The notes: a model not told the origin generated them from the letters alone. A stretch of DNA of 64,000 bases from a bacterium (GCA_963669175.1 OY769902.1:2816001-2880000); one strand, 5' to 3'; counted from the first letter of the stretch, positions 1-64,000 are shown. Numbers and translations are program-made.

Positions 1-455
1 TTGAAGCTGCACTTGTAAAACTTGAAGGTAAACTGGGGCGCGTGCCGTCTGATGAAGAGATCTGCGCCCTGCTGGAAATAGACCTGGATACCTATTACCA
101 GATGCTCGATGAAGTGAAAGTCGCTTCGATTTTATCCCTGGACCAACCTTTCCACACACCGGACGGTGAAACCAGCTCAATGTCTGAGTTATTGGAAGAT
201 GAAGACAGCCCGGATGTGAATGGCGACATTGAATGGGAAGAAGCTAAACGTCTGACAAAAAAACTGATAGAAGCCCTGAGTCAGCAAGAACGCTTGGTCG
301 TTGCACTCTATTACTATGAAGAACTTACACTTAGAGAAGTAGGTGAGGTTCTGGGAATCAGTGAATCACGTGTCTCACAAATTCACAGCAAGATTATGCT
401 GACCCTGAAAGGGAAGCTGAAACTCTTACTGGAGTCACGTGGCCGGAAGCGTTGA
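1..455 (+). CDS. fliA: RNA polymerase sigma-28 factor FliA/WhiG (5'-truncated by window edge)
   Basis: Sigma region 3/4 motifs SLDQP and LYYYEELTLREVGEVLGISESRVSQIHSK; frame open from window start; flagellar context. Confidence 0.95.
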   Translation, partial: EAALVKLEGKLGRVPSDEEICALLEIDLDTYYQMLDEVKVASILSLDQPFHTPDGETSSMSELLEDEDSPDVNGDIEWEEAKRLTKKLIEALSQQERLVVALYYYEELTLREVGEVLGISESRVSQIHSKIMLTLKGKLKLLLESRGRKR

Positions 456-565
456 ATTCCCCTGCAATGAAAGAAAAACTTGGTGGAAGCGAATTGATTG
501 GGCGGATTTTTCTGCCCATATTTCGTTTTATAGGGTATAAGTTTTTGGTTCAGTGCGAGGTCAGG

Positions 566-925
566 ATGGTTCGACCGCTCTATCTCCAGGATAATTTTGG
601 CAAAACGATGGTCACGCATGAGGTTTTTGACCGCATGACCGAAGGTGCAGCCAAAATGCGGAACCAGGAACTCGCTGCGATGATGCAGGAAATGGAGCGA
701 AAGCAGAAAGAGCTCGCGACTGTTCTCGATAAAAAAGAAGAAACGAAATCAATCAGGGATGAGCGACCTGATCAGCGACAGAAACAGAAGCGCAGGCGAC
801 GTTCCCAATCTGACCGGAACAACAATGAACAGGAAGAATTCGAAGATGAGCATGAACAGGAGTTACGGCTTCGAAAGCCCGAAGATGATGATGGCAAAGG
901 TGGAAAGATAGACATAAAGGGGTAA
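566..925 (+). CDS. Small charged hypothetical protein downstream of fliA
   Basis: ATG at 566 after GAGG; N-term MVRPLYLQ and C-term GGKIDIKG resemble small proteins of flagellar clusters; the ORF-track start at 452 is probably too early. Confidence 0.65.
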   Translation: MVRPLYLQDNFGKTMVTHEVFDRMTEGAAKMRNQELAAMMQEMERKQKELATVLDKKEETKSIRDERPDQRQKQKRRRRSQSDRNNNEQEEFEDEHEQELRLRKPEDDDGKGGKIDIKG

Positions 926-940
926 TCCCGGGGAGAAATT

Positions 941-1804
941 GTGCGGGACGAGATTCAGCAGATGATTCAGGGGGAAGAGGAGATTCCACCGCTTCCTGAA
1001 GCAGCGCTGCAGGTCCAGGCGCTGATTGATGATCCGAACATTACTGCACGTGAGCTGGCGACGGTAATATCTTCGGATTCCACGCTTACTGCTCGTTTGC
1101 TCAAACATGCGAATTCATCGTTTTACGGTTTCCCGAAAGCCATAGGTACGGTTCCTTTGGCTGTTGTTGTGCTTGGGTTTGACGCCGTTCGTGAGATTGT
1201 CGTAGGCACAAGCGTGACAGACGTTGCTTTTAAAGCATTTGAACAATCGTTGATAGAATCCCGCAAGTTCTGGTCACATAGCCTGGCTGTTGGTGTTGGC
1301 GCCCGGATTATTGCCCAGCGTTGGCGTACCGGGCTGCCCGGAGAAGCTTTTGTCGCAGGTTTGTTGCATGATATTGGTCGATTGCTGCTTGCTTCCAAAT
1401 ACCCCGATCAGTATGCGAAAGTTGTCCATGCCGCCAAGTTTGAAGAGCAGTATACCCATGAAGCGGAACGTATCCAATTCGATACGGATCATGCCGAAGT
1501 TATCGGCTGGCTGATGGAACGGTGGCAGTTCCCGGAACAGATTCGACTGGCTGCCAGTGGTCATCATGACAAGGTTGAAGAGTTCGAAGAAAGCCTGAAG
1601 CAGACTGTTATCCTGGCCAACTGGCTTGCGCATCGCTCGGGCTATAACCACGGTGTAGATGGCACCAAACCTCCAACACCCACGCCAATAATTAAAGCGT
1701 TACCGGGTTTTGATGAACGTGAAGTTCGCAACGAAATGACTGATATGTACCGGAAAGCTATTGAAATGCTGGATATGATCACGGCGAAATTGCCGGATGA
1801 ATAG
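941..1804 (+). CDS. HDOD domain protein
   Basis: IPPLPEAA, ANSSFYG, AVVVLG, FWSHSL, AFVAGLLHDIG, DHAEV and HH motifs. Confidence 0.92.
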   Translation: MRDEIQQMIQGEEEIPPLPEAALQVQALIDDPNITARELATVISSDSTLTARLLKHANSSFYGFPKAIGTVPLAVVVLGFDAVREIVVGTSVTDVAFKAFEQSLIESRKFWSHSLAVGVGARIIAQRWRTGLPGEAFVAGLLHDIGRLLLASKYPDQYAKVVHAAKFEEQYTHEAERIQFDTDHAEVIGWLMERWQFPEQIRLAASGHHDKVEEFEESLKQTVILANWLAHRSGYNHGVDGTKPPTPTPIIKALPGFDEREVRNEMTDMYRKAIEMLDMITAKLPDE

Positions 1805-1856
1805 ACCGGTAAAAACCAGGAACGCTGAAACGTATCCCGGTTAAATCTGGCAACGG

Positions 1857-3041
1857 ATGGAGTTGGAGGTGGAAGACAAGAAAAGCCTGAACGAACTGAT
1901 CGCTTTCCAGCAGCTTTCTGAGCAGATTCGGGTAAACCCGGATCCTGAGGGGGTTGCTACTGCTTTGTGTAACCTGATTCGCAGGCTGATAAAAGTCGAA
2001 AGTATCGGGCTTTACGTTTTTCAGGAAAGGCCGTCCGCATTTGTGCCGGTTGGGCTCGATTCGTTGGAATTGCTGGACCTTGCCGTGTCATTGAACGAAG
2101 ATGGCGTGGTTGACTGGGTATTTCAGCAGGAACGTCCGGTTTTCTCAGATACGACCTCGTCTTTCAGTATCGCTCAACCCTTAAAGACAGATGTGCTTCT
2201 GCTCGTTCCCCTGATGGTCGGGGACAAGCGAGTTGGTATGTTGTTCGCCGAACTGGGACAACCCGGCGATGAAATATCTCAATTCCGGCAGACGTTGGTT
2301 TTTATGGCTGCCAGCCAGGCGGCAGTTGCGATCAAACATGCTCAGGATTACAGCGAGACAGAGAAGAACAAGACGTATCTTGACCGCATCCTGCAAACGG
2401 TGGATGATATCATCTTTTCCACCGATCCTGCCGGGATGATCACGTTTATCAATGACAAAGTGGACCGTTTCGGCTATCGTCCCGCTCAGTTGATCGGCAA
2501 ACCGATCTACATGGTCATCCCGATTTCGATTGATGAAGGCCGTACGGTTGAAGTATTGCAGAAGGGAAAATCGTTTGATTATGAGACCGAGATAAACCTG
2601 CCGGACGATACATCGGCATGGTTCTCGATCAACCAAGTGCCGCTACGTGGCTCTGACAGAGAAATTACAGGTTGCCTGGGAATCATGCGCGATATTACGA
2701 CCAGGAGACTTCTGGAACATGAGCTGGTCCGAAGTAAACGGCTGGAAGCGTTGACAGAAGCCGCGATCAGTATCAGGCATGAATTCAACAATCCTTTGAC
2801 TGTGATCAAGGGAAACCTGTATTTGTTGTCCAGTCTTATGCCTCTGGATGAGAATCCGCAATTGAAAACGGTGATTGAAACACTCACCAAGCACTCCAAC
2901 CGGCTGGCGGAGGTGGTGAAGAAGTTCGATAATATAGAAGCAATCGAGACGACAGATTATCATGGCGAGATCAGGATGTTAAACCTGAATAACTATGCAA
3001 ACGACCCAAATGCTGAAAGCAAACCCAAAAAGAAAGAGTAG
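1857..3041 (+). CDS. GAF-PAS-HisKA signalling protein lacking an HATPase domain
   Basis: GAF (LLVPLMVGDKRVGML), PAS/PAC (FGYRPAQLIGKP, GIMRDITTRR), H-box HEFNNPL; ends about 85 aa later with no N/G boxes. Confidence 0.8.
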   Translation: MELEVEDKKSLNELIAFQQLSEQIRVNPDPEGVATALCNLIRRLIKVESIGLYVFQERPSAFVPVGLDSLELLDLAVSLNEDGVVDWVFQQERPVFSDTTSSFSIAQPLKTDVLLLVPLMVGDKRVGMLFAELGQPGDEISQFRQTLVFMAASQAAVAIKHAQDYSETEKNKTYLDRILQTVDDIIFSTDPAGMITFINDKVDRFGYRPAQLIGKPIYMVIPISIDEGRTVEVLQKGKSFDYETEINLPDDTSAWFSINQVPLRGSDREITGCLGIMRDITTRRLLEHELVRSKRLEALTEAAISIRHEFNNPLTVIKGNLYLLSSLMPLDENPQLKTVIETLTKHSNRLAEVVKKFDNIEAIETTDYHGEIRMLNLNNYANDPNAESKPKKKE

Positions 3042-3044
3042 CAG

Positions 3045-4643
3045 GTGAAGCAGGTATTGCGAGGTCCGGCCATAAGAGTGTTTTTCCTGGTTTCGGTAAT
3101 CCTGGGACTGGTCGGGAATTGCAATGCTGTAGAACTGCTTTCCAACCGGGTTGTTCCGCAGGCTGATGGCACTACCCTGATTGTCCTCACTTTTGACCAG
3201 GCAATTACGGCAGAACTGGCTGGAGAAGAAGGACGCATACTGACGCTGAACGTGTCCGACCTTCAAAGCAATAAATTCCAACCAGACACTGGCGGATTAA
3301 TCAGGAAAATTACTGTTTCAAAGGGCTCGGTTACCCTTCAGGCAACAAAGTTGGTTCATGCGGTTCGTTTTCCGGCTGGCGCAGGTGTAGTTGTACTGGA
3401 AATCAGACCTGGGCCAATTCCTGACCCGGACGCACCCGCCAAAAGGGTTGTAAAGGCAAGACCAAAACCCAAGCCGAAACCGGCGCCGGAACCTGAACTG
3501 GAGCCGGAAGAGCCTGATACTGCGATTGCGATGTTCTATACGAAACATTTTCCTGACCGGATTGAGGCTATCAGGGATTTGTATGAAGCCGGGTATGTGG
3601 ATCAGGCGTTTGATTCAATCCTCGCTTTTCCACCTCAGGATTCTCTTTACGGATGGAGTCGTATCCTCTGGGGCGATCTGCTGATCTTCAACCGTCAATT
3701 TGCCCAATCGCTGGCTCCCTATGGCGAAGCGCTCGACCAGGTGAAAACGCAGGAAGTTGCCGCCATTAAGATGGCTATGGTGTATCAGCTTCTCGACAAC
3801 GATTCCCTGTCGGGAATCATGTGGGAGAGAGCGCTGGCATACATGGCGGTCAAGGACAGCCTCGATCAACTTGCAGAGATTAAAAAACCCGTAAAGAAGG
3901 CTGGTGGTAAATTCCCCATCATCCCGGTCATTATTGGGATTATTGTTCTTGCACTGCTGGCTGGCGGATACCTGCTGATACGCTACCTGCAGAAGAAGCG
4001 GGTGGCGAAGATGATGGCGCTTCTCGATGAGGACGAAGGGCTCTATGCCGCCGATGAACCTTCACAAACAGGATTCAGGGACTATCCTGTGGATGATCTT
4101 GAAGCAGAACCGGTTCACTTTGAGGCGCGCAAAGAGGATGAAAGGGTTGGCGCTGGCAAGAGGGTGGCCGATCTTTACGAAGAAGATGAAAATCTGGTAA
4201 GTGAATTGAACATGTGGAACCAGGGATCAAAGGCTAAAGAAAAGCCGAAGTTCACCTGGAAAACCGGATCGGGCGAGATGTCCCTGGATGTGAGTGACCA
4301 TGATTACAGCCGGGAGCAGGATAGTGATTCTCCTCCTCCACAATCATCAGGGAATCCGACAATGCCGCAACTGCAGGAAGATCCGTTTGAAGACTCACAA
4401 CCTGTTGATCCTATATTTGACGATGATGATGATGTTGAACCAATCGTAAATCCCAACATGGCGTCCTGGGATCTGGAACCGGATGACAAAACCGCGAAGG
4501 TTCCGGTGGATAACACTCGTGACAGGATTATCGGGATGCACCGTAATGGCGTCTCTGTTCGTGAAATTGCGGAAACCCTGAAAATGGGACAGGATGAGGT
4601 GAAGACCATTTTAAGTCTTGCCGGCGAAGCGGTTAATGTTTGA
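3045..4643 (+). CDS. Single-pass membrane protein: signal peptide, Pro-rich linker, TPR-like helices, acidic tail, C-terminal HTH
   Basis: Hydrophobic N-term; TM segment IIPVIIGIIVLALLAGGYLLI; C-term GVSVREIAETLKMGQDEVKTIL. Confidence 0.75.
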   Translation: MKQVLRGPAIRVFFLVSVILGLVGNCNAVELLSNRVVPQADGTTLIVLTFDQAITAELAGEEGRILTLNVSDLQSNKFQPDTGGLIRKITVSKGSVTLQATKLVHAVRFPAGAGVVVLEIRPGPIPDPDAPAKRVVKARPKPKPKPAPEPELEPEEPDTAIAMFYTKHFPDRIEAIRDLYEAGYVDQAFDSILAFPPQDSLYGWSRILWGDLLIFNRQFAQSLAPYGEALDQVKTQEVAAIKMAMVYQLLDNDSLSGIMWERALAYMAVKDSLDQLAEIKKPVKKAGGKFPIIPVIIGIIVLALLAGGYLLIRYLQKKRVAKMMALLDEDEGLYAADEPSQTGFRDYPVDDLEAEPVHFEARKEDERVGAGKRVADLYEEDENLVSELNMWNQGSKAKEKPKFTWKTGSGEMSLDVSDHDYSREQDSDSPPPQSSGNPTMPQLQEDPFEDSQPVDPIFDDDDDVEPIVNPNMASWDLEPDDKTAKVPVDNTRDRIIGMHRNGVSVREIAETLKMGQDEVKTILSLAGEAVNV

Positions 4644-4930
4644 TAAGAATAAAATTGTTCATGATTTTATTTTGTCATAACAAGATTGCCGGGAAAAGGG
4701 GACGGGATCCTTTTCCTCGCACTCATACAGAATCCGCTTGCAGCATTCATGGAGAAGGAAACTGTACCAGATTTTTCGCCTGCAGCAGGAGGGGGCCAGG
4801 CAGGAAAAAGCTGGGACAGCCACCTTTTCGCAACGTGATTCTCGGAAATCAATGCTCAGGCGTAGAAATCATATATGGTTAGCAACCAACGGCATATCGC
4901 AGGCGAAAAGCGTGGCAGTCCCCATTTTCC
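4640..4930. repeat. REP/BIME-like array (GGAAAAGGGGAC...TTTTCC family), copy 1
   Basis: Four imperfect palindromes in alternating orientation; reverse complement aligns with 42397-42520 and 58219-58440. Confidence 0.85.
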
Positions 4931-5177
4931 ATCAGTAGTTCCACATCTTCATCGAATATCCCAGCGCTGTCACAAGAATAGCTTACCCGTAGGAAATTGT
5001 GAGGCGCCTGTTTTTATGGAAAATACCCATACCCAAACGGGGTAATATTTCCAAGTTCACGACTCGAGCGGCACATCTTTCCCTACCCCGGAGAGGGCTA
5101 CCCTCCCAAAAGCTGATATTCTGAAAAACTGGCTCTCCTCGTTTAGTAAAAACAAGAAGTTAAAGTAGGACGAGACC

Positions 5178-5194
5178 CGGGCATAACCTTTGCT
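5178..5194 (+). promoter_or_regulatory. Putative sigma54 (-24/-12) promoter of the flgFG operon
   Basis: CGGGCATAACCTTTGCT with exact GG-N10-GC spacing and TTGCT, about 55 nt before flgF. Confidence 0.6.
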
Positions 5195-5249
5195 TTTCCT
5201 CCGATGACAGGAGGCTTTACGCCTAGCATCCGACGGAAAGGCAGAGGGT

Positions 5250-5996
5250 ATGATCAAGGGTATCTACCATTCCTCTGCGGGCATGATCGCCCGTGAATAC
5301 AAGCTTCGCACGGTAGCAAGCAACCTTGCCAATGCTAACACCAGTGGCTTCAAGGCCGACCGGCGTGCGTTCCGAACGAACGTAGATAACGAACTGGTCC
5401 AGTCCGGCCCCTGGGGTGATCCCACTCGGACCAAAGACCTCGAGGAAGGTTTGTACACGGACTGGAGCGGCGGTCCCATTGAAAAAACAGGTGTCCAGAC
5501 CCAGTTCGCGCTGAATGGCGAAGGTTTCTTCGAGGTTCTGGATAAGCAGGCGGATGAGGTTGTCTACACCCGTAACGGCCATTTCCACATGGACGAGAAT
5601 GGCTTCCTGGTGACGTCTTCCGGTATGAACATGCTGGACGACCGTGGCACTCCTGTACAGATCGTTGGCAATCAATTCCTGGTTTCTGAAGATGGAAGCA
5701 TCTGGCAGGATGGTGTCAAGACCGGGAAAATCAAGCTGGTTGAATTTGAAGATACAACCAAGCTGGAGAAGAAGGGCGACAGCATCTGGTTCAACATCGA
5801 TCCTGACCAGGAGCCGAAAACAGCTACTGATATCGAGATCATGCAGGGCTTCCTGGAAAAATCCAACGTGGTCGTAGTCCGTGAGATGGTAGACATGATC
5901 GAGCTGAATCGTGCCTATGAAGCTTCTTCACGAGTGTTGACTGCACAGGATCAGACCCTTTCCAAGGCTGTCAATCAAGTTGGTCGAGTACAGTAA
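5250..5996 (+). CDS. flgF: Flagellar basal-body rod protein FlgF
   Basis: ASNLANANTSGFK, YTRNGHF, GFLEKSNV; precedes flgG. Confidence 0.9.
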   Translation: MIKGIYHSSAGMIAREYKLRTVASNLANANTSGFKADRRAFRTNVDNELVQSGPWGDPTRTKDLEEGLYTDWSGGPIEKTGVQTQFALNGEGFFEVLDKQADEVVYTRNGHFHMDENGFLVTSSGMNMLDDRGTPVQIVGNQFLVSEDGSIWQDGVKTGKIKLVEFEDTTKLEKKGDSIWFNIDPDQEPKTATDIEIMQGFLEKSNVVVVREMVDMIELNRAYEASSRVLTAQDQTLSKAVNQVGRVQ

Positions 5997-6034
5997 ACAA
6001 CCATTTTTCATAGTCGTAATGGAGGGACTTCACC

Positions 6035-6823
6035 ATGATGCGATCGCTTTATACAGCCGCAAGTGGGATGTATGCGGAGCAGACGTATCTGGATACGATT
6101 GCGCATAACCTGGCAAACGTCAATACCACATCCTATAAAAAGACCCAGATCGAATTTCAGGATCTGATTTACCAGACCATACAGGCGGCTAATTCGCACC
6201 GTAACCTGGGTGTGGTAGTGCCGACCGAAATGCGTATGGGGCATGGTGTCAAGCCTGTGGCTATAGAAAAGGTCCACAGCCAGGGTACGCCGACTCAGAC
6301 CAGCAATCCGCTGGATATTGCCATTGAAGGCGAAGGATTCTTCCGGATTGTACGTGGTGATAACACCTTCGCATACACTCGCGATGGCAATTTCAAGCGC
6401 AGTTCCGATGGTGAGATTGTCACATCTGACGGTTTCCATCTGGACCCGCCCATCGTAGTCCCGGATGATACTCTTGATCTGAATATCACGGCAGATGGCG
6501 CTGTGTTAGCGCGTCTTGCCGATGAGGTAGACTACGAAGAAATCGGGCAGATCGACCTGGTCCGTTTCACCAACCCCGCCGGACTGAAACCTATCGGCAG
6601 AAACCTGTACCTGGAAACATCCTCTTCCGGACCGCCGATTGAAGGGCAGCCAACGGTTGAGGAATTCGGTTCTCTGGCACAGGGATACCTGGAAGCCTCG
6701 AACGTACAGGTTGTCGAAGAAATGGTCCAGATGATTTCAGCTCAACGCGCTTATGAAGTCAATTCCAAGGCGATCAAGACTGCCGATACCATGCTGCAAA
6801 CCGCCAACAACCTGAAGCACTAA
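6035..6823 (+). CDS. flgG: Flagellar distal rod protein FlgG
   Basis: MMRSLYTAASGM, AHNLANVNT, FQDLIYQ, QGYLEASNV, QRAYEVNSKAI. Confidence 0.97.
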   Translation: MMRSLYTAASGMYAEQTYLDTIAHNLANVNTTSYKKTQIEFQDLIYQTIQAANSHRNLGVVVPTEMRMGHGVKPVAIEKVHSQGTPTQTSNPLDIAIEGEGFFRIVRGDNTFAYTRDGNFKRSSDGEIVTSDGFHLDPPIVVPDDTLDLNITADGAVLARLADEVDYEEIGQIDLVRFTNPAGLKPIGRNLYLETSSSGPPIEGQPTVEEFGSLAQGYLEASNVQVVEEMVQMISAQRAYEVNSKAIKTADTMLQTANNLKH

Positions 6824-6832
6824 GGGTAGGCT

Positions 6833-7570
6833 ATGACGATTTTTAACCGATACCTGGTAATCGCTGTGCTGGCGCTGGTAACCGTGTTATCCGCTTATGC
6901 GCAGAATGAAAAAGGATTACCGGAACCCGTTGTCAAAGCAGTCGATTCCTACTTGTCGGATATCTATGGGGATGACCTGGTGGCATGGACTCCGACTTCG
7001 ACACGCAATGTCCTTGAGGTGCCTGCGGATGTTGAGTGTGAAGTCGTTGATACCGGTTTGCCACGTGGGAATACCATTCTCACGGTGAACATGAACCGCC
7101 GGGGACGTATCTGGAAACGAGTTCCGGTGAGTTGCCGGGTTCTGGCATTTGCCTGGGTGCCGACTGCCGGAACGGATCTTGATCGTCATACCACACTGAC
7201 CTCGGACAATATTCGCTGGGAGCGCCGCGAGATCACGACAATCCGTGGCCGCTGGTTCGACAGTCCTTCCGAGATGAATCATACCGTCTGGCGCACCAAC
7301 CGCAAAGTCCGCCGTGGGGATATCCTAACACTGGATTATCTGGAAGAAAAACCGCAGGTGGTCCGTGGACAGTTTATCGATCTGGTTGCCAGTGTGGCCG
7401 GGGTTCAGGTGGAAACAGAAGGGCTGGCGCTGGAAGACGGCAGTATCGGGGACAAAGTACGTGTGAAAAATACCCAGTCCGGGACTCAACTGTACGGGCT
7501 GGTTCAGGGAGAAGGCAAAGTCGAAGTACAGGGAATTATTCAAACCAGAAGGGGGAGGGTATCGCCATGA
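6833..7570 (+). CDS. flgA: P-ring chaperone FlgA
   Basis: Signal peptide; C-term GLALEDGSIGDKVRVKNTQSG; lies between flgG and flgH. Confidence 0.88.
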   Translation: MTIFNRYLVIAVLALVTVLSAYAQNEKGLPEPVVKAVDSYLSDIYGDDLVAWTPTSTRNVLEVPADVECEVVDTGLPRGNTILTVNMNRRGRIWKRVPVSCRVLAFAWVPTAGTDLDRHTTLTSDNIRWERREITTIRGRWFDSPSEMNHTVWRTNRKVRRGDILTLDYLEEKPQVVRGQFIDLVASVAGVQVETEGLALEDGSIGDKVRVKNTQSGTQLYGLVQGEGKVEVQGIIQTRRGRVSP

Positions 7571-8163
7571 AATACCCCGCTATTCTTCTGCTCACGACCA
7601 TGTTGCTCCTGCTGCTGTTGATGCCATGTACGTCAACTGCACAGCGGTTTAACAACGTGGTTGACCGGTCGCTGTATTGCGACAAACAGGCGTTCCATGA
7701 AGGCGATATCGTAACCATTCTCCTGTACGAAGTGACTGAAGGTTCCAACAGCACAGAAACCAGTACCCTGTCTGACAATGAGCTGGATGCCAGCCTGGGT
7801 ACTGGTGGGCTGATGGATCAGATGCTTCGGCCTTTTAACGCCAGCAGCACTCTCCGCAACCGTAACGATTCCGAAGGTAACATCGCCACCCAGGGAAAGC
7901 TGGTGGGCAAAGTTACCGCAATCGTTACAGAGGTTCAGGATACGGGGCTGCTGTCCATTCGCGGAACCCGCATCGTCAACATGAACGGTGAAAAGCAGGA
8001 GACAACCATTACCGGAATGATCCGTCCGGAAGATGTCCGGCCGGATAACACGATTTACAGCTACCAGGTCGCAGAAGCCAATATCAGTTATACGGGTAAG
8101 GGCGTTGCGACTGAAGCTGGTAAACCGGGCGTTCTTGTCCGCATGTGGAATTGGTTGTTCTGA
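7567..8163 (+). CDS. flgH: L-ring protein FlgH
   Basis: GDIVTILL, GMIRPEDVRPDNTIYSYQVAEANISYTGKG. Confidence 0.93.
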   Translation: MKYPAILLLTTMLLLLLLMPCTSTAQRFNNVVDRSLYCDKQAFHEGDIVTILLYEVTEGSNSTETSTLSDNELDASLGTGGLMDQMLRPFNASSTLRNRNDSEGNIATQGKLVGKVTAIVTEVQDTGLLSIRGTRIVNMNGEKQETTITGMIRPEDVRPDNTIYSYQVAEANISYTGKGVATEAGKPGVLVRMWNWLF

Positions 8164-9257
8164 TGAAGAGACTACTCGCGACAATCGTGTTGATGACGCT
8201 CGTCGTATCTGTTGCGTCATCCCAGCCACGGATTAAAGACCTGGCTGATGTTGAAGGGATCAACGAAACACCGCTGATCGGGTATGGCCTGGTCGTAGGT
8301 CTTGAAGGAACCGGTGACAGCCGGCAGGCGCTGTTCACCAACCAGACCTTGCGCAACATGCTGGACCGCTTCGGTATTTCGGTTGAGAGTGATCGTGTTC
8401 GTACCCGCAACATCGCGGGCGTTATGATCACTGCAAACCTTCCCGTTTTCACACGCCCCGGGCAGAAAGCTGATGTCAATGTCTCATCTCTGGGCGATGC
8501 GAAAAGTCTGAACGGTGGCATACTGTTGCTTTCCCCCCTGATCGATCCGGGCGGGGAAGTGTATGGCGTTGCCCAAGGCCCGGTAAGCACTGGCGGATTC
8601 GCGATTTTCTCTGGTGAATCGACTGTAAAACAGAATTCTACTTCCGTTGGACGTGTTCCCAGTGGATTGACTGTTGAAAAAGTGCCGGATGCCAACCTGG
8701 AAGCCTTCTCTGAAGTCAGATATACGCTTCATGAACCGGATGTTACCACAGCGACACGCATTGCCGATGCGATCAACCAGACACTGGGGCAGGATGTTGC
8801 TACGGCCCAGGATCCAGTCAGTGTCGTTGTTGCAATACCGGATGGCTGGCCCGGTGGGGCCATGGGGATGATCGCCCAGACCGAACAACTGGCTGTTATA
8901 CCGGATGTCTACGCCAAGGTGGTTATAAACGAGCGTACCGGAACCGTAGTCGTTGGCGCCAATGTGATGCTGTCCAGCGTGGCGGTTACTCACGGCCCGT
9001 TGTCGATTACTATCGCTTCCACACCGTCTGTAAGCCAGCCGAATGCGTTCTCGGGCGGCCAGACGGTTCAGCAGAACATGACCCAGATACAGGTACAGCA
9101 GAACGGTACACAACTGACTGTGCTGGAAGAATCGACCAATGTTGGCGATGTCGCGCAGGCCTTGAATTCACTGGGGGTGCTGCCGCTTGACATTATCGCC
9201 ATTTTCCAGGCGCTCAAAACCGCGGGCGCTCTACAAGCTGAACTGGTGATCATCTGA
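8163..9257 (+). CDS. flgI: P-ring protein FlgI
   Basis: [46 protein letters not shown]; ATG overlaps flgH stop. Confidence 0.97.
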
Positions 9258-10090
9258 TGCCCAGCGAACTCAGCATAGGCGATTTCGGGGTGCTGCATAT
9301 GCCGGATACCCCGGACAAGAATCCCACGCTCCCGACAAAGGACATGAAGGGCGAAGAGCTGTACAACGCCTGCCTGGGATTTGAGGAATACTTCCTCCGC
9401 TACATGCTGAAAGAGATGCGTGGCGAGATGAACATGTTCGGGAGTGACAACCACGCCTCGAAGATGTACCAGGAAATGTTCGATGAAAATATGGCTGCCG
9501 TAATGGCCAAACGTGGCCAGCTTGGTATTGCTGACATGATGTTCAAGCAGTTGTCGAAGGAACTTGGTGTAACTGGGACAATAACATCAGAATATATGGC
9601 TGGAAGCCCGGTGGAACAGAAGCTTGATTCCTTCGATGCATTAACCCGGCAGTCGGCCGAAAGTCACGGGCTTGAACCGGAGCTGTTGCGGGCTGTTATG
9701 CGGCAGGAATCCGGTGGAAATCCCTGGGCAGTATCGAATCGTGGGGCCAAGGGACTGATGCAACTCATGGATGGGACTGCGCGGGAAATGGGAGTTCAGA
9801 ATCCATATGACCCGGCCCAGAACATCGAGGGCGGCGCGGAATACCTGGACAGGATGCTGAGCCTCTTTGACGGTGACACGGAACTGGCCCTGGCTGCCTA
9901 TAACGCAGGTCCAATGGCAGTTCAGCAGTATGGTGGAATCCCGCCATACCCGGAAACGCAGAACTATGTCGCCAATGTGATGAGCATGTACGAAACCTAC
10001 AAGAAAGCCGGATTACAACCTGTTGAACAGGTTGCACAGTCAACATCCGGAAACGCTTTCGAAGCGAACCAGACAGAAGGTGATCAATGA
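9257..10090 (+). CDS. flgJ: FlgJ-like rod-binding domain fused to an SLT lytic transglycosylase
   Basis: N-term [14 protein letters not shown]...YQEMFD...[11 protein letters not shown]; C-term [32 protein letters not shown]. Confidence 0.85.
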
Positions 10091-10590
10091 GCGACGATCT
10101 CGTTAAAAACCTGGTAGAGGCCATCAAGCAGGAAGAAGCGCTGCTGAAGCAGTTCGCAGAGCTGCTTGAAGAGCAGAAGCGTGTTCTGGTGCGCAATGAT
10201 GTGGAAGCGTTTGAAGATACTGTCAACAGGCAGGAAGCGTTGATAGAAGAGATCAAAACGCTTGAAAATCAACGTATTGAACAGGTCAAATTTCTCGCCA
10301 AAGGACTAGGCGAACCTGTATCTGATATCACGATGACACGTCTGGTTGAACTCAGCCTGGGACAGGTGTCCGACGAGCTGGCACAGGCCAAGGAAAGTAT
10401 GAATCAATTGGTGAACCGAATTCAACGTGTCAGCCGGGTGAATCAATATCTGGTGAAGCGTTCGATGAATGTAGCACAGCGCAGTATTGACTGGCTCATT
10501 GATGGCGGTGAAAAAGAAGTGACGTACCTGTCCAACGGGCAGTTGAACAAAAAGAAAATACGTCCCGTTCTGGTCAACCGGACGATGTGA
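10087..10590 (+). CDS. flgN: Export chaperone FlgN
   Basis: Helical coiled-coil protein of 167 aa directly before flgK. Confidence 0.75.
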
Positions 10591-10596
10591 GGCCCC

Positions 10597-12006
10597 ATGG
10601 CAAAGGTAACAGGATACTACAGCAACTACACGTTGCAGAGCCTGCTTCAGCAGACGAAGGATAACCTTCTTGCGCAGCAGCAGGCGCAAGCTGTGGTCGG
10701 TAACAACCTGGCCAACATCGATACTGAGGGCTACCACCGTCAGCGGGCGGAACTTGAAACATCCTTTCCAACTGAAACCAAAGCCGGCATTATCGGTGGT
10801 GGGGTTGAGGTTGCTGAAATTGCCCGGATCATTGACCAGTATGCCGAAGACCAGGTGTTGTACGAACAAGGCTCATCCAAACGCTGGGAAGCCGAAAAAC
10901 AGGCGTTGGATGAAGTGGAATCCGTGTTTAGTGAAATGCAGGATTACTCCATTTCCGGCGCCATGGAACAGTTCTGGAATGCCTGGGAAGATCTTGCCAA
11001 CGATCCGGATTCCCTGTCTTCACGCACAAGTGTTATCACAGCAGGCGAAAACCTGTCCAGCGCTTTCCACAATACCACCAGTGGTCTGGAAAGTGTTCAG
11101 CGTTCTCTGAACCTGGATTTGCAGGAAATCGGCGAGCAGGTCAATATCCTCGCTTCGCAGGTTGCCGAGTTGAACCAGGAGATCATGGAGGCCACCGCAA
11201 AGGGAACAGCGCCAAATGATCTGATGGACAAGAGGGATAAACTGATCCTTGAAATGTCTGATCTGGCTGGTGTTACAGTGGAACAAGGTGACCAGAACTC
11301 GGTGACGGTTTATATCGGGGCAGAAGCCATCGTCCATCGTGAAGTTGCTCGTGAAGTCGTCTGGATCAGCGATGATACCAAGGGCAAACATGGCGGGGAT
11401 CTTGCCTGGGCGGATACGCGCACGGCGTTGACCTTCAACGGCGGAGAAGCGATGGGGAAAGTATCTGTGCGTGATGATTACATCCCTGAAGTCATGGCGC
11501 AGTTGGATACGCTGGCCAATACCCTCCGCGACCGTGTTAATGAGCTTCATGCCCAGGGCGTAGCCCGCGATGGCACAACCGGCAACAATTTCTTCCGTTC
11601 GGATACAGAAGGCGCACAGGATATTGCCGTTGATCTGACAATTCTTGATCAACCTCAGAAAGTAGCCGCGTCTTATTCCAGCTCAACGGGCGACAACGAG
11701 CTGGCGCATGACATGTTTGATGTGCAATACGAGGATTCGTTTAACAACGGCCGTATGAGCTATTCTGATTATTATCAAAATATTGTGACCGGTGTCGGAA
11801 CTGAAGTCACGCTTGCTGAAACCAGGCTGGAAGCTGCAACCGCTGCGCTAGAACAGGCGCAAACCTACCAGCAGTCCATTTCCGGCGTAAGCATGGATGA
11901 AGAACTGACACATATGATCACAATCCAGAAGGCATACACCGCGTCAGCACATGTTTTCAACAAGATAGAAGAGATGCTTGCATTGGCGATCAACCTTGGT
12001 GCGTAG
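10597..12006 (+). CDS. flgK: Hook-associated protein FlgK
   Basis: GNNLANIDTEGYHRQ, PNDLMDKRD, SGVSMDEE, QKAYTASA. Confidence 0.95.
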   Translation: MAKVTGYYSNYTLQSLLQQTKDNLLAQQQAQAVVGNNLANIDTEGYHRQRAELETSFPTETKAGIIGGGVEVAEIARIIDQYAEDQVLYEQGSSKRWEAEKQALDEVESVFSEMQDYSISGAMEQFWNAWEDLANDPDSLSSRTSVITAGENLSSAFHNTTSGLESVQRSLNLDLQEIGEQVNILASQVAELNQEIMEATAKGTAPNDLMDKRDKLILEMSDLAGVTVEQGDQNSVTVYIGAEAIVHREVAREVVWISDDTKGKHGGDLAWADTRTALTFNGGEAMGKVSVRDDYIPEVMAQLDTLANTLRDRVNELHAQGVARDGTTGNNFFRSDTEGAQDIAVDLTILDQPQKVAASYSSSTGDNELAHDMFDVQYEDSFNNGRMSYSDYYQNIVTGVGTEVTLAETRLEAATAALEQAQTYQQSISGVSMDEELTHMITIQKAYTASAHVFNKIEEMLALAINLGA

Positions 12007-12017
12007 TGAGGTAGAGG

Positions 12018-12944
12018 ATGAGGATTTCATTTCAGACATCGATGAATACCCTGATGGGTGACCTGAACGAACAACGGGCAGAATTGTACCGTTCGCAACA
12101 GGTTGTCAGCTCGACCCTTGAGGTGGAGAAGGCCTCGGATGATCCGATCAAAGCGCGCCAGATCATGCAGCTCAATGGTGAATTGAGCCAGACAGATCAA
12201 TTCGCGACCAATGTTGAAGGCGCGATGACCTATCTCAGCTTTACAGATAACGAGCTGCAGAATGTGCAGGATCTCCTCACCGAAGCGCGCGCACTCGCAG
12301 TTCAGGGCGCCACGGAAACGATGGATGAATCGGACCGTACGGCTGCGGCAGAGCGTGTTGAACAGATCCTGAACGAACTGGTTTCCATTGCCAATTCCCG
12401 TCATGGTGACCGTTATCTCTTCGGTGGATTTAATACCCAGGAAGCGCCCTATGAGCTGGATACCGATCCTGCAACCGGGGAAACGATACAGGTACAGGAT
12501 CTGCCGAGCGGCATGGATGGAGTTATCTATGCCAACATAGGCGAGCAGGAACGTGTCCAGATGAACATTCCCGGTACTGACGTTTTCCAGACAGGCGCTC
12601 CGGGCGATTCCGGTGACATGTTCGATGTGCTGATTGACCTTCGTGACGGATTACAGGATGATGATTCAGAAGCGATCCAGGATACGATTACACGCTTTGA
12701 TGACGCCAGTGATCGGGTTGGCATAGCACGCGCCAAGGTAGGCGGAATCATCATGCGTCTTGAAAATACGGAAAACCGGCTCGCTGCGGACGAAGTCAAT
12801 AAGACTCAATTCCTGAGCGATGCTCAGGATGCGGATATGGCTGAATGGATTCAAAAGCTTGAATTACAGCAGATTGCGCTCGAAATGGCAATGGAAGCAG
12901 GCACACAGACATTCCAGCAATCGTTGCTGAACTTCATCGGTTAA
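12018..12944 (+). CDS. flgL: Hook-associated protein FlgL
   Basis: MRIS, ASDDP, RYLFGG, DADMAE, SLLNFI. Confidence 0.95.
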   Translation: MRISFQTSMNTLMGDLNEQRAELYRSQQVVSSTLEVEKASDDPIKARQIMQLNGELSQTDQFATNVEGAMTYLSFTDNELQNVQDLLTEARALAVQGATETMDESDRTAAAERVEQILNELVSIANSRHGDRYLFGGFNTQEAPYELDTDPATGETIQVQDLPSGMDGVIYANIGEQERVQMNIPGTDVFQTGAPGDSGDMFDVLIDLRDGLQDDDSEAIQDTITRFDDASDRVGIARAKVGGIIMRLENTENRLAADEVNKTQFLSDAQDADMAEWIQKLELQQIALEMAMEAGTQTFQQSLLNFIG

Positions 12945-12965
12945 CATAAGTAGGCGGAGAGATAC

Positions 12966-15900
12966 ATGGCGGACCATCGTCAACTGAAGCAAGATGTGGA
13001 CGAACTGCTGAAACGGGTCGGTACAAACGGTTTAATTACGTCCGGGACGAACGGCAAAGAGGATATCCTCAGCACTGCGCTTGCCATTCCCACCCTGGCG
13101 GAACGCGGTTTTGTCGAACTTGCGATCAAACTGGTGGAAAAGCTTTCGAGTCGGCGTGATTTCGAAGGCGGCTGGGATGATCCCTGGACAACACTATTGG
13201 CAACCGAAGGTTTGATTGGGTTGCGCTTGCGTGGTATTCCAGTTCATGGACTGGAAGAGGTCATTGATCAGGCGATCAAGGCGTTGAAAAATGTCGGTAC
13301 TCTGGAAACTTCGGATCGCGAGCTGCGATTGGCTCGTGTCCTGGTGCTGGATGGCCTTTCACGCCGTGACGCTCGCCGTATCGATTCCGGTTTGATTCGT
13401 GCGCGAGCCGCTGTGGATCAAGGTATCAACTTCGATGCTACGAAGTCGGATGCGCTGCATGGTTTGCTATCGCTGGTTGATCTTTTCCTGGTGACTTCGG
13501 ATTCGGCTACTCGTGAACTGGTGGACAAGCGTTCCGATTATATGCAGTTGCGCCATGTTGAATCTTGGAGCGGGGAGGATACGGAAGTCCTCGCAAGGGC
13601 CGGTGTGGTCGCAGAGAAACTGCAACTGATGGAACAGGCGCAGAAGTATTATGAGCTGGCTTCCGGTCAGGAGGCCGCTGAACTATCCACCGCAGCCCTG
13701 AAGCACCGTGTCGAGCTTGGCGCTCGTCTGTATGGTGAAGCGCTGGCCCAGGAAAAAAGTGAAACACCAGCGGAAGAGGTAGTTGCTGCACCTGAATCGG
13801 TTGAAGTTCCAGAAGCAGCGCCAGTTGTTGAACCGGAAGCCGCGATCGTTGAAGAAGAACCTGTTCAGGCGAAACAGGAACTCCCGAAACCAGCGGCAAA
13901 AACCAATACCACATCAGAAGATTATAGTTCATTTCCCGCTTATCATGATCCCGGTGACGAGATTCATCGTGGTGTATCGGTCATCCTTCTACATGGTTCA
14001 GACGCACAGTCTTTGCAGACAACGCTGGAAGCCTTGAATCGTCAAACGGTGCTGCCGGTAGATGTAACTATCGTTCATACTGGCAATTATCGCCTGGATA
14101 CCACGTGCGCTTTCCGGTTTGATGTCCGCCAGCTTGTTGTGGACAGCCTTGATACAGAAGGCAGGAAGTGGAACCAGGCTGCCGGATTGAGCCAGGGCGA
14201 CTGGCTGTGGGTACTGCCGGAAGGGCTGACGCCAAAGGCTGCGACTATACAGGCCGTGCTGCAATCTGTCGAAAACAATACGGATGCGGTATTTCTTGAA
14301 GCGGATGAAGGTGAACGTATTCAGGTAATGGATGCGATGGCATTCGAGCCCGTTATCGGTCCGGAACAGATCTTCATCAGGCGGACTTCACTGAAGAACG
14401 GTTTTAATGAATCCATGCTGGCAAATCCCATATGGCCTGTGTTGCTGACAGACCTGAAAGATGCTGCGTGGGTTGACTGTAATATGGGGAATGATGTAGG
14501 ATTTGACGGAGAAGTGAAAGTATCACTTGATGGTCAATTGAACACGATTCATGATTTCTTCCGGCTTTCAATCATGCTTGATGATAGTACGGAAATTGTC
14601 CAGCGCCGAGGAGAAAAGGCCCAGTTGTACCGGCGGTTGGCCTATGAAGAATATCGTCGTGCCGGGAAACCGCTGGTCAGTATCGTCATTCCGCACTACA
14701 ACCTGCCTGACATGCTGGAGAAGTGCATTGACAGCATCGTGGATAACACGGAACAGGTATCCTTCGAAATCATCGTCGTGGACAACGGCAGCGATAACAC
14801 CTCGAAGGAACTGATTGACAAGCTGGAAGGCTACGGGGTTCTGTACTTGCGGAACCGCAAGAACGAAGGTTTTGCCCGTGCAGTGAATCGCGGGATTCGT
14901 GAAGCACACGGCGAGTACGTCCTGTTGTTGAACAACGATACCGAAGTTCGCGGTGGCTGGTTGCAGGCAATGATGGCTGCCCAGCAGGAAACAGGGGCGG
15001 AGATTGTCGGCGCACGATTGCATTATCCGGATGGTTCCGTGCAGCATGCCGGGATTGTTTTCGATCATGAAGACATTCCTTCGCATATCTATGCTAAGGG
15101 GCCATCTGATCTGCCGATGATTTATAAACGTAGGTATTTCCAAGCGGTTACGGCTGCCTGCATGATGGTGAAACGTGATGTATACCTGCGGCTTGGCGGA
15201 ATGGACGAAGGCTACCGCAATGGCTGGGAAGATGTTGATTTCTGTTTGCGCGCACGTCAGCAGGGATTCAGGATTGTCTATGAACCCGGCGCCGAGCTGG
15301 TCCACTATACGGAGCAGACATCCGGTCGTAAGGACCACGAAGAAGACAATGCCCGTCGTTTCCTGATGACGTGGGGTGGACGGATTGAGCAGGATCTCCA
15401 GCGCTATGCGAACCTTGACGGTTTCGACGTGGAAATTCGGGACGGGAAATCCATCCTGAAGCCGAATGACAAGGCCCAGCAGGCGTATACGGAATTCAAC
15501 GCCAGCCAGTTGGGGATCAATGTCAACAGGGAAAAACCGGTTGCCGCACCAGCTCCGTACACACCGAAACCGCCCAAAACGGAAGAAGAGAACCTTTCCG
15601 ACTTGATTGCCCGGGCGGACCTGATGATCAAGGAAGGCAATTTCGAGGATGCAGAAGAGACGCTGAAGGGTGGCGCGCACAAGGTAAACGGTAATGTCAA
15701 GCAACGTGCTCTGTACTGGACCTTGCTTGGCGATGCACGGTTCCGGCTGGAACGCAGTGATGATGCGCTGGATTGCTATAAAAGGGCCGTAAACGACGAT
15801 CCCAGCGCACAACGCGCCTGGGTTGGTATAGGAACCTATCACCTGGTTCACGACGAACTGGAGCAGGCTGAAGACATTTTCGGCAAGGTTGTAAAACTGG

Positions 15901-16262
15901 CGCCCGATTTTGACCGTGGTTATATGGGCATGGGGAATGTCATGCTGCGCCGCAAGGAGTTCGGTTCAGCGCTGGATTATTTCCTTGAAGCGGCCCGTAT
16001 CGCCCCGGATCACCGTCCGGCTATCGTCGGCATGGTTGCCGCCGCAATGCAGGCAGGGCGTTTGGGGGAAGCCCAGTCGCCGATTGAAACCTATTTGCAG
16101 AGTCATCCGGATGATGTGGAAACCCGTTTCCATTTCGCGGCGATCCTGTTCAGTGAAAAAGATGTGGATCGGGCACGTGAAGAAGCGCAGAAAGTGCTCG
16201 AGCTGAACCCGGAGCACAAGGGCGCGATCCAGATGATGAATCACCTGAGCGCATTGACCTGA
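12966..16262 (+). CDS. Multidomain GT2 glycosyltransferase with C-terminal TPRs
   Basis: VSIVIPHYN, VVDNGSD, GFARAVNRG, LLNND, VTAACMM, EDVDFCLRA; TPR repeats at C-term; degenerate GT-A-like unit upstream. Confidence 0.9.
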   Translation: MADHRQLKQDVDELLKRVGTNGLITSGTNGKEDILSTALAIPTLAERGFVELAIKLVEKLSSRRDFEGGWDDPWTTLLATEGLIGLRLRGIPVHGLEEVIDQAIKALKNVGTLETSDRELRLARVLVLDGLSRRDARRIDSGLIRARAAVDQGINFDATKSDALHGLLSLVDLFLVTSDSATRELVDKRSDYMQLRHVESWSGEDTEVLARAGVVAEKLQLMEQAQKYYELASGQEAAELSTAALKHRVELGARLYGEALAQEKSETPAEEVVAAPESVEVPEAAPVVEPEAAIVEEEPVQAKQELPKPAAKTNTTSEDYSSFPAYHDPGDEIHRGVSVILLHGSDAQSLQTTLEALNRQTVLPVDVTIVHTGNYRLDTTCAFRFDVRQLVVDSLDTEGRKWNQAAGLSQGDWLWVLPEGLTPKAATIQAVLQSVENNTDAVFLEADEGERIQVMDAMAFEPVIGPEQIFIRRTSLKNGFNESMLANPIWPVLLTDLKDAAWVDCNMGNDVGFDGEVKVSLDGQLNTIHDFFRLSIMLDDSTEIVQRRGEKAQLYRRLAYEEYRRAGKPLVSIVIPHYNLPDMLEKCIDSIVDNTEQVSFEIIVVDNGSDNTSKELIDKLEGYGVLYLRNRKNEGFARAVNRGIREAHGEYVLLLNNDTEVRGGWLQAMMAAQQETGAEIVGARLHYPDGSVQHAGIVFDHEDIPSHIYAKGPSDLPMIYKRRYFQAVTAACMMVKRDVYLRLGGMDEGYRNGWEDVDFCLRARQQGFRIVYEPGAELVHYTEQTSGRKDHEEDNARRFLMTWGGRIEQDLQRYANLDGFDVEIRDGKSILKPNDKAQQAYTEFNASQLGINVNREKPVAAPAPYTPKPPKTEEENLSDLIARADLMIKEGNFEDAEETLKGGAHKVNGNVKQRALYWTLLGDARFRLERSDDALDCYKRAVNDDPSAQRAWVGIGTYHLVHDELEQAEDIFGKVVKLAPDFDRGYMGMGNVMLRRKEFGSALDYFLEAARIAPDHRPAIVGMVAAAMQAGRLGEAQSPIETYLQSHPDDVETRFHFAAILFSEKDVDRAREEAQKVLELNPEHKGAIQMMNHLSALT

Positions 16263-16273
16263 GGTGAGTAGTC

Positions 16274-17557
16274 ATGCGCCATGAACGTGTTACCATCGTT
16301 CAGCTTGCGCGGTTTGGCGATATCATTCAAACCTCGCCGCTGATTCAGAATCTGAAGCGCGAGGATGGGGTAGAGCGTGAGATCACACTCGCCGTCGATC
16401 ATCGAGCCGCTCCCGCGGCTCGTTTGCTGTACGGCGTTGATCATGTGATCGAGATAGACTTGTCGCACGCCGCCAATCTCGTTGCCGAAGGTGGAATACG
16501 TGCGTTTGCAGCGTTGAAGCAGTGGGTTTCGCAATGGTGCCCCCATGAACTGGCAGACCGGCTCATTCTGCTTAACCAGGGGGAGTTGACTTCGGCTATA
16601 GCCACCCTGATTCCGGCTGCTAAAAAGATCGGCCCATTTCTCCGTCGTCCGCTTCCCAAACCTCACCAGTACCTGAACCAGGCGATTCGAAACCGGAACA
16701 TGGCGCCCTTGCATCTGGCTGAAGTTTGGGCGGCTTATGGCCCTCCAATTCTTCCGCTTTTACCTCCTCTGCTAAAACCGGAAATACCCGGCACAGGGGT
16801 TGCATTACATAGTATGGAAGCAAGGCCAGATTCTTTGAAAACAACACGTTTCGTGGTAAACGTGGGGGCAGGCGGGCAGGAAAGAATGTTGCCTGCGGCA
16901 AAGCTTGCCGTACTGGTTTCACGGTTGCTTGAAAATGGCTCGACAGAAGTCGTCCTGACAGGTACGAGAGCCGATGAACCGGTCGGACGGGAACTGCTGG
17001 AAAAGTTGGAAGATCCGAGGCTGAAAGATCATGTTATCAACGTGATCGGTCAGACTTCGATCAGCGATTTACCGGGGGTTCTCAGAAGCGCCGATATGCT
17101 GATATCCAGCGATACCGGCACTCTTCAGCTTGCTGCGGCAATCGAGATGAAAACGCTCGGCCTGTTTTTCGGTGGTGCGAATCCTGTGGAAACCGGCGCT
17201 TACTGCAACGAGGCTGTCGCGCTTGTGGTACAGGGATCAACTTCGGGCACCGGTAGCGACAGTATTGATCCCGAACGTGTGGCGGACCTGGCCTGGTCAA
17301 TCGTGGAAAACACATGGCAGAACGGACGACATCATGACTCAACCTTCACTCTTATGGTGGCCCGACCTACATCTGTGGGTCCAGAGTACGTTTCAGCATC
17401 ACGCATCGAAACAGCCGATCCTGCAATGCAACGACGTCGCGCTGCGGCAAGGCGGTTCCTCTGGGGGATCGGGGAGAAGGAAGGGGCGTCCGGCGAAGAT
17501 CGCTACGATTCCCCAGATGGATTTCGGACAGAATTCAGCAGTGAATTGACACGTTGA
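16274..17557 (+). CDS. GT9 (heptosyltransferase-like) glycosyltransferase
   Basis: QLARFGDIIQ, GQTS, LISSDTGTLQLAAA. Confidence 0.85.
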   Translation: MRHERVTIVQLARFGDIIQTSPLIQNLKREDGVEREITLAVDHRAAPAARLLYGVDHVIEIDLSHAANLVAEGGIRAFAALKQWVSQWCPHELADRLILLNQGELTSAIATLIPAAKKIGPFLRRPLPKPHQYLNQAIRNRNMAPLHLAEVWAAYGPPILPLLPPLLKPEIPGTGVALHSMEARPDSLKTTRFVVNVGAGGQERMLPAAKLAVLVSRLLENGSTEVVLTGTRADEPVGRELLEKLEDPRLKDHVINVIGQTSISDLPGVLRSADMLISSDTGTLQLAAAIEMKTLGLFFGGANPVETGAYCNEAVALVVQGSTSGTGSDSIDPERVADLAWSIVENTWQNGRHHDSTFTLMVARPTSVGPEYVSASRIETADPAMQRRRAAARRFLWGIGEKEGASGEDRYDSPDGFRTEFSSELTR

Positions 17558-17584
17558 AACCAGAAGCGCAGCATTGGAGCGAAC

Positions 17585-17926
17585 ATGGCGACAGATAAAA
17601 CATTAAGAAACATGATGATGCACGAAGGTGTAAGCCGTGCGGCAGTCGGGGGACACCGTTGGACAGACGCAAACCAGTTCCCGGCAATCAGTGATAACGT
17701 GCGTGCTGTGCAATCAACTCCGTATGCCATTTTCGTTCACAATTCACCGATTTATCGGACCTGCAAACTCGTCGCCCCGAGGATTGGACGCCCAGCACGA
17801 CGGACAGCGCCACGACGTAAACGACTGCTTCCCTATCGGCCGGATGGATATCCATTCGCTAACGAACGGTGGAGCAGGAGATACCGGCGGGAGAATGCCA
17901 TTGCAGTAGAGGAGACGGACGGATGA
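17585..17926 (+). CDS. Hypothetical ORF, possibly the severed C-terminus of the upstream GT9
   Basis: Same frame as 16274..17557, separated by one TGA; stop overlaps the next start (ATGA). Confidence 0.35.
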   Translation: MATDKTLRNMMMHEGVSRAAVGGHRWTDANQFPAISDNVRAVQSTPYAIFVHNSPIYRTCKLVAPRIGRPARRTAPRRKRLLPYRPDGYPFANERWSRRYRRENAIAVEETDG

Positions 17927-19536
17927 TGCGATTACTGCTTCTTAACGATCATTATTTCAATACGTTGCCCCCACCTTCGGGGGTTCACGTGTTCAGAGTC
18001 GGCAGCGGTGAAGGTCAGGATATTCAATTCAATCCTGATACGGATAACCTGGTTGAAGTGCTAGAAAAAGCAGAGTTTCAACCAGACGTCGCCTTGCAGG
18101 TGGATAGTATAGACGGTCGTTTCTTTGCCCCTGGGCTGGAACAACTGAATATCCCGCTGGCGTTCTACGCGATTGACGCGCCGATCAATTCGTTCTGGCA
18201 GCGCTGGTATTCGTATGGCTTTGACCGCGTTTTCGTCGATCAGCATGAAGAATGGCGGGCATGGCGTGATGACGGGATGAGCTGGGCGCGCTGGCTGCCT
18301 CTGGCGGCTGATCTGAATATCTATCATCACCCGGAGAATGGCGCGGAACGTGATCTGGATATCGTTTTCGTAGGCACGCTTGACAGTGCGCTGCGTCCTA
18401 AGCGTTCTGCAATTCTGCATCGTTTGCGGATGATCGCCAATGTTCACATGGTGGATGGCGGCGGCACCCGTAGTGAGACCGTGCAGAATGTGGCGAACCT
18501 GTATCGACGCGCCAGGATCGTTTTGAATGAAAACCTGTTTGATGGCATTAACCTGCGCACTTTCGAAGCGATGGCGTGCGGCGCTGTCGTACTCACGGAA
18601 AATGGGCGGGGACAGGATCGTTTGTTTAAGAATAACAAACACCTGGTCGGTTACACCAGTCAGAATCTTGAAGAAGTGGTTATCGGTCTGTTGAATACTC
18701 CGGACAAGATCAGTTCGATAAGCGCCGAGGCCGTTAAGATTATCCATGAAAAGCACACCCTTTCCCACCGCTTCCAGCAGGTCTTGAGCGATCTGTCTAC
18801 GCTGAAGATTCGCAGTGAACGACTTCAGAAAAGCTGTTTGTGGCGTCAAGATTGGGGATTGTGGCAGGCCATGTGGAAGTGGCCGGAAAACTGGCCCAAC
18901 CTGCGAAGGGGGATTGCCGAACGCCTGATGACGCAGATCAAGCGGCTGAGCGGTTTGGAACGCGCCTCTTTCCACGAAGGCGTTGGGGATCATGAAGCTG
19001 CGGTAAGGGCGCTGCTGGATACGCTGGAAATGCATCCTGGCAATCGGACGGCAATCGCCGGACTGGCCGCGCTTGCCATGTCTGCGAAAGACCATGTTAC
19101 TGTCCGCAAGATCCTAAGCGCCGATGAGGATTCCGACCCGGCGGATCTGCATGTGAAAATCGGACGACTTCTGGAAGAAGAGGGCAGGCTGTTTACCCCG
19201 GGATTTAATCGTCAGGCATCGCCGATAACCGGTTGGTCCGCGTTTGAACATTATCACCGCGCATGGCGCTTGAATGAGGATCATCTACCTGCGTTGGAAG
19301 GGCTGGACCGTATCCTCGCCAGTCAGAAAGCTTCCGAGTTCACCTGGGGTATGTGGCAGCGTTACCACGCCCGCCATCCAAAGGCGCATGAAGTGGAGAA
19401 AATCCTGCAAAGCCGTGCGGTGGATGGATTTTTGATGAGCGGACGACCAGGCATGGTTACAGCAACAGTGCGTGAAGACCCACAGGTATCCCGTTGGAGT
19501 ATACCCAGTAAGCAAGGCGAAAGGGTACCGGGATGA
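17923..19536 (+). CDS. CgeB-like (Glyco_trans_1_2) glycosyltransferase with helical C-terminus
   Basis: DIVFVGT, RIVLNE, INLRTFEAMACGA, HTLSHR; RBS AGAGGAG before ATG 17923. Confidence 0.85.
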   Translation: MMRLLLLNDHYFNTLPPPSGVHVFRVGSGEGQDIQFNPDTDNLVEVLEKAEFQPDVALQVDSIDGRFFAPGLEQLNIPLAFYAIDAPINSFWQRWYSYGFDRVFVDQHEEWRAWRDDGMSWARWLPLAADLNIYHHPENGAERDLDIVFVGTLDSALRPKRSAILHRLRMIANVHMVDGGGTRSETVQNVANLYRRARIVLNENLFDGINLRTFEAMACGAVVLTENGRGQDRLFKNNKHLVGYTSQNLEEVVIGLLNTPDKISSISAEAVKIIHEKHTLSHRFQQVLSDLSTLKIRSERLQKSCLWRQDWGLWQAMWKWPENWPNLRRGIAERLMTQIKRLSGLERASFHEGVGDHEAAVRALLDTLEMHPGNRTAIAGLAALAMSAKDHVTVRKILSADEDSDPADLHVKIGRLLEEEGRLFTPGFNRQASPITGWSAFEHYHRAWRLNEDHLPALEGLDRILASQKASEFTWGMWQRYHARHPKAHEVEKILQSRAVDGFLMSGRPGMVTATVREDPQVSRWSIPSKQGERVPG

Positions 19537-21368
19537 GCAACGAATTCTTTGCCGGAAATATGACCGCGCTGAGCGGTCAACCCGAAGCGAACACATTGCG
19601 GCAAATGGCGCAGATGAGCGCGCCCGGCTGCACGGTGGAGCCTTCTCGTGCAGGTGGCCCGACCCTTTCGGTCAATGGTCACACTGTTCACAGCAAGTAT
19701 GCTCCCGAACGTGAAGCAGAGGGATTGGCAAAGAAACTGTTGGGTGACGGACCAAAGCCTGCCGGAATTCTGTTGCTTGGTTTGGGGCTGGGGTATTTGC
19801 CCGAGGCGCTCCTGAAACTGGCGCCAGATAGCAAGCTGATCGTGGTTGAGCCGGAATCCCAGATTTTCGCTTCTGCCATGCAGGCGCGAGATCAAAGGGA
19901 GTTGCTGGAAAGGGCAACCATTCTTGTAGCGTCATCAATCGAAGAGCTGGAAAAGCAGGCGTCCATTCAACTGGCGGCCTGCCGGGGGAAAGTATCCTGT
20001 ATCGTTTCGCCTTCAGCACGCAGTTATGCACCTGACGCGGTTGTACACCTTGAAAAAAGCTTCAACCGTAGAACCCGGTTGCAAGGCCGAAAGCTGCGGT
20101 TGCTGGTTGTTGGTCCGCTTTATGGCGGCAGTCTGCCCGTTACCTATAGCGCGGTAAACGCACTTCGAAAACTTGGTCACAAAGTTGAACTGCTGGATAA
20201 CAGCATCTATAATCAGGCTCGAGTACAGCTTGAAGATATAACACGTAATCCAGATCATAAAAATCAATTACAGGGGCTGTTCACGACCCTGATGGCGGAA
20301 ACAGTCACGGCGAAAGCCATGGACATGCGTGCCCAGATTGTTCTCTTTATGGCGCAGGCTCCGGCGACACCGGATGTGCTGAACGAACTAAGAAACGCCG
20401 GTATCCCAACCGCATTCTGGTTCGTTGAGGATGGCCGCTTGATGCAATATGGCCTGCGAGTCGCTCCGTGGTATGATGTTTTCTTCCATATCCAGAAAGG
20501 ACCGTTCGAACAGGAACTGAAGGCGGCTGGAGCGCGTCATGTGCATTACCTGCCGATGGCGGCTGATCCAGATATTCATATGCCGCTCGAGCTGGATGCG
20601 GAAGATCAGAATCGTTATGGCAGCGATATCAGCCATATGGGGGCGGGTTATTACAACCGTCGTCATTTTTTCCTCGGATTGCTGGACTATAATTTCAAGC
20701 TGTGGGGTAATGAGTGGGATGGAAGTGGCGGACTGGCACGTGTGCTGCAGGATGAAGGCAGACGTGTCAGCACGGAAGAAGTGGTCAAGATCTTCAATGC
20801 GACAAAGGTCAATATCAATCTTCATTCTTCCACCTATACCCAGGGTGTGAATCCCAACGGGGACTTCGTTAATCCACGGACATTTGAGCTGGCAGCCTGT
20901 GGCGCATTCCAACTGGTTGATGAACGGTCACTGCTTCCCGAATTGCTCGAACCGGGCAAGGAAGTTGTTACGTTTACAGATCTTAGCAGTTGCCGTGATG
21001 CCATAGATTATTACCTTGCGCATCCTGAAGAAGCGAAACAAATTGCCGAAGCCGCACGCAAGCGTGTGCTGGCCGAGCATACCTATGTCCACCGCATGCA
21101 GGAAATGCTGGAAGTCATCCTTGAACTTCATGAACCGGCTTTTCAGGAATCCCCGAAAAATACTGTTGAATCACTGGTGGAAGAAGCGGGCGATGATGCC
21201 GAGTTGGCAAACTTCTTCAGGAAGATGGGTGAACCGGAAGAAGAGCTTACGCTTGAAGGGATTGCGGATAAAATCATGCACGATGAAGGTGATTTGAATG
21301 AAACGGAAGCTGTATTTCTGTTGATGAACGAATTCTACCAGTGGGCGAAGGAAAAAGGGGTAGCATGA
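19533..21368 (+). CDS. CgeB/DUF3880-like glycosyltransferase with N-terminal Rossmann-like (Maf-type) domain
   Basis: HSKYAPEREA, LLGLGLGY; KVNINLH, VNPRTFELAACGAFQL, EHTYVHRM. Confidence 0.85.
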   Translation: MSNEFFAGNMTALSGQPEANTLRQMAQMSAPGCTVEPSRAGGPTLSVNGHTVHSKYAPEREAEGLAKKLLGDGPKPAGILLLGLGLGYLPEALLKLAPDSKLIVVEPESQIFASAMQARDQRELLERATILVASSIEELEKQASIQLAACRGKVSCIVSPSARSYAPDAVVHLEKSFNRRTRLQGRKLRLLVVGPLYGGSLPVTYSAVNALRKLGHKVELLDNSIYNQARVQLEDITRNPDHKNQLQGLFTTLMAETVTAKAMDMRAQIVLFMAQAPATPDVLNELRNAGIPTAFWFVEDGRLMQYGLRVAPWYDVFFHIQKGPFEQELKAAGARHVHYLPMAADPDIHMPLELDAEDQNRYGSDISHMGAGYYNRRHFFLGLLDYNFKLWGNEWDGSGGLARVLQDEGRRVSTEEVVKIFNATKVNINLHSSTYTQGVNPNGDFVNPRTFELAACGAFQLVDERSLLPELLEPGKEVVTFTDLSSCRDAIDYYLAHPEEAKQIAEAARKRVLAEHTYVHRMQEMLEVILELHEPAFQESPKNTVESLVEEAGDDAELANFFRKMGEPEEELTLEGIADKIMHDEGDLNETEAVFLLMNEFYQWAKEKGVA

Positions 21369-22939
21369 AGGCTTTGCTGATCAACCTCTCCCGCATGGGA
21401 GACCTGGTACAGATGACAACTGCTGCCAAGGGGCTAAAGGCCCAGCATGGCGCGGAGGTCTCTGTACTGGTCTATGCCGATCTTGCCGCATTTGCGCGAG
21501 GATTGGCAGGGGTGGATCACGTTGTTCCTTTTCATGATGAAGTGTTGGTCAGTGTATTGCGGAATCAGGCTGAAGTCTCTGTATCACAAAGCTTTCGTGT
21601 CTGGGAACAGATGATCGAAGCTGTTAATTCCACGGACTATGATCTCGTTTGTAACCTGACTCATAACGACTTCTCTGCACTGTTGATGCGAAGTATAACC
21701 GGAAAGAAAAAGCTGGGACATATCGCGGACAAACGTGGTATGCAGCATGTTTCCGGTTCCTGGATGCGGTATTTTTTCGCAGCAGTTTCTTCACGCAAGT
21801 TGAATCCCTTTAACCTCGCGGATATTCACCGTCGCGCATGTGGAGTCACTCAATCCGCCGGAACCGTTGAATATGATTTGGGCCGTGTTGATAGGGACGC
21901 GCAAATCCGTGCTCAACAGCTTTTACAGGGATTGCCGCGACCGATTGTGGCGATTCAACCCGGTGCGAATGTTGAACAGAGACGCTGGCCTGCGGAGTAT
22001 TTCGGTGAACTTGCTGCCAGGCTTGCGCAACAGGGGATAGCACCGGTAATCCTCGGTGGCCCGAAAGAGAAAGAGCTTGCGGATAAGGTTGTCGGTTTTG
22101 CCGGTGAAAACCTGCTGAATCTCGCTGGCGCTACTGATCTGTTCACCTTTTCCGGTTTGTTGAAGGAAGTTGATCTTCTGATCGCCAACGATTCCGGGCC
22201 GTCACATCTGGCTACAGCGTCAGGAACACCCGTTGTTTCCATTTCTCTTGCTATGGTTCGTCCGGAAGACACGTCACCACTGGCGCCGGGGCAGTTTGTA
22301 CTGGAAACTCTGCACCCGAACCATCCCTGCCCGGAAACGAATCCCTGCCCGGTCTGTGATTGCGGACGTGAAGTTCCTGTGGATGCCGTTCTGGAAACAA
22401 GCCTGGCCGTATTGGAGAGACGTGAACCGGACTTGAACAGGATTATATCACTGCCCGGGAAATTCCGTTTACGAAAAACAGATGTGGATGAATGGGGTGA
22501 TCAGGTAGTTCAAACCCTGTTCACGTCAAAGGAAGTACAACCTCCGACGTTTGATGATCGTGCATTTCGAGTGTTCTGGCATGCCATACTGGATGAAAAT
22601 ACGGCAGTACAAGTGATTCCTGCTTCAGGACTTACGCTTTCTGAACGTGAGACGGCAATCAAAACTGCCATGTTGTTGGATGAGTTGGCACGGCTGTTCC
22701 GACAGGAGAACGATCAGCCATTAGGTGAACTGATCCGTGAGACGGAAAAACTGTTGACCGGTATCGAGCAGGGATCGGAACGGTTACAGGGAGTATTGCT
22801 GACCTGCCGCCTGGAAAGAGAAGAATTGTACGCATGCGGACGCGGCGCATTGCTGAATGAGGGTGTGAAGCGGTTCGAAACCTGGTCACAAGGCTTGAAC
22901 AGTCTTGCCGGACGCAATGCTGCGGAGGTCGCAGCATGA
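21365..22939 (+). CDS. GT9 glycosyltransferase
   Basis: INLSRMGDLVQ, IQPGA, RRWP, LIANDSGPSHLA. Confidence 0.88.
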   Translation: MKALLINLSRMGDLVQMTTAAKGLKAQHGAEVSVLVYADLAAFARGLAGVDHVVPFHDEVLVSVLRNQAEVSVSQSFRVWEQMIEAVNSTDYDLVCNLTHNDFSALLMRSITGKKKLGHIADKRGMQHVSGSWMRYFFAAVSSRKLNPFNLADIHRRACGVTQSAGTVEYDLGRVDRDAQIRAQQLLQGLPRPIVAIQPGANVEQRRWPAEYFGELAARLAQQGIAPVILGGPKEKELADKVVGFAGENLLNLAGATDLFTFSGLLKEVDLLIANDSGPSHLATASGTPVVSISLAMVRPEDTSPLAPGQFVLETLHPNHPCPETNPCPVCDCGREVPVDAVLETSLAVLERREPDLNRIISLPGKFRLRKTDVDEWGDQVVQTLFTSKEVQPPTFDDRAFRVFWHAILDENTAVQVIPASGLTLSERETAIKTAMLLDELARLFRQENDQPLGELIRETEKLLTGIEQGSERLQGVLLTCRLEREELYACGRGALLNEGVKRFETWSQGLNSLAGRNAAEVAA

Positions 22940-25900
22940 GCGCCAAGACCGGAAAGATCGCCGTCATCAACCTGACCCGCATGGGCGACCTGCTCATGAC
23001 CGGGCCATTACTGGACAGCCTGCGTGAACAACACCCGGATCATGAGATCCACCTCATCGCCACAACCGGCTATATGAATGTTGCGGCAGGAATGGGGTGG
23101 GATCAGGTTATCCCGTTTGATTTTAATGTGTTGACTACGTTGTCGGTAGAGGCGGCTAAAAATTCTGACCGGATTCCGTTGTTGCCGATTATGCGTGATT
23201 TCAAAAAGATGCTGGCTCCTTTGCTGACAATCCCTTATGACGCGATTTACAACGTGAGCCATACGGATGTCAGCTCGGTCCTGAGCTGGCTGATGAATGG
23301 CCCGGTAAAGGGTGGCGTAACCCTTGATGCACGTGGCTATCGCAGCATCCCGAATATCTGGGCTCGGTATTTCTTCGCCGGGAATCTGAATCGTCACCTG
23401 AATCCTTTCCACCTGGTTGACGTCATGGTCGGCACGGGGGATGGAGTCGGAAGCAGAACTCGTCGCAGTGAAATGAGATACACGGTTCCTCCTGAAGCAG
23501 AATCATCATTCCGACAGATGGAATCGGAACTTGGGCTGGACAATGAAAAAGGGCCGAGGATTGTCATTCAGTGCGGCGCTTCCGAAAACAACAAGCGTTG
23601 GGAACCGGAGAAATTCGGGAAGGTTGGAAGAAAGCTGCGTGACGCCACAGGCGCACACATTCTTTATGTCGGGACAGAGAGCGAACTTCCTTTTATACGC
23701 ACTGCTTCACAGGCAACTGGTGAAGGGGCATACATCCTCGCCGGGAAAACCGACATCCCAACACTTGCAGCCTGGTTGCAAAGCTCGGATCTGCTCATCA
23801 GCAATGATACCGGGACCATGCACCTGGCTCAATCAGTCGGGACGAAAAGTCTTGTGATCACACTGGCTTCGGCGCTTTCGGATGAAACCGGCCCTTATGG
23901 GGAAGGCAACCTGATTGTCGAACCGAATGTATCCTGCTTCCCGTGCAGTTTCCATGTGGTATGTCCGCATCTGGATTGTCATTCCGCGATAACAGTACCG
24001 GATATCAGTCGTCTGGCGTTGAATATGTTGCAGGGCAAAGTAAAGAACAGGTATGAACAGGGTGATCTTTCCCAGGGACTGGTTCTCTGGCAGAGTGGAT
24101 TTGATCAGGATGGCTGGTGGAAAAAGCAGCCACTGACACAGCTCCCGATAACACGTGACCGTGTGGCTCGTGAAATCTTCCGTGAGTTATGGAAAGCACG
24201 CTTTGAACCGGAACTGCGTCCGAATGGTTACCACGCTACACACCTTGCCGCCTATCTCAAAGCCAGTTTCGGCAGTTGTCCGGCTGAGATTGAGCGTCGA
24301 TTCCGAGAGAAAGATATCCCGGTAGTACGGGCCATTGCGGAACATGCACGAGTAGGGCAGGGGCTGGCGGCCGAGTTGCAGGAATTGGTATCAGAACCGG
24401 AAAAGCAATATCAGCGGATTCAACACGTTGGCAAATCATTGGCCAATCTGGATCATAAGCTGGAAGAAATGCTGATCACCAACGAACTGTGGCGTCCCCT
24501 GATGCTGCTGTTCCATTTCGAAGCGGGCAACCTGACCCATGGTGATCTGAAGAAGCAGACGGAAGAGACAGAATACATTTATCAGCACCTGGAAATGAAT
24601 GCCGATTCCGTTGCGAATTTGCTGGAAGAAGTCCTCACGCATTGGGACAATGTTTCGGAAACACATTCAGGAAACGGAAAGTCATTGCTTGAACATGAAA
24701 AACCTTTCGTGGTCAAGTCTTTAAACGGTAAACAGCGTCAGGATAACGGATTCAGTGCGTTGCAGCGACCACGCATGCGTGGGGATCGCCTGCATATCCT
24801 TTTCCCACGTGAAACCTATTTCATCCAGCAGGAAATGATCGATGCGTTCCGAAGATTGGGACACAAGGTCACAGAATTGCGCTACAACGATAACCCGAAC
24901 TTCATCCATGAGCTGCTTCATGCCAGCCTGGATGCGGATTTGCTGGTAACGATCAATCATTTAAGTTTCGACAAGTACGGTGAATTGGCGAACCTGCTGG
25001 CTAAAATCGGATTGCCCTATGTATCCTGGTTTGTGGATCGTCCCGGTTTCATCCTGTTGGACCACGAAACAGGACCGAATGACCTGGCTTTCCTGAAAAC
25101 ATGGGAACGATCCACCATTCATGAGATCGAATCCTATGGTTTCACCGATGTAGAATTCCTGCCGTTGGCGACTGACCCGGAACGCTTTTATCCCGGTGTT
25201 GATGAAGGAACAGGCAAGCTGAGATGGGTTGCCAATTCAATGCTCCGACCCGCTGAGGAATGGCGAATCAAAGCCGGAATACCAGTTGCGCCGGAAAAAC
25301 TGTACGAAAAAGCAATTGATATACAGATCTCTGGTAGAATTGAAGGACTGGCCGCGCTTGAAATCGCTGCAAATACCATTGGCGATAACATCTCGGGCTG
25401 GAATGCCGGAAAAAGGTTGACATGGGCGTCCGCTGTAGCATTGGGATCGACATTACGAGCAAGACGGCAGATAGCAAAAGAATGTACCGGGCTGGACCTG
25501 GTTCTGTATGGTGACGAGGGCTGGAAAGCGCTTACGCCGAAGACGGCATATAACGGACCTGTGCCGTATCCGGATGGCCTTCCCGGAATTTACCGGGGCG
25601 GAATTCACTTGAATGTCACCAGTTACCAGATGCCTACTGGTGTGAATCAACGTGTTTTTGATATCCCGGCAGCAGGTGGAATCCTGTTGACAGATGACCA
25701 GGAGGATTTGGGAGATCTGTTCGATCATGACCGTGAATGTCTGACCTTTGATCATCCCGAAGAAGCGGCCAACAAAGCTGCCTACCTGTTGCAGCATCAG
25801 GATTACGGCCGGAAAATCAGCGCCCGGGCACGAGAACGAATTCTTAAAGAACATACATACGACCGTAGAGCACAGAACATTATCTCCACGGTTCGGAAGA

Positions 25901-25947
25901 GAGTAGGGCGGCCTTTGGTCAGCCTGCAAGGAGGTGAAGCATGTTAA
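22936..25947 (+). CDS. GT9-CgeB glycosyltransferase fusion
   Basis: N-term NLTRMGDLL, ISNDTGTMHLA; C-term SWFVD, LPLATDP, VNQRVFD, EHTYDRR. Confidence 0.88.
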   Translation: MSAKTGKIAVINLTRMGDLLMTGPLLDSLREQHPDHEIHLIATTGYMNVAAGMGWDQVIPFDFNVLTTLSVEAAKNSDRIPLLPIMRDFKKMLAPLLTIPYDAIYNVSHTDVSSVLSWLMNGPVKGGVTLDARGYRSIPNIWARYFFAGNLNRHLNPFHLVDVMVGTGDGVGSRTRRSEMRYTVPPEAESSFRQMESELGLDNEKGPRIVIQCGASENNKRWEPEKFGKVGRKLRDATGAHILYVGTESELPFIRTASQATGEGAYILAGKTDIPTLAAWLQSSDLLISNDTGTMHLAQSVGTKSLVITLASALSDETGPYGEGNLIVEPNVSCFPCSFHVVCPHLDCHSAITVPDISRLALNMLQGKVKNRYEQGDLSQGLVLWQSGFDQDGWWKKQPLTQLPITRDRVAREIFRELWKARFEPELRPNGYHATHLAAYLKASFGSCPAEIERRFREKDIPVVRAIAEHARVGQGLAAELQELVSEPEKQYQRIQHVGKSLANLDHKLEEMLITNELWRPLMLLFHFEAGNLTHGDLKKQTEETEYIYQHLEMNADSVANLLEEVLTHWDNVSETHSGNGKSLLEHEKPFVVKSLNGKQRQDNGFSALQRPRMRGDRLHILFPRETYFIQQEMIDAFRRLGHKVTELRYNDNPNFIHELLHASLDADLLVTINHLSFDKYGELANLLAKIGLPYVSWFVDRPGFILLDHETGPNDLAFLKTWERSTIHEIESYGFTDVEFLPLATDPERFYPGVDEGTGKLRWVANSMLRPAEEWRIKAGIPVAPEKLYEKAIDIQISGRIEGLAALEIAANTIGDNISGWNAGKRLTWASAVALGSTLRARRQIAKECTGLDLVLYGDEGWKALTPKTAYNGPVPYPDGLPGIYRGGIHLNVTSYQMPTGVNQRVFDIPAAGGILLTDDQEDLGDLFDHDRECLTFDHPEEAANKAAYLLQHQDYGRKISARARERILKEHTYDRRAQNIISTVRKRVGRPLVSLQGGEAC

Positions 25948-26558
25948 ACGTGATACTGGACGGCCAGACGGTTGACCAGCCTATGACCGGAAGTGAAACT
26001 GTCGCGGATATCGTGAAAGCCATATCCCGTATGATTCCTTCTGACAAAAGTGTGGTCAAGGTTCACCTGGATGGCGCGGACGTAACAGGCAAGTTTGATC
26101 AGCAGAATGGTTACGTCAGCCAGCATAATCGTCTTGAAGTAAATACGGGCAACACTCGTGAACTGGCGGGTGAAACAGTCGTCAGTCTCCTGGAATTTCA
26201 TGGATCCCTGCAAAATGCTTTGGCCAAAGCAGCGGAAGAATTCCGGATGGGTGACGAAAACAGGTCAAACGAAATCTTCGCTCAATGCCTTGACGCCCTG
26301 CAAATCGTCCTTCGTACGTCCTATTCTGTAGCTAACCTTTTTAAAATTAAAGGTGATACAGTCATTGTTGACGATACCAGTATGGACGAGCAGATGCAGC
26401 GGGTCAGCGGGCTGCTTGATGAGATTCTGGAAGCGCAGAATCAACGTGATATGATTCTAATCGCTGATCTTATCGAGTATGAGTTGATTCCCATGATGGA
26501 TACCTGGGAACAGTTCATGCTGCAAATTCAGGCGCGCGGCAAAGTGGATGCTGCCTGA
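25941..26558 (+). CDS. Hypothetical helical protein of the flagellar glycosylation locus
   Basis: RBS GGAGGT; C-term ADLIEYELIP motif; operonic overlap. Confidence 0.7.
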   Translation: MLNVILDGQTVDQPMTGSETVADIVKAISRMIPSDKSVVKVHLDGADVTGKFDQQNGYVSQHNRLEVNTGNTRELAGETVVSLLEFHGSLQNALAKAAEEFRMGDENRSNEIFAQCLDALQIVLRTSYSVANLFKIKGDTVIVDDTSMDEQMQRVSGLLDEILEAQNQRDMILIADLIEYELIPMMDTWEQFMLQIQARGKVDAA

Positions 26559-26560
26559 TC

Positions 26561-26953
26561 ATGAAGAACCGGACTGACATCCTTCTGGAAGAATTGCTTC
26601 AAGCTACAGAAGAAGCAACGAAGGCGGCGCGTATTGATTTTGATCGTGAAGTCGTCAGTTGTCTTCAACGAAGGGAAAAACTGCTTGTAGAATGGTTTTG
26701 TCTTACTGATGAGCAGTTGCCGCCGTTTGACAAGTTCTTTTCAAGTCAGAACAAGCGAAAGCTTACTCGGCAACAGCGTGAGCAAGTGAAGCTGTTGCGT
26801 GAAGGTGACAAGAAGCTCCAGGAGAGCCTGGTGAATCGATTACAGCGTCTCCAGGAGCGGAGAAGTGGGATTCGTAAAGAAGAACGCCTGCGTCACGGTT
26901 TACTGGAAACCGCTCCACGCAGGATGGGAAAACGGCTGGACCGCATCGGCTGA
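26561..26953 (+). CDS. Hypothetical FliT/FlgN-like helical protein
   Basis: 130-aa coiled coil ending LDRIG, directly upstream of flagellin. Confidence 0.55.
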   Translation: MKNRTDILLEELLQATEEATKAARIDFDREVVSCLQRREKLLVEWFCLTDEQLPPFDKFFSSQNKRKLTRQQREQVKLLREGDKKLQESLVNRLQRLQERRSGIRKEERLRHGLLETAPRRMGKRLDRIG

Positions 26954-27054
26954 CCGTTTTATGCTCTTTGACAAGCTGTAAACGCTCTTTGGTATTCTTG
27001 GCGTTTTTGCAAATTCTGCTAATACTTAAAGGGTCACTTCCTGTCTTTCTGAAG

Positions 27055-27081
27055 TAAAGGTTTCCCCAGCCTGTCCGATAA
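27055..27081 (+). promoter_or_regulatory. Sigma28 promoter of flagellin
   Basis: TAAA-N15-TCCGATAA, 50 nt before the fliC ATG. Confidence 0.88.
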
Positions 27082-27131
27082 TACGAACAGCAAGGGGTTC
27101 CATTTACAGTCATAGGCAAGGAGGTGTTCCT

Positions 27132-27971
27132 ATGAGTACGCGCATTAACCACAACGTACTCTCTCTGACCGCGCAGAGGAACGTCTGGACCTCCCAGAAT
27201 CAGTTGGACACAGCGGTAAACCGCTTGTCTTCTGGGCTCCGGATTAACTACGCGTGGGATGATCCCGCCGGTTTGGCGGTGAGCGAGCGTATGCGTGCAC
27301 AGATTTCATCCATGGATGAAGCTGAACGCAACACAAACTACAACATTAACCTGTTGGCCACCGCAGAAGGCGCCATGAGCGTGATCGACGAAAAGTTGAT
27401 CCGTATGCGCGCCCTGTCAGTTGAAGCCTCAAACGGCGCTCTGACAAGTCTCGATCGTCAGTACCTCAACGTTGAATTCCAACAGTTGAAATCGGAAATC
27501 GATCGAATTGCGAACACGACCAACTACAACGGCTTGTACCTGATTAACGGGAACTACAGTACCGGCACAACCGGCCTGAAATTCCACATCGGCACCTACA
27601 ACGTGCGTAATCAGGACTACTACTACGTGAATATCGGTGACCTGCGCTCCAGCGCGTTGGGCCTCAACGGCACCAACCTGCTGAATACGCTTTCAGCGCA
27701 GCAAACCATCAATTCACTCGACAGCGCGATCGACACCAAGGACACTGAAAGGACCCGCGTGGGTTCGTACGTGGAGCGTTTGCAGAACACCCTCCTGAAC
27801 CTGAAGATTTCCAAGGAGAATGCAGTCGCTTCCGAGTCCATGATTCGTGATGCTGATATTGCGTCGGAGATGAGCAACTTTGTTAAGTCTCAGATCCTGT
27901 TCAATTCGGGCATCTCGATGTTGGCTCAGGCGAACATGGTCCCGCAAATGGTGGCAGGGCTGATCGGGTAA
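27132..27971 (+). CDS. fliC: Flagellin (short, 279 aa)
   Basis: RINHN, RLSSGLRIN, DDPAGLAVSE, ASESMIRDADIASEM, LAQAN. Confidence 0.97.
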   Translation: MSTRINHNVLSLTAQRNVWTSQNQLDTAVNRLSSGLRINYAWDDPAGLAVSERMRAQISSMDEAERNTNYNINLLATAEGAMSVIDEKLIRMRALSVEASNGALTSLDRQYLNVEFQQLKSEIDRIANTTNYNGLYLINGNYSTGTTGLKFHIGTYNVRNQDYYYVNIGDLRSSALGLNGTNLLNTLSAQQTINSLDSAIDTKDTERTRVGSYVERLQNTLLNLKISKENAVASESMIRDADIASEMSNFVKSQILFNSGISMLAQANMVPQMVAGLIG

Positions 27972-28053
27972 CCCGTAGTGCAAGGACGGGTTTAGACGAT
28001 ACCGTAAAAAATCGTCGGGCTTGACGGCTAACGCAGTACCATTTAGAAACTAC

Positions 28054-28110
28054 CACCCATGGAAGGCGCAGGTTCCAGGCTGGGGAACAGCGCATCCATG
28101 GGTGTTTTTT
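28054..28110 (+). terminator. Long hairpin with T-tract after fliC
   Basis: CACCCATGGA...TCCATGGGTG followed by TTTTTT. Confidence 0.6.
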
Positions 28111-28177
28111 GTGTGCGCAAGTCAAAGAATAATAACGGTATAGCCTGTTTTGGTCGGCCTTGTTCGTGAGGACGACG

Positions 28178-29863
28178 ATGGCAGAAGATACCACTATATC
28201 AGGGTTATCGTCCGGCATTGACTGGGCCACGATGGTGGACCAGCTGATTGCACTGGAAAGCAAGCCCGTTGAGCTTCTGCTGGATAAGCAGGATGATCTG
28301 AAACTCAAGCGCGATGCCTGGACATCCATCCAGACAAAGCTGGAAGCGCTTGAAGCAAAGTCCAAGAGTATGGACGAGCGTGATGAGTTGCTTCAGATGA
28401 GCGCATCCAGCACGGATACGGATGTCGTCACAGCTTCGGCTAATGCTGATGCGAACACGGCAGCGCATACGATTGAAATCAACCAGTTGGCTCAATCACA
28501 TATTATGGTGCATTCGGATGGTTCCGGAGAAGGCTGGGCCAGCCTGAATACATCACCATTACGAACGAATGCCAGTGGCACTGCCATTGCCGGAACATTT
28601 TCATATGATGTGTATGATGATGATACCGGTGCTGTTGAAACATTTAGCGTCAACATTAGCGCAGGCGCAACATTGGCGGATCTGGTTTCGAAGATCAACA
28701 GGTCTTCGGACAATCCGGGGGTTACGGCGTCAACAATTGACGATGGTGGAACGACCAATCCGATTCACCTGGTACTGACCGCTGACAATACCGGCTCTTT
28801 GTACACTGTTACCATTAATGATGCTGGGACAAACCTTGGTTTGCTTGGCGCAACTGACGCATTTGATTCAGGCAATTTTGTGACCACGCAGGTGGCGCAG
28901 GATGCGCAAATTCGTGTGGATGGATATCCGCCGGCATCTTGGATTACACGAACATCAAATACTGTAGACGATATTATTAATGGTGTTACTTTCAATCTGA
29001 AATCGACAACGAGTGGTTCAACTGAGACAATCAACATCCAGGAAGACTACACGCAAATGAAACAGGACATTCAGGACTGGGTTGATGTGTTCAATGAAGT
29101 CATGATAGAAATTTCTGCTAAGACACGCTATGATGAAGAGAATGAAATCATGGGTGTCCTTATGGGGGATTCAAGCGCTTCATCTGTAAAATCAACCTTG
29201 TTGACTTATGCATCAGCAGCAGTGCCGGGTTTGGAAGAAAACGCTACATACACAAACCTGTCTGCTATTGGAATCAGAGTCGCCAGCGGTGGTCAGTTAA
29301 CGGTAAACACGACCACACTGCAGGAGGCGATGGAAGAAGATCTGGATGCTGTAATCAACTTGTTTGTTCGAAGTCTGGGATCAACATCCACGTCCTTTGA
29401 ATATTTTGCCAGCACAACAGCAACACGTGGTGGTGAATACGAGGTAACTGCCAGTTGGTATGCCAATGGCAGGTTGAAATCAGGAACAATTGGTGGATAC
29501 GAAGCATCTGTAGAATACGGTAATGTGTTGGTAGGTAAATCCGGAACACCCGTTGAAGGTTTGCGTATTCTGTTTAACTATGATGACAGTGGCGCTGGCA
29601 GTGAAACAGCCACAGTGTGGGTCAGTGATCCGGTTACAACGCAGACTGCCAACAGCATTGACCAGTGGACAGATTCAATTGACGGTTTAATTAAAATTGT
29701 TAAAGATGCCTATGAAGAACGGATAGACAATATTGACGAAGAGTTGCTCAATTGGGAGCGACGTTTGGAGACAAAACGACAAGCGCTGGAAAGCTCGTTT
29801 ATCGCAATGGAGTCGTCGATTACGACAGCGCAAAGTCAGTCCCAGTGGTTGTCAACGATTTAA
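28178..29863 (+). CDS. fliD: Filament cap protein FliD
   Basis: ISGLSSGIDW, INQLAQSH, AQDAQIRVDG, SNTVDDIINGVTFNL, F.AME. Confidence 0.95.
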   Translation: MAEDTTISGLSSGIDWATMVDQLIALESKPVELLLDKQDDLKLKRDAWTSIQTKLEALEAKSKSMDERDELLQMSASSTDTDVVTASANADANTAAHTIEINQLAQSHIMVHSDGSGEGWASLNTSPLRTNASGTAIAGTFSYDVYDDDTGAVETFSVNISAGATLADLVSKINRSSDNPGVTASTIDDGGTTNPIHLVLTADNTGSLYTVTINDAGTNLGLLGATDAFDSGNFVTTQVAQDAQIRVDGYPPASWITRTSNTVDDIINGVTFNLKSTTSGSTETINIQEDYTQMKQDIQDWVDVFNEVMIEISAKTRYDEENEIMGVLMGDSSASSVKSTLLTYASAAVPGLEENATYTNLSAIGIRVASGGQLTVNTTTLQEAMEEDLDAVINLFVRSLGSTSTSFEYFASTTATRGGEYEVTASWYANGRLKSGTIGGYEASVEYGNVLVGKSGTPVEGLRILFNYDDSGAGSETATVWVSDPVTTQTANSIDQWTDSIDGLIKIVKDAYEERIDNIDEELLNWERRLETKRQALESSFIAMESSITTAQSQSQWLSTI

Positions 29864-29920
29864 GAGCAGTTGCTTGAAGTTTGACACGTGATCTAGTACG
29901 TTACACAAAGAGGGATCACT

Positions 29921-30310
29921 ATGGCGCGATTCAACCCATACGCGCAGTACCAGAACACTCAGGTGGAATCAGCAGACCCCGGGTCGCTGGTGGTAACCTG
30001 TTATGATGCTGCGATTCGTTCCGTACATGGCGCCGCAGAAGCCATGCGAACGAAAGACTACCAGAATCGTGTTCGGCATTTTGACCTGGCTTTTGACCTG
30101 ATTAACGAGCTGCGCGGTTCGCTGAACAAGGAAAAAGGGGGGCAGATTGCTGAAAACCTTGAAAGATTGTATGGTTATTTTACTTCTGAGTTGTTGATGG
30201 CGAATGCCAACAATGACCCGGACAGGCTTGAACCGATTGAACGTATGCTCAAGGATTTGCGTTCAGCATGGAATGAAGCGCGCAAAGAAAGTAAGTCAGC
30301 GACCGCGTAA
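29921..30310 (+). CDS. fliS: Flagellin chaperone FliS
   Basis: YQNTQVESADP, YDAAI, GGQIAENLERLY, LRSAW. Confidence 0.95.
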   Translation: MARFNPYAQYQNTQVESADPGSLVVTCYDAAIRSVHGAAEAMRTKDYQNRVRHFDLAFDLINELRGSLNKEKGGQIAENLERLYGYFTSELLMANANNDPDRLEPIERMLKDLRSAWNEARKESKSATA

Positions 30311-30364
30311 ACCTTATCCCCAGGCCAGCGGTTGCAACTTGATAGCCTCAGACCGGAGGTAATT

Positions 30365-30847
30365 ATGGTGGACCGGATACCGGACAGCTCAAATCCGTTT
30401 CGAGTCCAACCTGATAAGACTCATCAGACAGATGAGCTGAACCGGGTTGAAAAACCAGGTGGAACGGAGAGTATTTCGCCGCAACAGTCGGAATCGGATG
30501 TCAGCCGGTTCTCGGTTGATGCGGCTGAAGTGGCTCGTTACCAGGAGCTTGCTCGGCTTCACCTGGAGGCGTATGCCGATGTTGAAGATACTCAACGTCA
30601 GGAAAAGCTGAATCTGATCAAGCAGCGGGTTCAAGAGGGGTATTATGATCAACCGGAAGTGGTTGATGCCCTTACGGATTCTCTTGTGACACGTACACTG
30701 GAAGAGGCCGGTACAGCCGATAACCTGGATGCTGTGCGAGGACGAGTCGATCAGAACTACTATGACAGACCAAAAGTGATTGAAAAAACAGCAGAGAAAA
30801 TGACCCGGGCGGTGCTACCAAACCAGGCGCCACCTGAAGAGGAATAG
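30365..30847 (+). CDS. FlgM-like anti-sigma28 protein with duplicated C-terminal motif
   Basis: EKLNLIKQRVQEGYYDQPEV and DNLDAVRGRVDQNYYDRPKV; RBS GGAGGT. Confidence 0.6.
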   Translation: MVDRIPDSSNPFRVQPDKTHQTDELNRVEKPGGTESISPQQSESDVSRFSVDAAEVARYQELARLHLEAYADVEDTQRQEKLNLIKQRVQEGYYDQPEVVDALTDSLVTRTLEEAGTADNLDAVRGRVDQNYYDRPKVIEKTAEKMTRAVLPNQAPPEEE

Positions 30848-30860
30848 GTTTTCGACGTAT

Positions 30861-30885
30861 ACCCGGCTTCGCGCCGGGTTTTATT
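30861..30885 (+). terminator. Intrinsic terminator closing the flagellar cluster
   Basis: ACCCGGC-TTCGC-GCCGGGT followed by TTTATT. Confidence 0.75.
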
Positions 30886-30955
30886 GTGCAGGCGCCTCCG
30901 TACTGATCGCAGCTTGCCATGTTTTAGCGTGCCAAATAAAAATGTATATTCACAT

Positions 30956-31342
30956 ATGACAGAAATCATCGAAAAACGAGGGATTGAAACAACAAAACCA
31001 TCCCGGTCAGAAGAATTGAAAATGGTGTTCTTCTGGGTTTGGACACTATTTTCAATTGTCATTTTCCTGGTGATATTAACTGCATTTCTGATCCCGCAAG
31101 ACGTAATAGCTTCGATTCTGCCACCTTGTCCACAGTTGGTCAGGACAGGCAAACCCTGTCCGCTGTGTGGAATGACCAGAGCTTTTTATGCCATTTCATC
31201 TCTGGATTTTGAGACAGCATTGGAATTTCATAAGTACAGTATTCTCTTGTTCATTGTTTTCTTTGTGAATCAACTGGTTTTCGTTGTCGTGATTGTGAGG
31301 CAGTTTTTTCAGCGACTGAAACTGAGAAGTACTACACAATGA
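30956..31342 (+). CDS. DUF2752-like membrane protein
   Basis: CP...TGKPCPLCGMTRAF with flanking TM helices. Confidence 0.8.
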   Translation: MTEIIEKRGIETTKPSRSEELKMVFFWVWTLFSIVIFLVILTAFLIPQDVIASILPPCPQLVRTGKPCPLCGMTRAFYAISSLDFETALEFHKYSILLFIVFFVNQLVFVVVIVRQFFQRLKLRSTTQ

Positions 31343-31400
31343 AGCACGAATCTATTATATTCTTCCATTGGGCGAAAAACATTTAAGGGAGGTGAGCAGC

Positions 31401-31649
31401 ATGAACAAGCGCATGATGTCGTTAATCTGGGGTATCGCAGTATTCGTCGGAATGATCATTGCGTTCTTCCCGTGTCTAGGTTGGATGAACTGGCTGGTCA
31501 TACCACTGGCTATCGCAGGCGTTGTAATTAGTGCAGTAGTTCTATCCAAGGAAGAGGATCGTACTTTCCCGGTTATCGGATTGGTATTGAGCATCATGTC
31601 TGTGGTACTTGGCTCGTTCCGGTTGATTATGGGCGCGGGTATCATGTAA
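31401..31649 (+). CDS. Small membrane protein
   Basis: RBS GGAGGTGA; three hydrophobic segments; FPCLGWMNW. Confidence 0.75.
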   Translation: MNKRMMSLIWGIAVFVGMIIAFFPCLGWMNWLVIPLAIAGVVISAVVLSKEEDRTFPVIGLVLSIMSVVLGSFRLIMGAGIM

Positions 31650-31677
31650 GCTGTTTTTTCAACAAAGTGTTACAATT

Positions 31678-31722
31678 CCGGCAACAGTATTCCTACTATT
31701 GAATAAGGTTGTCGGTTTTTTT
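31678..31722 (+). terminator. Putative intrinsic terminator
   Basis: CCGGCAAC...GTTGTCGG followed by a T run. Confidence 0.5.
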
Positions 31723-31736
31723 TAGAGGATTTTTCA

Positions 31737-32855
31737 ATGCGGATCGCATTTCTGATAGAATCACTTGGCGCCGGCGGTGCAGAACGTCAGATGGTCAACC
31801 TCGCAACAGGTTTGTTCGAACGCGGACATGATATTGCTGTAGCCTATTATGATGATCGTCAATTTTTCCGCCCAATGCTGGAAGAAGCCGGTATTGAACC
31901 TGTTTTCCTTAATGAGCTTCGTACTTTTTCCCGTGTCCGTAAAGTTGCAGGATGGCTGAAGTCCTATAAGCCGGATCTCGTTCAGTCTTATTTACGGGGC
32001 AGCAACCTGACCGCAGAATGGGCGTCAGTATTTGGGAAACGGTATAAGCTAGTCGTTTCAGAACGATCCATGTACGGCTGGTATCCCTACCAGATCAGCA
32101 AGTACGGTTTTGCGCACCAGAATGTGATGAATCATGTTGCGGATTGGATGGTGTTGAATTCGCATCACAGTATGGAAAACCTGAAAAAATACGCACCTCT
32201 GATGGTTCAAAAGGCATCCGTGATCTGGAATATTGCCGACCTGGAAACATTTCGACCTTTGCCAGGAAAAAAAGACCGTGGCAAGCCATTCCGGTTTGTT
32301 GCCGTTTCGTCCTATCATCGGTGTAAGAATGCGCCACGAGTCGCTGGCGCTGTCCGCAGGCTGGTAGAGGATGGGTACACAGAGTTCAAAGTTACCTGGT
32401 TGGGACGTATTCCAGAAAAACCGGAACCAGAGGATGAGTATCGCAAGGTTGACACATACCTGAAACGCCATGACCTGTCCAGGTACTTTGAGACACCGGG
32501 ACGTCAATCCAATGTGCATGAGTATCTCCAGAAAGCTGACGCGCTCTTGCATGTTACCAAGTTCGAAGGATTACCGAACGCGGTAGTGGAAGGGATGGCC
32601 AGCGGTCTGCCGATAGTGGCATCACGAGTCTCGGATGTGCCACGCATGGTTACAAATGGCGAAAACGGTTTCCTGTGCGATGCCTATGATGTTGATTCGA
32701 TTGTTGCTGTTATGAAAAGCTGTATGGATTCGGAACAGGAGGATCTGGTCAGGATGGGGAGGGTATCGCGCCAACGTGCCGAAAGAATGTTCAACAAAGA
32801 GCATTTCCTTGATAACTATGAAAATTTGTATGCAAGATTGCTTGCCTTCCGATAA
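31737..32855 (+). CDS. GT4 glycosyltransferase
   Basis: GGAERQ, EGLPNAVVEGMASGLPIVAS, GENGFL. Confidence 0.92.
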   Translation: MRIAFLIESLGAGGAERQMVNLATGLFERGHDIAVAYYDDRQFFRPMLEEAGIEPVFLNELRTFSRVRKVAGWLKSYKPDLVQSYLRGSNLTAEWASVFGKRYKLVVSERSMYGWYPYQISKYGFAHQNVMNHVADWMVLNSHHSMENLKKYAPLMVQKASVIWNIADLETFRPLPGKKDRGKPFRFVAVSSYHRCKNAPRVAGAVRRLVEDGYTEFKVTWLGRIPEKPEPEDEYRKVDTYLKRHDLSRYFETPGRQSNVHEYLQKADALLHVTKFEGLPNAVVEGMASGLPIVASRVSDVPRMVTNGENGFLCDAYDVDSIVAVMKSCMDSEQEDLVRMGRVSRQRAERMFNKEHFLDNYENLYARLLAFR

Positions 32856-33094
32856 ATCCTCTGTTCGTTTTTTGTAAACATCGTTTTTATATTGGGTTGC
32901 ATATATAATGTTGTATAGGACAGCAATACTACGAGATCCCCGTTTGATCCCCGACAACATCATTCGGGGAGGGGATGACATGATGCGACATTTTTGTCGA
33001 GTACTGCAATAATTGATCTTTCACGGATATGCTACATGACCATATGACGGATTAATAATGGGAATGGATTAAAGCAAAAACCGATTCTTATACA

Positions 33095-33153
33095 TTGATA
33101 TTATTGGTAATAGAATGATTCGCTATGTTGTACTCATGAAATATTCGGGTTAA
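33095..33153. mobile_element. Solitary IS-like end related to the MITE at 52.1-52.5 kb
   Basis: TCATGAAATATTCGGG is identical to 52531-52546 and is followed by TTAA; weak upstream similarity. Confidence 0.55.
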
Positions 33154-33196
33154 TAATGAGAACCGCTCAGTTTCACATCGTCATTTCATGCCAAAG

Positions 33197-33229
33197 AAAA
33201 CCGGCAACGCCTTAAAGACGTTGCCGGTT
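33197..33229 (-). terminator. Terminator of the C25 gene
   Basis: AACCGGCAACG...CGTTGCCGGTT stem with A-tract on its left. Confidence 0.7.
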
Positions 33230-33251
33230 GGTTGTTCAGGACAGATCAGGC

Positions 33252-36200
33252 TTACTTCATCAGGATCAGCCTCGTAGTCTCGTTGATCGGGCCAGCCTGG
33301 AAGTTGAGGAAGTACATACCGCTTGCCAGGTTGCTGCCGTCAAAGGTCAACTGGTGGAAACCGGCTTGCATGGGTTGGTTGGCCAGGGTGGCAACCTTCT
33401 GACCCAGCAAGTTAAACACAGTGGCCTTTACGACCGCTGTTTCCGGCAAGCCGAATTTAACCCGTGCAATGGGATTAAACGGATTCGGATAGGCGCCATC
33501 AAAGCTGAATTCTGTCGGCAGGTCATTAGTGGGTTGATCTCCTAATCCCTTGCCGTCGTCAACAATCATGGTCACATCAACCCATTCCTGGTCTTCAGTG
33601 CAGGCGTTATGACTGATCTCGACCGCAACTGTGAATGTATCGGCCGGAAGACCATAGGAATGCAACCGGAGCTCAACCGTCTCCGTCTCACCAGCCGCTA
33701 CTGTGCCAGTTGGGTTCTGGATGCTGATCCAGTTGGAGTATGTGTCGATTTCCCACAAGTCAACCTTGTCAATATCACTGCTTTCCAGTATGCTGATATA
33801 TTGCCATACGGACGGATCCCACAGATAGGTAATATCACCGCCAGATGCAGTATAGCCATCATCACAAAGGAAAGTATGTACCGGACGCAGGTCGCCCGTG
33901 GTTGGGTTCATCTTGATGATATTGACTTCAGCTTCACCGCTCGCCTGGCCGATGAAGTAAACACTGTAGCCATCATCATCTTCCGGGAACCAACCGCCAC
34001 CACGAGGATAGAAAGTCTGGGTGAATTCATAAAGGATACCGGTGCTGTCGGGATTGATCACACGAATTTGAGTCCCGTAATCACCCACGTAGAAGTTGTA
34101 GGTATTCGGATCAAGGACAATATACCGTGCCGGGTTTGCAGGGATATCCCAGCTATCGACCGAAGTCCAACTGTCGCCGTCAAACTCCATCTGGTACATG
34201 ATACCATTATCCGCCGCATACAGGTATTCGCCATCCCAGGCCATGCCAAAGAATCCCTGGCTGCTGCGATCTGAAGCAGGTACCGGTTGATCAAATGTAG
34301 CGACATAGCTACCATTCTCATCGTACTGATACAACTTGTTCGGACCAGCGACATCATAATTGTCCGAACCACTTACCCAGAAAAATTCACCGTCGAAGAT
34401 CACACCATGATAGCGTGTCTCTATCGCGCTGAGCTCGAATTCACCAATAACATCCCAGTTCTCATCCAGTTCATTACCACTTCGAACTGGTCCACGGTTG
34501 CCATTATCGCCTCCGCTATTGAGCATTGCCTCATTTGGGAAATGGAGGCTTGCGTCGTAGTACAAGGGGCCGTTGCCATCGTTTGTGATGTCAAACTGCA
34601 TGACCATTTCTGAATCCGGAGGCGCTACAATGGACAGTTCTGTTGTGGACAAATCGAATTCGGGATGTGTGAGGCTGGCGCTGGCTTCAGTATTGGCGCC
34701 ATCTAACACCTCAACGCCATCAAGGGTCACCGGATTGTAACAGTCGGCTTCAATGACAAAATCATGTACACCGACAAACATGTCCTCAATAAGGTATTCA
34801 CCCTGCGCGTCTGTGACTCCGCTGAACAACCAGTTCGAAGTGTGAACGCAAGCGCCTTCGATCGGACTGTTGGTTTCCGAGTCGGTTACGGTTCCGTATA
34901 CACCACCGAACGGGATTGCGGTGTTCGTAGTAAACTTAATCGCGCGGCCTTCAGTAATCGCGGAAGAGCCAGGCGAGTATTCGTTCCAATACGCTACAAG
35001 CAAACCATCGGTCTGATCGCCGTTCTCGATCCCCGTGGTCCAGTAAGGCACGTCAAAGCTCATACCGCCAGAGGAATGATCGCATTCACCGTACTGGAAT
35101 ACGAACTCGTTATCACCGGTTCGTGTGGGATACATTTCTGTATCGTAGAAAATGACTTCAAAAGTGCTTTCGTATGAAGTATTATGATGCCGCATCTTGT
35201 AAAATTCGAAGATCATGCGGCCATCGTCTTCATCGTGGTAGTACAGGATTTTGCAATCGCCGTTTGTTTGCAGGTTATCCCAGTAAGGGGCAATCATGTC
35301 GTTCGGACCGCCTGGCGTAGGAATGCTCCAGTTACGGTTGTTGCAGATGCTGGGCTGCAAGCCCAGCGCCAGGAAGCCATTGGTGGTAATGGAGATATAG
35401 TCGAATGTCTGGCCGTAATAGGTAATCGGGAATCCATGAACCTCCAGGTTCAGCGTATCACCTTCATCGTCATCTTCTGAAAGGTCTTCAATATCAATCT
35501 CGATGCCTTCGAAGTCATAACCGTTTACGGCAGAATTGATCTCAACCCAATCAAAAGTTGGAGCGTATTCATAGTCAGTGTCGACATTTTCAAATCCCAT
35601 ATACCCGTAGTTGTCCGGGCCGATAGGATCTGTTGGGGCACGTTCACCGAATATGATGTTTGCATAAGCCGTATCAACCTGTCCCGTTTCAGTAGTCACG
35701 ACCAGCATGGTTTTTGCGCTGTAACCGGGGAAACCATCTTCAAGCGCCGCAACCGTGAATTCAGAGGTCACGTTTTCTTCGTTGATCTCGATTGCAGGAA
35801 CAGTGCCGGTTGGTTGAGTGACGCGCAACCAGGGATCCATGCTGACAAGCAGTGCTGTACCAGCGGCGCCATCGCTCAATCCGGCATTACCCAGGGTGAA
35901 TGCTACGTTTTGGACTGTACCGGGTTGAAGTTCGCCTGAAAAGGCTGCCTGTGTAACCACAAAGTTGGGGGCCGACAGTGACATCTCTATCCCGTCTGTC
36001 ACTGTTCCAGCAGATGTTTCAATAGTGAAATGTACCGGTACAATCCACCTGTCCTGAGCAGCGGGAGCGATCTCAACGATAATCAGCCCTGAGCCAAGAG
36101 AAGTCTGGTTCTGCTCGAGCGACGCCAGGGTGATTTCGCCAAAAGTATCTGTGATGTAAGGATCATCAATATCGCCTGTCACAGATATGTCAGTTAAGGT

Positions 36201-38333
36201 CTCATTGCCGTAATTCTTCAGCGTCATCTGGATGCCGATACGTTCACCTGCTTCAGGAATACCATCCCCGTCGCCAATGGTGCCGGTCATGCCATTATCA
36301 ATGAATTCAAAATCACTGTAGCCGACTGAACCGCCAATGACACCAACGCTGACATCAACCTGTGTCGGTGCGAAATTCAGCTTGGTTACCGTTACTTTCG
36401 CTGCGCCGGCCGATATTACTTCCGGGTAGAATGTGACCTGACCGTTTGCATCGGTATACTTGGAAATCTGGACCTCGTCCTGACCGGAGTCCTTATAGAA
36501 TGTTACCCACGCATCTACTACAGGTTCGCCGTCCTCTTCCACGGTGACCGTATACTCACGTTGTCCGAGCGTAAGCGTTTCTGACGCTTCCACATCGAAT
36601 TGATGCGGGATATCTGTCCACATGTACACCAGTGGATCGCCCATGCAGTTGTACCAACGCAGGAAGCGATCCATTTCATTGTCACGGCCATTGTAGTTCA
36701 CATAACAGTTGACCTTGGAAACATACATCAGGTCGCCCGGGGTTGGGAATTGCATCTGGAGCATACCCCAGCCTGAAGCGCCTGACAATACATTGTTGAA
36801 GTTCGGGTGTGTCATTGCTGTGGACATGGCCATGCAGACAACACCACCACGAGGAGTGCCAACTGTTCCGTGAAGCATGAACGCTTCGCTGATTGCCAGA
36901 CCGCCTGACCAGCAACCTGTTGCGCACGTTACATCAATAACAACAGGCGTCATGTAATCGTTTTCAAGTTCGTACACTTCATCAATGCTCAAGCCCTGGC
37001 CATAGTAGCCACGTTCAGCATAGAGGCTGACACCATTATCAATGCATTCCTGTGCAAAGGGATCCTGGCCGCCCCAGTTGACTGTGTCTACCTGGGTAAA
37101 ACCAAGTTTGTTCAACAGCAGGTACTTGTAGTAACGGTGCATGATGATCTTGCTGATACCGCCGCCATTGGTGTTGGCACGGTTCAGCATGGCACGGAGG
37201 TACCAGTCGGTATTATCAAAATCAACATCACGTTCGTATAGGAGCAGTTTTGCTACATATGCGGCGGCCTGTGCGACTGTTTGCACGGAAATTCGACCGC
37301 TTCCAAGGTCGGCCAGGTTATCGTTGCCAACAAGGCAGCAATACGGTTGGTCGCCGTTGTCTTCACCGCAACCACCGGAACCTGCCGGGACAGCGAAGGC
37401 GCCCTGGTCATCACCGATTACTACGACGTAATCGTAAGGATCACGCATCGTTTCGTAGCGAGATATCAACTCATTACGAATGTTGGTGGCACTCCAGCCA
37501 ATATCACTGTCAGTAATGAAATCAAGGCGCCAGCCTTTTTCCCGCTTCCACTCGATCCAGTCTTCCATGGCAGTCCAAAGTGCGTCGTCATCAACCATGA
37601 CAACAGCGACTGTGCCATCGTAGAACTCGTAATCATTCAATTCATCCAGTTCCCAATCAAGGAATGCTTCGTACATGGGAACCATCCTGCGGCTCAATCG
37701 ATTCGGCCACTGCGCAAGTGTATTCCTGTCATCAACGCCTTCATAGCGGATCTGGACACGGATGGATGAATACACGCGCACTTCGTTACGCGCCGGATTG
37801 ACCTGAACCGGATAGGTCACGAGGTTTGCTACACGAAAATCGTGCATGATAGCCGGCTCGCCTACCTCAGCAAGCGTACCCGGATACCAGCTATCCTCGT
37901 TATTCGACACACTCGTATACTGAATCGCGGTTTCAGGGCCTTCGTTCAGCTCATCACTGAAAAGGGCCGCGTATTCAACGTCCGAATATGTCACATATTC
38001 AGATCCAATTACCTCGACGACTACGCCACTGCGCGGAGGAATACGGAATAACGATGCCGCAACGGGAACATAGGGCATGCCCGCATCATCAAGTGCGCCA
38101 CTCAGAGGAAACGCAGCAAATTCCAACTGGGAACCGTCTGCACCATCCACCCCAAGCCACGTGGGATCTTCAATGTCAAGGGTCGCAGTGATTCCGGACT
38201 CATCGACTTGGAGATCAACAACTTGAAATGGCTGGATTTGCTGGTTGGATACATCTGTCAGGTGGGGTGAATCTGCGGCAAAGGCTAGTCCAGCCAGAGC
38301 CAAAACAAGTAAAACCGTAATACAGATACGCAT
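33252..38333 (-). CDS. Gingipain-like peptidase C25 family multidomain protein with T9SS-type C-terminal tail
   Basis: Signal peptide; propeptide (YPVQVNP); YVVVIGD, GRISV, DVTCATG, MGDP; carboxypeptidase-regulatory-like repeat; YPNPFNP...LASGMYF...LILMK. Confidence 0.88.
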   Translation of the reverse strand: MRICITVLLVLALAGLAFAADSPHLTDVSNQQIQPFQVVDLQVDESGITATLDIEDPTWLGVDGADGSQLEFAAFPLSGALDDAGMPYVPVAASLFRIPPRSGVVVEVIGSEYVTYSDVEYAALFSDELNEGPETAIQYTSVSNNEDSWYPGTLAEVGEPAIMHDFRVANLVTYPVQVNPARNEVRVYSSIRVQIRYEGVDDRNTLAQWPNRLSRRMVPMYEAFLDWELDELNDYEFYDGTVAVVMVDDDALWTAMEDWIEWKREKGWRLDFITDSDIGWSATNIRNELISRYETMRDPYDYVVVIGDDQGAFAVPAGSGGCGEDNGDQPYCCLVGNDNLADLGSGRISVQTVAQAAAYVAKLLLYERDVDFDNTDWYLRAMLNRANTNGGGISKIIMHRYYKYLLLNKLGFTQVDTVNWGGQDPFAQECIDNGVSLYAERGYYGQGLSIDEVYELENDYMTPVVIDVTCATGCWSGGLAISEAFMLHGTVGTPRGGVVCMAMSTAMTHPNFNNVLSGASGWGMLQMQFPTPGDLMYVSKVNCYVNYNGRDNEMDRFLRWYNCMGDPLVYMWTDIPHQFDVEASETLTLGQREYTVTVEEDGEPVVDAWVTFYKDSGQDEVQISKYTDANGQVTFYPEVISAGAAKVTVTKLNFAPTQVDVSVGVIGGSVGYSDFEFIDNGMTGTIGDGDGIPEAGERIGIQMTLKNYGNETLTDISVTGDIDDPYITDTFGEITLASLEQNQTSLGSGLIIVEIAPAAQDRWIVPVHFTIETSAGTVTDGIEMSLSAPNFVVTQAAFSGELQPGTVQNVAFTLGNAGLSDGAAGTALLVSMDPWLRVTQPTGTVPAIEINEENVTSEFTVAALEDGFPGYSAKTMLVVTTETGQVDTAYANIIFGERAPTDPIGPDNYGYMGFENVDTDYEYAPTFDWVEINSAVNGYDFEGIEIDIEDLSEDDDEGDTLNLEVHGFPITYYGQTFDYISITTNGFLALGLQPSICNNRNWSIPTPGGPNDMIAPYWDNLQTNGDCKILYYHDEDDGRMIFEFYKMRHHNTSYESTFEVIFYDTEMYPTRTGDNEFVFQYGECDHSSGGMSFDVPYWTTGIENGDQTDGLLVAYWNEYSPGSSAITEGRAIKFTTNTAIPFGGVYGTVTDSETNSPIEGACVHTSNWLFSGVTDAQGEYLIEDMFVGVHDFVIEADCYNPVTLDGVEVLDGANTEASASLTHPEFDLSTTELSIVAPPDSEMVMQFDITNDGNGPLYYDASLHFPNEAMLNSGGDNGNRGPVRSGNELDENWDVIGEFELSAIETRYHGVIFDGEFFWVSGSDNYDVAGPNKLYQYDENGSYVATFDQPVPASDRSSQGFFGMAWDGEYLYAADNGIMYQMEFDGDSWTSVDSWDIPANPARYIVLDPNTYNFYVGDYGTQIRVINPDSTGILYEFTQTFYPRGGGWFPEDDDGYSVYFIGQASGEAEVNIIKMNPTTGDLRPVHTFLCDDGYTASGGDITYLWDPSVWQYISILESSDIDKVDLWEIDTYSNWISIQNPTGTVAAGETETVELRLHSYGLPADTFTVAVEISHNACTEDQEWVDVTMIVDDGKGLGDQPTNDLPTEFSFDGAYPNPFNPIARVKFGLPETAVVKATVFNLLGQKVATLANQPMQAGFHQLTFDGSNLASGMYFLNFQAGPINETTRLILMK

Positions 38334-38756
38334 CGTTGTTCCTCCAAGGCAAAAGTAAGCTTTTCCTGGTTAACACGTCGTCGTCTATGAAAAGAACTCA
38401 ATCACGGAACTCGTTTTTGAAATTCCATACATCCAACTAAAATACGTCAAAGCTCAGCTTCATGCTCCCTTCTGCAACTATTTCTCAAAAAAATTGCAAA
38501 ATTTTACAGAAAAACAACGGCTCCCGAGACACTGTCCTGAGAACCTGAACCGGTTGGTACTATTCACTTTCTTCCTGTTTCATTTGACATAAGGGACGTT
38601 CATATTCTACCTTGAAAAGACCTGAATGGACAGAAGAATTCGTGTACAATTAAATCCTGTTACGAGTGGCTGTCAAATCCTGTTCTACAACATTGTTAAG
38701 GTTTTATCAGGATAAGGTAAAGTGGGCCTCAAAGGACAGGTAACCTTGCAGCAGGG

Positions 38757-39671
38757 ATGATCATGCACCTTTTCCAATGTGGTACCCGCCCGGGATCGAG
38801 ATTGGTCCTGGTCATTGTGTTGGCCATTCTCTTCTCTGTCGCCGGGGCAAAAGCTCAGGAAGTCAACATACATCCCATCATTGAACCACCGTTCCTGATC
38901 GGTGGGAAAGATACTGTGATGGCGCATGTGTATACCTATGATCTTTTTCCTGCGCCAGCGTTGGACTTGGACATCGATGGCGATGCGATTGTTCAGTTCA
39001 CTGTTGATACCTCCGGCTCACCCATCAATGTAGAGCTGTTCCAGGAACGTCCTGAGGGGCTGGGCTTCGGGGATTCTGCGGTAGTCGCAGTGAAGGCGCT
39101 ACGTTTCGTGGTTCCCCAGACACGGTTGCCCGATGGAAGTATCGGGAAGGCGCCGGTTCTTATGCAGCAGGTTGTACGGTTCCGTTGTGATGAGTACCGT
39201 GAATACAAACGCACCCACCCGAACGTCCGCCAGGTCACACGTCCAGCGCCTCCCGATCCGTCCGGTGCAATGGGCTGGCCGCTGCCGAATCCTGAACCAC
39301 CACCGCCGCCGCAGAAATCTGATTATTCGACGCCTGCAATGCCAGTTCAGGCGGAAGAGATGGGCATCGAACCGCAACTGGTCGGTGGGGAAGAGGCGCT
39401 GTACGAGTATATCCGTACCCACAACCTCTACCCGCAACAGGCCTGCGACGCCGCCATCGAGGGCGATGTCCTGCTGGAATACACCGTCACCCCACAAGGG
39501 CAGATTGTCGATATCAAGGTTGTGCAGGAACGCCCCAGTGGACTTGGCTTCGGTGATGCCGCCCGGAAAGCCATTGAAGCCATGAGCTACATTCCCGATA
39601 AAAGACAGGTGAAGGAAGAGTTGTATCTGAGAGTGAAGATGATTGTCAGGTTTGGTCCAGAAAATGGGTGA
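38757..39671 (+). CDS. TonB family protein with two TonB_C domains
   Basis: Duplicated FP/YP..A...I.GD....F/YTV...G...QERP.GLGFGD.A motif around a Pro-rich linker. Confidence 0.85.
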   Translation: MIMHLFQCGTRPGSRLVLVIVLAILFSVAGAKAQEVNIHPIIEPPFLIGGKDTVMAHVYTYDLFPAPALDLDIDGDAIVQFTVDTSGSPINVELFQERPEGLGFGDSAVVAVKALRFVVPQTRLPDGSIGKAPVLMQQVVRFRCDEYREYKRTHPNVRQVTRPAPPDPSGAMGWPLPNPEPPPPPQKSDYSTPAMPVQAEEMGIEPQLVGGEEALYEYIRTHNLYPQQACDAAIEGDVLLEYTVTPQGQIVDIKVVQERPSGLGFGDAARKAIEAMSYIPDKRQVKEELYLRVKMIVRFGPENG

Positions 39672-39771
39672 ATGTAATGTTCGTGATAATGAACAGATTT
39701 TCATTGAATCTGGACAAAACACTACGCTATGTATATATTATTTACTTGAGATTGGATAACTGGGGTCGGTT

Positions 39772-40935
39772 GTGAGTCGGGCGATAATAAAACCAGAGAT
39801 GCTACGTTGGGCGCGTGAAAGGGCAAGTCTTTCCATAGACGCATTGGCCCACAAGATTAGCGTTAGTGCGCATGTGCTTGAAGCGTGTGAACGTGGAGAA
39901 CAGCAACTCACATTTCGCCAAGCACAGCTTCTTGCCAGTCGCACCCACATTCCATTTGGTATATTGTTTCTCCCACAGCCACCTGAGTTCAGGTTACCAG
40001 TTCCAGATTACCGAAGCAGAATAGACCCTTCTTACCAGGTACCAAGTCTTGAACTTTTCGATGTTCTTCATGATGCCCAACGAAAACAAGATTGGTTCAG
40101 GGACTACGCTCTAAAGCATGATTGGGAGCGACTAGAATTTGTAGGGAGTAGTCCTTCTAGTACGCCCGAGCAAATAGCCACCTCAATTCGTCGAGAACTA
40201 CATCTTGCTGTAGACTATGCCGATCAGTTTAAGCGATGGGAAGACACACTTCAATTTCTGATCAGCGCAGCAGAAGAAGCTCGTATTCTGGTCATCCGTA
40301 ACGGTATAGTTGGGAATAACACGCACCGCCAATTGGATGTTGACGAGTTCAGAGGGTTTGTACTTGTTGATGATATGGCGCCATTGGTATTCTTGAATGG
40401 CAAAGATGCCAAGTCCGCCCAGATGTTTACCCTGATTCATGAGCTTGCACATCTTTGGATTGGTAAAAGTGGATTGACAGATGCACCGATGGCATTGAGA
40501 AGTATAGACCATCCTGTTGAACGCATATGCAATCAGGTCGCAGCAGAAGTGCTTGCGCCACAGGAAATCTTTCTTACAAGCTGGGATAGGCATAATGCGC
40601 TTGTTGAGAACCTTGATAAACTTGCCAAACAGTTGAAAATAAGCCGTCTGGTCGTGATCAGTCGTGCGCTTGATCTGGAATTGATTTCCTGGGACGAACG
40701 GAACCGTTTTTGGGAAGAAGAGTGGGATCAGATTCGAGCGCGAGGCGAGATAAAATCCTCGGGGGGCGATTTCTATCCAACGCTACGTTTTCGTAATGGT
40801 CGTCTTCTTTCTGAAGCGATCCTGCGAGCTGTATGGAGCGGTGAAGCTCTATACCGAGATGCATTTCATTTATTAGGCTTGAAGAATAGCAACAGTCTTC
40901 GGAAGTATGCAGTCAGTCTGGGAGTGAGTAAATGA
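39772..40935 (+). CDS. HTH (Xre) + ImmA/IrrE-family metallopeptidase
   Basis: PEMLRWARER HTH; FTLIHELAHLW HExxH; ERICNQVAAEVL. Confidence 0.9.
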   Translation: MSRAIIKPEMLRWARERASLSIDALAHKISVSAHVLEACERGEQQLTFRQAQLLASRTHIPFGILFLPQPPEFRLPVPDYRSRIDPSYQVPSLELFDVLHDAQRKQDWFRDYALKHDWERLEFVGSSPSSTPEQIATSIRRELHLAVDYADQFKRWEDTLQFLISAAEEARILVIRNGIVGNNTHRQLDVDEFRGFVLVDDMAPLVFLNGKDAKSAQMFTLIHELAHLWIGKSGLTDAPMALRSIDHPVERICNQVAAEVLAPQEIFLTSWDRHNALVENLDKLAKQLKISRLVVISRALDLELISWDERNRFWEEEWDQIRARGEIKSSGGDFYPTLRFRNGRLLSEAILRAVWSGEALYRDAFHLLGLKNSNSLRKYAVSLGVSK

Positions 40936-41432
40936 TTTATCTCCTTGATGCGAATGTCTTTATAGAAGCCAAGAATCGTTATTACCGCTTTTCAATATGT
41001 CCAGGATTCTGGGATTGGCTTGAAAGTGATGGACCAGGTAAGTTGTTGTCAATCCGTCCGGTTCGCGAAGAATTATTGGCGGGGAAAGACGACCTGAAGG
41101 ACTTCATCGAAACCATACCTCTTGCTCGTTTTGCTGACATAACAGAACCGGAAACGCAATCCCATTTTGCAGAGATCGTTGCATGGATTGATCAGCAACA
41201 CTACACCGATGCAGCTAAAGTGAAATTCCTATCAGGCGCTGATCCATGGTTGGTGGCACATGCAATATCTCTAAATGAAGTCGATGATTGTACTGTAGTC
41301 ACGCATGAGCAGTCAGACCTGCTAAGTAAAAGGAGAATTTTTATTCCTGATATGTGTAATCGTTTTGACATAAAATATTGTGATACTTTTGATTATCTTG
41401 AATACTACAACGTTGCATTCAAATATAAATAG
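40932..41432 (+). CDS. DUF4411-like PIN-domain protein
   Basis: YLLDANVFIEA, FWDWL, ADPWLVAHA, VVTHE, IPDMC; start overlaps upstream stop. Confidence 0.88.
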   Translation: MIYLLDANVFIEAKNRYYRFSICPGFWDWLESDGPGKLLSIRPVREELLAGKDDLKDFIETIPLARFADITEPETQSHFAEIVAWIDQQHYTDAAKVKFLSGADPWLVAHAISLNEVDDCTVVTHEQSDLLSKRRIFIPDMCNRFDIKYCDTFDYLEYYNVAFKYK

Positions 41433-41498
41433 CTACAAAAATATTGTATCCTTGGGAGTGATTAATGCAATTTACCCCTGTTTCATGTCGATCAAGGT

Positions 41499-41545
41499 TT
41501 ATATTTATTCAAAATAAACCCTGATTTCACAGCAATCAAGGGCAG
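41499..41545. repeat. 47-nt direct repeat, copy A
   Basis: 42/47 identical to 42521-42567 by manual alignment. Confidence 0.85.
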
Positions 41546-41592
41546 TAAAAAGTAGAATATTTGCACTATTCGATACCATTTTGGAGGGAAAA

Positions 41593-42273
41593 ATGATTTA
41601 TCATTATACTTCGATAGAAACATTAGCTTTGATTCTAGATACTAAAAAGATACGATTTACAAGATTAGATCTAGTAAACGATCCTGAAGAAGCATTAAAC
41701 GAAGAAAATATTGATATAAGAAAAAATATTATGGTTTCGTGCTGGACAAAAGAAAGTGAAGAAAACATACCTATGTGGCATATGTATACAAATAAAAATG
41801 GAAGTGGCGTAAGAATAGGTGTTGAGGATGAAATAATTGAAACAAACAGAATGGTATCAAATAATTGTTGGTTATCTAAGATACAAAAAGTTAATTATAG
41901 TAATAATATAAATTGTTCTTTAATAAAAAATAATTTAATAAAATTACCTTTTAATGATAAGTATATATTGTATCCGGGTGGGATAGCGACAAATAAGAAG
42001 AAAGTGTGGAGTTTTGAAAGCGAAAAAAGATTTGTTATCGTATCTTCTGGTGTTATAAGAGGTGAGAATATTGATAATAATATGAAAATAAAAATAATGA
42101 TAGAAAATAAATTTAAAAGAAAGTATAAATATATTCGAGTGAATCGTAAACTGTTAAATAATATGAATATAATTATTGGGCCGGGATGTACAAAAGGAGA
42201 AAATATTGTTATCAATGCTCTGTGTGAAAAATATCATATAGTCAATGTAAAACAAAGTAATTTAAAAATTTAA
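41593..42273 (+). CDS. DUF2971-like protein in a very AT-rich gene
   Basis: IYHYTS, NDPEE, VSCWT, IPMWHMY, GVRIG, K...WSFESEKR; about 25% GC by hand count. Confidence 0.75.
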   Translation: MIYHYTSIETLALILDTKKIRFTRLDLVNDPEEALNEENIDIRKNIMVSCWTKESEENIPMWHMYTNKNGSGVRIGVEDEIIETNRMVSNNCWLSKIQKVNYSNNINCSLIKNNLIKLPFNDKYILYPGGIATNKKKVWSFESEKRFVIVSSGVIRGENIDNNMKIKIMIENKFKRKYKYIRVNRKLLNNMNIIIGPGCTKGENIVINALCEKYHIVNVKQSNLKI

Positions 42274-42396
42274 ATCAAAAAAATGTAAAATAATCACTGT
42301 ATTGTATCGAAACATGGTTTATATAGCTACTCTTGAAAATAAACCGTCATGATGATAATCCAACGAACTCTTTAATGGTGACAGAGAAGAAGGATA

Positions 42397-42520
42397 TGGA
42401 AAAAAGGGATAGTTTCCTTTTCCATGAATGCTTCAAGAGTATTCAATATAAACGCGAGGAAAAGGATCCCGTCCCCTTTCCCCGGCAATCTCCATTATGA
42501 CGGAAAATAATCGAGAATAA
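42397..42520. repeat. REP/BIME-like array (GGGGAC family), copy 2 with two palindromes
   Basis: GCGAGGAAAAGGATCCCGTCCCCTTTCCCCGGCAATCTCC nearly identical to 58381-58420. Confidence 0.85.
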
Positions 42521-42567
42521 TTATACTTATTTAAGATAAACCCTGATTGCACAGCAATCAGGGGCAG
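42521..42567. repeat. 47-nt direct repeat, copy B
   Basis: Contains perfect hairpin CCCTGATTGC-ACA-GCAATCAGGG. Confidence 0.85.
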
Positions 42568-42721
42568 GCAGTAGGGGAGTTCCGTTGTCAAATTGTTGAA
42601 TTGATAATGCGGTGAAACATGTACTGAGAACCCGGCTCCTTATCTGGAACCGGGTTGTAAGTTTTCCATCTATCCACAATCTATCTCGAACCACCCAATT
42701 CAGGATAAGACAATCCCAAAA

Positions 42722-44863
42722 TCACTTCACCAGCAGCATCTTCTTCACCTGCATGCCCAGGTCTGAATTCAGACGGTAGAAGTAGACACCGGACGGCAGC
42801 AGGCTCGCATCGAACTGCACGTTATGCTGACCGGCGCTGAAGTGCTGGTTGGTGATGGATGCAACCTGTTGGCCGACAAGGTTGAACACGGTGATTTCCA
42901 CGTGTGATGCCTGCGGAAGCGTGAACGCTATTGACGTTGTCGGGTTGAACGGGTTCGGGTAGTTCTGCGACAGGGTATAGTCGAACGCTTGTCCCGCTTC
43001 TGTGTCGGTGATATCGTTGGTCGGATCGAAGCAGTAGACTTCACCATTGGTGCCCATGTAAAAGTCACCGTCACCACCGGCTGCGAAAGAATACGCCTTG
43101 GTCGAGTTCAGACCGGCGATATCTTCACGCCATGTCGCGCCCTGATCTTCGGATACATAGATACTACGCGTTACAACCCCTTCCATGAAGCGGTTGATGG
43201 TGAAATCGACAAACAGGTTCCCCGCATTATCCACACCGATCTTGTTTGTGCCAATGGTTGCCAGAACTCCATTTTCTACGAGTCCATCGGTAATTGTGGT
43301 CCAGGTGTCGCCATGGTCAGTCGATTTCTGAAGTGCCGAGATGCTGCCATCGCTATCCAGGTAAACAATATCGTTCGTGAAATCGATAGCCGCTTCATCA
43401 TGCGCACCGCCCACAAGAGATGTGAACGTGCCGCCGTTGTCATCGCTACGGTAGAATCCCGTTAAACCACCGCCATAGATCGCGCCCTGGGCATCACCAA
43501 AAGCCACGTAGGGAGCGGTAACCCCTGACAACTGGGTGAAACTGCCGCCAGCGTCGGTGGAGTGGAAAATCCCGTACTGGGCGTGAATGAGAAACAGGTC
43601 GCTGGAAGGTGATGTTCCGAAGCGGCAACCATTGGAACCTACAAGGCCGGTATTGTATTCGGTCCAGTTTGCACCGTTATCGGTTGATTTGTACAGGTAA
43701 TTCGTAGCGCCTGCATAAAGGGTGCCGTCCGGAGTGCGAATCGCGTCAAGGTCAGCACCGGTGCAGGTGATCTCGTCAATCTGCTCCCATGCAGTAGTTC
43801 CGCTGGGGAGCTGGTAGATGCCGAAACTGTCGGCTGCGGCGATCACGGTTCCGTCAGCGGTTACAGCCAGTCCACCGATAAGACTTGCGGTCAGTCCGCT
43901 GTTGGAAGGCGCCCAGGTTGAGCCACCGTCACTGCTCATCTTGATCGCTTTGTTGAATACGCCCAGTACCAGGTCACCATTGACAGTTGTTTCCAGGCAA
44001 TGGGAATCGTAAATAGCGGGCAAGTCCGGTGTGGAAGAGGACCAGGTAGCGCCGTCATCGGTTGAGGTTAGCACTTCCGGGGCCAGGGTTACGGCATAGA
44101 GGGTGCCATCATCTGCGGCTGCCATCCCCTGTATACCGTTGGTCACCATGGCAGTGTGGACTTCCGTCCAGTTATCGCCGTTGTCGGTCGAACGGTAGAT
44201 GCTGCCAAAATAGCCGCCGACCAGGGTGCCTTCATCGGTACACTCGAGGTATTGCAACGCTGCTGGAGTGCCCGGGGTAACCTCGGTCCAGTTGTCACCA
44301 TTATCGGTCGAACGCATGAAGACGGATGTGAGCAGACCTGGAATGAAAAGAGTACCATCCGTGCCCACAACAATACGGCCGGGATTGGCCAAACCCATAG
44401 TTCCGACAGTAGACCAGTTCGCTCCACCGTCGGTCGATTTAAAAATCGAAATGTTTGGGTTGCGTCCTACCAGGATGAGGTTATCGTTATCAATCGCGTG
44501 TATAACATCAACCTTGAGAATACCGGCCGGAAGCGTAAGCAGATTACTGGTTTCAAAATGGTCATCGGACCAGTAGGATGTGCTGCTGAAAGCTGCGGTG
44601 AATAGACGGCCACTTGGTGATTCACTTATCTTCAAATAAAAACCATCACCGGGAATTCCGGTTCGTGACCACGTTGCCCCGTTATCCGATGACATGAACA
44701 GGCCGGCATCACGTGTTGAGGCATACAGATAACCGTCTGAGGCACGATACAGGTTGTACACGGTTCCGCCATTGGGGCCGCCCAGGTTCACCCAACTGGC
44801 AAATACTGATGAGCATAGCAGTAGAGTAATTGCAGCAGCAATCACAAGTTTCACAATCTTCAT
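42722..44863 (-). CDS. Secreted BNR/Asp-box beta-propeller protein with T9SS-type tail
   Basis: Signal peptide MKIVKL; many S-x-D-x-G-x-x-W Asp boxes; QNYPNPFNP...LPSGVYFYRL...KKMLLVK. Confidence 0.88.
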   Translation of the reverse strand: MKIVKLVIAAAITLLLCSSVFASWVNLGGPNGGTVYNLYRASDGYLYASTRDAGLFMSSDNGATWSRTGIPGDGFYLKISESPSGRLFTAAFSSTSYWSDDHFETSNLLTLPAGILKVDVIHAIDNDNLILVGRNPNISIFKSTDGGANWSTVGTMGLANPGRIVVGTDGTLFIPGLLTSVFMRSTDNGDNWTEVTPGTPAALQYLECTDEGTLVGGYFGSIYRSTDNGDNWTEVHTAMVTNGIQGMAAADDGTLYAVTLAPEVLTSTDDGATWSSSTPDLPAIYDSHCLETTVNGDLVLGVFNKAIKMSSDGGSTWAPSNSGLTASLIGGLAVTADGTVIAAADSFGIYQLPSGTTAWEQIDEITCTGADLDAIRTPDGTLYAGATNYLYKSTDNGANWTEYNTGLVGSNGCRFGTSPSSDLFLIHAQYGIFHSTDAGGSFTQLSGVTAPYVAFGDAQGAIYGGGLTGFYRSDDNGGTFTSLVGGAHDEAAIDFTNDIVYLDSDGSISALQKSTDHGDTWTTITDGLVENGVLATIGTNKIGVDNAGNLFVDFTINRFMEGVVTRSIYVSEDQGATWREDIAGLNSTKAYSFAAGGDGDFYMGTNGEVYCFDPTNDITDTEAGQAFDYTLSQNYPNPFNPTTSIAFTLPQASHVEITVFNLVGQQVASITNQHFSAGQHNVQFDASLLPSGVYFYRLNSDLGMQVKKMLLVK

Positions 44864-45022
44864 GTTTTCTTCCTTTCCTGGTCGAGTCACTACACACAAG
44901 GTGAGATTTGCGTTTTCAAGATACGTCCCAATTGTTTGGGATTTTTGTGATATGAGGCACTTTTTGTGATTTATTCTGGAGTTGGATGGGTATCACAGAT
45001 TGCTCTTTGTCCGGAAAACTTG

Positions 45023-45054
45023 AAAAAAAGCCATGCTTCGGGGAAGCATGGCTT
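45023..45054 (-). terminator. Terminator of the aspC-pckA operon
   Basis: AAGCCATGCTTC-GGG-GAAGCATGGCTT with an adjacent A7 tract. Confidence 0.85.
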
Positions 45055-45086
45055 GAATAGTATCAAGGCAAAACTGTATTGCTGCG

Positions 45087-46733
45087 TCAGTCTTTTTTCG
45101 GTCCGGAGTTACGGACTTCCGGGGTGACTTCATCGGCGAACTTACGGAAGTTCTCGATGAAGCGTGCGGCGAGCTGACGGTACTTGTTATCGTACTCTTT
45201 CTTGTCGCCCCAGGAACTGGACGGATCAAACACGTTGTCCGGCACATCCGGGCAGGTCTTCGGTACTTCGAAGCCGAAGAGTTCGTCTTTCCGGTACTCG
45301 ACATTGTCCAGGTCACCGTCAAGCGCTGCGTTGAGCATACGACGAGTGTGCCTGATCGAGATACGCTTGCCGACGCCGAACTTACCGCCGACCCAACCGG
45401 TATTCAACAGCCAACACTTCACGCCGTGCTTCTGGACCTTGTCGGCCAGCATTTTGGCGTAGAAGGAGGGCGGATGCACCATGAAGGGCGCTCCGAAGCA
45501 GGCGGAGAAGGTGATTTCCGGTTCGAGACCGACACCGATTTCCGTGCCGCCAACCTTGGAGGTGTAGCCACTGATGAAGTGGTACTGTGCCTGGTCGGGG
45601 GTCAGACGCGCGATTGGAGGCATGACACCGCTGGCGTCGCAGGTCAGGAAAATGATGTTGTCCGGGTGCCCGGCCATTTTATCCGGAACCGCATTGTCGA
45701 TGAAGGACAGCGGATAGGAAGCGCGGGTATTTTCTGTCAGCGTCCAGTCGTCCAGGTCGATGCGACGGCTGACCGGGTCCATGATCACATTTTCGAGGAT
45801 GGTGCCGTAGCGACGGGTGCAGGCATAGATTTCGGGCTCTGCTGTCGGTGACAGGTTGATCACTTTCGCATAGCAACCGTTCTCAATGTTGAAGATGCCT
45901 TCGTCGGTCCAGCCATGCTCGTCGTCACCGATAAGGTTTCGTGCCGGGTCTGCGGAAAGGGTGGTCTTACCGGTGCCGGACAGACCGAAGAACAGCGCGC
46001 TATGGCCGTCCTTGCCCACATTCGCCGAGCAGTGCATGGAAAGAACGCCTTCCAACGGCAGCAGGTAGTTCATCAGGGTGAAGATGGTCTTCTTGATTTC
46101 ACCGCCATACTGTGAAACACCGACATGCCCAATCTTCTTGCCGAAGTCGGCAACGATAAAGGTATTGGACGCGGTCGAATCTATCTGACGAACTCCCTTG
46201 AAACCGGGAGTGACGATCAGGGTAAACTCAGGCACGAACTGCTGGTATTCATCGGCCGATTTCGGCGGCAGCAGCATGTTGCGTGAGAACATCGCCTGCC
46301 AGGCATGCTCGGTAATGATCCGTACCGGGACACGGTAGTTCGGATCTGCTCCGGCATAAAGGTCCTGGACAAAGATATCGCGTCCCTGCAGGTAACCGTT
46401 GACACGATGATGCAAGGCATCAAAGGTGTCTTCCGACATCGGACGGTTGTATTCGCCCCAGTAGACGTGGTCTACACTGGTCTCTTCTTTGACGATGAAC
46501 TTGTCATTGGCCGCGCGGCTGGTATGACCGCCGGTTTCAACGAGAACTGGTCCACCTAAAGAGATCTTACCTTCACCACGGAAAATAAATTCCTCATACA
46601 AGGCTTCCGTGGGGAGGTTCCAATAGACTTTCCGCGGATTCATGATGCCGTGCATCTTGACCGGGTAATCGCTTGCGAGGCGATCGGCGACCTTTTCCGC
46701 GGGGGTCTGAATATTCAGGATGTTGTTAATCAC
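45087..46733 (-). CDS. pckA: Phosphoenolpyruvate carboxykinase (ATP)
   Basis: YGGEIKK, MHCSAN, FGLSGTGKTTLS, LIGDDEHGW, ENTRASYP; GTG start overlapping the upstream TGA. Confidence 0.97.
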   Translation of the reverse strand: MINNILNIQTPAEKVADRLASDYPVKMHGIMNPRKVYWNLPTEALYEEFIFRGEGKISLGGPVLVETGGHTSRAANDKFIVKEETSVDHVYWGEYNRPMSEDTFDALHHRVNGYLQGRDIFVQDLYAGADPNYRVPVRIITEHAWQAMFSRNMLLPPKSADEYQQFVPEFTLIVTPGFKGVRQIDSTASNTFIVADFGKKIGHVGVSQYGGEIKKTIFTLMNYLLPLEGVLSMHCSANVGKDGHSALFFGLSGTGKTTLSADPARNLIGDDEHGWTDEGIFNIENGCYAKVINLSPTAEPEIYACTRRYGTILENVIMDPVSRRIDLDDWTLTENTRASYPLSFIDNAVPDKMAGHPDNIIFLTCDASGVMPPIARLTPDQAQYHFISGYTSKVGGTEIGVGLEPEITFSACFGAPFMVHPPSFYAKMLADKVQKHGVKCWLLNTGWVGGKFGVGKRISIRHTRRMLNAALDGDLDNVEYRKDELFGFEVPKTCPDVPDNVFDPSSSWGDKKEYDNKYRQLAARFIENFRKFADEVTPEVRNSGPKKD

Positions 46734-47947
46734 AGCCAATCCCTCACGAGTTTCTTGTCTCCGATGAACAGTTCGTTCGGCGATTCGGGATCCACGACCC
46801 ACTTGATCCGCTCGACACCCTGCTTAATATCCTTTACCGAACCGCAGATGCTCAGGCGCAAGTGACCTTCCCAGCCAAACTCCTTGCCGGGAACTGTAAC
46901 CACCCAGGCCTTCTCCAGCAGTTCTTTCGACAGCTTCACTGAATCCTTGGTATAGGCGCGGAAATCCACCAGGCAGTAGAACGTGCCTTTTGGCGCTCGA
47001 ACCTTAATACCGTTAAAGGTCTTCAGTTCTTGTCGCATCACTTCCCAGTTGTTCTGCAACATCTGGCGAAGCTGTTCGACTGTATTCTGCACACCATTGA
47101 GCGCACCCATGGCAGCCGTCTGCGAAACGATCGGAGCCGTTGAGGTGGTTTGTGCCTGAACATTCAGCATCACCTTGCGCAGCTTGCGAGGCGCTACCGC
47201 CCAACCGATACGGAAACCGGTCATGCCGTACACCTTGCTGATGCCGTTCAGGGAAATGATGTGGGAATCGTCAATGGTATTACTGGTGAATTCGTAAGGC
47301 GAAGCCCAGTCGACACCATCAAAGATCAACTTGTGATAGATGTCATCGGAGATGTAGTAAATCCCCTTTTCTTCGCAAAACTCAACCAGTTCCTTGATGA
47401 ACTCACGGCTGTAGACCATCCCCGACGGGTTGTTCGGGCTGTTGACGATGATGGCCTTGGTGTAAGAACCGACCACGCGCTTGATCTCTTCCATGCGCGG
47501 CTGGAAGGTACCGTCTTCCGGGGTAACAATGACCGGGACGCCATAACACATCTTGATCATCTCGGGATAGCTTACCCAGTAGGGGGACAGTACGATTACT
47601 TCATCCTGCGGGTTGAGCAGGGTGAAGAGGAGGTTGTACAGCGACTGCTTGGCGCCACTGGAAACGATCACATTTTCCGGTGCGGGCAGACGTCCGTAGT
47701 TTTCTTCCGTGTACTTGATAACCGACTTGATCAGGCCGGGGATGCCTTCTGTGGGTGTGTACTTAACGTCTCCGTCTTTCAGCTTGGCGGCGGCGCTCAG
47801 GATACCCGCAATCGGGGCACGATTCTTCGGTTCTCCTGCGCCGAGGTGGATCACCGGGTCGCCCTTTGCCTTGAGCAGACGAGCCTGCTCATTCATGGCT
47901 AGGGTCGGAGATTCGGCGATCTCGCTGGCAATCATGCTCAAACTCAT
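46730..47947 (-). CDS. aspC: Aspartate aminotransferase-like PLP enzyme (class I/II)
   Basis: GAKQSL, PYWVSY, NSPNNPSG, SDDIY, SKVYGMTGFRIG. Confidence 0.85.
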   Translation of the reverse strand: MSLSMIASEIAESPTLAMNEQARLLKAKGDPVIHLGAGEPKNRAPIAGILSAAAKLKDGDVKYTPTEGIPGLIKSVIKYTEENYGRLPAPENVIVSSGAKQSLYNLLFTLLNPQDEVIVLSPYWVSYPEMIKMCYGVPVIVTPEDGTFQPRMEEIKRVVGSYTKAIIVNSPNNPSGMVYSREFIKELVEFCEEKGIYYISDDIYHKLIFDGVDWASPYEFTSNTIDDSHIISLNGISKVYGMTGFRIGWAVAPRKLRKVMLNVQAQTTSTAPIVSQTAAMGALNGVQNTVEQLRQMLQNNWEVMRQELKTFNGIKVRAPKGTFYCLVDFRAYTKDSVKLSKELLEKAWVVTVPGKEFGWEGHLRLSICGSVKDIKQGVERIKWVVDPESPNELFIGDKKLVRDWL

Positions 47948-48531
47948 AGGCCGCAGCTTCCTCGTGTAAAAGGGTGGACGCCGTCGGGCGTGTTCGGAAC
48001 CCCTAATGTCTGGGGATCTACTCTGGTCTTCGTTTTTAGCCGCTTGTCTGTTGGGGTGACTTTGTACCTAACTGCAAGCTCTAACCTCTTGAAAAGTCAC
48101 CCTACTGGAAATTGGAAAGATCCAAGTTAGTGAACTATTTAACAAAGTGCAACGTGCTCCGAGAACATAATATCACAGGAATTCAGTTTGACTCCAACTG
48201 CCTCCCAAGGAAAAGGAAATGTAAAAACATCATGGTTCATTTTCAGTCAAAAATGATGCTTGCAAGAAGTAAAATTTCCAATAAAAACAGATCTCTTTCA
48301 CTACTGGAAAATGATGTTCTGAATTTGTTGATCGTCAAGGAGGAATCTGTTTGTCCCTGTTCATTGAAATGAGGAAATGCAAAAAAACTGGTCCATATGA
48401 TATTCCCGTGAGAGACAGTCCGATTCAACATGTGATTGATTTGGTTTTGCTCCGTTCCGTTTACCCGTTACCTTCAATTGTCATTCAGGGGAAAATGTGA
48501 AGAAATGCACGACCAGGAGAAGGGGAGGGAG

Positions 48532-49233
48532 ATGAATAGAGCATTGATCGTACTGTGTATGCTGTTGCTGGTGGCTTCAGCGTTTGCTGCAGAGAAGGTG
48601 CCGCTGGAACAACTCAGCACGGATGAACTGGTGGCTGAGACGCAGTTTGAGGCGCTGGAAAAAATTGAGAACGGTATTAACATCTGTTGGTGGTTCCCGT
48701 ACGAATTCTGGAAAGCCATCATGATAAACGATAAGCAGATGACGCAAGCGCAAAAAGACTCCATGCTGGCCATCGTGGAGGATGTCGCATTCCTGGCTGT
48801 GGTGCAGGTCGATGTGTTCCCTACCGGATATTTTGATTATTACCCGAAAGAGACAATTAAAAAGGGGATGACTGTACAGTTTGTTGATCCGGATGGTTCC
48901 GTGTACGCGTTAAGCATCCAGAAGGACATGAATCCCGAACTTCAGTCCATGATGGATATGATTGCCATGATCCTGACCAATGCGATGGGCAACCTCGGGT
49001 CCAACATGCACTTCTTCCTGATCGAAAATGAATATGACGGCAAGCGGATCGTCGATTGTTATGAAGAAGGGGAAATACGCGTCCGGCTGACAAACAGTGA
49101 CGGCGACAGAATAACCACACGTCTGGAACTGCCACTTGATTGCCTGTATGTCCCACGCAAATGCCCGAACGGTAAAGACGCACACGTTTCGTGGAAATTC
49201 TGCCCCTGGACCGGGGAAAAGCTGCCGGATTAG
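48532..49233 (+). CDS. Secreted hypothetical protein with C-terminal Cys motif
   Basis: Signal peptide MNRALIV...SAFA; C-term CPNG...WKFCPWTGEKL. Confidence 0.75.
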   Translation: MNRALIVLCMLLLVASAFAAEKVPLEQLSTDELVAETQFEALEKIENGINICWWFPYEFWKAIMINDKQMTQAQKDSMLAIVEDVAFLAVVQVDVFPTGYFDYYPKETIKKGMTVQFVDPDGSVYALSIQKDMNPELQSMMDMIAMILTNAMGNLGSNMHFFLIENEYDGKRIVDCYEEGEIRVRLTNSDGDRITTRLELPLDCLYVPRKCPNGKDAHVSWKFCPWTGEKLPD

Positions 49234-49292
49234 TATTGTCTCAAGACTGAGACTCTAAAGTAGCTAAAATACTGATTTGGCCCGACTGCTCG

Positions 49293-50183
49293 TCAGTCGG
49301 TTTTTTTATCAACCATTTCAATTGCCAATACATTGGGAATACCCCAGAAGGCATGATTCTGATTGTGCTGGGTGAAATCGGTCTCAAAGCTTCCAACCCA
49401 GTCCCAATACTCACCGTTTGGCAAACGGATACAGACCTGTGCTTCAGGGCCGCCTTCCAAGTGCTGAGCAGCCACTATGCCTAGGGGTAACTCGAGAAGG
49501 ATTGTGTTGAAATCGTGCATGGAATAGGGGGATCGACAGAAAACGAAGAGGATATTTCCGGAATCATCCTGTGCGAGCGAAGCCTCACTCCAGCGTCGAG
49601 GTTGCTGCTTCCAGGCATTTTCCCCAGGCTTTTTTATCAAGCGCAGGTTCTGCAAGATGCCATGATATTGGGCTTGCATGGAATCAAGCGGAATGACGCC
49701 ACGATCAAGAATGTCGAATTCTGGCAATCCCGCACGTTTCGGATTGAAAACAGCAAATGAATGATATGTATTATTGAAAGCCGGGTTGTTGACATGATCC
49801 TGTGAGCTCATATAGCCGGTATGGGTAGTATAATCCTCCTCAAACATACCCGCATTGATAGCAGTAACGGCGCCATAGAACTCACATGCAACATGGGCGT
49901 CCAGGAGGTCAACGCTGTCCAGCGCGGATGCTGCGAGAAGTTTCAACTTGAAATGCTGTGGGGATATGCGCAGAACATAGAGAATAGAATCATCAACCAG
50001 CGAATAGGAATCCAGTTTGAATTGACCAAACTCAAGGCCTTCCTGCAGAGTCACCCACTCGTATTCTCCGGGAACAAGTGGAGGTTGAGAAGCTTCTTTT
50101 GCGCCGGATCGACAGGAGATCGTTATCAGGTAAATAGGAATGAGCATCAGAAAAAGTAACGACAATCTTGCGAACTTGACCAT
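49293..50183 (-). CDS. Phosphodiester glycosidase (NAGPA-like) family lipoprotein
   Basis: Lipobox-like ITISC; AINAGMF; HLEGG; C-term IPNVL. Confidence 0.65.
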   Translation of the reverse strand: MVKFARLSLLFLMLIPIYLITISCRSGAKEASQPPLVPGEYEWVTLQEGLEFGQFKLDSYSLVDDSILYVLRISPQHFKLKLLAASALDSVDLLDAHVACEFYGAVTAINAGMFEEDYTTHTGYMSSQDHVNNPAFNNTYHSFAVFNPKRAGLPEFDILDRGVIPLDSMQAQYHGILQNLRLIKKPGENAWKQQPRRWSEASLAQDDSGNILFVFCRSPYSMHDFNTILLELPLGIVAAQHLEGGPEAQVCIRLPNGEYWDWVGSFETDFTQHNQNHAFWGIPNVLAIEMVDKKTD

Positions 50184-50200
50184 TTCTTTTCCCCCAGTAT

Positions 50201-51298
50201 TTAGAACGCCTCCTTATACCCCACCAGTTCCACATATCCGAAACTGAAGCCGGGAAAATCCTGGCGTTCCACTTTGACCGCGCCTTCCCAGTAGGTGACA
50301 CGGGTGGATCGGGAGGTCCGTAATTCCTGGTTGAGTTGGGTGGGCGTGAGGGTGAGGTCGATACCTTTGGAAGGAACCTGTACACGCCATCCGGAGGGAT
50401 AGGTTGTTTTGCTGTCCGGGCTGGTCCAGGTTCCGGTATTGGTCACAGTGATCCGGTCCAGGGCGAGGTGTTCCGGCGTTCCTGTGGCTGGCATCCATGT
50501 CCCGGCGGACTGAGCGATAGCGTTGCCGTCCCTGTCACGGATCAGGTAAATCATCAGCGCATCACCACCTGGCAAATGCAGGCCGAACCAGTCCCAGCCG
50601 ACCAGTCCTTCACCGAGCTGCTGGTTGCCGAACTCGTGGTCCATCCAGAAGTCACCCGATACGGCTTCCGTTGCCTGGCTGCCGGCAGGTGTGAAATAGC
50701 CGTCCGCTTTCATGTACGGCATGGAATAGTAATACGAGGCTTCGGTCCCGCCCGGTCCTTTTACGCTGTAGCCTTCCTCTCCATTCAACACAGGTGAACG
50801 ATCCCAGGTCAATGCCAGGCGTATCTCACCGAGGATCGGGGAGGAGGCGTGGAGGATATGCTGACCGTTCAGTTCTTCCGCGGACCAGTCATCCAGCCAG
50901 ACGTGGTAGACGCCGCCAACCGCGCCAGCTTCACCCAGGGTGCCCCGAGCGATCTTTTCATCAAATCCAAACGGCATTCCCGGCCCGCTCATGGCTAAAT
51001 GGGCGAAGTAGAGGGAACCGCTCTGTTGTCCGGGGAGTTGGTTACGGAAGAAAGTGAGCTGGAGATGATACCAGTTGTCCGGGTTGGAAGCGTCGGCTCC
51101 AGTCTTGAGCAGATGCCCGGTGTAGTACCACCATTCCAGCGCGTAGTCCGGGTGCGCGGCATGATCGACCGGGAAATTCCAGTTGTAACCGGGCTCAGGC
51201 ACCGCGAACTGGCCTTCCTGGGCAAAGGATGCGGTGCCGCATGTAAGCGCTATCAGCAGTATGAATGAGAACGCCCTAATTTGCCGTATAAACCACAT
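50201..51298 (-). CDS. CrtC/AttH-like lipocalin-fold secreted protein (start uncertain)
   Basis: FPVDHAAHPDYALEWWYYTG, QLTFFR, ASYYYS, WMDHEF, GWDWF, YWEG, GYVELVGY. Confidence 0.88.
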   Translation of the reverse strand: MWFIRQIRAFSFILLIALTCGTASFAQEGQFAVPEPGYNWNFPVDHAAHPDYALEWWYYTGHLLKTGADASNPDNWYHLQLTFFRNQLPGQQSGSLYFAHLAMSGPGMPFGFDEKIARGTLGEAGAVGGVYHVWLDDWSAEELNGQHILHASSPILGEIRLALTWDRSPVLNGEEGYSVKGPGGTEASYYYSMPYMKADGYFTPAGSQATEAVSGDFWMDHEFGNQQLGEGLVGWDWFGLHLPGGDALMIYLIRDRDGNAIAQSAGTWMPATGTPEHLALDRITVTNTGTWTSPDSKTTYPSGWRVQVPSKGIDLTLTPTQLNQELRTSRSTRVTYWEGAVKVERQDFPGFSFGYVELVGYKEAF

Positions 51299-51947
51299 TC
51301 CATGATCCGGGGTATCGTGTGGCGGAATAGCCATGTTTTTCGAGGAATTCTTCCACACCTTCGGTATCGTCTTCAATAATAAAGATCGGTTTGTCCCTTT
51401 TAATCAGGTTCCTCATGCCTTTAAGAATCTGGAGTTCATGGCCTTCGGCATCCATTTTGACCAACTTGATACGATGCGGAAATTTCAAGGCGTCAGTGTT
51501 CAGGGTGAGGACCGAATATTTTCCACCATCCTTTGTGATCTGGGCACGGTAAAAGTCACTCATCCCGGTGTCTTTCGCAGCGGGAACATCCATGCTGGCG
51601 AGGTCTACCTTGTCAGAGGCTGCGACGTTGAACAGGGTGATATTCTTGTAGCGTGCATAGGACGCATTCGCGGTCAACAGTTCAAATGTATCTTGAATGG
51701 GTTCGAAGGAGAAGACACGTCCTTTCAGACCAACCAATGAGGAGCAACGCAGGGTGTAGGTACCCACGTTGGCCCCGATATCCAGCACCCAGTCGCCATG
51801 TTTCACCCAGCGTCCGAGCATCTGAAATTCCTTTTCCTCGGATACAAATTTCCCAGCTCTGATCTTTATCGGGAAATAGATTTTTTTCAACACTTGCTGG
51901 CAGGATGGGGGCAACAGGGCTGCGAGTTTTTTCACTTCCTGTATCAT
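51276..51947 (-). CDS. FkbM family methyltransferase
   Basis: VLDIGANVG, FEP, KMDAEGHE. Confidence 0.9.
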   Translation of the reverse strand: MIQEVKKLAALLPPSCQQVLKKIYFPIKIRAGKFVSEEKEFQMLGRWVKHGDWVLDIGANVGTYTLRCSSLVGLKGRVFSFEPIQDTFELLTANASYARYKNITLFNVAASDKVDLASMDVPAAKDTGMSDFYRAQITKDGGKYSVLTLNTDALKFPHRIKLVKMDAEGHELQILKGMRNLIKRDKPIFIIEDDTEGVEEFLEKHGYSATRYPGSWNVVYTAN

Positions 51948-52071
51948 CAGATCGGTTCCCTGATTTTATGAAAGATGTAAACAACTCATGGTGAATGAAA
52001 ATACATCATTCAAAATGCAGAGGCCATACTTGAGGGGGATTCTTATTTTCAGGGATACTCATTCCGGTCCA

Positions 52072-52550
52072 CTAGCCCGAAGATTTCACCACTGGCAATT
52101 TCAATGTGATACTTGATGGAACGGCCAGTACAAGAACCACGGCAGTGGTTCTCTGTATTAGCCCACCGTCCAGCGCCGTCTGTTTGGCGCTCACGGTGGG
52201 AATAGGATGTACGCTACTTGCCAACCCCGGCAGCGGGTTGCCTGAATATTTCCACTGTATACTTTTGATATTTATCAGGTTACTCCTTCCGGAGTAAATA
52301 TATGGTGCGCATTATCTCCCCGGGTAGCCGCCAAACTGACGGCGGCTGCCCGGGGCTAATACAGGTTGCCCCTGCCGGGGCGGTTGCCGATACTCAGCCT
52401 CATATTGCCAGCGAAACAGGGAATAGACACGCAAAGGGATACCGGAGCAAACTGTCCCCTGAAAAATGCTGTATGAATCAGTTGTAATGTGTTGATATGA
52501 AATGTGTTAAGATGATTATCCATGTTTCGTTCATGAAATATTCGGGCTAG
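52072..52550. mobile_element. Non-autonomous IS derivative (MITE) with 13-bp TIRs and CTAG duplication
   Basis: CTAG|CCCGAAGATTTCA ... TGAAATATTCGGG|CTAG; no transposase ORF. Confidence 0.75.
52133..52385. repeat. Six-hairpin palindromic cassette, copy 1
   Basis: Symmetric hairpins; CTGTATTAGCCC / GGGCTAATACAG inverted pair; loops GTCTGTTT and AAACTGAC. Confidence 0.75.
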
Positions 52551-52647
52551 GTGATCGTCTCGATGAACCAACAATCGCAAGGAATCCAGAGGAGGAGATC
52601 CCGGACAACGCTAAACGACAGCGTTTCCGGGATGACAGAGTGGCAGC

Positions 52648-52734
52648 GAAAAATGAGACTACTACCTTTTCATCTATATCAAATCAGGACTTTGAATGAA
52701 GAGTTTTCGAAAAGGTAGCTGTACCGGATTTTTC
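52648..52734. repeat. REP-like pair (GGGGAC family), degenerate copy 3
   Basis: GAAAAATGAGACTACTACCTTTTC ... GAAAAGGTAGCTGTACCGGATTTTTC, similar to units at 4.75-4.83 kb and 58.28 kb. Confidence 0.6.
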
Positions 52735-52741
52735 GCAGATC

Positions 52742-55303
52742 CTATTCATACTCCATCCTGACCTGCTGAGCGATTTCGACTTTTGAGGCGCGTAAAGCGG
52801 GCATCAGTCCGGCAAACAGGGCGCTGAGAATCATCAGGCCACCCGCCAGCCCGATCTGGCCCCATTGAATTTGCGGACTCAGGGACCAGCCGAAGCTGTA
52901 TTTGTTGATAACATAGATAAGGATAAGGCTGAGAATAATGCCCAGTACAGCGCCCAGCAGCCAGCCTGCCAAGCCCAATAGACCTGATTCCGCGAGGATA
53001 CGTCCGATGAGCTGACGTTGTGAACCGCCAATCGCACGGATGATCGCATGTTCACGGGACTGTTCGGTGACAATCGCCGCCATGCCGCCACTGACCGCGA
53101 GAAGAGCTACAATAATGGCCACCGCTTCCAAAGCGTAGGTAATCGCAAAGGTATGATCAAACACATCCAACACGGCACGGCGTAGCTGAACATTGGTCCG
53201 GACATCCAGATCCAGTTCCGGGGGGAGCAGAGATTCGACCAGCTTTCGACCTTCATCAATGCTCATTTCGTCCGGGATGTAGATCGCAATGGAAACCGGA
53301 CGGTCATCACGCCAGTGTTCCGCAAACCAGGCACGATCTACCAGGATCAACCCGGAGTCGGTTGAGTAATCATAATAGATAGAGGTAACAAACAGGCGTT
53401 GCGGACCGGTTGGCGTCTCAACGGTAATGCTGTCGCCGGGTGAGACGCCCTGATGAAAGGCCATGGTCTCTGAAACAATGCAGGCCGGATCTCCACGTAG
53501 CAGCGACTCGTATGGCGACTGATCAGGAAGCGTCTCAAGGAATTGCAGCCGTTGCTGTTTTGCGACGGAAACCATACGAGTCATGGCCATACGGACATCA
53601 TGATCGTTAGCTTTGAGCTGAACGGTACGAAAACAGTCGATGTCCGCCAGTTGATCGTTGGTCAGCAAATTGTCCAGAACATAGGCCGGTATCAATTCAC
53701 CTTTATTCAGCTCAAAAGAACCGGAACCGGTAACCACAAGGTCTGCGGTGATTGTGTTTTTATACCAGATGTCTACGGTATTTCGGAAGGATTTAACCAT
53801 CATGTCCACGGAAAGCCACATGGCAACCGCGAGCGCCAGCGCTGCGACAGCGGGCGCAGTACGGTGACGTGAACGTACCAGCACTCCCAGCATCATGTTT
53901 ACCTGGGCGCCGAGCTTTGCGATGCCGGTCCAGGAAAGAATCTTGTAGCCAGCTCCCAGCAGCCAGGGAGTCATAAGCGCCGCCCCGAATACAAAGGCCG
54001 CCGCGGCGCCATACCCGGTTATCACCGGGAAAGCAGGGAAGGGGTAACGGGCCAGTATCGTGCCGAGTAGGACAAATCCGATTCCGCCGAGCAGAAGGAT
54101 AACCGGACGCATCCGGTCTTCCAGCACCTGACGTGAGAAGCTGTCGCGTACCGGCACTCGCGCCGCCTCAAAGGCTACCGGGGTAACAGCGGCAATCGCG
54201 ACAACAATCCCAAGCGCGGCGCTGGTAGCGATCTCGCCCCAAGTGACATACCAGCCTTGCGCGCCTTCAAGCAGGTAGAGTGTGCTTACGGTGATTTGAA
54301 CTGCACGAACCGCACCACGGGCGAACAGCAAACCCAACGGTACACCAAACAGTGCGCCGAGTATCCCAAGGGCGATTCCTTCGAGCAAATAGAATTTCAC
54401 AACAAAGCGTCGTCCCGATCCAACAGCTCGCAGAATGCCGGTCAACCTTCGCCTTTGCAAAGCCGCAGCGGTTACAGTCTGGTAGACAAGGAATCCGGCA
54501 ACGAGAAGCGCTACAAATGCCAGCGCTGTCAGGTTCAAGCGAAATGAAGCGAGCATCTTCTCCGCCTGGGGACGCCGCCAGCCGGCGGCTTTTGCTGTGA
54601 TGCCGGGAGGCAGAAAACGATTGACTGCGGCCAGCACGGAATCCTGATTGACACCCTTATTGAAGAGGATATCGATACGGTGTATAGCGCCCCAATCATC
54701 GGTCAGGCGCCATGCGCGGGGCAGATCCATAATGATCAGGTCGGCGATTTGCGCCTTGGATACTGTCTCACCTTCAAGGATGCCCAGAAGTTGAAGCGTA
54801 TCACTCTTTCCACTGTGAAAGAGTGGAAAACGGTCACCAATCGTAACCCCGAGTTCCTCTGCCAGCGAAGGGGACAGTAGAGCTGAATTCGGTGACGTGA
54901 AGATGACAAGCGGTTGGGTTGAATCTGCCAGTTCAGCCTTATACCAGGGACGAAGGTCACTGTCACGGGCCAGGTCTACACCCATCAGCTTGACGATACG
55001 TTCCTGAGCGCCGGCTCGTGCGCGCCTGATATATACCGGTGCGGCAGAATGTATTCCGGGCCAACGTGCCAGCGAGGTATAAAGCTCGGGAGGGATATGT
55101 CCTTCCCCTTCGGCGTAAATCTCCACATCTGTCCGTCCGGCAATCAGCTCCAGACTACGGCCAAAGGCTTCAATAGCGGATGAGTTTGCCACGCGAACAG
55201 CCAGCAGCACCGCAACGCCCAGCGCAACGCCACCGATAGCCAGTAATGTTCTTCCGGGACGAGCCAGCCAGCCTCGTATAAACAGTCGCAGCAGGGGTCT
55301 CAT
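52742..55303 (-). CDS. ABC transporter permease (duplicated MacB/FtsX type, AttF/G-like)
   Basis: RTLLAIGGVALGVAV; two FtsX-type units (GILRAVG, AIIRAIG); YVINKYSFGW. Confidence 0.9.
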   Translation of the reverse strand: MRPLLRLFIRGWLARPGRTLLAIGGVALGVAVLLAVRVANSSAIEAFGRSLELIAGRTDVEIYAEGEGHIPPELYTSLARWPGIHSAAPVYIRRARAGAQERIVKLMGVDLARDSDLRPWYKAELADSTQPLVIFTSPNSALLSPSLAEELGVTIGDRFPLFHSGKSDTLQLLGILEGETVSKAQIADLIIMDLPRAWRLTDDWGAIHRIDILFNKGVNQDSVLAAVNRFLPPGITAKAAGWRRPQAEKMLASFRLNLTALAFVALLVAGFLVYQTVTAAALQRRRLTGILRAVGSGRRFVVKFYLLEGIALGILGALFGVPLGLLFARGAVRAVQITVSTLYLLEGAQGWYVTWGEIATSAALGIVVAIAAVTPVAFEAARVPVRDSFSRQVLEDRMRPVILLLGGIGFVLLGTILARYPFPAFPVITGYGAAAAFVFGAALMTPWLLGAGYKILSWTGIAKLGAQVNMMLGVLVRSRHRTAPAVAALALAVAMWLSVDMMVKSFRNTVDIWYKNTITADLVVTGSGSFELNKGELIPAYVLDNLLTNDQLADIDCFRTVQLKANDHDVRMAMTRMVSVAKQQRLQFLETLPDQSPYESLLRGDPACIVSETMAFHQGVSPGDSITVETPTGPQRLFVTSIYYDYSTDSGLILVDRAWFAEHWRDDRPVSIAIYIPDEMSIDEGRKLVESLLPPELDLDVRTNVQLRRAVLDVFDHTFAITYALEAVAIIVALLAVSGGMAAIVTEQSREHAIIRAIGGSQRQLIGRILAESGLLGLAGWLLGAVLGIILSLILIYVINKYSFGWSLSPQIQWGQIGLAGGLMILSALFAGLMPALRASKVEIAQQVRMEYE

Positions 55304-55998
55304 GAGTGATCCAGTTTCCCGTCACGGAGTTTCAGAACACGGTCGCCGGACTGGAACATCTCACGGTCATGGCTGGCGATCAGCACAGACGCAATGCCTT
55401 CTCCAGCAATGGTTCGGAAAAGTGTCATCACACGATGTGAGGCTGTGCTGTCCAGGTTCCCGGTCGGTTCATCCGCCAGGATCACGGCCGGATCATTGAT
55501 CAACGCACGCGCTATTGCAGTACGCTGTATCTCGCCGCCGGAAAGCTCGTGGGGCCGGTGGCTGACACGATCAAGCAGATCAACACGCTCCAGAAGTGTT
55601 TCTGCCTTGGCCTTCGCTTGTTTGAAAGGAATACCGGCCAGTTCTGCTGGCAGGGATACATTTTCCAGGATCGTCAGGGTTGGAATCAGGTGGAAGAACT
55701 GAAAAACAATGCCTACGGTATGACGTCGATATTCATCAATATCTTTATCTGCGAGATCACTCAACCAGGTATCAGCTACCCTGATCCGCCCCGAATCCGG
55801 ACGGTCTAACGCGCCAAGCAGGTTGATCAGGGTAGACTTGCCACACCCGGAAGGTCCGGTTATAAACGTAATTCCGGAAGGCAACTCCAGCGAGACATGG
55901 TTCAGCGCATAAACAGGCTTGGTCGTGTGACCGTATACACGGCTGACATCCTGCAATTCAATCACGGGTTGTTCAGGTCCTTGGTTCAGTTCTTTCAT
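55300..55998 (-). CDS. ABC transporter ATP-binding protein (LolD/MacB-like)
   Basis: [26 protein letters not shown]. Confidence 0.95.
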
Positions 55999-56091
55999 GC
56001 CCTCAAGATAGAGTCCCAGATTCATTGAGAAAACGGCAATTTTTCAGCCCGCCCCGGGAGGGGTGGAATTTCATGACTCGTTCCGGCGGGA

Positions 56092-56120
56092 TTGCACTTG
56101 AGTGCCAATCATCGTATTCT
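56092..56120 (+). promoter_or_regulatory. Possible sigma70 promoter
   Basis: TTGCAC-N17-TATTCT, 28 nt before ATG 56149. Confidence 0.4.
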
Positions 56121-56148
56121 TTCATTATTAAAAACAGTGGAGGTACTG

Positions 56149-56790
56149 ATGCTCGTCCGGCAGATTCTGACAGGTGGAGATCGTAATTACGCCTATGTCG
56201 TAGCTGATGAAGAATCCAGACTGGCGTTGATTATAGATCCCTCGTATGCCCCTGAACGAGTTTTTGAGTTCATCACAAGAAATAAGTTGAAGGTCTACTA
56301 TGTGCTGAATACTCACCGGCACCATGATCACAGCAATGGCAACGAAACGATGCTTCAGTTGAGTGGGGTTGAAGCGCTGGCCTTTGGCGACGCGGATCCT
56401 CGCACAGACAAGAGAATCGAGCAGGGTGCTGTTTTCCCGATGGGAAGTCTGAACATTCACATCTTGCATACCCCCGGTCATACGGAAGATTCTATTTGCA
56501 TCCTGGTGAACAATGCTGTATTTACCGGCGATACGCTTTTTGTGGGTAAAGTCGGCGGAACCGGGTACGGTGAAGATGCACGGCAGGAATATGATTCGAT
56601 CCACGAGAAACTGATGACCTTGCCGGATGAAACTCGTATATTTCCGGGGCACAATGTCGGTGTACAACCTTCATCGACAGTGGCAAACGAACGTGAGACG
56701 AATCCGTTTCTTCAGCAACCTGATTTTGAGAGCTTTGTCGAATTGAAACGTAATTGGCTGGAGTATAAAAGAAAGCATGGGATCGCGTGA
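56149..56790 (+). CDS. MBL-fold metallohydrolase (glyoxalase II-like)
   Basis: THRHHDH, HTPGHT, FTGDTLF, PGH; RBS GGAGG. Confidence 0.92.
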   Translation: MLVRQILTGGDRNYAYVVADEESRLALIIDPSYAPERVFEFITRNKLKVYYVLNTHRHHDHSNGNETMLQLSGVEALAFGDADPRTDKRIEQGAVFPMGSLNIHILHTPGHTEDSICILVNNAVFTGDTLFVGKVGGTGYGEDARQEYDSIHEKLMTLPDETRIFPGHNVGVQPSSTVANERETNPFLQQPDFESFVELKRNWLEYKRKHGIA

Positions 56791-56843
56791 CCGGTGGACC
56801 GACTCTGAAGTGAATTGATCCATCTGGATAGAAAGGATTTTTC

Positions 56844-57518
56844 ATGAAAAACCTGCGCCAGTTTGTGGTTCTCAGCATCATTATACTTCTTATAGCTACT
56901 GGTTTGACAGCAGGTTATGCAACTCTATTGAAAATGAAGCGGATGGCAGACGCGCGTGGCTTTCAGTTACCCATGCGTAAACTGGTGGCTGAACTCGCCA
57001 ATCCGAAAACTCTGTTCTACGTCAGCAAAGTAATAATTGATGCCGCGCCTACAATCGGTAAACCTGAGGAAGTAACTCTCAGGACCGAGCAGAACGCTAT
57101 CACGATTAACCGTCCGGTTGATGTTGTATTCGACTTCTTTGTTGATCCCCAGAAAATGAAGCTTTGGATTGCGGGGCTGGAGAGCATTGATGAGCTTTCC
57201 CAGGGACCGATGGAAAAGGGAGCAAAATACGTCGCTTTTTATAAATTGATGGGAAGCCGCTTTCAACTGGTAGGCGTCGTTGATGAGTTTGTCCCATTCA
57301 AGAAGATGCGTGTTTTGATGGATCACTCTGATTTCAGCGCGAATATCAGTTTTGAGTTTATTGAACACAACAAGGCAACAACGATTCTACATTCAATGCA
57401 GGCCTCTACAAATTCCGGTACGATGATGATTGCCGCCGGCATGGTTGCATACCAGGCCGACCTCGAGCTGAGTAAAGATTTGGAAAACCTGCAAAAGATT
57501 ATTGAGTCGAGGTATTGA
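56844..57518 (+). CDS. Membrane-anchored SRPBCC/START domain protein
   Basis: N-term TM; ITINRPVDVVFDF...W; C-term DLENLQKIIES. Confidence 0.75.
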   Translation: MKNLRQFVVLSIIILLIATGLTAGYATLLKMKRMADARGFQLPMRKLVAELANPKTLFYVSKVIIDAAPTIGKPEEVTLRTEQNAITINRPVDVVFDFFVDPQKMKLWIAGLESIDELSQGPMEKGAKYVAFYKLMGSRFQLVGVVDEFVPFKKMRVLMDHSDFSANISFEFIEHNKATTILHSMQASTNSGTMMIAAGMVAYQADLELSKDLENLQKIIESRY

Positions 57519-57519
57519 T

Positions 57520-58200
57520 ATGAAGTTGAATCTTGCAGAAGAATTTGTACTGCTTGCCCTGAATGATGAAACAGGAAAATGGGTAGCCGAAGGCACCGCG
57601 TTGCAGCTTGCTATTCCGGGAGCCCTATTGATCGAGCTCTTTCAGCTGAACAAGCTGACAATGGATAATAAAAAAGTCATTGTTTTGGACAGTACTCCCA
57701 CAGGTGATGCTCAGCTTGATGAAGCGCTCAACCTGATCACTTCAGCTAAGAAGACTCGCAAGCCTAACTATTGGGTGCAGAAACTGGCAAGCAAGATGAA
57801 AAAGCTGAAAGAAATCATGGTAAATCGTCTGGTGGAAAAAAATATTGTTAAGGTGGAAGAGGACAAGGTGTTATGGCTGTTCGATGTGAAGCATTACCCT
57901 ACTGAAAATCCGATGCCTGAACTGGAAATCCGCCAGAAGCTGGACAGTATTATCCTTCAGGGAAGCCAACCGGATGATCACATGGCCGCATTGATAAGCC
58001 TTGCGTATACCTGCAACCTGGCAAAAGAATTGTTTGACAAGGAAGTCAGGAAAGAAGCGACAAAAAGAATGAAACAGATTGCAAAAGAGACAAAAGCGGC
58101 AGAACCAGTAGCGCAGGCAATTCAGGAAGTTCAGGCAGCAGTTATCGCTTCGGTTGCGGCCGCGGTTTCTTCAGCCGCCGCTGCATCAGCTTCTTCCTGA
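57520..58200 (+). CDS. GPP34/GOLPH3 family protein
   Basis: LAEEFVLLALNDETG, GALLIEL, PTGDAQLDEAL, Ala-rich C-term. Confidence 0.85.
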   Translation: MKLNLAEEFVLLALNDETGKWVAEGTALQLAIPGALLIELFQLNKLTMDNKKVIVLDSTPTGDAQLDEALNLITSAKKTRKPNYWVQKLASKMKKLKEIMVNRLVEKNIVKVEEDKVLWLFDVKHYPTENPMPELEIRQKLDSIILQGSQPDDHMAALISLAYTCNLAKELFDKEVRKEATKRMKQIAKETKAAEPVAQAIQEVQAAVIASVAAAVSSAAAASASS

Positions 58201-58218
58201 TGCAGATGGTTAATGCTT

Positions 58219-58440
58219 GGAAAAAGGGGACTGCCTCCTTTCCCTGGGGTAAAGCCTTTCCGGCGTGAGCATGGACCGGGAAAGGTGGCTGTACCCTTTT
58301 TCTTGAAAGCAGGCAGGAAGTACACGGAAAAGGGGACAGTTTCCTTTTCCAGAAATACTTCAGGAATATTCCGTATAAGCGCGAGGAAAAGGATCCCGTC
58401 CCCTTTTCCCGGCAATCTCCATTATAACGGAATTAAATCG
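58219..58440. repeat. REP/BIME-like array (GGGGAC family), copy 4
   Basis: Four alternating palindromes between convergent genes; collinear with the reverse complement of 4640-4930. Confidence 0.85.
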
Positions 58441-58483
58441 ATAACAGCTATGTGTATAGGGAGTATACAAGCAAGCCGATCCA

Positions 58484-60103
58484 CTACCCCAGTGAGCCGT
58501 TTTTTTTGTTGTTGAGAATGATATCAAGATCCCTGGGAAGCTGAATCGTAAATGTCGTGCCTTTTCCTTCTTCGCTGGAAACAGTGATTTGTCCGTGATG
58601 ATCCTGCAAAATCCGGTAACAGATCGCCAGTCCCAATCCTGTCCCGACGCCTACACCCTTGGTAGTATACCCCGGATCAAACACCCGGCTAAGCTTATCT
58701 TTCGGAATCCCATGACCGTTATCAGCAATCTGAACCGTTACGTTTTCTTTGTCCTCTCTGGTACGGATTGTAATGATGCCTTTCCCTTCGGGGAATGCCT
58801 GGACTGCATTAACGATGAGGTTCAACCAAACCTGGTTTAACTGAGCCGGAAAACAGGGGACCGGTGAAAGGTCGCCAAATTCTTTTACAACCTTGACCTT
58901 ATCTTTCAACTCATGGTGAATCAGTTGCAGGGTACTCTCGATACCTTCGTGAAGATCCGCGCGTTGCAGTTCAGCCTGATCAAGTCGGGCAAAAGACTTG
59001 AGTTGTTTGACGATGCGAGCTACACGATCACTACCGTCAGCAATGACACGGTTTGCATCATTGATCACCTGCATATTAGCCTGCCATTTATGTTCAGTTT
59101 CAGATTGCAGGTCAGCACAATTGCCGATTTCATTGATGTGTTCAATTGCTGTACGTAATGTCGAATGCATGGAGCGAATTGCCCCCATGGGGGTGTTGAT
59201 TTCATGCGCAACACCTGCGACCAGTTGACCAAGTGAGGCCATCTTTTCTGCCTGTGCCATTCGAGCATGGGCGTCCTGCAACTGCTCGGTTCTCTCTTCT
59301 ACACGTTTTTCCAGTAGCAAATTCATCTCATCAACCCGGGCGAACTGGTATCGTACAATCGCGATGTAGAAGAGCAACACGGCAAGCGGAAAGGCTGTGA
59401 ATGGATAGATCTGAGTGGAAGAATCGAAAATCAAAGGAAGAATTACGAAGAGTAAAGCTGCCGGACCATAAATCAAGCCGAACGCGATGAGATTCAACGC
59501 CAGGAATTCCCTGTATGAACGGCTGTCAGATTTTCGATAGGCATAACTTAAAATATACATGATTTTGGTTATAGCAACGCAGAGAATAAAAAAGCTAAAA
59601 TAGACCAATGGCCCATATTCGATTTTATAAACGTGAGTTGCGTGAGGATTTACCGTAATACCTGAAATAAACCAGTCTGTGCTGAGAAGCAGGGCTAGAA
59701 TGATTGACGCGATGACAATCATGCCAGTAAAATAATAACGTAGCGGAATCCTGACCCCGAACATGGTAAGCAATTCACCACTGACCATTGAAACACCGAT
59801 ATGGCGTCCGAATATGGTGAACTCCTGTTCGTAGCGTGCCAGCATGGCAGAATAATAGACAGCGAAAAGTGCGGATAATAAAGCAAAGAAGGGGGCAAAC
59901 CTGATAACAGTGTTGACGTGATCAATATTTTCAAGTCTTGTTGCAGCAAATACGAATGACGATGCGGTTCCCAGCATGAAACAGAAGATTGAAAACAGCT
60001 TCCACATATGATCGCCCTTACGTGAAAAAAGGGCAACGAGAGCCAGCGAATAAAGGAAGGCGGCGCTGATCAAAGGAGGTATGGAAACCGGTAGTACTGG
60101 CAT
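58484..60103 (-). CDS. Multi-TM sensor histidine kinase
   Basis: About 7 TM helices; AHEINTP, LNQVWLNLIVNA, DNGHGI, GTGLGL. Confidence 0.93.
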   Translation of the reverse strand: MPVLPVSIPPLISAAFLYSLALVALFSRKGDHMWKLFSIFCFMLGTASSFVFAATRLENIDHVNTVIRFAPFFALLSALFAVYYSAMLARYEQEFTIFGRHIGVSMVSGELLTMFGVRIPLRYYFTGMIVIASIILALLLSTDWFISGITVNPHATHVYKIEYGPLVYFSFFILCVAITKIMYILSYAYRKSDSRSYREFLALNLIAFGLIYGPAALLFVILPLIFDSSTQIYPFTAFPLAVLLFYIAIVRYQFARVDEMNLLLEKRVEERTEQLQDAHARMAQAEKMASLGQLVAGVAHEINTPMGAIRSMHSTLRTAIEHINEIGNCADLQSETEHKWQANMQVINDANRVIADGSDRVARIVKQLKSFARLDQAELQRADLHEGIESTLQLIHHELKDKVKVVKEFGDLSPVPCFPAQLNQVWLNLIVNAVQAFPEGKGIITIRTREDKENVTVQIADNGHGIPKDKLSRVFDPGYTTKGVGVGTGLGLAICYRILQDHHGQITVSSEEGKGTTFTIQLPRDLDIILNNKKNGSLG

Positions 60104-60171
60104 CTTGTATTTTCACTTGGAAAGTTAGACAGTATCATTTAAGATACGAAAAATTCCCGGTGAAATGCTGC

Positions 60172-61617
60172 TCATGCGACTCGGTTGAAAGATGCGCCGC
60201 TTCGAGGGGGAAACTCGGCCAGTTTTTTCGTGGAAGGACGAGAAGAAGAGGTGGAATTGCTGTTGCGTCTATACGATTCAGCGGCTCGTTTTAATGGACC
60301 GTTTTCATCAAGTATCATTCCTGATTGCTGCATGGAATTTGCCTGGATGACGCCGTTACCCATTGCAGCCTGCCCAACGGAGCCGCCGTTCTGATTGCCT
60401 GACATGATCCCGTTTTGATTGCCCTGATCATCAGATGTTGCATGATTTTCATTCTCGCCAAAAGCATCAGCAGCCGGTGATTGCCTGTTATAGGATTCGA
60501 TGGGCGAGAACGGAGATGTGTCGTCCTGAACCCCCATGGCCGATGTGGGCTGCTCCGATGTGTCGCCTGGTTGAGGCTGCGAAGGCGCGGGATCTGTTAT
60601 CGCAAATGGATTGACATCAACTGGTGCGACTGCCGGATAGGTTGATTCTTCAGGTTGTTCTTCGGATTCTGACGGTGAAGTGATTCCATTCCGTGATGTA
60701 TCTTCTTCCGGTTCAGTCTTTTTAACTGCCGGATCTGCCTGTTCTGTCTGATCTGCGCCTGTTTGGCTTGTTTCTTCGGATTCCGTTGCTTGAGAAGCGC
60801 GTTCATCATTGATTTCTTTCTGGGCCTCGGTGGCGACCTGGCGGGCTTCGGCAGCAACTTTACGATCCTGCGCCGATGGTTCAGCGGGGGCAAGAGCCGC
60901 ACGTTCCGCCTGCTGGGCGTTTCGCATGCGTTCTTCCGGTTCATCGCCACCGCCGACACTAATACTGACATGGCCGCCTGTCGCGTACTGACGTCCGTCC
61001 GGACCCTTTTCATAATCATACTGTGCGCCGCCACTGGCTAGATGTCCGGCTGCGGCCAGGTGAGCCTGTTCATGCTGACGAACTTCCGTGTCACGCTTTT
61101 TCAGTTCCTCGACTTCTTTTGCTTCGTCCTTGGATAATTCCTGGCTGGTGGCTGGTGTTTTTGATGATCCCGATTTTTCCTCATCATCGCTTGAGGTTGT
61201 TTTATCTGTCTTCTCGTCTGACGTATTGTCTATTGGAGAAAGACTGACATCCGGTTCAGAGGATTGAGAATAGGAGTCGCTGATGGATGTCAACCCCGGT
61301 TGTGCTTCAGCCTGGTCGTCCTGTTGAGTCTGTTCAGGTTGGCTAATCAGGCTTGCAGCATCATCTTTCTCTTCGTCGTCGTTTTGTTGGTTGTTCAGTG
61401 CGCTTTGATACCGTTCATAGGCGCTGGAAGAGATGGAAGCGCTGTCCTGATAGCCGCAGCAATAGGGGGGATGCCCGCCACACTTGGGGCAAACTTCTTC
61501 ATCGTCGGGTATGGTCGAGATGGCGCGGTTCAGGAGCGGAGAAAGCCCAGCCTGGAATCCGGCGCTCCGGACTCCGGCGGACATACGTCCTGAAATAATC
61601 ATGGATTCGCTTGCCAT
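60172..61617 (-). CDS. SprA-related family protein (largely disordered)
   Basis: LKKRDTEVRQHEQAH, GPDGRQYATGGHVSI, ALAPAEPSAQDRKVAA. Confidence 0.85.
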   Translation of the reverse strand: MASESMIISGRMSAGVRSAGFQAGLSPLLNRAISTIPDDEEVCPKCGGHPPYCCGYQDSASISSSAYERYQSALNNQQNDDEEKDDAASLISQPEQTQQDDQAEAQPGLTSISDSYSQSSEPDVSLSPIDNTSDEKTDKTTSSDDEEKSGSSKTPATSQELSKDEAKEVEELKKRDTEVRQHEQAHLAAAGHLASGGAQYDYEKGPDGRQYATGGHVSISVGGGDEPEERMRNAQQAERAALAPAEPSAQDRKVAAEARQVATEAQKEINDERASQATESEETSQTGADQTEQADPAVKKTEPEEDTSRNGITSPSESEEQPEESTYPAVAPVDVNPFAITDPAPSQPQPGDTSEQPTSAMGVQDDTSPFSPIESYNRQSPAADAFGENENHATSDDQGNQNGIMSGNQNGGSVGQAAMGNGVIQANSMQQSGMILDENGPLKRAAESYRRNSNSTSSSRPSTKKLAEFPPRSGASFNRVA

Positions 61618-61685
61618 CGTTCGCTCCGTTGACTTGTACCTCAAGCCACAACAACGAAACAGGTCGATGGTCACCCTCAATTATC

Positions 61686-61713
61686 CTATCGGCAAGATTA
61701 TCCATAAGCTTTA
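61686..61713 (-). promoter_or_regulatory. Putative sigma28 promoter
   Basis: Minus strand TAAA-N16-GCCGATAG, about 70 nt before ATG 61617. Confidence 0.7.
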
Positions 61714-61997
61714 CTATTTTATCGCATAGTGTGTTCTGCTATTTCCTCCGAAGTTGGTGCAGATGGTATTGTGTCTAGCGCAATTAGTGCAGTTGGTATC
61801 GTGTCTAACGTAATCTGAGGATGATTAGCCTGCTTTAGCAGGCTCCTCTTAGCACCCGGCTTTAGCCGGGTGGGTGATTCTATCCAAATGGAAGAGCGCG
61901 CTTCAGCGTGCTTTCACTTGTGATCCAAGTATGATTCTGGAAAGCACCCTGAAGGGCGCTTGGTAATGATTTGTTAGCTGTTCCCCCGGCTGAAGCC

Positions 61998-62393
61998 CTG
62001 TCTCTTGCTCACATCTTCGTGTTTCTGCCACCCCAGAGGGGGTGGTATATTTTAGCGTAGGGTAGACGCTGTCTGTTTAGCGTCTACCCTACGAAAAAGA
62101 TCAAACCTTATCTCAACCCTGGAAGGGTTGCATAACGTATAATTTACACCCAATTGATTTATAAAGGATATAAATTACGTTATTACCTGTAATAATTGAA
62201 TAAACTAATATTGACTGCTCATTATGCAACCCTTCCAGGGTTGATTGTTCGTTAGAAATCCTGACATAGTGTACAGGCCAAACAGACGGCCTGTACACTA
62301 TGCTAAAATAGGGAATCCCGCCGGGATTCTAAAAATGCGATGTCCACAATCCTTTTGCTGATAAAGCTTTCAGAGGATGTGGGTAAGAGACAG
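61998..62393. mobile_element. IS4/IS50-like MITE with 10-bp target-site duplication
   Basis: TIRs CTGTCTCTTGCTCACATCTTC / GAGGATGTGGGTAAGAGACAG (18/21); GGCTGAAGCC at both 61988-61997 and 62394-62403. Confidence 0.88.
62028..62329. repeat. Six-hairpin palindromic cassette, copy 2
   Basis: Perfect 15-bp stems at 62056-62093 and 62265-62302 with loops GTCTGTTT / AAACAGAC; 23-nt inverted pair 62113-62135 / 62222-62244. Confidence 0.85.
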
Positions 62394-62617
62394 GGCTGAA
62401 GCCGGGGGCTAAGAGGAGCAGGCTAAAGCCTGCTAAGAGAGTATGGTCTATTAAAACGCATTGACTCGACAGTTACGCCAATAAGGAGTGCCTACCGAGG
62501 TAAATCCAGTTGCCCATTCGAAATTGCGTGGACTTCAGAGAACTACTCAATATGTTGGTATTTTTTATTCTGTCATGTATGTTCGAGCATCGTTAGAATA
62601 CTACAAAAGGAGGAGCG

Positions 62618-63787
62618 ATGAGTCGCCCGCATACATACAAGGATAACAGCTTTAAACCAACATTATTCAACCAGATAGAAGAAGCAATCAAGGCCAGTAG
62701 TGACCCGGATGCGTTGATTGCTCTTCATGTCGGTGATACCTGGTTTGACCTTCCGAAAGAATTGAATCAGCCGTTGGAGTCGGAGCCCTGGAACGAACGT
62801 CTGTCCCGTTATGGCGCTACACAGGGGGAGATCGAACTCAGAAATCGGCTCTTTCAAAAGCTGACCACGAAAAATCAACTTCCGCTTTCCGGGCCACAGG
62901 AAGTTCAGCTTGTGTTCGGAGCGACCGGCGGTCTTTTCCTTACCATGAGCAAGCTGATGAATCCCGGCGATGAAATCCTGACCCTGGCGCCTTATTGGGC
63001 AATCCTCCGTGTGGTTGCATCGACTGCCGGGGTGAAACTGGTGGAAGTGCCGACTTTTGATCGTCTGCCTGATCCTTCAGATACACAGGCGATGGCGGAG
63101 ATGCTGGATACTTACCGAACCGATAAAACAGTAGCAGTATACTTCAACAGCCCGAATAATCCTTCCGGGGTACAGTTGAAACGTGGGCATCTGGAATCCA
63201 TCGCGGAATATGCTCAAAAGCATGATCTGTGGGTATTGTCCGATGAAGCCTACGAAGATTTCGTCTGGTCAGATGATCCCCATATTTCAATAGGTACGCT
63301 GGACGGCATGTATGAACGTACTGTTTCCATCTTTACCATGTCCAAATCGTATGCCGGAGCGGGATTACGGCTGGGTTGTGTCGCTGCGCCACAGGGGGTG
63401 ATTGCTGCGCTGAATCCATCTCATGTGGGGGTGGGGTATGAGCCGAACCGTCTGGCGCAGGTTCAGTGGATTCGTGGCCTGGAACGTAGCGAGGTGATTA
63501 TCAACAGCTTGAAGATCGCCTATCATGAAGGTTTGAGAGCTGTGGAAGAGAACTGCACGGTTCCTTACCTGGCGCCGGAAGGTTCCTTCTATGTATTCCT
63601 GGACTTGCGTGATCGATGGCAGGGATTGAGCGGTGACGAGAAACTAAAACGTATGCTCGATGCCGGTGTGGTGCTGTCCACAGGGGAAGCGTTCGGGAAT
63701 GATTACAACGGTTGGGCTCGCTTCTGCTACACCGCCGAACCGCCGGAACGTATCGCTGAAGCCGCACGAAGAGTTGCGAATTTGTAA
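62618..63787 (+). CDS. PLP-dependent aminotransferase class I/II
   Basis: NSPNNPSG, SDEAYE, SKSYAGAGLRLG; RBS AGGAGG. Confidence 0.92.
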   Translation: MSRPHTYKDNSFKPTLFNQIEEAIKASSDPDALIALHVGDTWFDLPKELNQPLESEPWNERLSRYGATQGEIELRNRLFQKLTTKNQLPLSGPQEVQLVFGATGGLFLTMSKLMNPGDEILTLAPYWAILRVVASTAGVKLVEVPTFDRLPDPSDTQAMAEMLDTYRTDKTVAVYFNSPNNPSGVQLKRGHLESIAEYAQKHDLWVLSDEAYEDFVWSDDPHISIGTLDGMYERTVSIFTMSKSYAGAGLRLGCVAAPQGVIAALNPSHVGVGYEPNRLAQVQWIRGLERSEVIINSLKIAYHEGLRAVEENCTVPYLAPEGSFYVFLDLRDRWQGLSGDEKLKRMLDAGVVLSTGEAFGNDYNGWARFCYTAEPPERIAEAARRVANL

Positions 63788-64000
63788 ACCGTAGCCCGGC
63801 CATGCCTGGCCGGGATCCGGCTTAGGGATGCATCATTGGCCTCCGTTCAGGGGGCTTTTCTGTTTTCTTTGAGCCACTTGCATTAGCATGATCAACAGAA
63901 TGCGGTTATTTTACTGATCGCAAAGCAGTTCGCATTTTCAGAAAAGTGATGCAGCAATAGGGAAACTCTCATGGATAGCACGACCATCAAACGTATCGGG

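Follow-up and report, generated by a model that had tools for sequence, protein, structure and literature searches.

The three six-hairpin cassettes in the 64,000-nucleotide bacterial stretch analysed here (the window; GCA_963669175.1 OY769902.1:2816001-2880000) are very probably REPIN/REPtron-like non-autonomous elements, each an inverted doublet of the ends of Y1 HUH genes. Matching units flank Y1 HUH genes in inverted orientation, both in this genome and elsewhere, and the cassettes are therefore read as REPIN/REPtron-like. Taken jointly, the results make it highly likely that the cassettes are REPIN-like and Y1-derived and that two of them, A and B, multiplied as MITE cargo.

All three cassettes lie where an earlier note on this sequence had placed them (Table 1), and each is an inverted doublet of a unit of ~92–120 nt. 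The unit comprises, in order, a small hairpin, T(T/G)AG at the foot of the main hairpin, the main hairpin, a spacer, and a second small hairpin. The main hairpin shows a mid-stem irregularity, and the two arms of a doublet belong to different subtypes. Two transposase-less shells had also been described, and these are a 471-nt MITE around A (MITE1) and a 396-nt MITE around B (MITE2). The supposition that one architecture occurs three times holds for the hairpin order and the TTAG at the hairpin foot, which are common to all cassettes; C, however, is a separate sequence family in which the GTCTGTTT loop is absent. Unit C_L comprises, in order, TTAG, the hairpin GCCTGC-TTTA-GCAGGC, a second TTAG, the hairpin CACCCGGC..GCCGGGTG, a spacer, and the hairpin AGAGCGCGC-TTCA-GCGTGCTTTC. 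The terminal 43-nt arms of cassette C are 86% complementary.

Table 1 Features of the three cassettes and the two MITE shells, in window positions (RAYT-A in genome coordinates)
Feature	Position	Strand	Details
MITE1 target duplication, left copy	52072..52075		CTAG
MITE1, IS5-like shell, 471 nt	52076..52546	+	ends CCCGAAGATTTCA / TGAAATATTCGGG; no transposase gene
Doublet A (A_L + A_R), very probably REPIN-like	52133..52385		cognate gene RAYT-A, 5013848-5014192
Unit A_L	52129..52251	+	model R1, 85.8 bits
A_L hp1	52133-52152		AGAACCAC/GTGGTTCT
A_L TTAG	52158-52161
A_L main hairpin	52162-52200		loop GTCTGTTT at 52178-52185
A_L hp2	52222-52240
Unit A_R	52269..52388	-	reverse-strand partner; model R1, 94.7 bits
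A_R hp2'	52280-52297
A_R main hairpin	52318-52355		15-bp stem, one mismatch, loop AAACTGAC
A_R CTAA	52356-52359
A_R hp1'	52368-52381
MITE1 target duplication, right copy	52547..52550		CTAG
Cassette C	61825-62436		interrupted by MITE2 insertion
Unit C_L	61824..61914	+
C_R inner piece	61941..61997	-	model positions 35-92, severed by MITE2
MITE2 10-bp duplication, left copy	61988..61997		GGCTGAAGCC; in loop and stem of C_R hairpin
MITE2, IS4-like shell, 396 nt	61998..62393	+	no transposase gene
Cassette B	62028-62329		doublet of B_L + B_R inside MITE2
Unit B_L	62023..62141	+	model R1, 105.2 bits
B_L hp1	62028-62045
B_L TTAG	62052-62055
B_L perfect 15-bp stem	62056-62070 with 62079-62093		loop GTCTGTTT
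B_L hp2	62114-62130
Unit B_R	62216..62335	-	model R1, 104 bits
B_R hp2'	62227-62243
B_R perfect 15-bp stem	62265-62279 with 62288-62302		loop AAACAGAC
B_R CTAA	62303-62306
B_R hp1'	62313-62329
MITE2 duplication, right copy	62394-62403		GGCTGAAGCC
C_R outer piece	62394..62436	-	model positions 2-44

Folded as single-stranded DNA, A, B, and the left part of C give z-scores of -7.9, -15.3, and -7.1, respectively, against dinucleotide shuffles, and no shuffle equalled the native fold of any of them. The stems had been described as swapped yet still paired, and compensatory covariation bears this out. Across 30 diverse units, 90.6% of cells are paired, compared with 74.7% in shuffles and 25–44% in slid controls, and 19 of 26 pairs have changed on both sides. 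Two-sided changes account for 122 cells and one-sided changes for 8, with few G-U intermediates; the rarity of one-sided (G-U type) changes is consistent with pairing being required on both DNA strands. The foot motif of these 30 units is TTAG or TGAG, with the A, the G, and the first C of the stem invariant. Conservation of the loop and tag while the stems covary freely argues for continued protein recognition.

In this genome, RAYT-A (5.014 Mb) carries family A-type units on both sides in inverted orientation. Likewise, the two RAYT-C genes (1.503 and 5.361 Mb) are flanked on both sides by inverted family C-type units, the type to which C_L belongs. A B-type paralogue at 2.672 Mb has a family B-matching unit upstream, and a search of its flanks found none downstream; no RAYT of their own was found for the D-type free doublets. 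The genome contains 10 PF01797 matches, none of them duplicated. The four relevant Y1 proteins (RAYT-A, the two RAYT-C proteins, and the B-type paralogue) are single-copy, and the paralogues are 21–46% identical to RAYT-A. All four exceed the Pfam Y1_Tnp cut-off and score 56.1–70.4 bits with the NCBIfam IS200 model (cut-off 55). With the NCBIfam RAYT model (NF047646, class-2 TnpA-REP), three fall short at 17.7–35.9 bits against a cut-off of 80, and the B-type paralogue gives no match. The nearest solved structure is that of ISDra2 TnpA (2xm3, E 1e-6). HxH, WQ, and Y..NQ..HH motifs are common to the four proteins, the residue that precedes HuH being D in RAYT-A only and N or T in the others. 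A search of the genome for TnpB found none.

A covariance model of the kind proposed in the earlier note finds many further copies, both in this genome and among its relatives. Y1 genes flanked by units also occur in a congener, in other families of the phylum, and in distant phyla; the upstream unit is then on the plus strand and the downstream unit on the minus strand. This arrangement is found in the congener (G001, locus L162), at locus L170 of genome G003, and at loci L165 and L173 of G036. The exception is G003 L164, where the downstream unit fits and the upstream match (944-1045) is on the minus strand, ~450 nt away from the gene. Among 80 homologue loci from distant phyla, the model matches 13 at E<=0.01; of these, 12 are gene-adjacent and in the usual orientation, and 4 are flanked on both sides. 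At 35 of 78 evaluable homologue loci, inverted flanks outscore the best of 20 shuffles by >10, and since direct-repeat similarity between flanks also occurs at 29 of 78, flank similarity is not purely inverted. The homologues retain the protein motifs almost throughout (Y...Q..HH at 79/80 loci, WQ and HuH at 80/80). A RAYT-A-like gene is present in 6 of 7 relatives with a model match versus 7 of 33 without; the narrow training set of the model could account for the 7 relatives that have the protein and no match. The three unit loci inspected in G001 lie in a short IS5-like MITE, so the Y1 enzyme may have contributed little to unit abundance in this genus.

The census of A/B/D-type units in this genome (n = 246) places 107 in MITE1, 90 in MITE2, and 49 outside both, the last comprising 8 free doublets and 33 singles. 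The free doublets have unique flanks, lie at unrelated loci, and show no visible duplication. At 88% identity the free units split into 45 clusters, which marks them as diverged. The enrichment within IS shells that the earlier note anticipated is thus real (197/246 units), yet it does not come from targeting of MITEs by the cassettes: the cassette-shell junction is identical in all copies of each MITE, which fits one capture per MITE family followed by amplification of the composite MITE. The A doublet in MITE1 and the B doublet in MITE2 have each been copied ~45 times in this way, and most A/B copies in this genome are MITE passengers, not Y1-moved. The C units (n = 103) form 45 doublets, 2 doublets enclosing a RAYT gene, and 9 singles, and 0 of the 45 doublets are carried as MITE cargo.

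MITE1 is present in 46 full copies at 86–100% identity. In most of these, with few exceptions, the 4-bp flanks (YTAN) are identical on both sides, and the duplications differ among copies (CTAG, CTAA, CTAT, TTAG, TTAA); this target is presumably similar in kind to the YTAR of IS5. No IS-length element with MITE1 ends occurs in this genome, nor does any DDE_Tnp_1 IS with matching ends among the PF01609-type transposases screened. MITE2 has 42 full copies at 92–100% identity, with inverted ends CTGTCTCTTGCTCACATC/GATGTGGGTAAGAGACAG (also given as CTGTCTCTTGCTCACATCTTC / GAGGATGTGGGTAAGAGACAG), and in 35 of them the 10-bp duplication agrees at at least 9 of 10 positions. We take its end CTGTCTCTT... 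to resemble the outer end of Tn5/IS50, and its preferred symmetric target, GGCTWWAGCC, to be similar in kind to the GCTNAGC hot spot of Tn10. The single long element with MITE2 ends in this genome is a MITE copy holding a different IS. Metagenome contigs gave no exact match; a survey of 78 other genomes from the phylum found the MITE2 ends in 7, and the two loci read there lack a transposase. Nor did the relatives' loci that were looked at show an autonomous partner with matching ends for either MITE. Family C hairpins contain GGCTWWAGCC, which explains the nesting of B in C. The demonstrable targeting runs opposite to that first proposed, from MITE2 into family C hairpins, where 22 of the 42 copies lie. 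The host C copies are 73–83% alike and the MITE2s inside them 92–97% alike, which points to independent MITE2 insertions.

The Y1 proteins are the putative movers of the units. If it works as IS608, ISDra2, and E. coli TnpA-REP do, the enzyme would bind the folded main hairpin on single-stranded DNA, reading T(T/G)AG at its foot, the loop GTCTGTTT (in this genus), and the mid-stem irregularity, while the stem sequence could drift freely provided that pairing is kept. For TnpA-REP, roles of the tetranucleotide, bulge, and loop in recognition are described in the part of PMC8266576 drawn on here, a paper that also sets out an in vitro assay of cleavage and strand transfer. The earlier guess that a RAYT/TnpA-type HUH enzyme recognises a hairpin with a 5′ tetranucleotide agrees with units flanking Y1 genes in several genomes, the recognition itself being proposed from these related systems. 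Cutting and rejoining near the unit would move the doublet without target duplication. In this genome most copies arose otherwise: one A doublet ended up as cargo in MITE1 and one B doublet in MITE2, and each multiplied with its carrier.

It is possible, though unlikely, that the units are Y1 gene ends by descent only and that Y1 no longer moves them. In such a relic or domesticated state, all recent spread would come from mobilisation of MITE1 and MITE2 by DDE transposases, and the free units would be kept for the host as terminators, for mRNA stability, or for protein binding, as proposed for classical REPs. The 197 of 246 units that ride MITEs are indeed the young copies (identity 92–100%), the free units are the diverged ones, the units inspected in G001 are likewise MITE-borne, and every Y1 gene is single-copy, which the portion of Bertels et al. 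2017 drawn on here takes as a sign of domestication. Against this stand family C, with 45 doublets outside MITE cargo and two intact RAYT-C genes whose ends are complete, and the 8 free A/B/D-type doublets, at unrelated loci and without duplications; the conserved loop and tag on covarying stems, too, speak for protein recognition that has continued.

We consider it very improbable that the cassettes represent an undescribed, structure-defined mobile class targeting the interior of MITEs or IS ends, as the earlier note proposed. While 80% of units fall within two MITE families, the identical junctions indicate one capture per family rather than recurrent targeting, no shell surrounds the free doublets or the units beside RAYT genes, and the architecture agrees with that of known REPtrons and REPINs. 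The cassettes are of the REP/REPIN-RAYT (REPtron) kind already known, and the claim of an undescribed system falls. Strong predicted folds and covariation would also accord with structured RNA genes or regulatory RNA motifs whose association with transposases is incidental, but there is scarcely any likelihood of this: every Rfam family stays below its gathering score (best 28.2 bits versus a threshold of 88), units occur on both strands and in inverted pairs, one-sided changes are rare, and Y1 genes are symmetrically flanked by units in many genomes.

As REPIN-like, Y1-derived elements, the cassettes resemble REPIN-RAYT systems (E. coli TnpA-REP with REP/BIME; Pseudomonas REPINs) in having a single-copy Y1 HUH gene with inverted hairpin repeats around it, repeats dispersed mostly as inverted doublets, and a tetranucleotide at the hairpin foot together with a mid-stem irregularity. 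Arms of different subtype recall the Y and Z REPs of E. coli BIMEs. Unlike the classical REP, a single 20–40-nt hairpin, the unit here is tripartite, its main hairpin lying between two small ones, and its tag is T(T/G)AG instead of the canonical GT[AG]G; both are new aspects. The proteins also differ from class-2 TnpA-REP (Y...NP) in their Y...Q..HH signature and in scoring below the NCBIfam RAYT cut-off. By motif, size, and copy number, the four Y1 proteins are predicted members of TnpA-Y1 subclass 1.2, for which the part of Quentin et al. 2018 (PMC6006769) used here gives WQ and Y...Q..HH motifs, about 150 aa (148 aa as the class figure), low copy number, and low inter-copy identity. That part describes the subclass without REPs or terminal secondary structures, whereas the genes here have conserved, inverted, tripartite hairpin ends with genome-wide copies; REP-type units at genes with the subclass 1.2 signature are thus a further new aspect.

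The IS200/IS605 family and its PATE derivatives (IS608, ISDra2) share with the present system the Y1 HUH fold (the IS200 model is passed), subterminal hairpins with a tetranucleotide ahead, and, in the free doublets, the lack of target duplication. They differ in having left and right ends on the same strand, the ends here being inverted copies of one another, and in occurring as multiple near-identical copies, the genes here being single-copy with divergent paralogues in a genome without TnpB. MITE1 has the terminal inverted repeats and 4-bp YTAN duplication of IS5-family MITEs, and MITE2 the terminal inverted repeats and, at 10 bp, the duplication of IS4-family MITEs (9–12 bp). Unlike ordinary members of either family, each shell encloses a complete REPIN-like doublet and has no autonomous partner with matching ends in this genome or at the relatives' loci looked at. 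New in this respect, and unlike REPIN-RAYT, is that most copies are amplified as MITE cargo, with 197 of 246 A/B/D-type units inside two orphan MITE families. The insertion of 22 of 42 IS4-like MITE copies into hairpins of a third cassette family, C, is likewise new. It has a parallel in ISPpu9, a DDE-type element that favours REP hairpins of Pseudomonas putida according to the part of PMC8450116 drawn on here; unlike ISPpu9 as described there, the invader MITE2 is non-autonomous and itself carries another REPIN family, giving three levels of nesting.

The three six-hairpin cassettes of the earlier note (A, B and C) were all present at the positions it gives, and they share one order of parts. 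A small hairpin, hp1, comes first; TTAG then sits directly at the base of the larger main hairpin, and ~20 nt of spacer separate this from another small hairpin, hp2. A centre and the mirror image follow, the latter closing with CTAA and then a small hairpin. Cassette B contains two perfect 15-bp main stems whose arm sequences are unrelated to each other, with loop GTCTGTTT in the left arm and its complement AAACAGAC in the right arm; the loops of cassette A are GTCTGTTT and AAACTGAC, so that A and B have a loop in common. Folded as single-stranded DNA, A and B reach z = −7.9 and −15.3, and the left part of C reaches −7.1, relative to dinucleotide shuffles, none of which folded as well, and an Rfam scan of window 48000-64000 returned no match at the gathering score. 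Partial matches to A start exactly at hp1 (52133) and stop after hp2; a unit of ~110 nt, bounded by these two hairpins, therefore also occurs singly.

A 151-aa ORF that carries an HxH motif is immediately preceded by one such single unit. When the genome was scanned with Pfam Y1_Tnp, 10 loci emerged, four of which are flanked by units (RAYT-A, a B-type paralogue and two RAYT-C genes; see table). The RAYT-A protein has 151 aa, and its gene extends over genome 5013755-5014207 on the minus strand. The unit spacing is identical at both RAYT-C genes, with a gap of 460 nt. All four proteins pass the Pfam Y1_Tnp and NCBIfam IS200 cut-offs, have the motifs HxH, WQ and Y..NQ..HH in common, and find their closest solved relative in ISDra2 TnpA, while the NCBIfam RAYT model (cut-off 80) scores three of them at 17.7-35.9 bits and has no match to the B-type paralogue. 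No TnpB-type gene was found across the genome. As the units lie at the ends of Y1 HUH genes, the cassettes are inverted doublets of that end structure. We infer that the Y1 proteins move the units.

Positions of elements, genes and repeats. Genome positions refer to the single contig of 5.447 Mb (G+C 50%), of which the window is G000:C1:2816001-2880000.
Feature	Positions	Strand	Setting
Repeat around cassette A (MITE1 with its duplications)	window 52072-52550
MITE2 around cassette B	window 61998-62393
RAYT-A	genome 5013848-5014192	minus	A-type unit upstream, reverse-complement A-type unit downstream
B-type paralogue	genome 2672127-2672465		B-type unit upstream
RAYT-C gene 1	genome 5361261-5361596		C-type units both sides
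RAYT-C gene 2	genome 1503099-1503437		C-type units both sides
Tandem arrays	window 61757-61814; genome 5360617-5361057, 5361775-5361956, 1502365-1502499, 1503595-1503841, 2671418-2671963
REPIN-like long hairpin	window 52646-52736
241-aa Y1 gene	genome 3618452-3618787		copies of the long hairpin on its flanks
Small hairpin repeat	window 52584-52636
1.7-kb element with MITE2 ends	genome 4494613-4496312		outside window; holds IS4-family IS
IS4-family IS, other position	genome 2421005-2421631		outside window
Pair of D-type units	genome 3836652-3837363		outside window
MITE2 copies outside C units (flanks)	genome 566156, 1247988, 3457030, 3541805, 4639432, 1983091		outside window

Tandem arrays with periods of 16-51 nt adjoin C-type units, and three of the four RAYT loci, at their outer ends. 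Arrays of period 15-60 lie within 60 nt of 31 of 124 C-unit pieces, compared with 87 of 5000 random sites and 11 of 246 A/B/D units. The window also holds another REPIN-like long hairpin, GAAAAATGAGACT..CCTTTTC / GAAAAGG..GGATTTTTC, with >50 diverged genomic copies. Two of these flank a different Y1 gene, whose Y..NNP motif is of class-2 type; this hairpin and gene would be a fourth RAYT/REPIN pair of the genome.

A profile built from the four window units of A and B retrieved 237 units genome-wide, which at 88% identity form 45 clusters. Among these is a third subtype, D, with hp1 CAACTCCGAAGGAGTTG, foot motif GTGAGC and again loop GTCTGTTT, which is found as free doublets. Run on an alignment of 30 diverse units (A1), RNAalifold predicted both hp2 and the main hairpin; 13 of the 18 pairs are compensated. 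When a three-helix structure that we specified was tested for covariation on 30 units, 90.6% of cells were paired, compared with 74.7% in shuffles (0 of 500 as high) and 25-44% in slid controls, and changes on both sides occurred in 19 of 26 pairs. Only 8 cells had changed on one side as opposed to 122 on both, a rarity that fits pairing needed on both DNA strands rather than in RNA. Among single-stranded positions, most of the loop and, within T(T/G)AG, the A and the G are (near-)invariant, and most units keep a mid-stem irregularity; tag, loop and mid-stem irregularity are kinds of determinants read by TnpA-REP and IS200/IS605 TnpA, according to PMC8266576. Judged by these comparisons of sequence, the structure of the unit is under selection.

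The covariance-model scan that had been suggested for related genomes did yield more copies. Within the window the model (R1) recognizes the four units of A and B and no others, and it matches 7 of 40 relatives, with 86 matches in the congener G001, 42 in G003, 27 in G028 and 1-6 in each of four further genomes. A RAYT-A-like protein occurs in 13 of the 40 (6 of 7 matched and 7 of 33 unmatched genomes), a count in which related genomes are not independent and for which R1 is tuned to this genus. Y1 genes with a + unit upstream and a − unit downstream are found at G001 L162, G003 L170, and G036 L165 and L173. Another gene of G003, L164, has a conforming unit downstream, but its upstream match lies ~450 nt off on the − strand. 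Among the best 80 RAYT-A homologue loci from named genomes, mostly of Bacteroidota, also of Planctomycetota and one Parachlamydiaceae MAG, 79 have Y...Q..HH and 13 have an R1 match at E<=0.01, 12 of these being gene-adjacent in the expected orientation and 4 flanked on both sides. Homologue alignments have the layout seen here, hp1, a TAGCC-footed hairpin and hp2, with a shorter main stem. Inverted similarity between flanks exceeds shuffles at 35 of 78 evaluable homologue loci, and direct-repeat similarity, found at 29 of 78, probably comes from tandem arrays or palindromic doublets.

The repeat around A exceeds A itself, as delimited by the coverage of genome-wide BLAST matches. This shell, MITE1, has inverted ends CCCGAATATTTCA...TGAAATATTCGGG common to 46 full copies and a 4-bp direct duplication that reads CTAG, CTAA, CTAT, TTAG or TTAA among copies, its two sides agreeing within most of them. 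Inverted ends together with a variable 4-bp duplication are the signature of a cut-and-paste DDE-type MITE, and we term MITE1 IS5-like in view of the YTAR target of IS5. MITE2, a 396-nt element enclosing B, has ends CTGTCTCTTGCTCACATC... and 42 full copies, 35 of which carry a 10-bp duplication whose two sides agree at no fewer than 9 of 10 positions (target consensus G-G-C-T-W-W-A-G-C-C); it is IS4-like, and its end presumably resembles the Tn5 outer end. No autonomous MITE2 partner was found in this genome, where MITE2-type ends all pair at ~400 nt, bar one copy holding another IS. That 1.7-kb element was considered as the parent IS and rejected, as it proved to be a copy of MITE2 into which a different IS4-family IS has inserted (ends CAGAACTGTCCGGTT, duplication CCTTCCAGG). 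The same IS, of ~1.3 kb with a 413-aa transposase, has one copy in the hp2′ hairpin of MITE2 cargo with the 9-bp duplication CCTTCCAGG, which makes a fourth nesting level. MITE1 end pairs at IS length were likewise rejected as an autonomous element, being chance pairings around ordinary genes with no transposase, and the four types of DDE_Tnp_1 IS in this genome have ends that resemble neither those of MITE1 nor those of MITE2. The exact MITE2 end had 0 matches in metagenome contigs; the end occurs in 7 of 78 other genomes of the phylum, often at contig ends, and two of these loci that were inspected contained no transposase.

A census with a profile from A1, counting non-overlapping units, gave 246 A/B/D-type units, 107 in MITE1 or variants, 90 in MITE2 and 49 outside both. 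The last are made up of 8 free doublets and 33 singles, 2 of the singles flanking Y1 genes. Flanks of the free doublets are unique and start right at hp1, with no visible duplication. At none of the other six Y1 loci does an adjacent model match mark a RAYT that would be cognate to the free doublets of type D. One pair of D-type units, inverted as usual, has its members 488 nt apart; this approximates the spacing of a RAYT-containing element and could be a decayed D-family RAYT. Family C, a separate sequence family, numbers 103 units, ~0.2% of the genome by arithmetic from unit counts, arranged as 45 doublets, 2 doublets containing a RAYT gene and 9 singles. The 45 doublets have a gap of ~22-31 nt, mostly 23-28, and MITE2 interrupts 18 of them.

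The earlier note had taken the cassettes for an element that targets MITEs or hitch-hikes on them. Hitch-hiking is borne out, most A/B/D-type units being MITE cargo, but targeting of MITEs by the units is not, given that junctions are invariant. The cassette-shell junction is identical across all copies within each MITE family, and the enrichment of units in shells thus reflects one capture per family followed by amplification. MITE copies are young (92-100% identity); free units and C copies are far more diverged. In the congener, three aligned unit loci each sit as a single unit in a short (~240-nt) IS5-like MITE with the same end CCCGGATATTTCAC, and the RAYT-A orthologue has units with CCCGGATATTTCAC absent beside the gene. 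The link between unit and MITE end therefore either predates both species or was exchanged between them. At both window loci the flanking genes are only 70-77% identical to those of the congener and the intergenic regions do not align, which precludes a filled/empty comparison.

Targeting runs from MITE into REPIN. MITE2 sits in C-unit hairpins in 22 of 42 copies, 19 at model positions 35-44 and the other 3 within the outer hairpin; the C copies that received them are no more than 73-83% alike, and the duplicated loops vary by site (GGCTGAAGCC, GGCTTTAGCC, GGCTAAAGCC, GGCTTCAGCC). MITE1 has inserted at YTAR sites within units, one copy in the TTAG of the loop of a B_L unit and another at the CTAA of RAYT-A's right unit, and two copies occupy loops of a further small hairpin repeat. 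The small hairpin repeat ATCCCGGACAACGCTAAACGACAGCGTTTCCGGGAT has ~15 copies, one in the window and two others that hold MITE1 at the loop CTAA. Outside C, several MITE2 insertions have a different GC-rich hairpin repeat, ...CCCGGGGTTTACACC.. / ..CCGCGCTATTCAAG, as their site and interrupt its loop; MITE2 may have a general preference for loops of hairpins that read GNTNNANC.

The suggestion that an HUH enzyme is involved holds, as units flank Y1 HUH genes, but the cassettes are of REPtron/REPIN type and not the undescribed system that the earlier note had proposed. Subclass 1.2 is defined by Y...Q..HH, WQ, ~148 aa and low copy number, and is described as without REPs in the survey by Quentin et al. 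2018 (PMC6006769), which searched for GT[AG]G-tagged hairpins; the GT[AG]G tag is absent from these units. The IS200 "Group 3" of Bertels et al. 2017 (PMC5581495), with no duplicates and abundant flanking 16-mers, may be the same clade. The literature searched, which included few subscription journals and excluded supplements, contained no later paper describing repeats for subclass 1.2. The Y...Q..HH clade spans Bacteroidota, Planctomycetota, Chlamydiota and this phylum. Taken together, subclass 1.2 could be an ancient lineage of REPtrons, the third, that has a tripartite end of its own (a main hairpin footed by T(T/G)AG between two small hairpins) and whose REPINs can shed dependence on their own enzyme as DDE MITE cargo, with one such MITE homing to hairpins of a sister REPIN family, in a three-layer parasitic nesting; we offer this joint reading tentatively, as a little short of probable.

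A widely distributed subclass of small HUH tyrosine "transposases" hereby gains a candidate DNA substrate, where the only survey found to name it (PMC6006769) gives none, and its activity becomes directly testable with defined oligonucleotides. Because ~80% of units here were copied as passengers of unrelated cut-and-paste MITEs, the copy number of a REPIN family need not reflect the activity of its RAYT, which bears on population-genetic models in which only the RAYT replicates REPIN populations. Sequence-specific homing of an IS4-like MITE into REP hairpins is documented as well. The element is a REPtron/REPIN-type system with unusual features. Its cassettes, as inverted doublets of Y1 HUH gene ends, match the REPIN/REPtron arrangement, and the two arms of each free doublet belong to different subtypes, which is reminiscent of the Y and Z REPs in E. 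coli BIMEs (PMC6006769). Three features set it apart: the unit has three parts and a non-canonical tag; its protein subclass is described in print as lacking REPs; and two orphan MITEs have amplified it as their cargo, one of them homing into a sister REPIN family.
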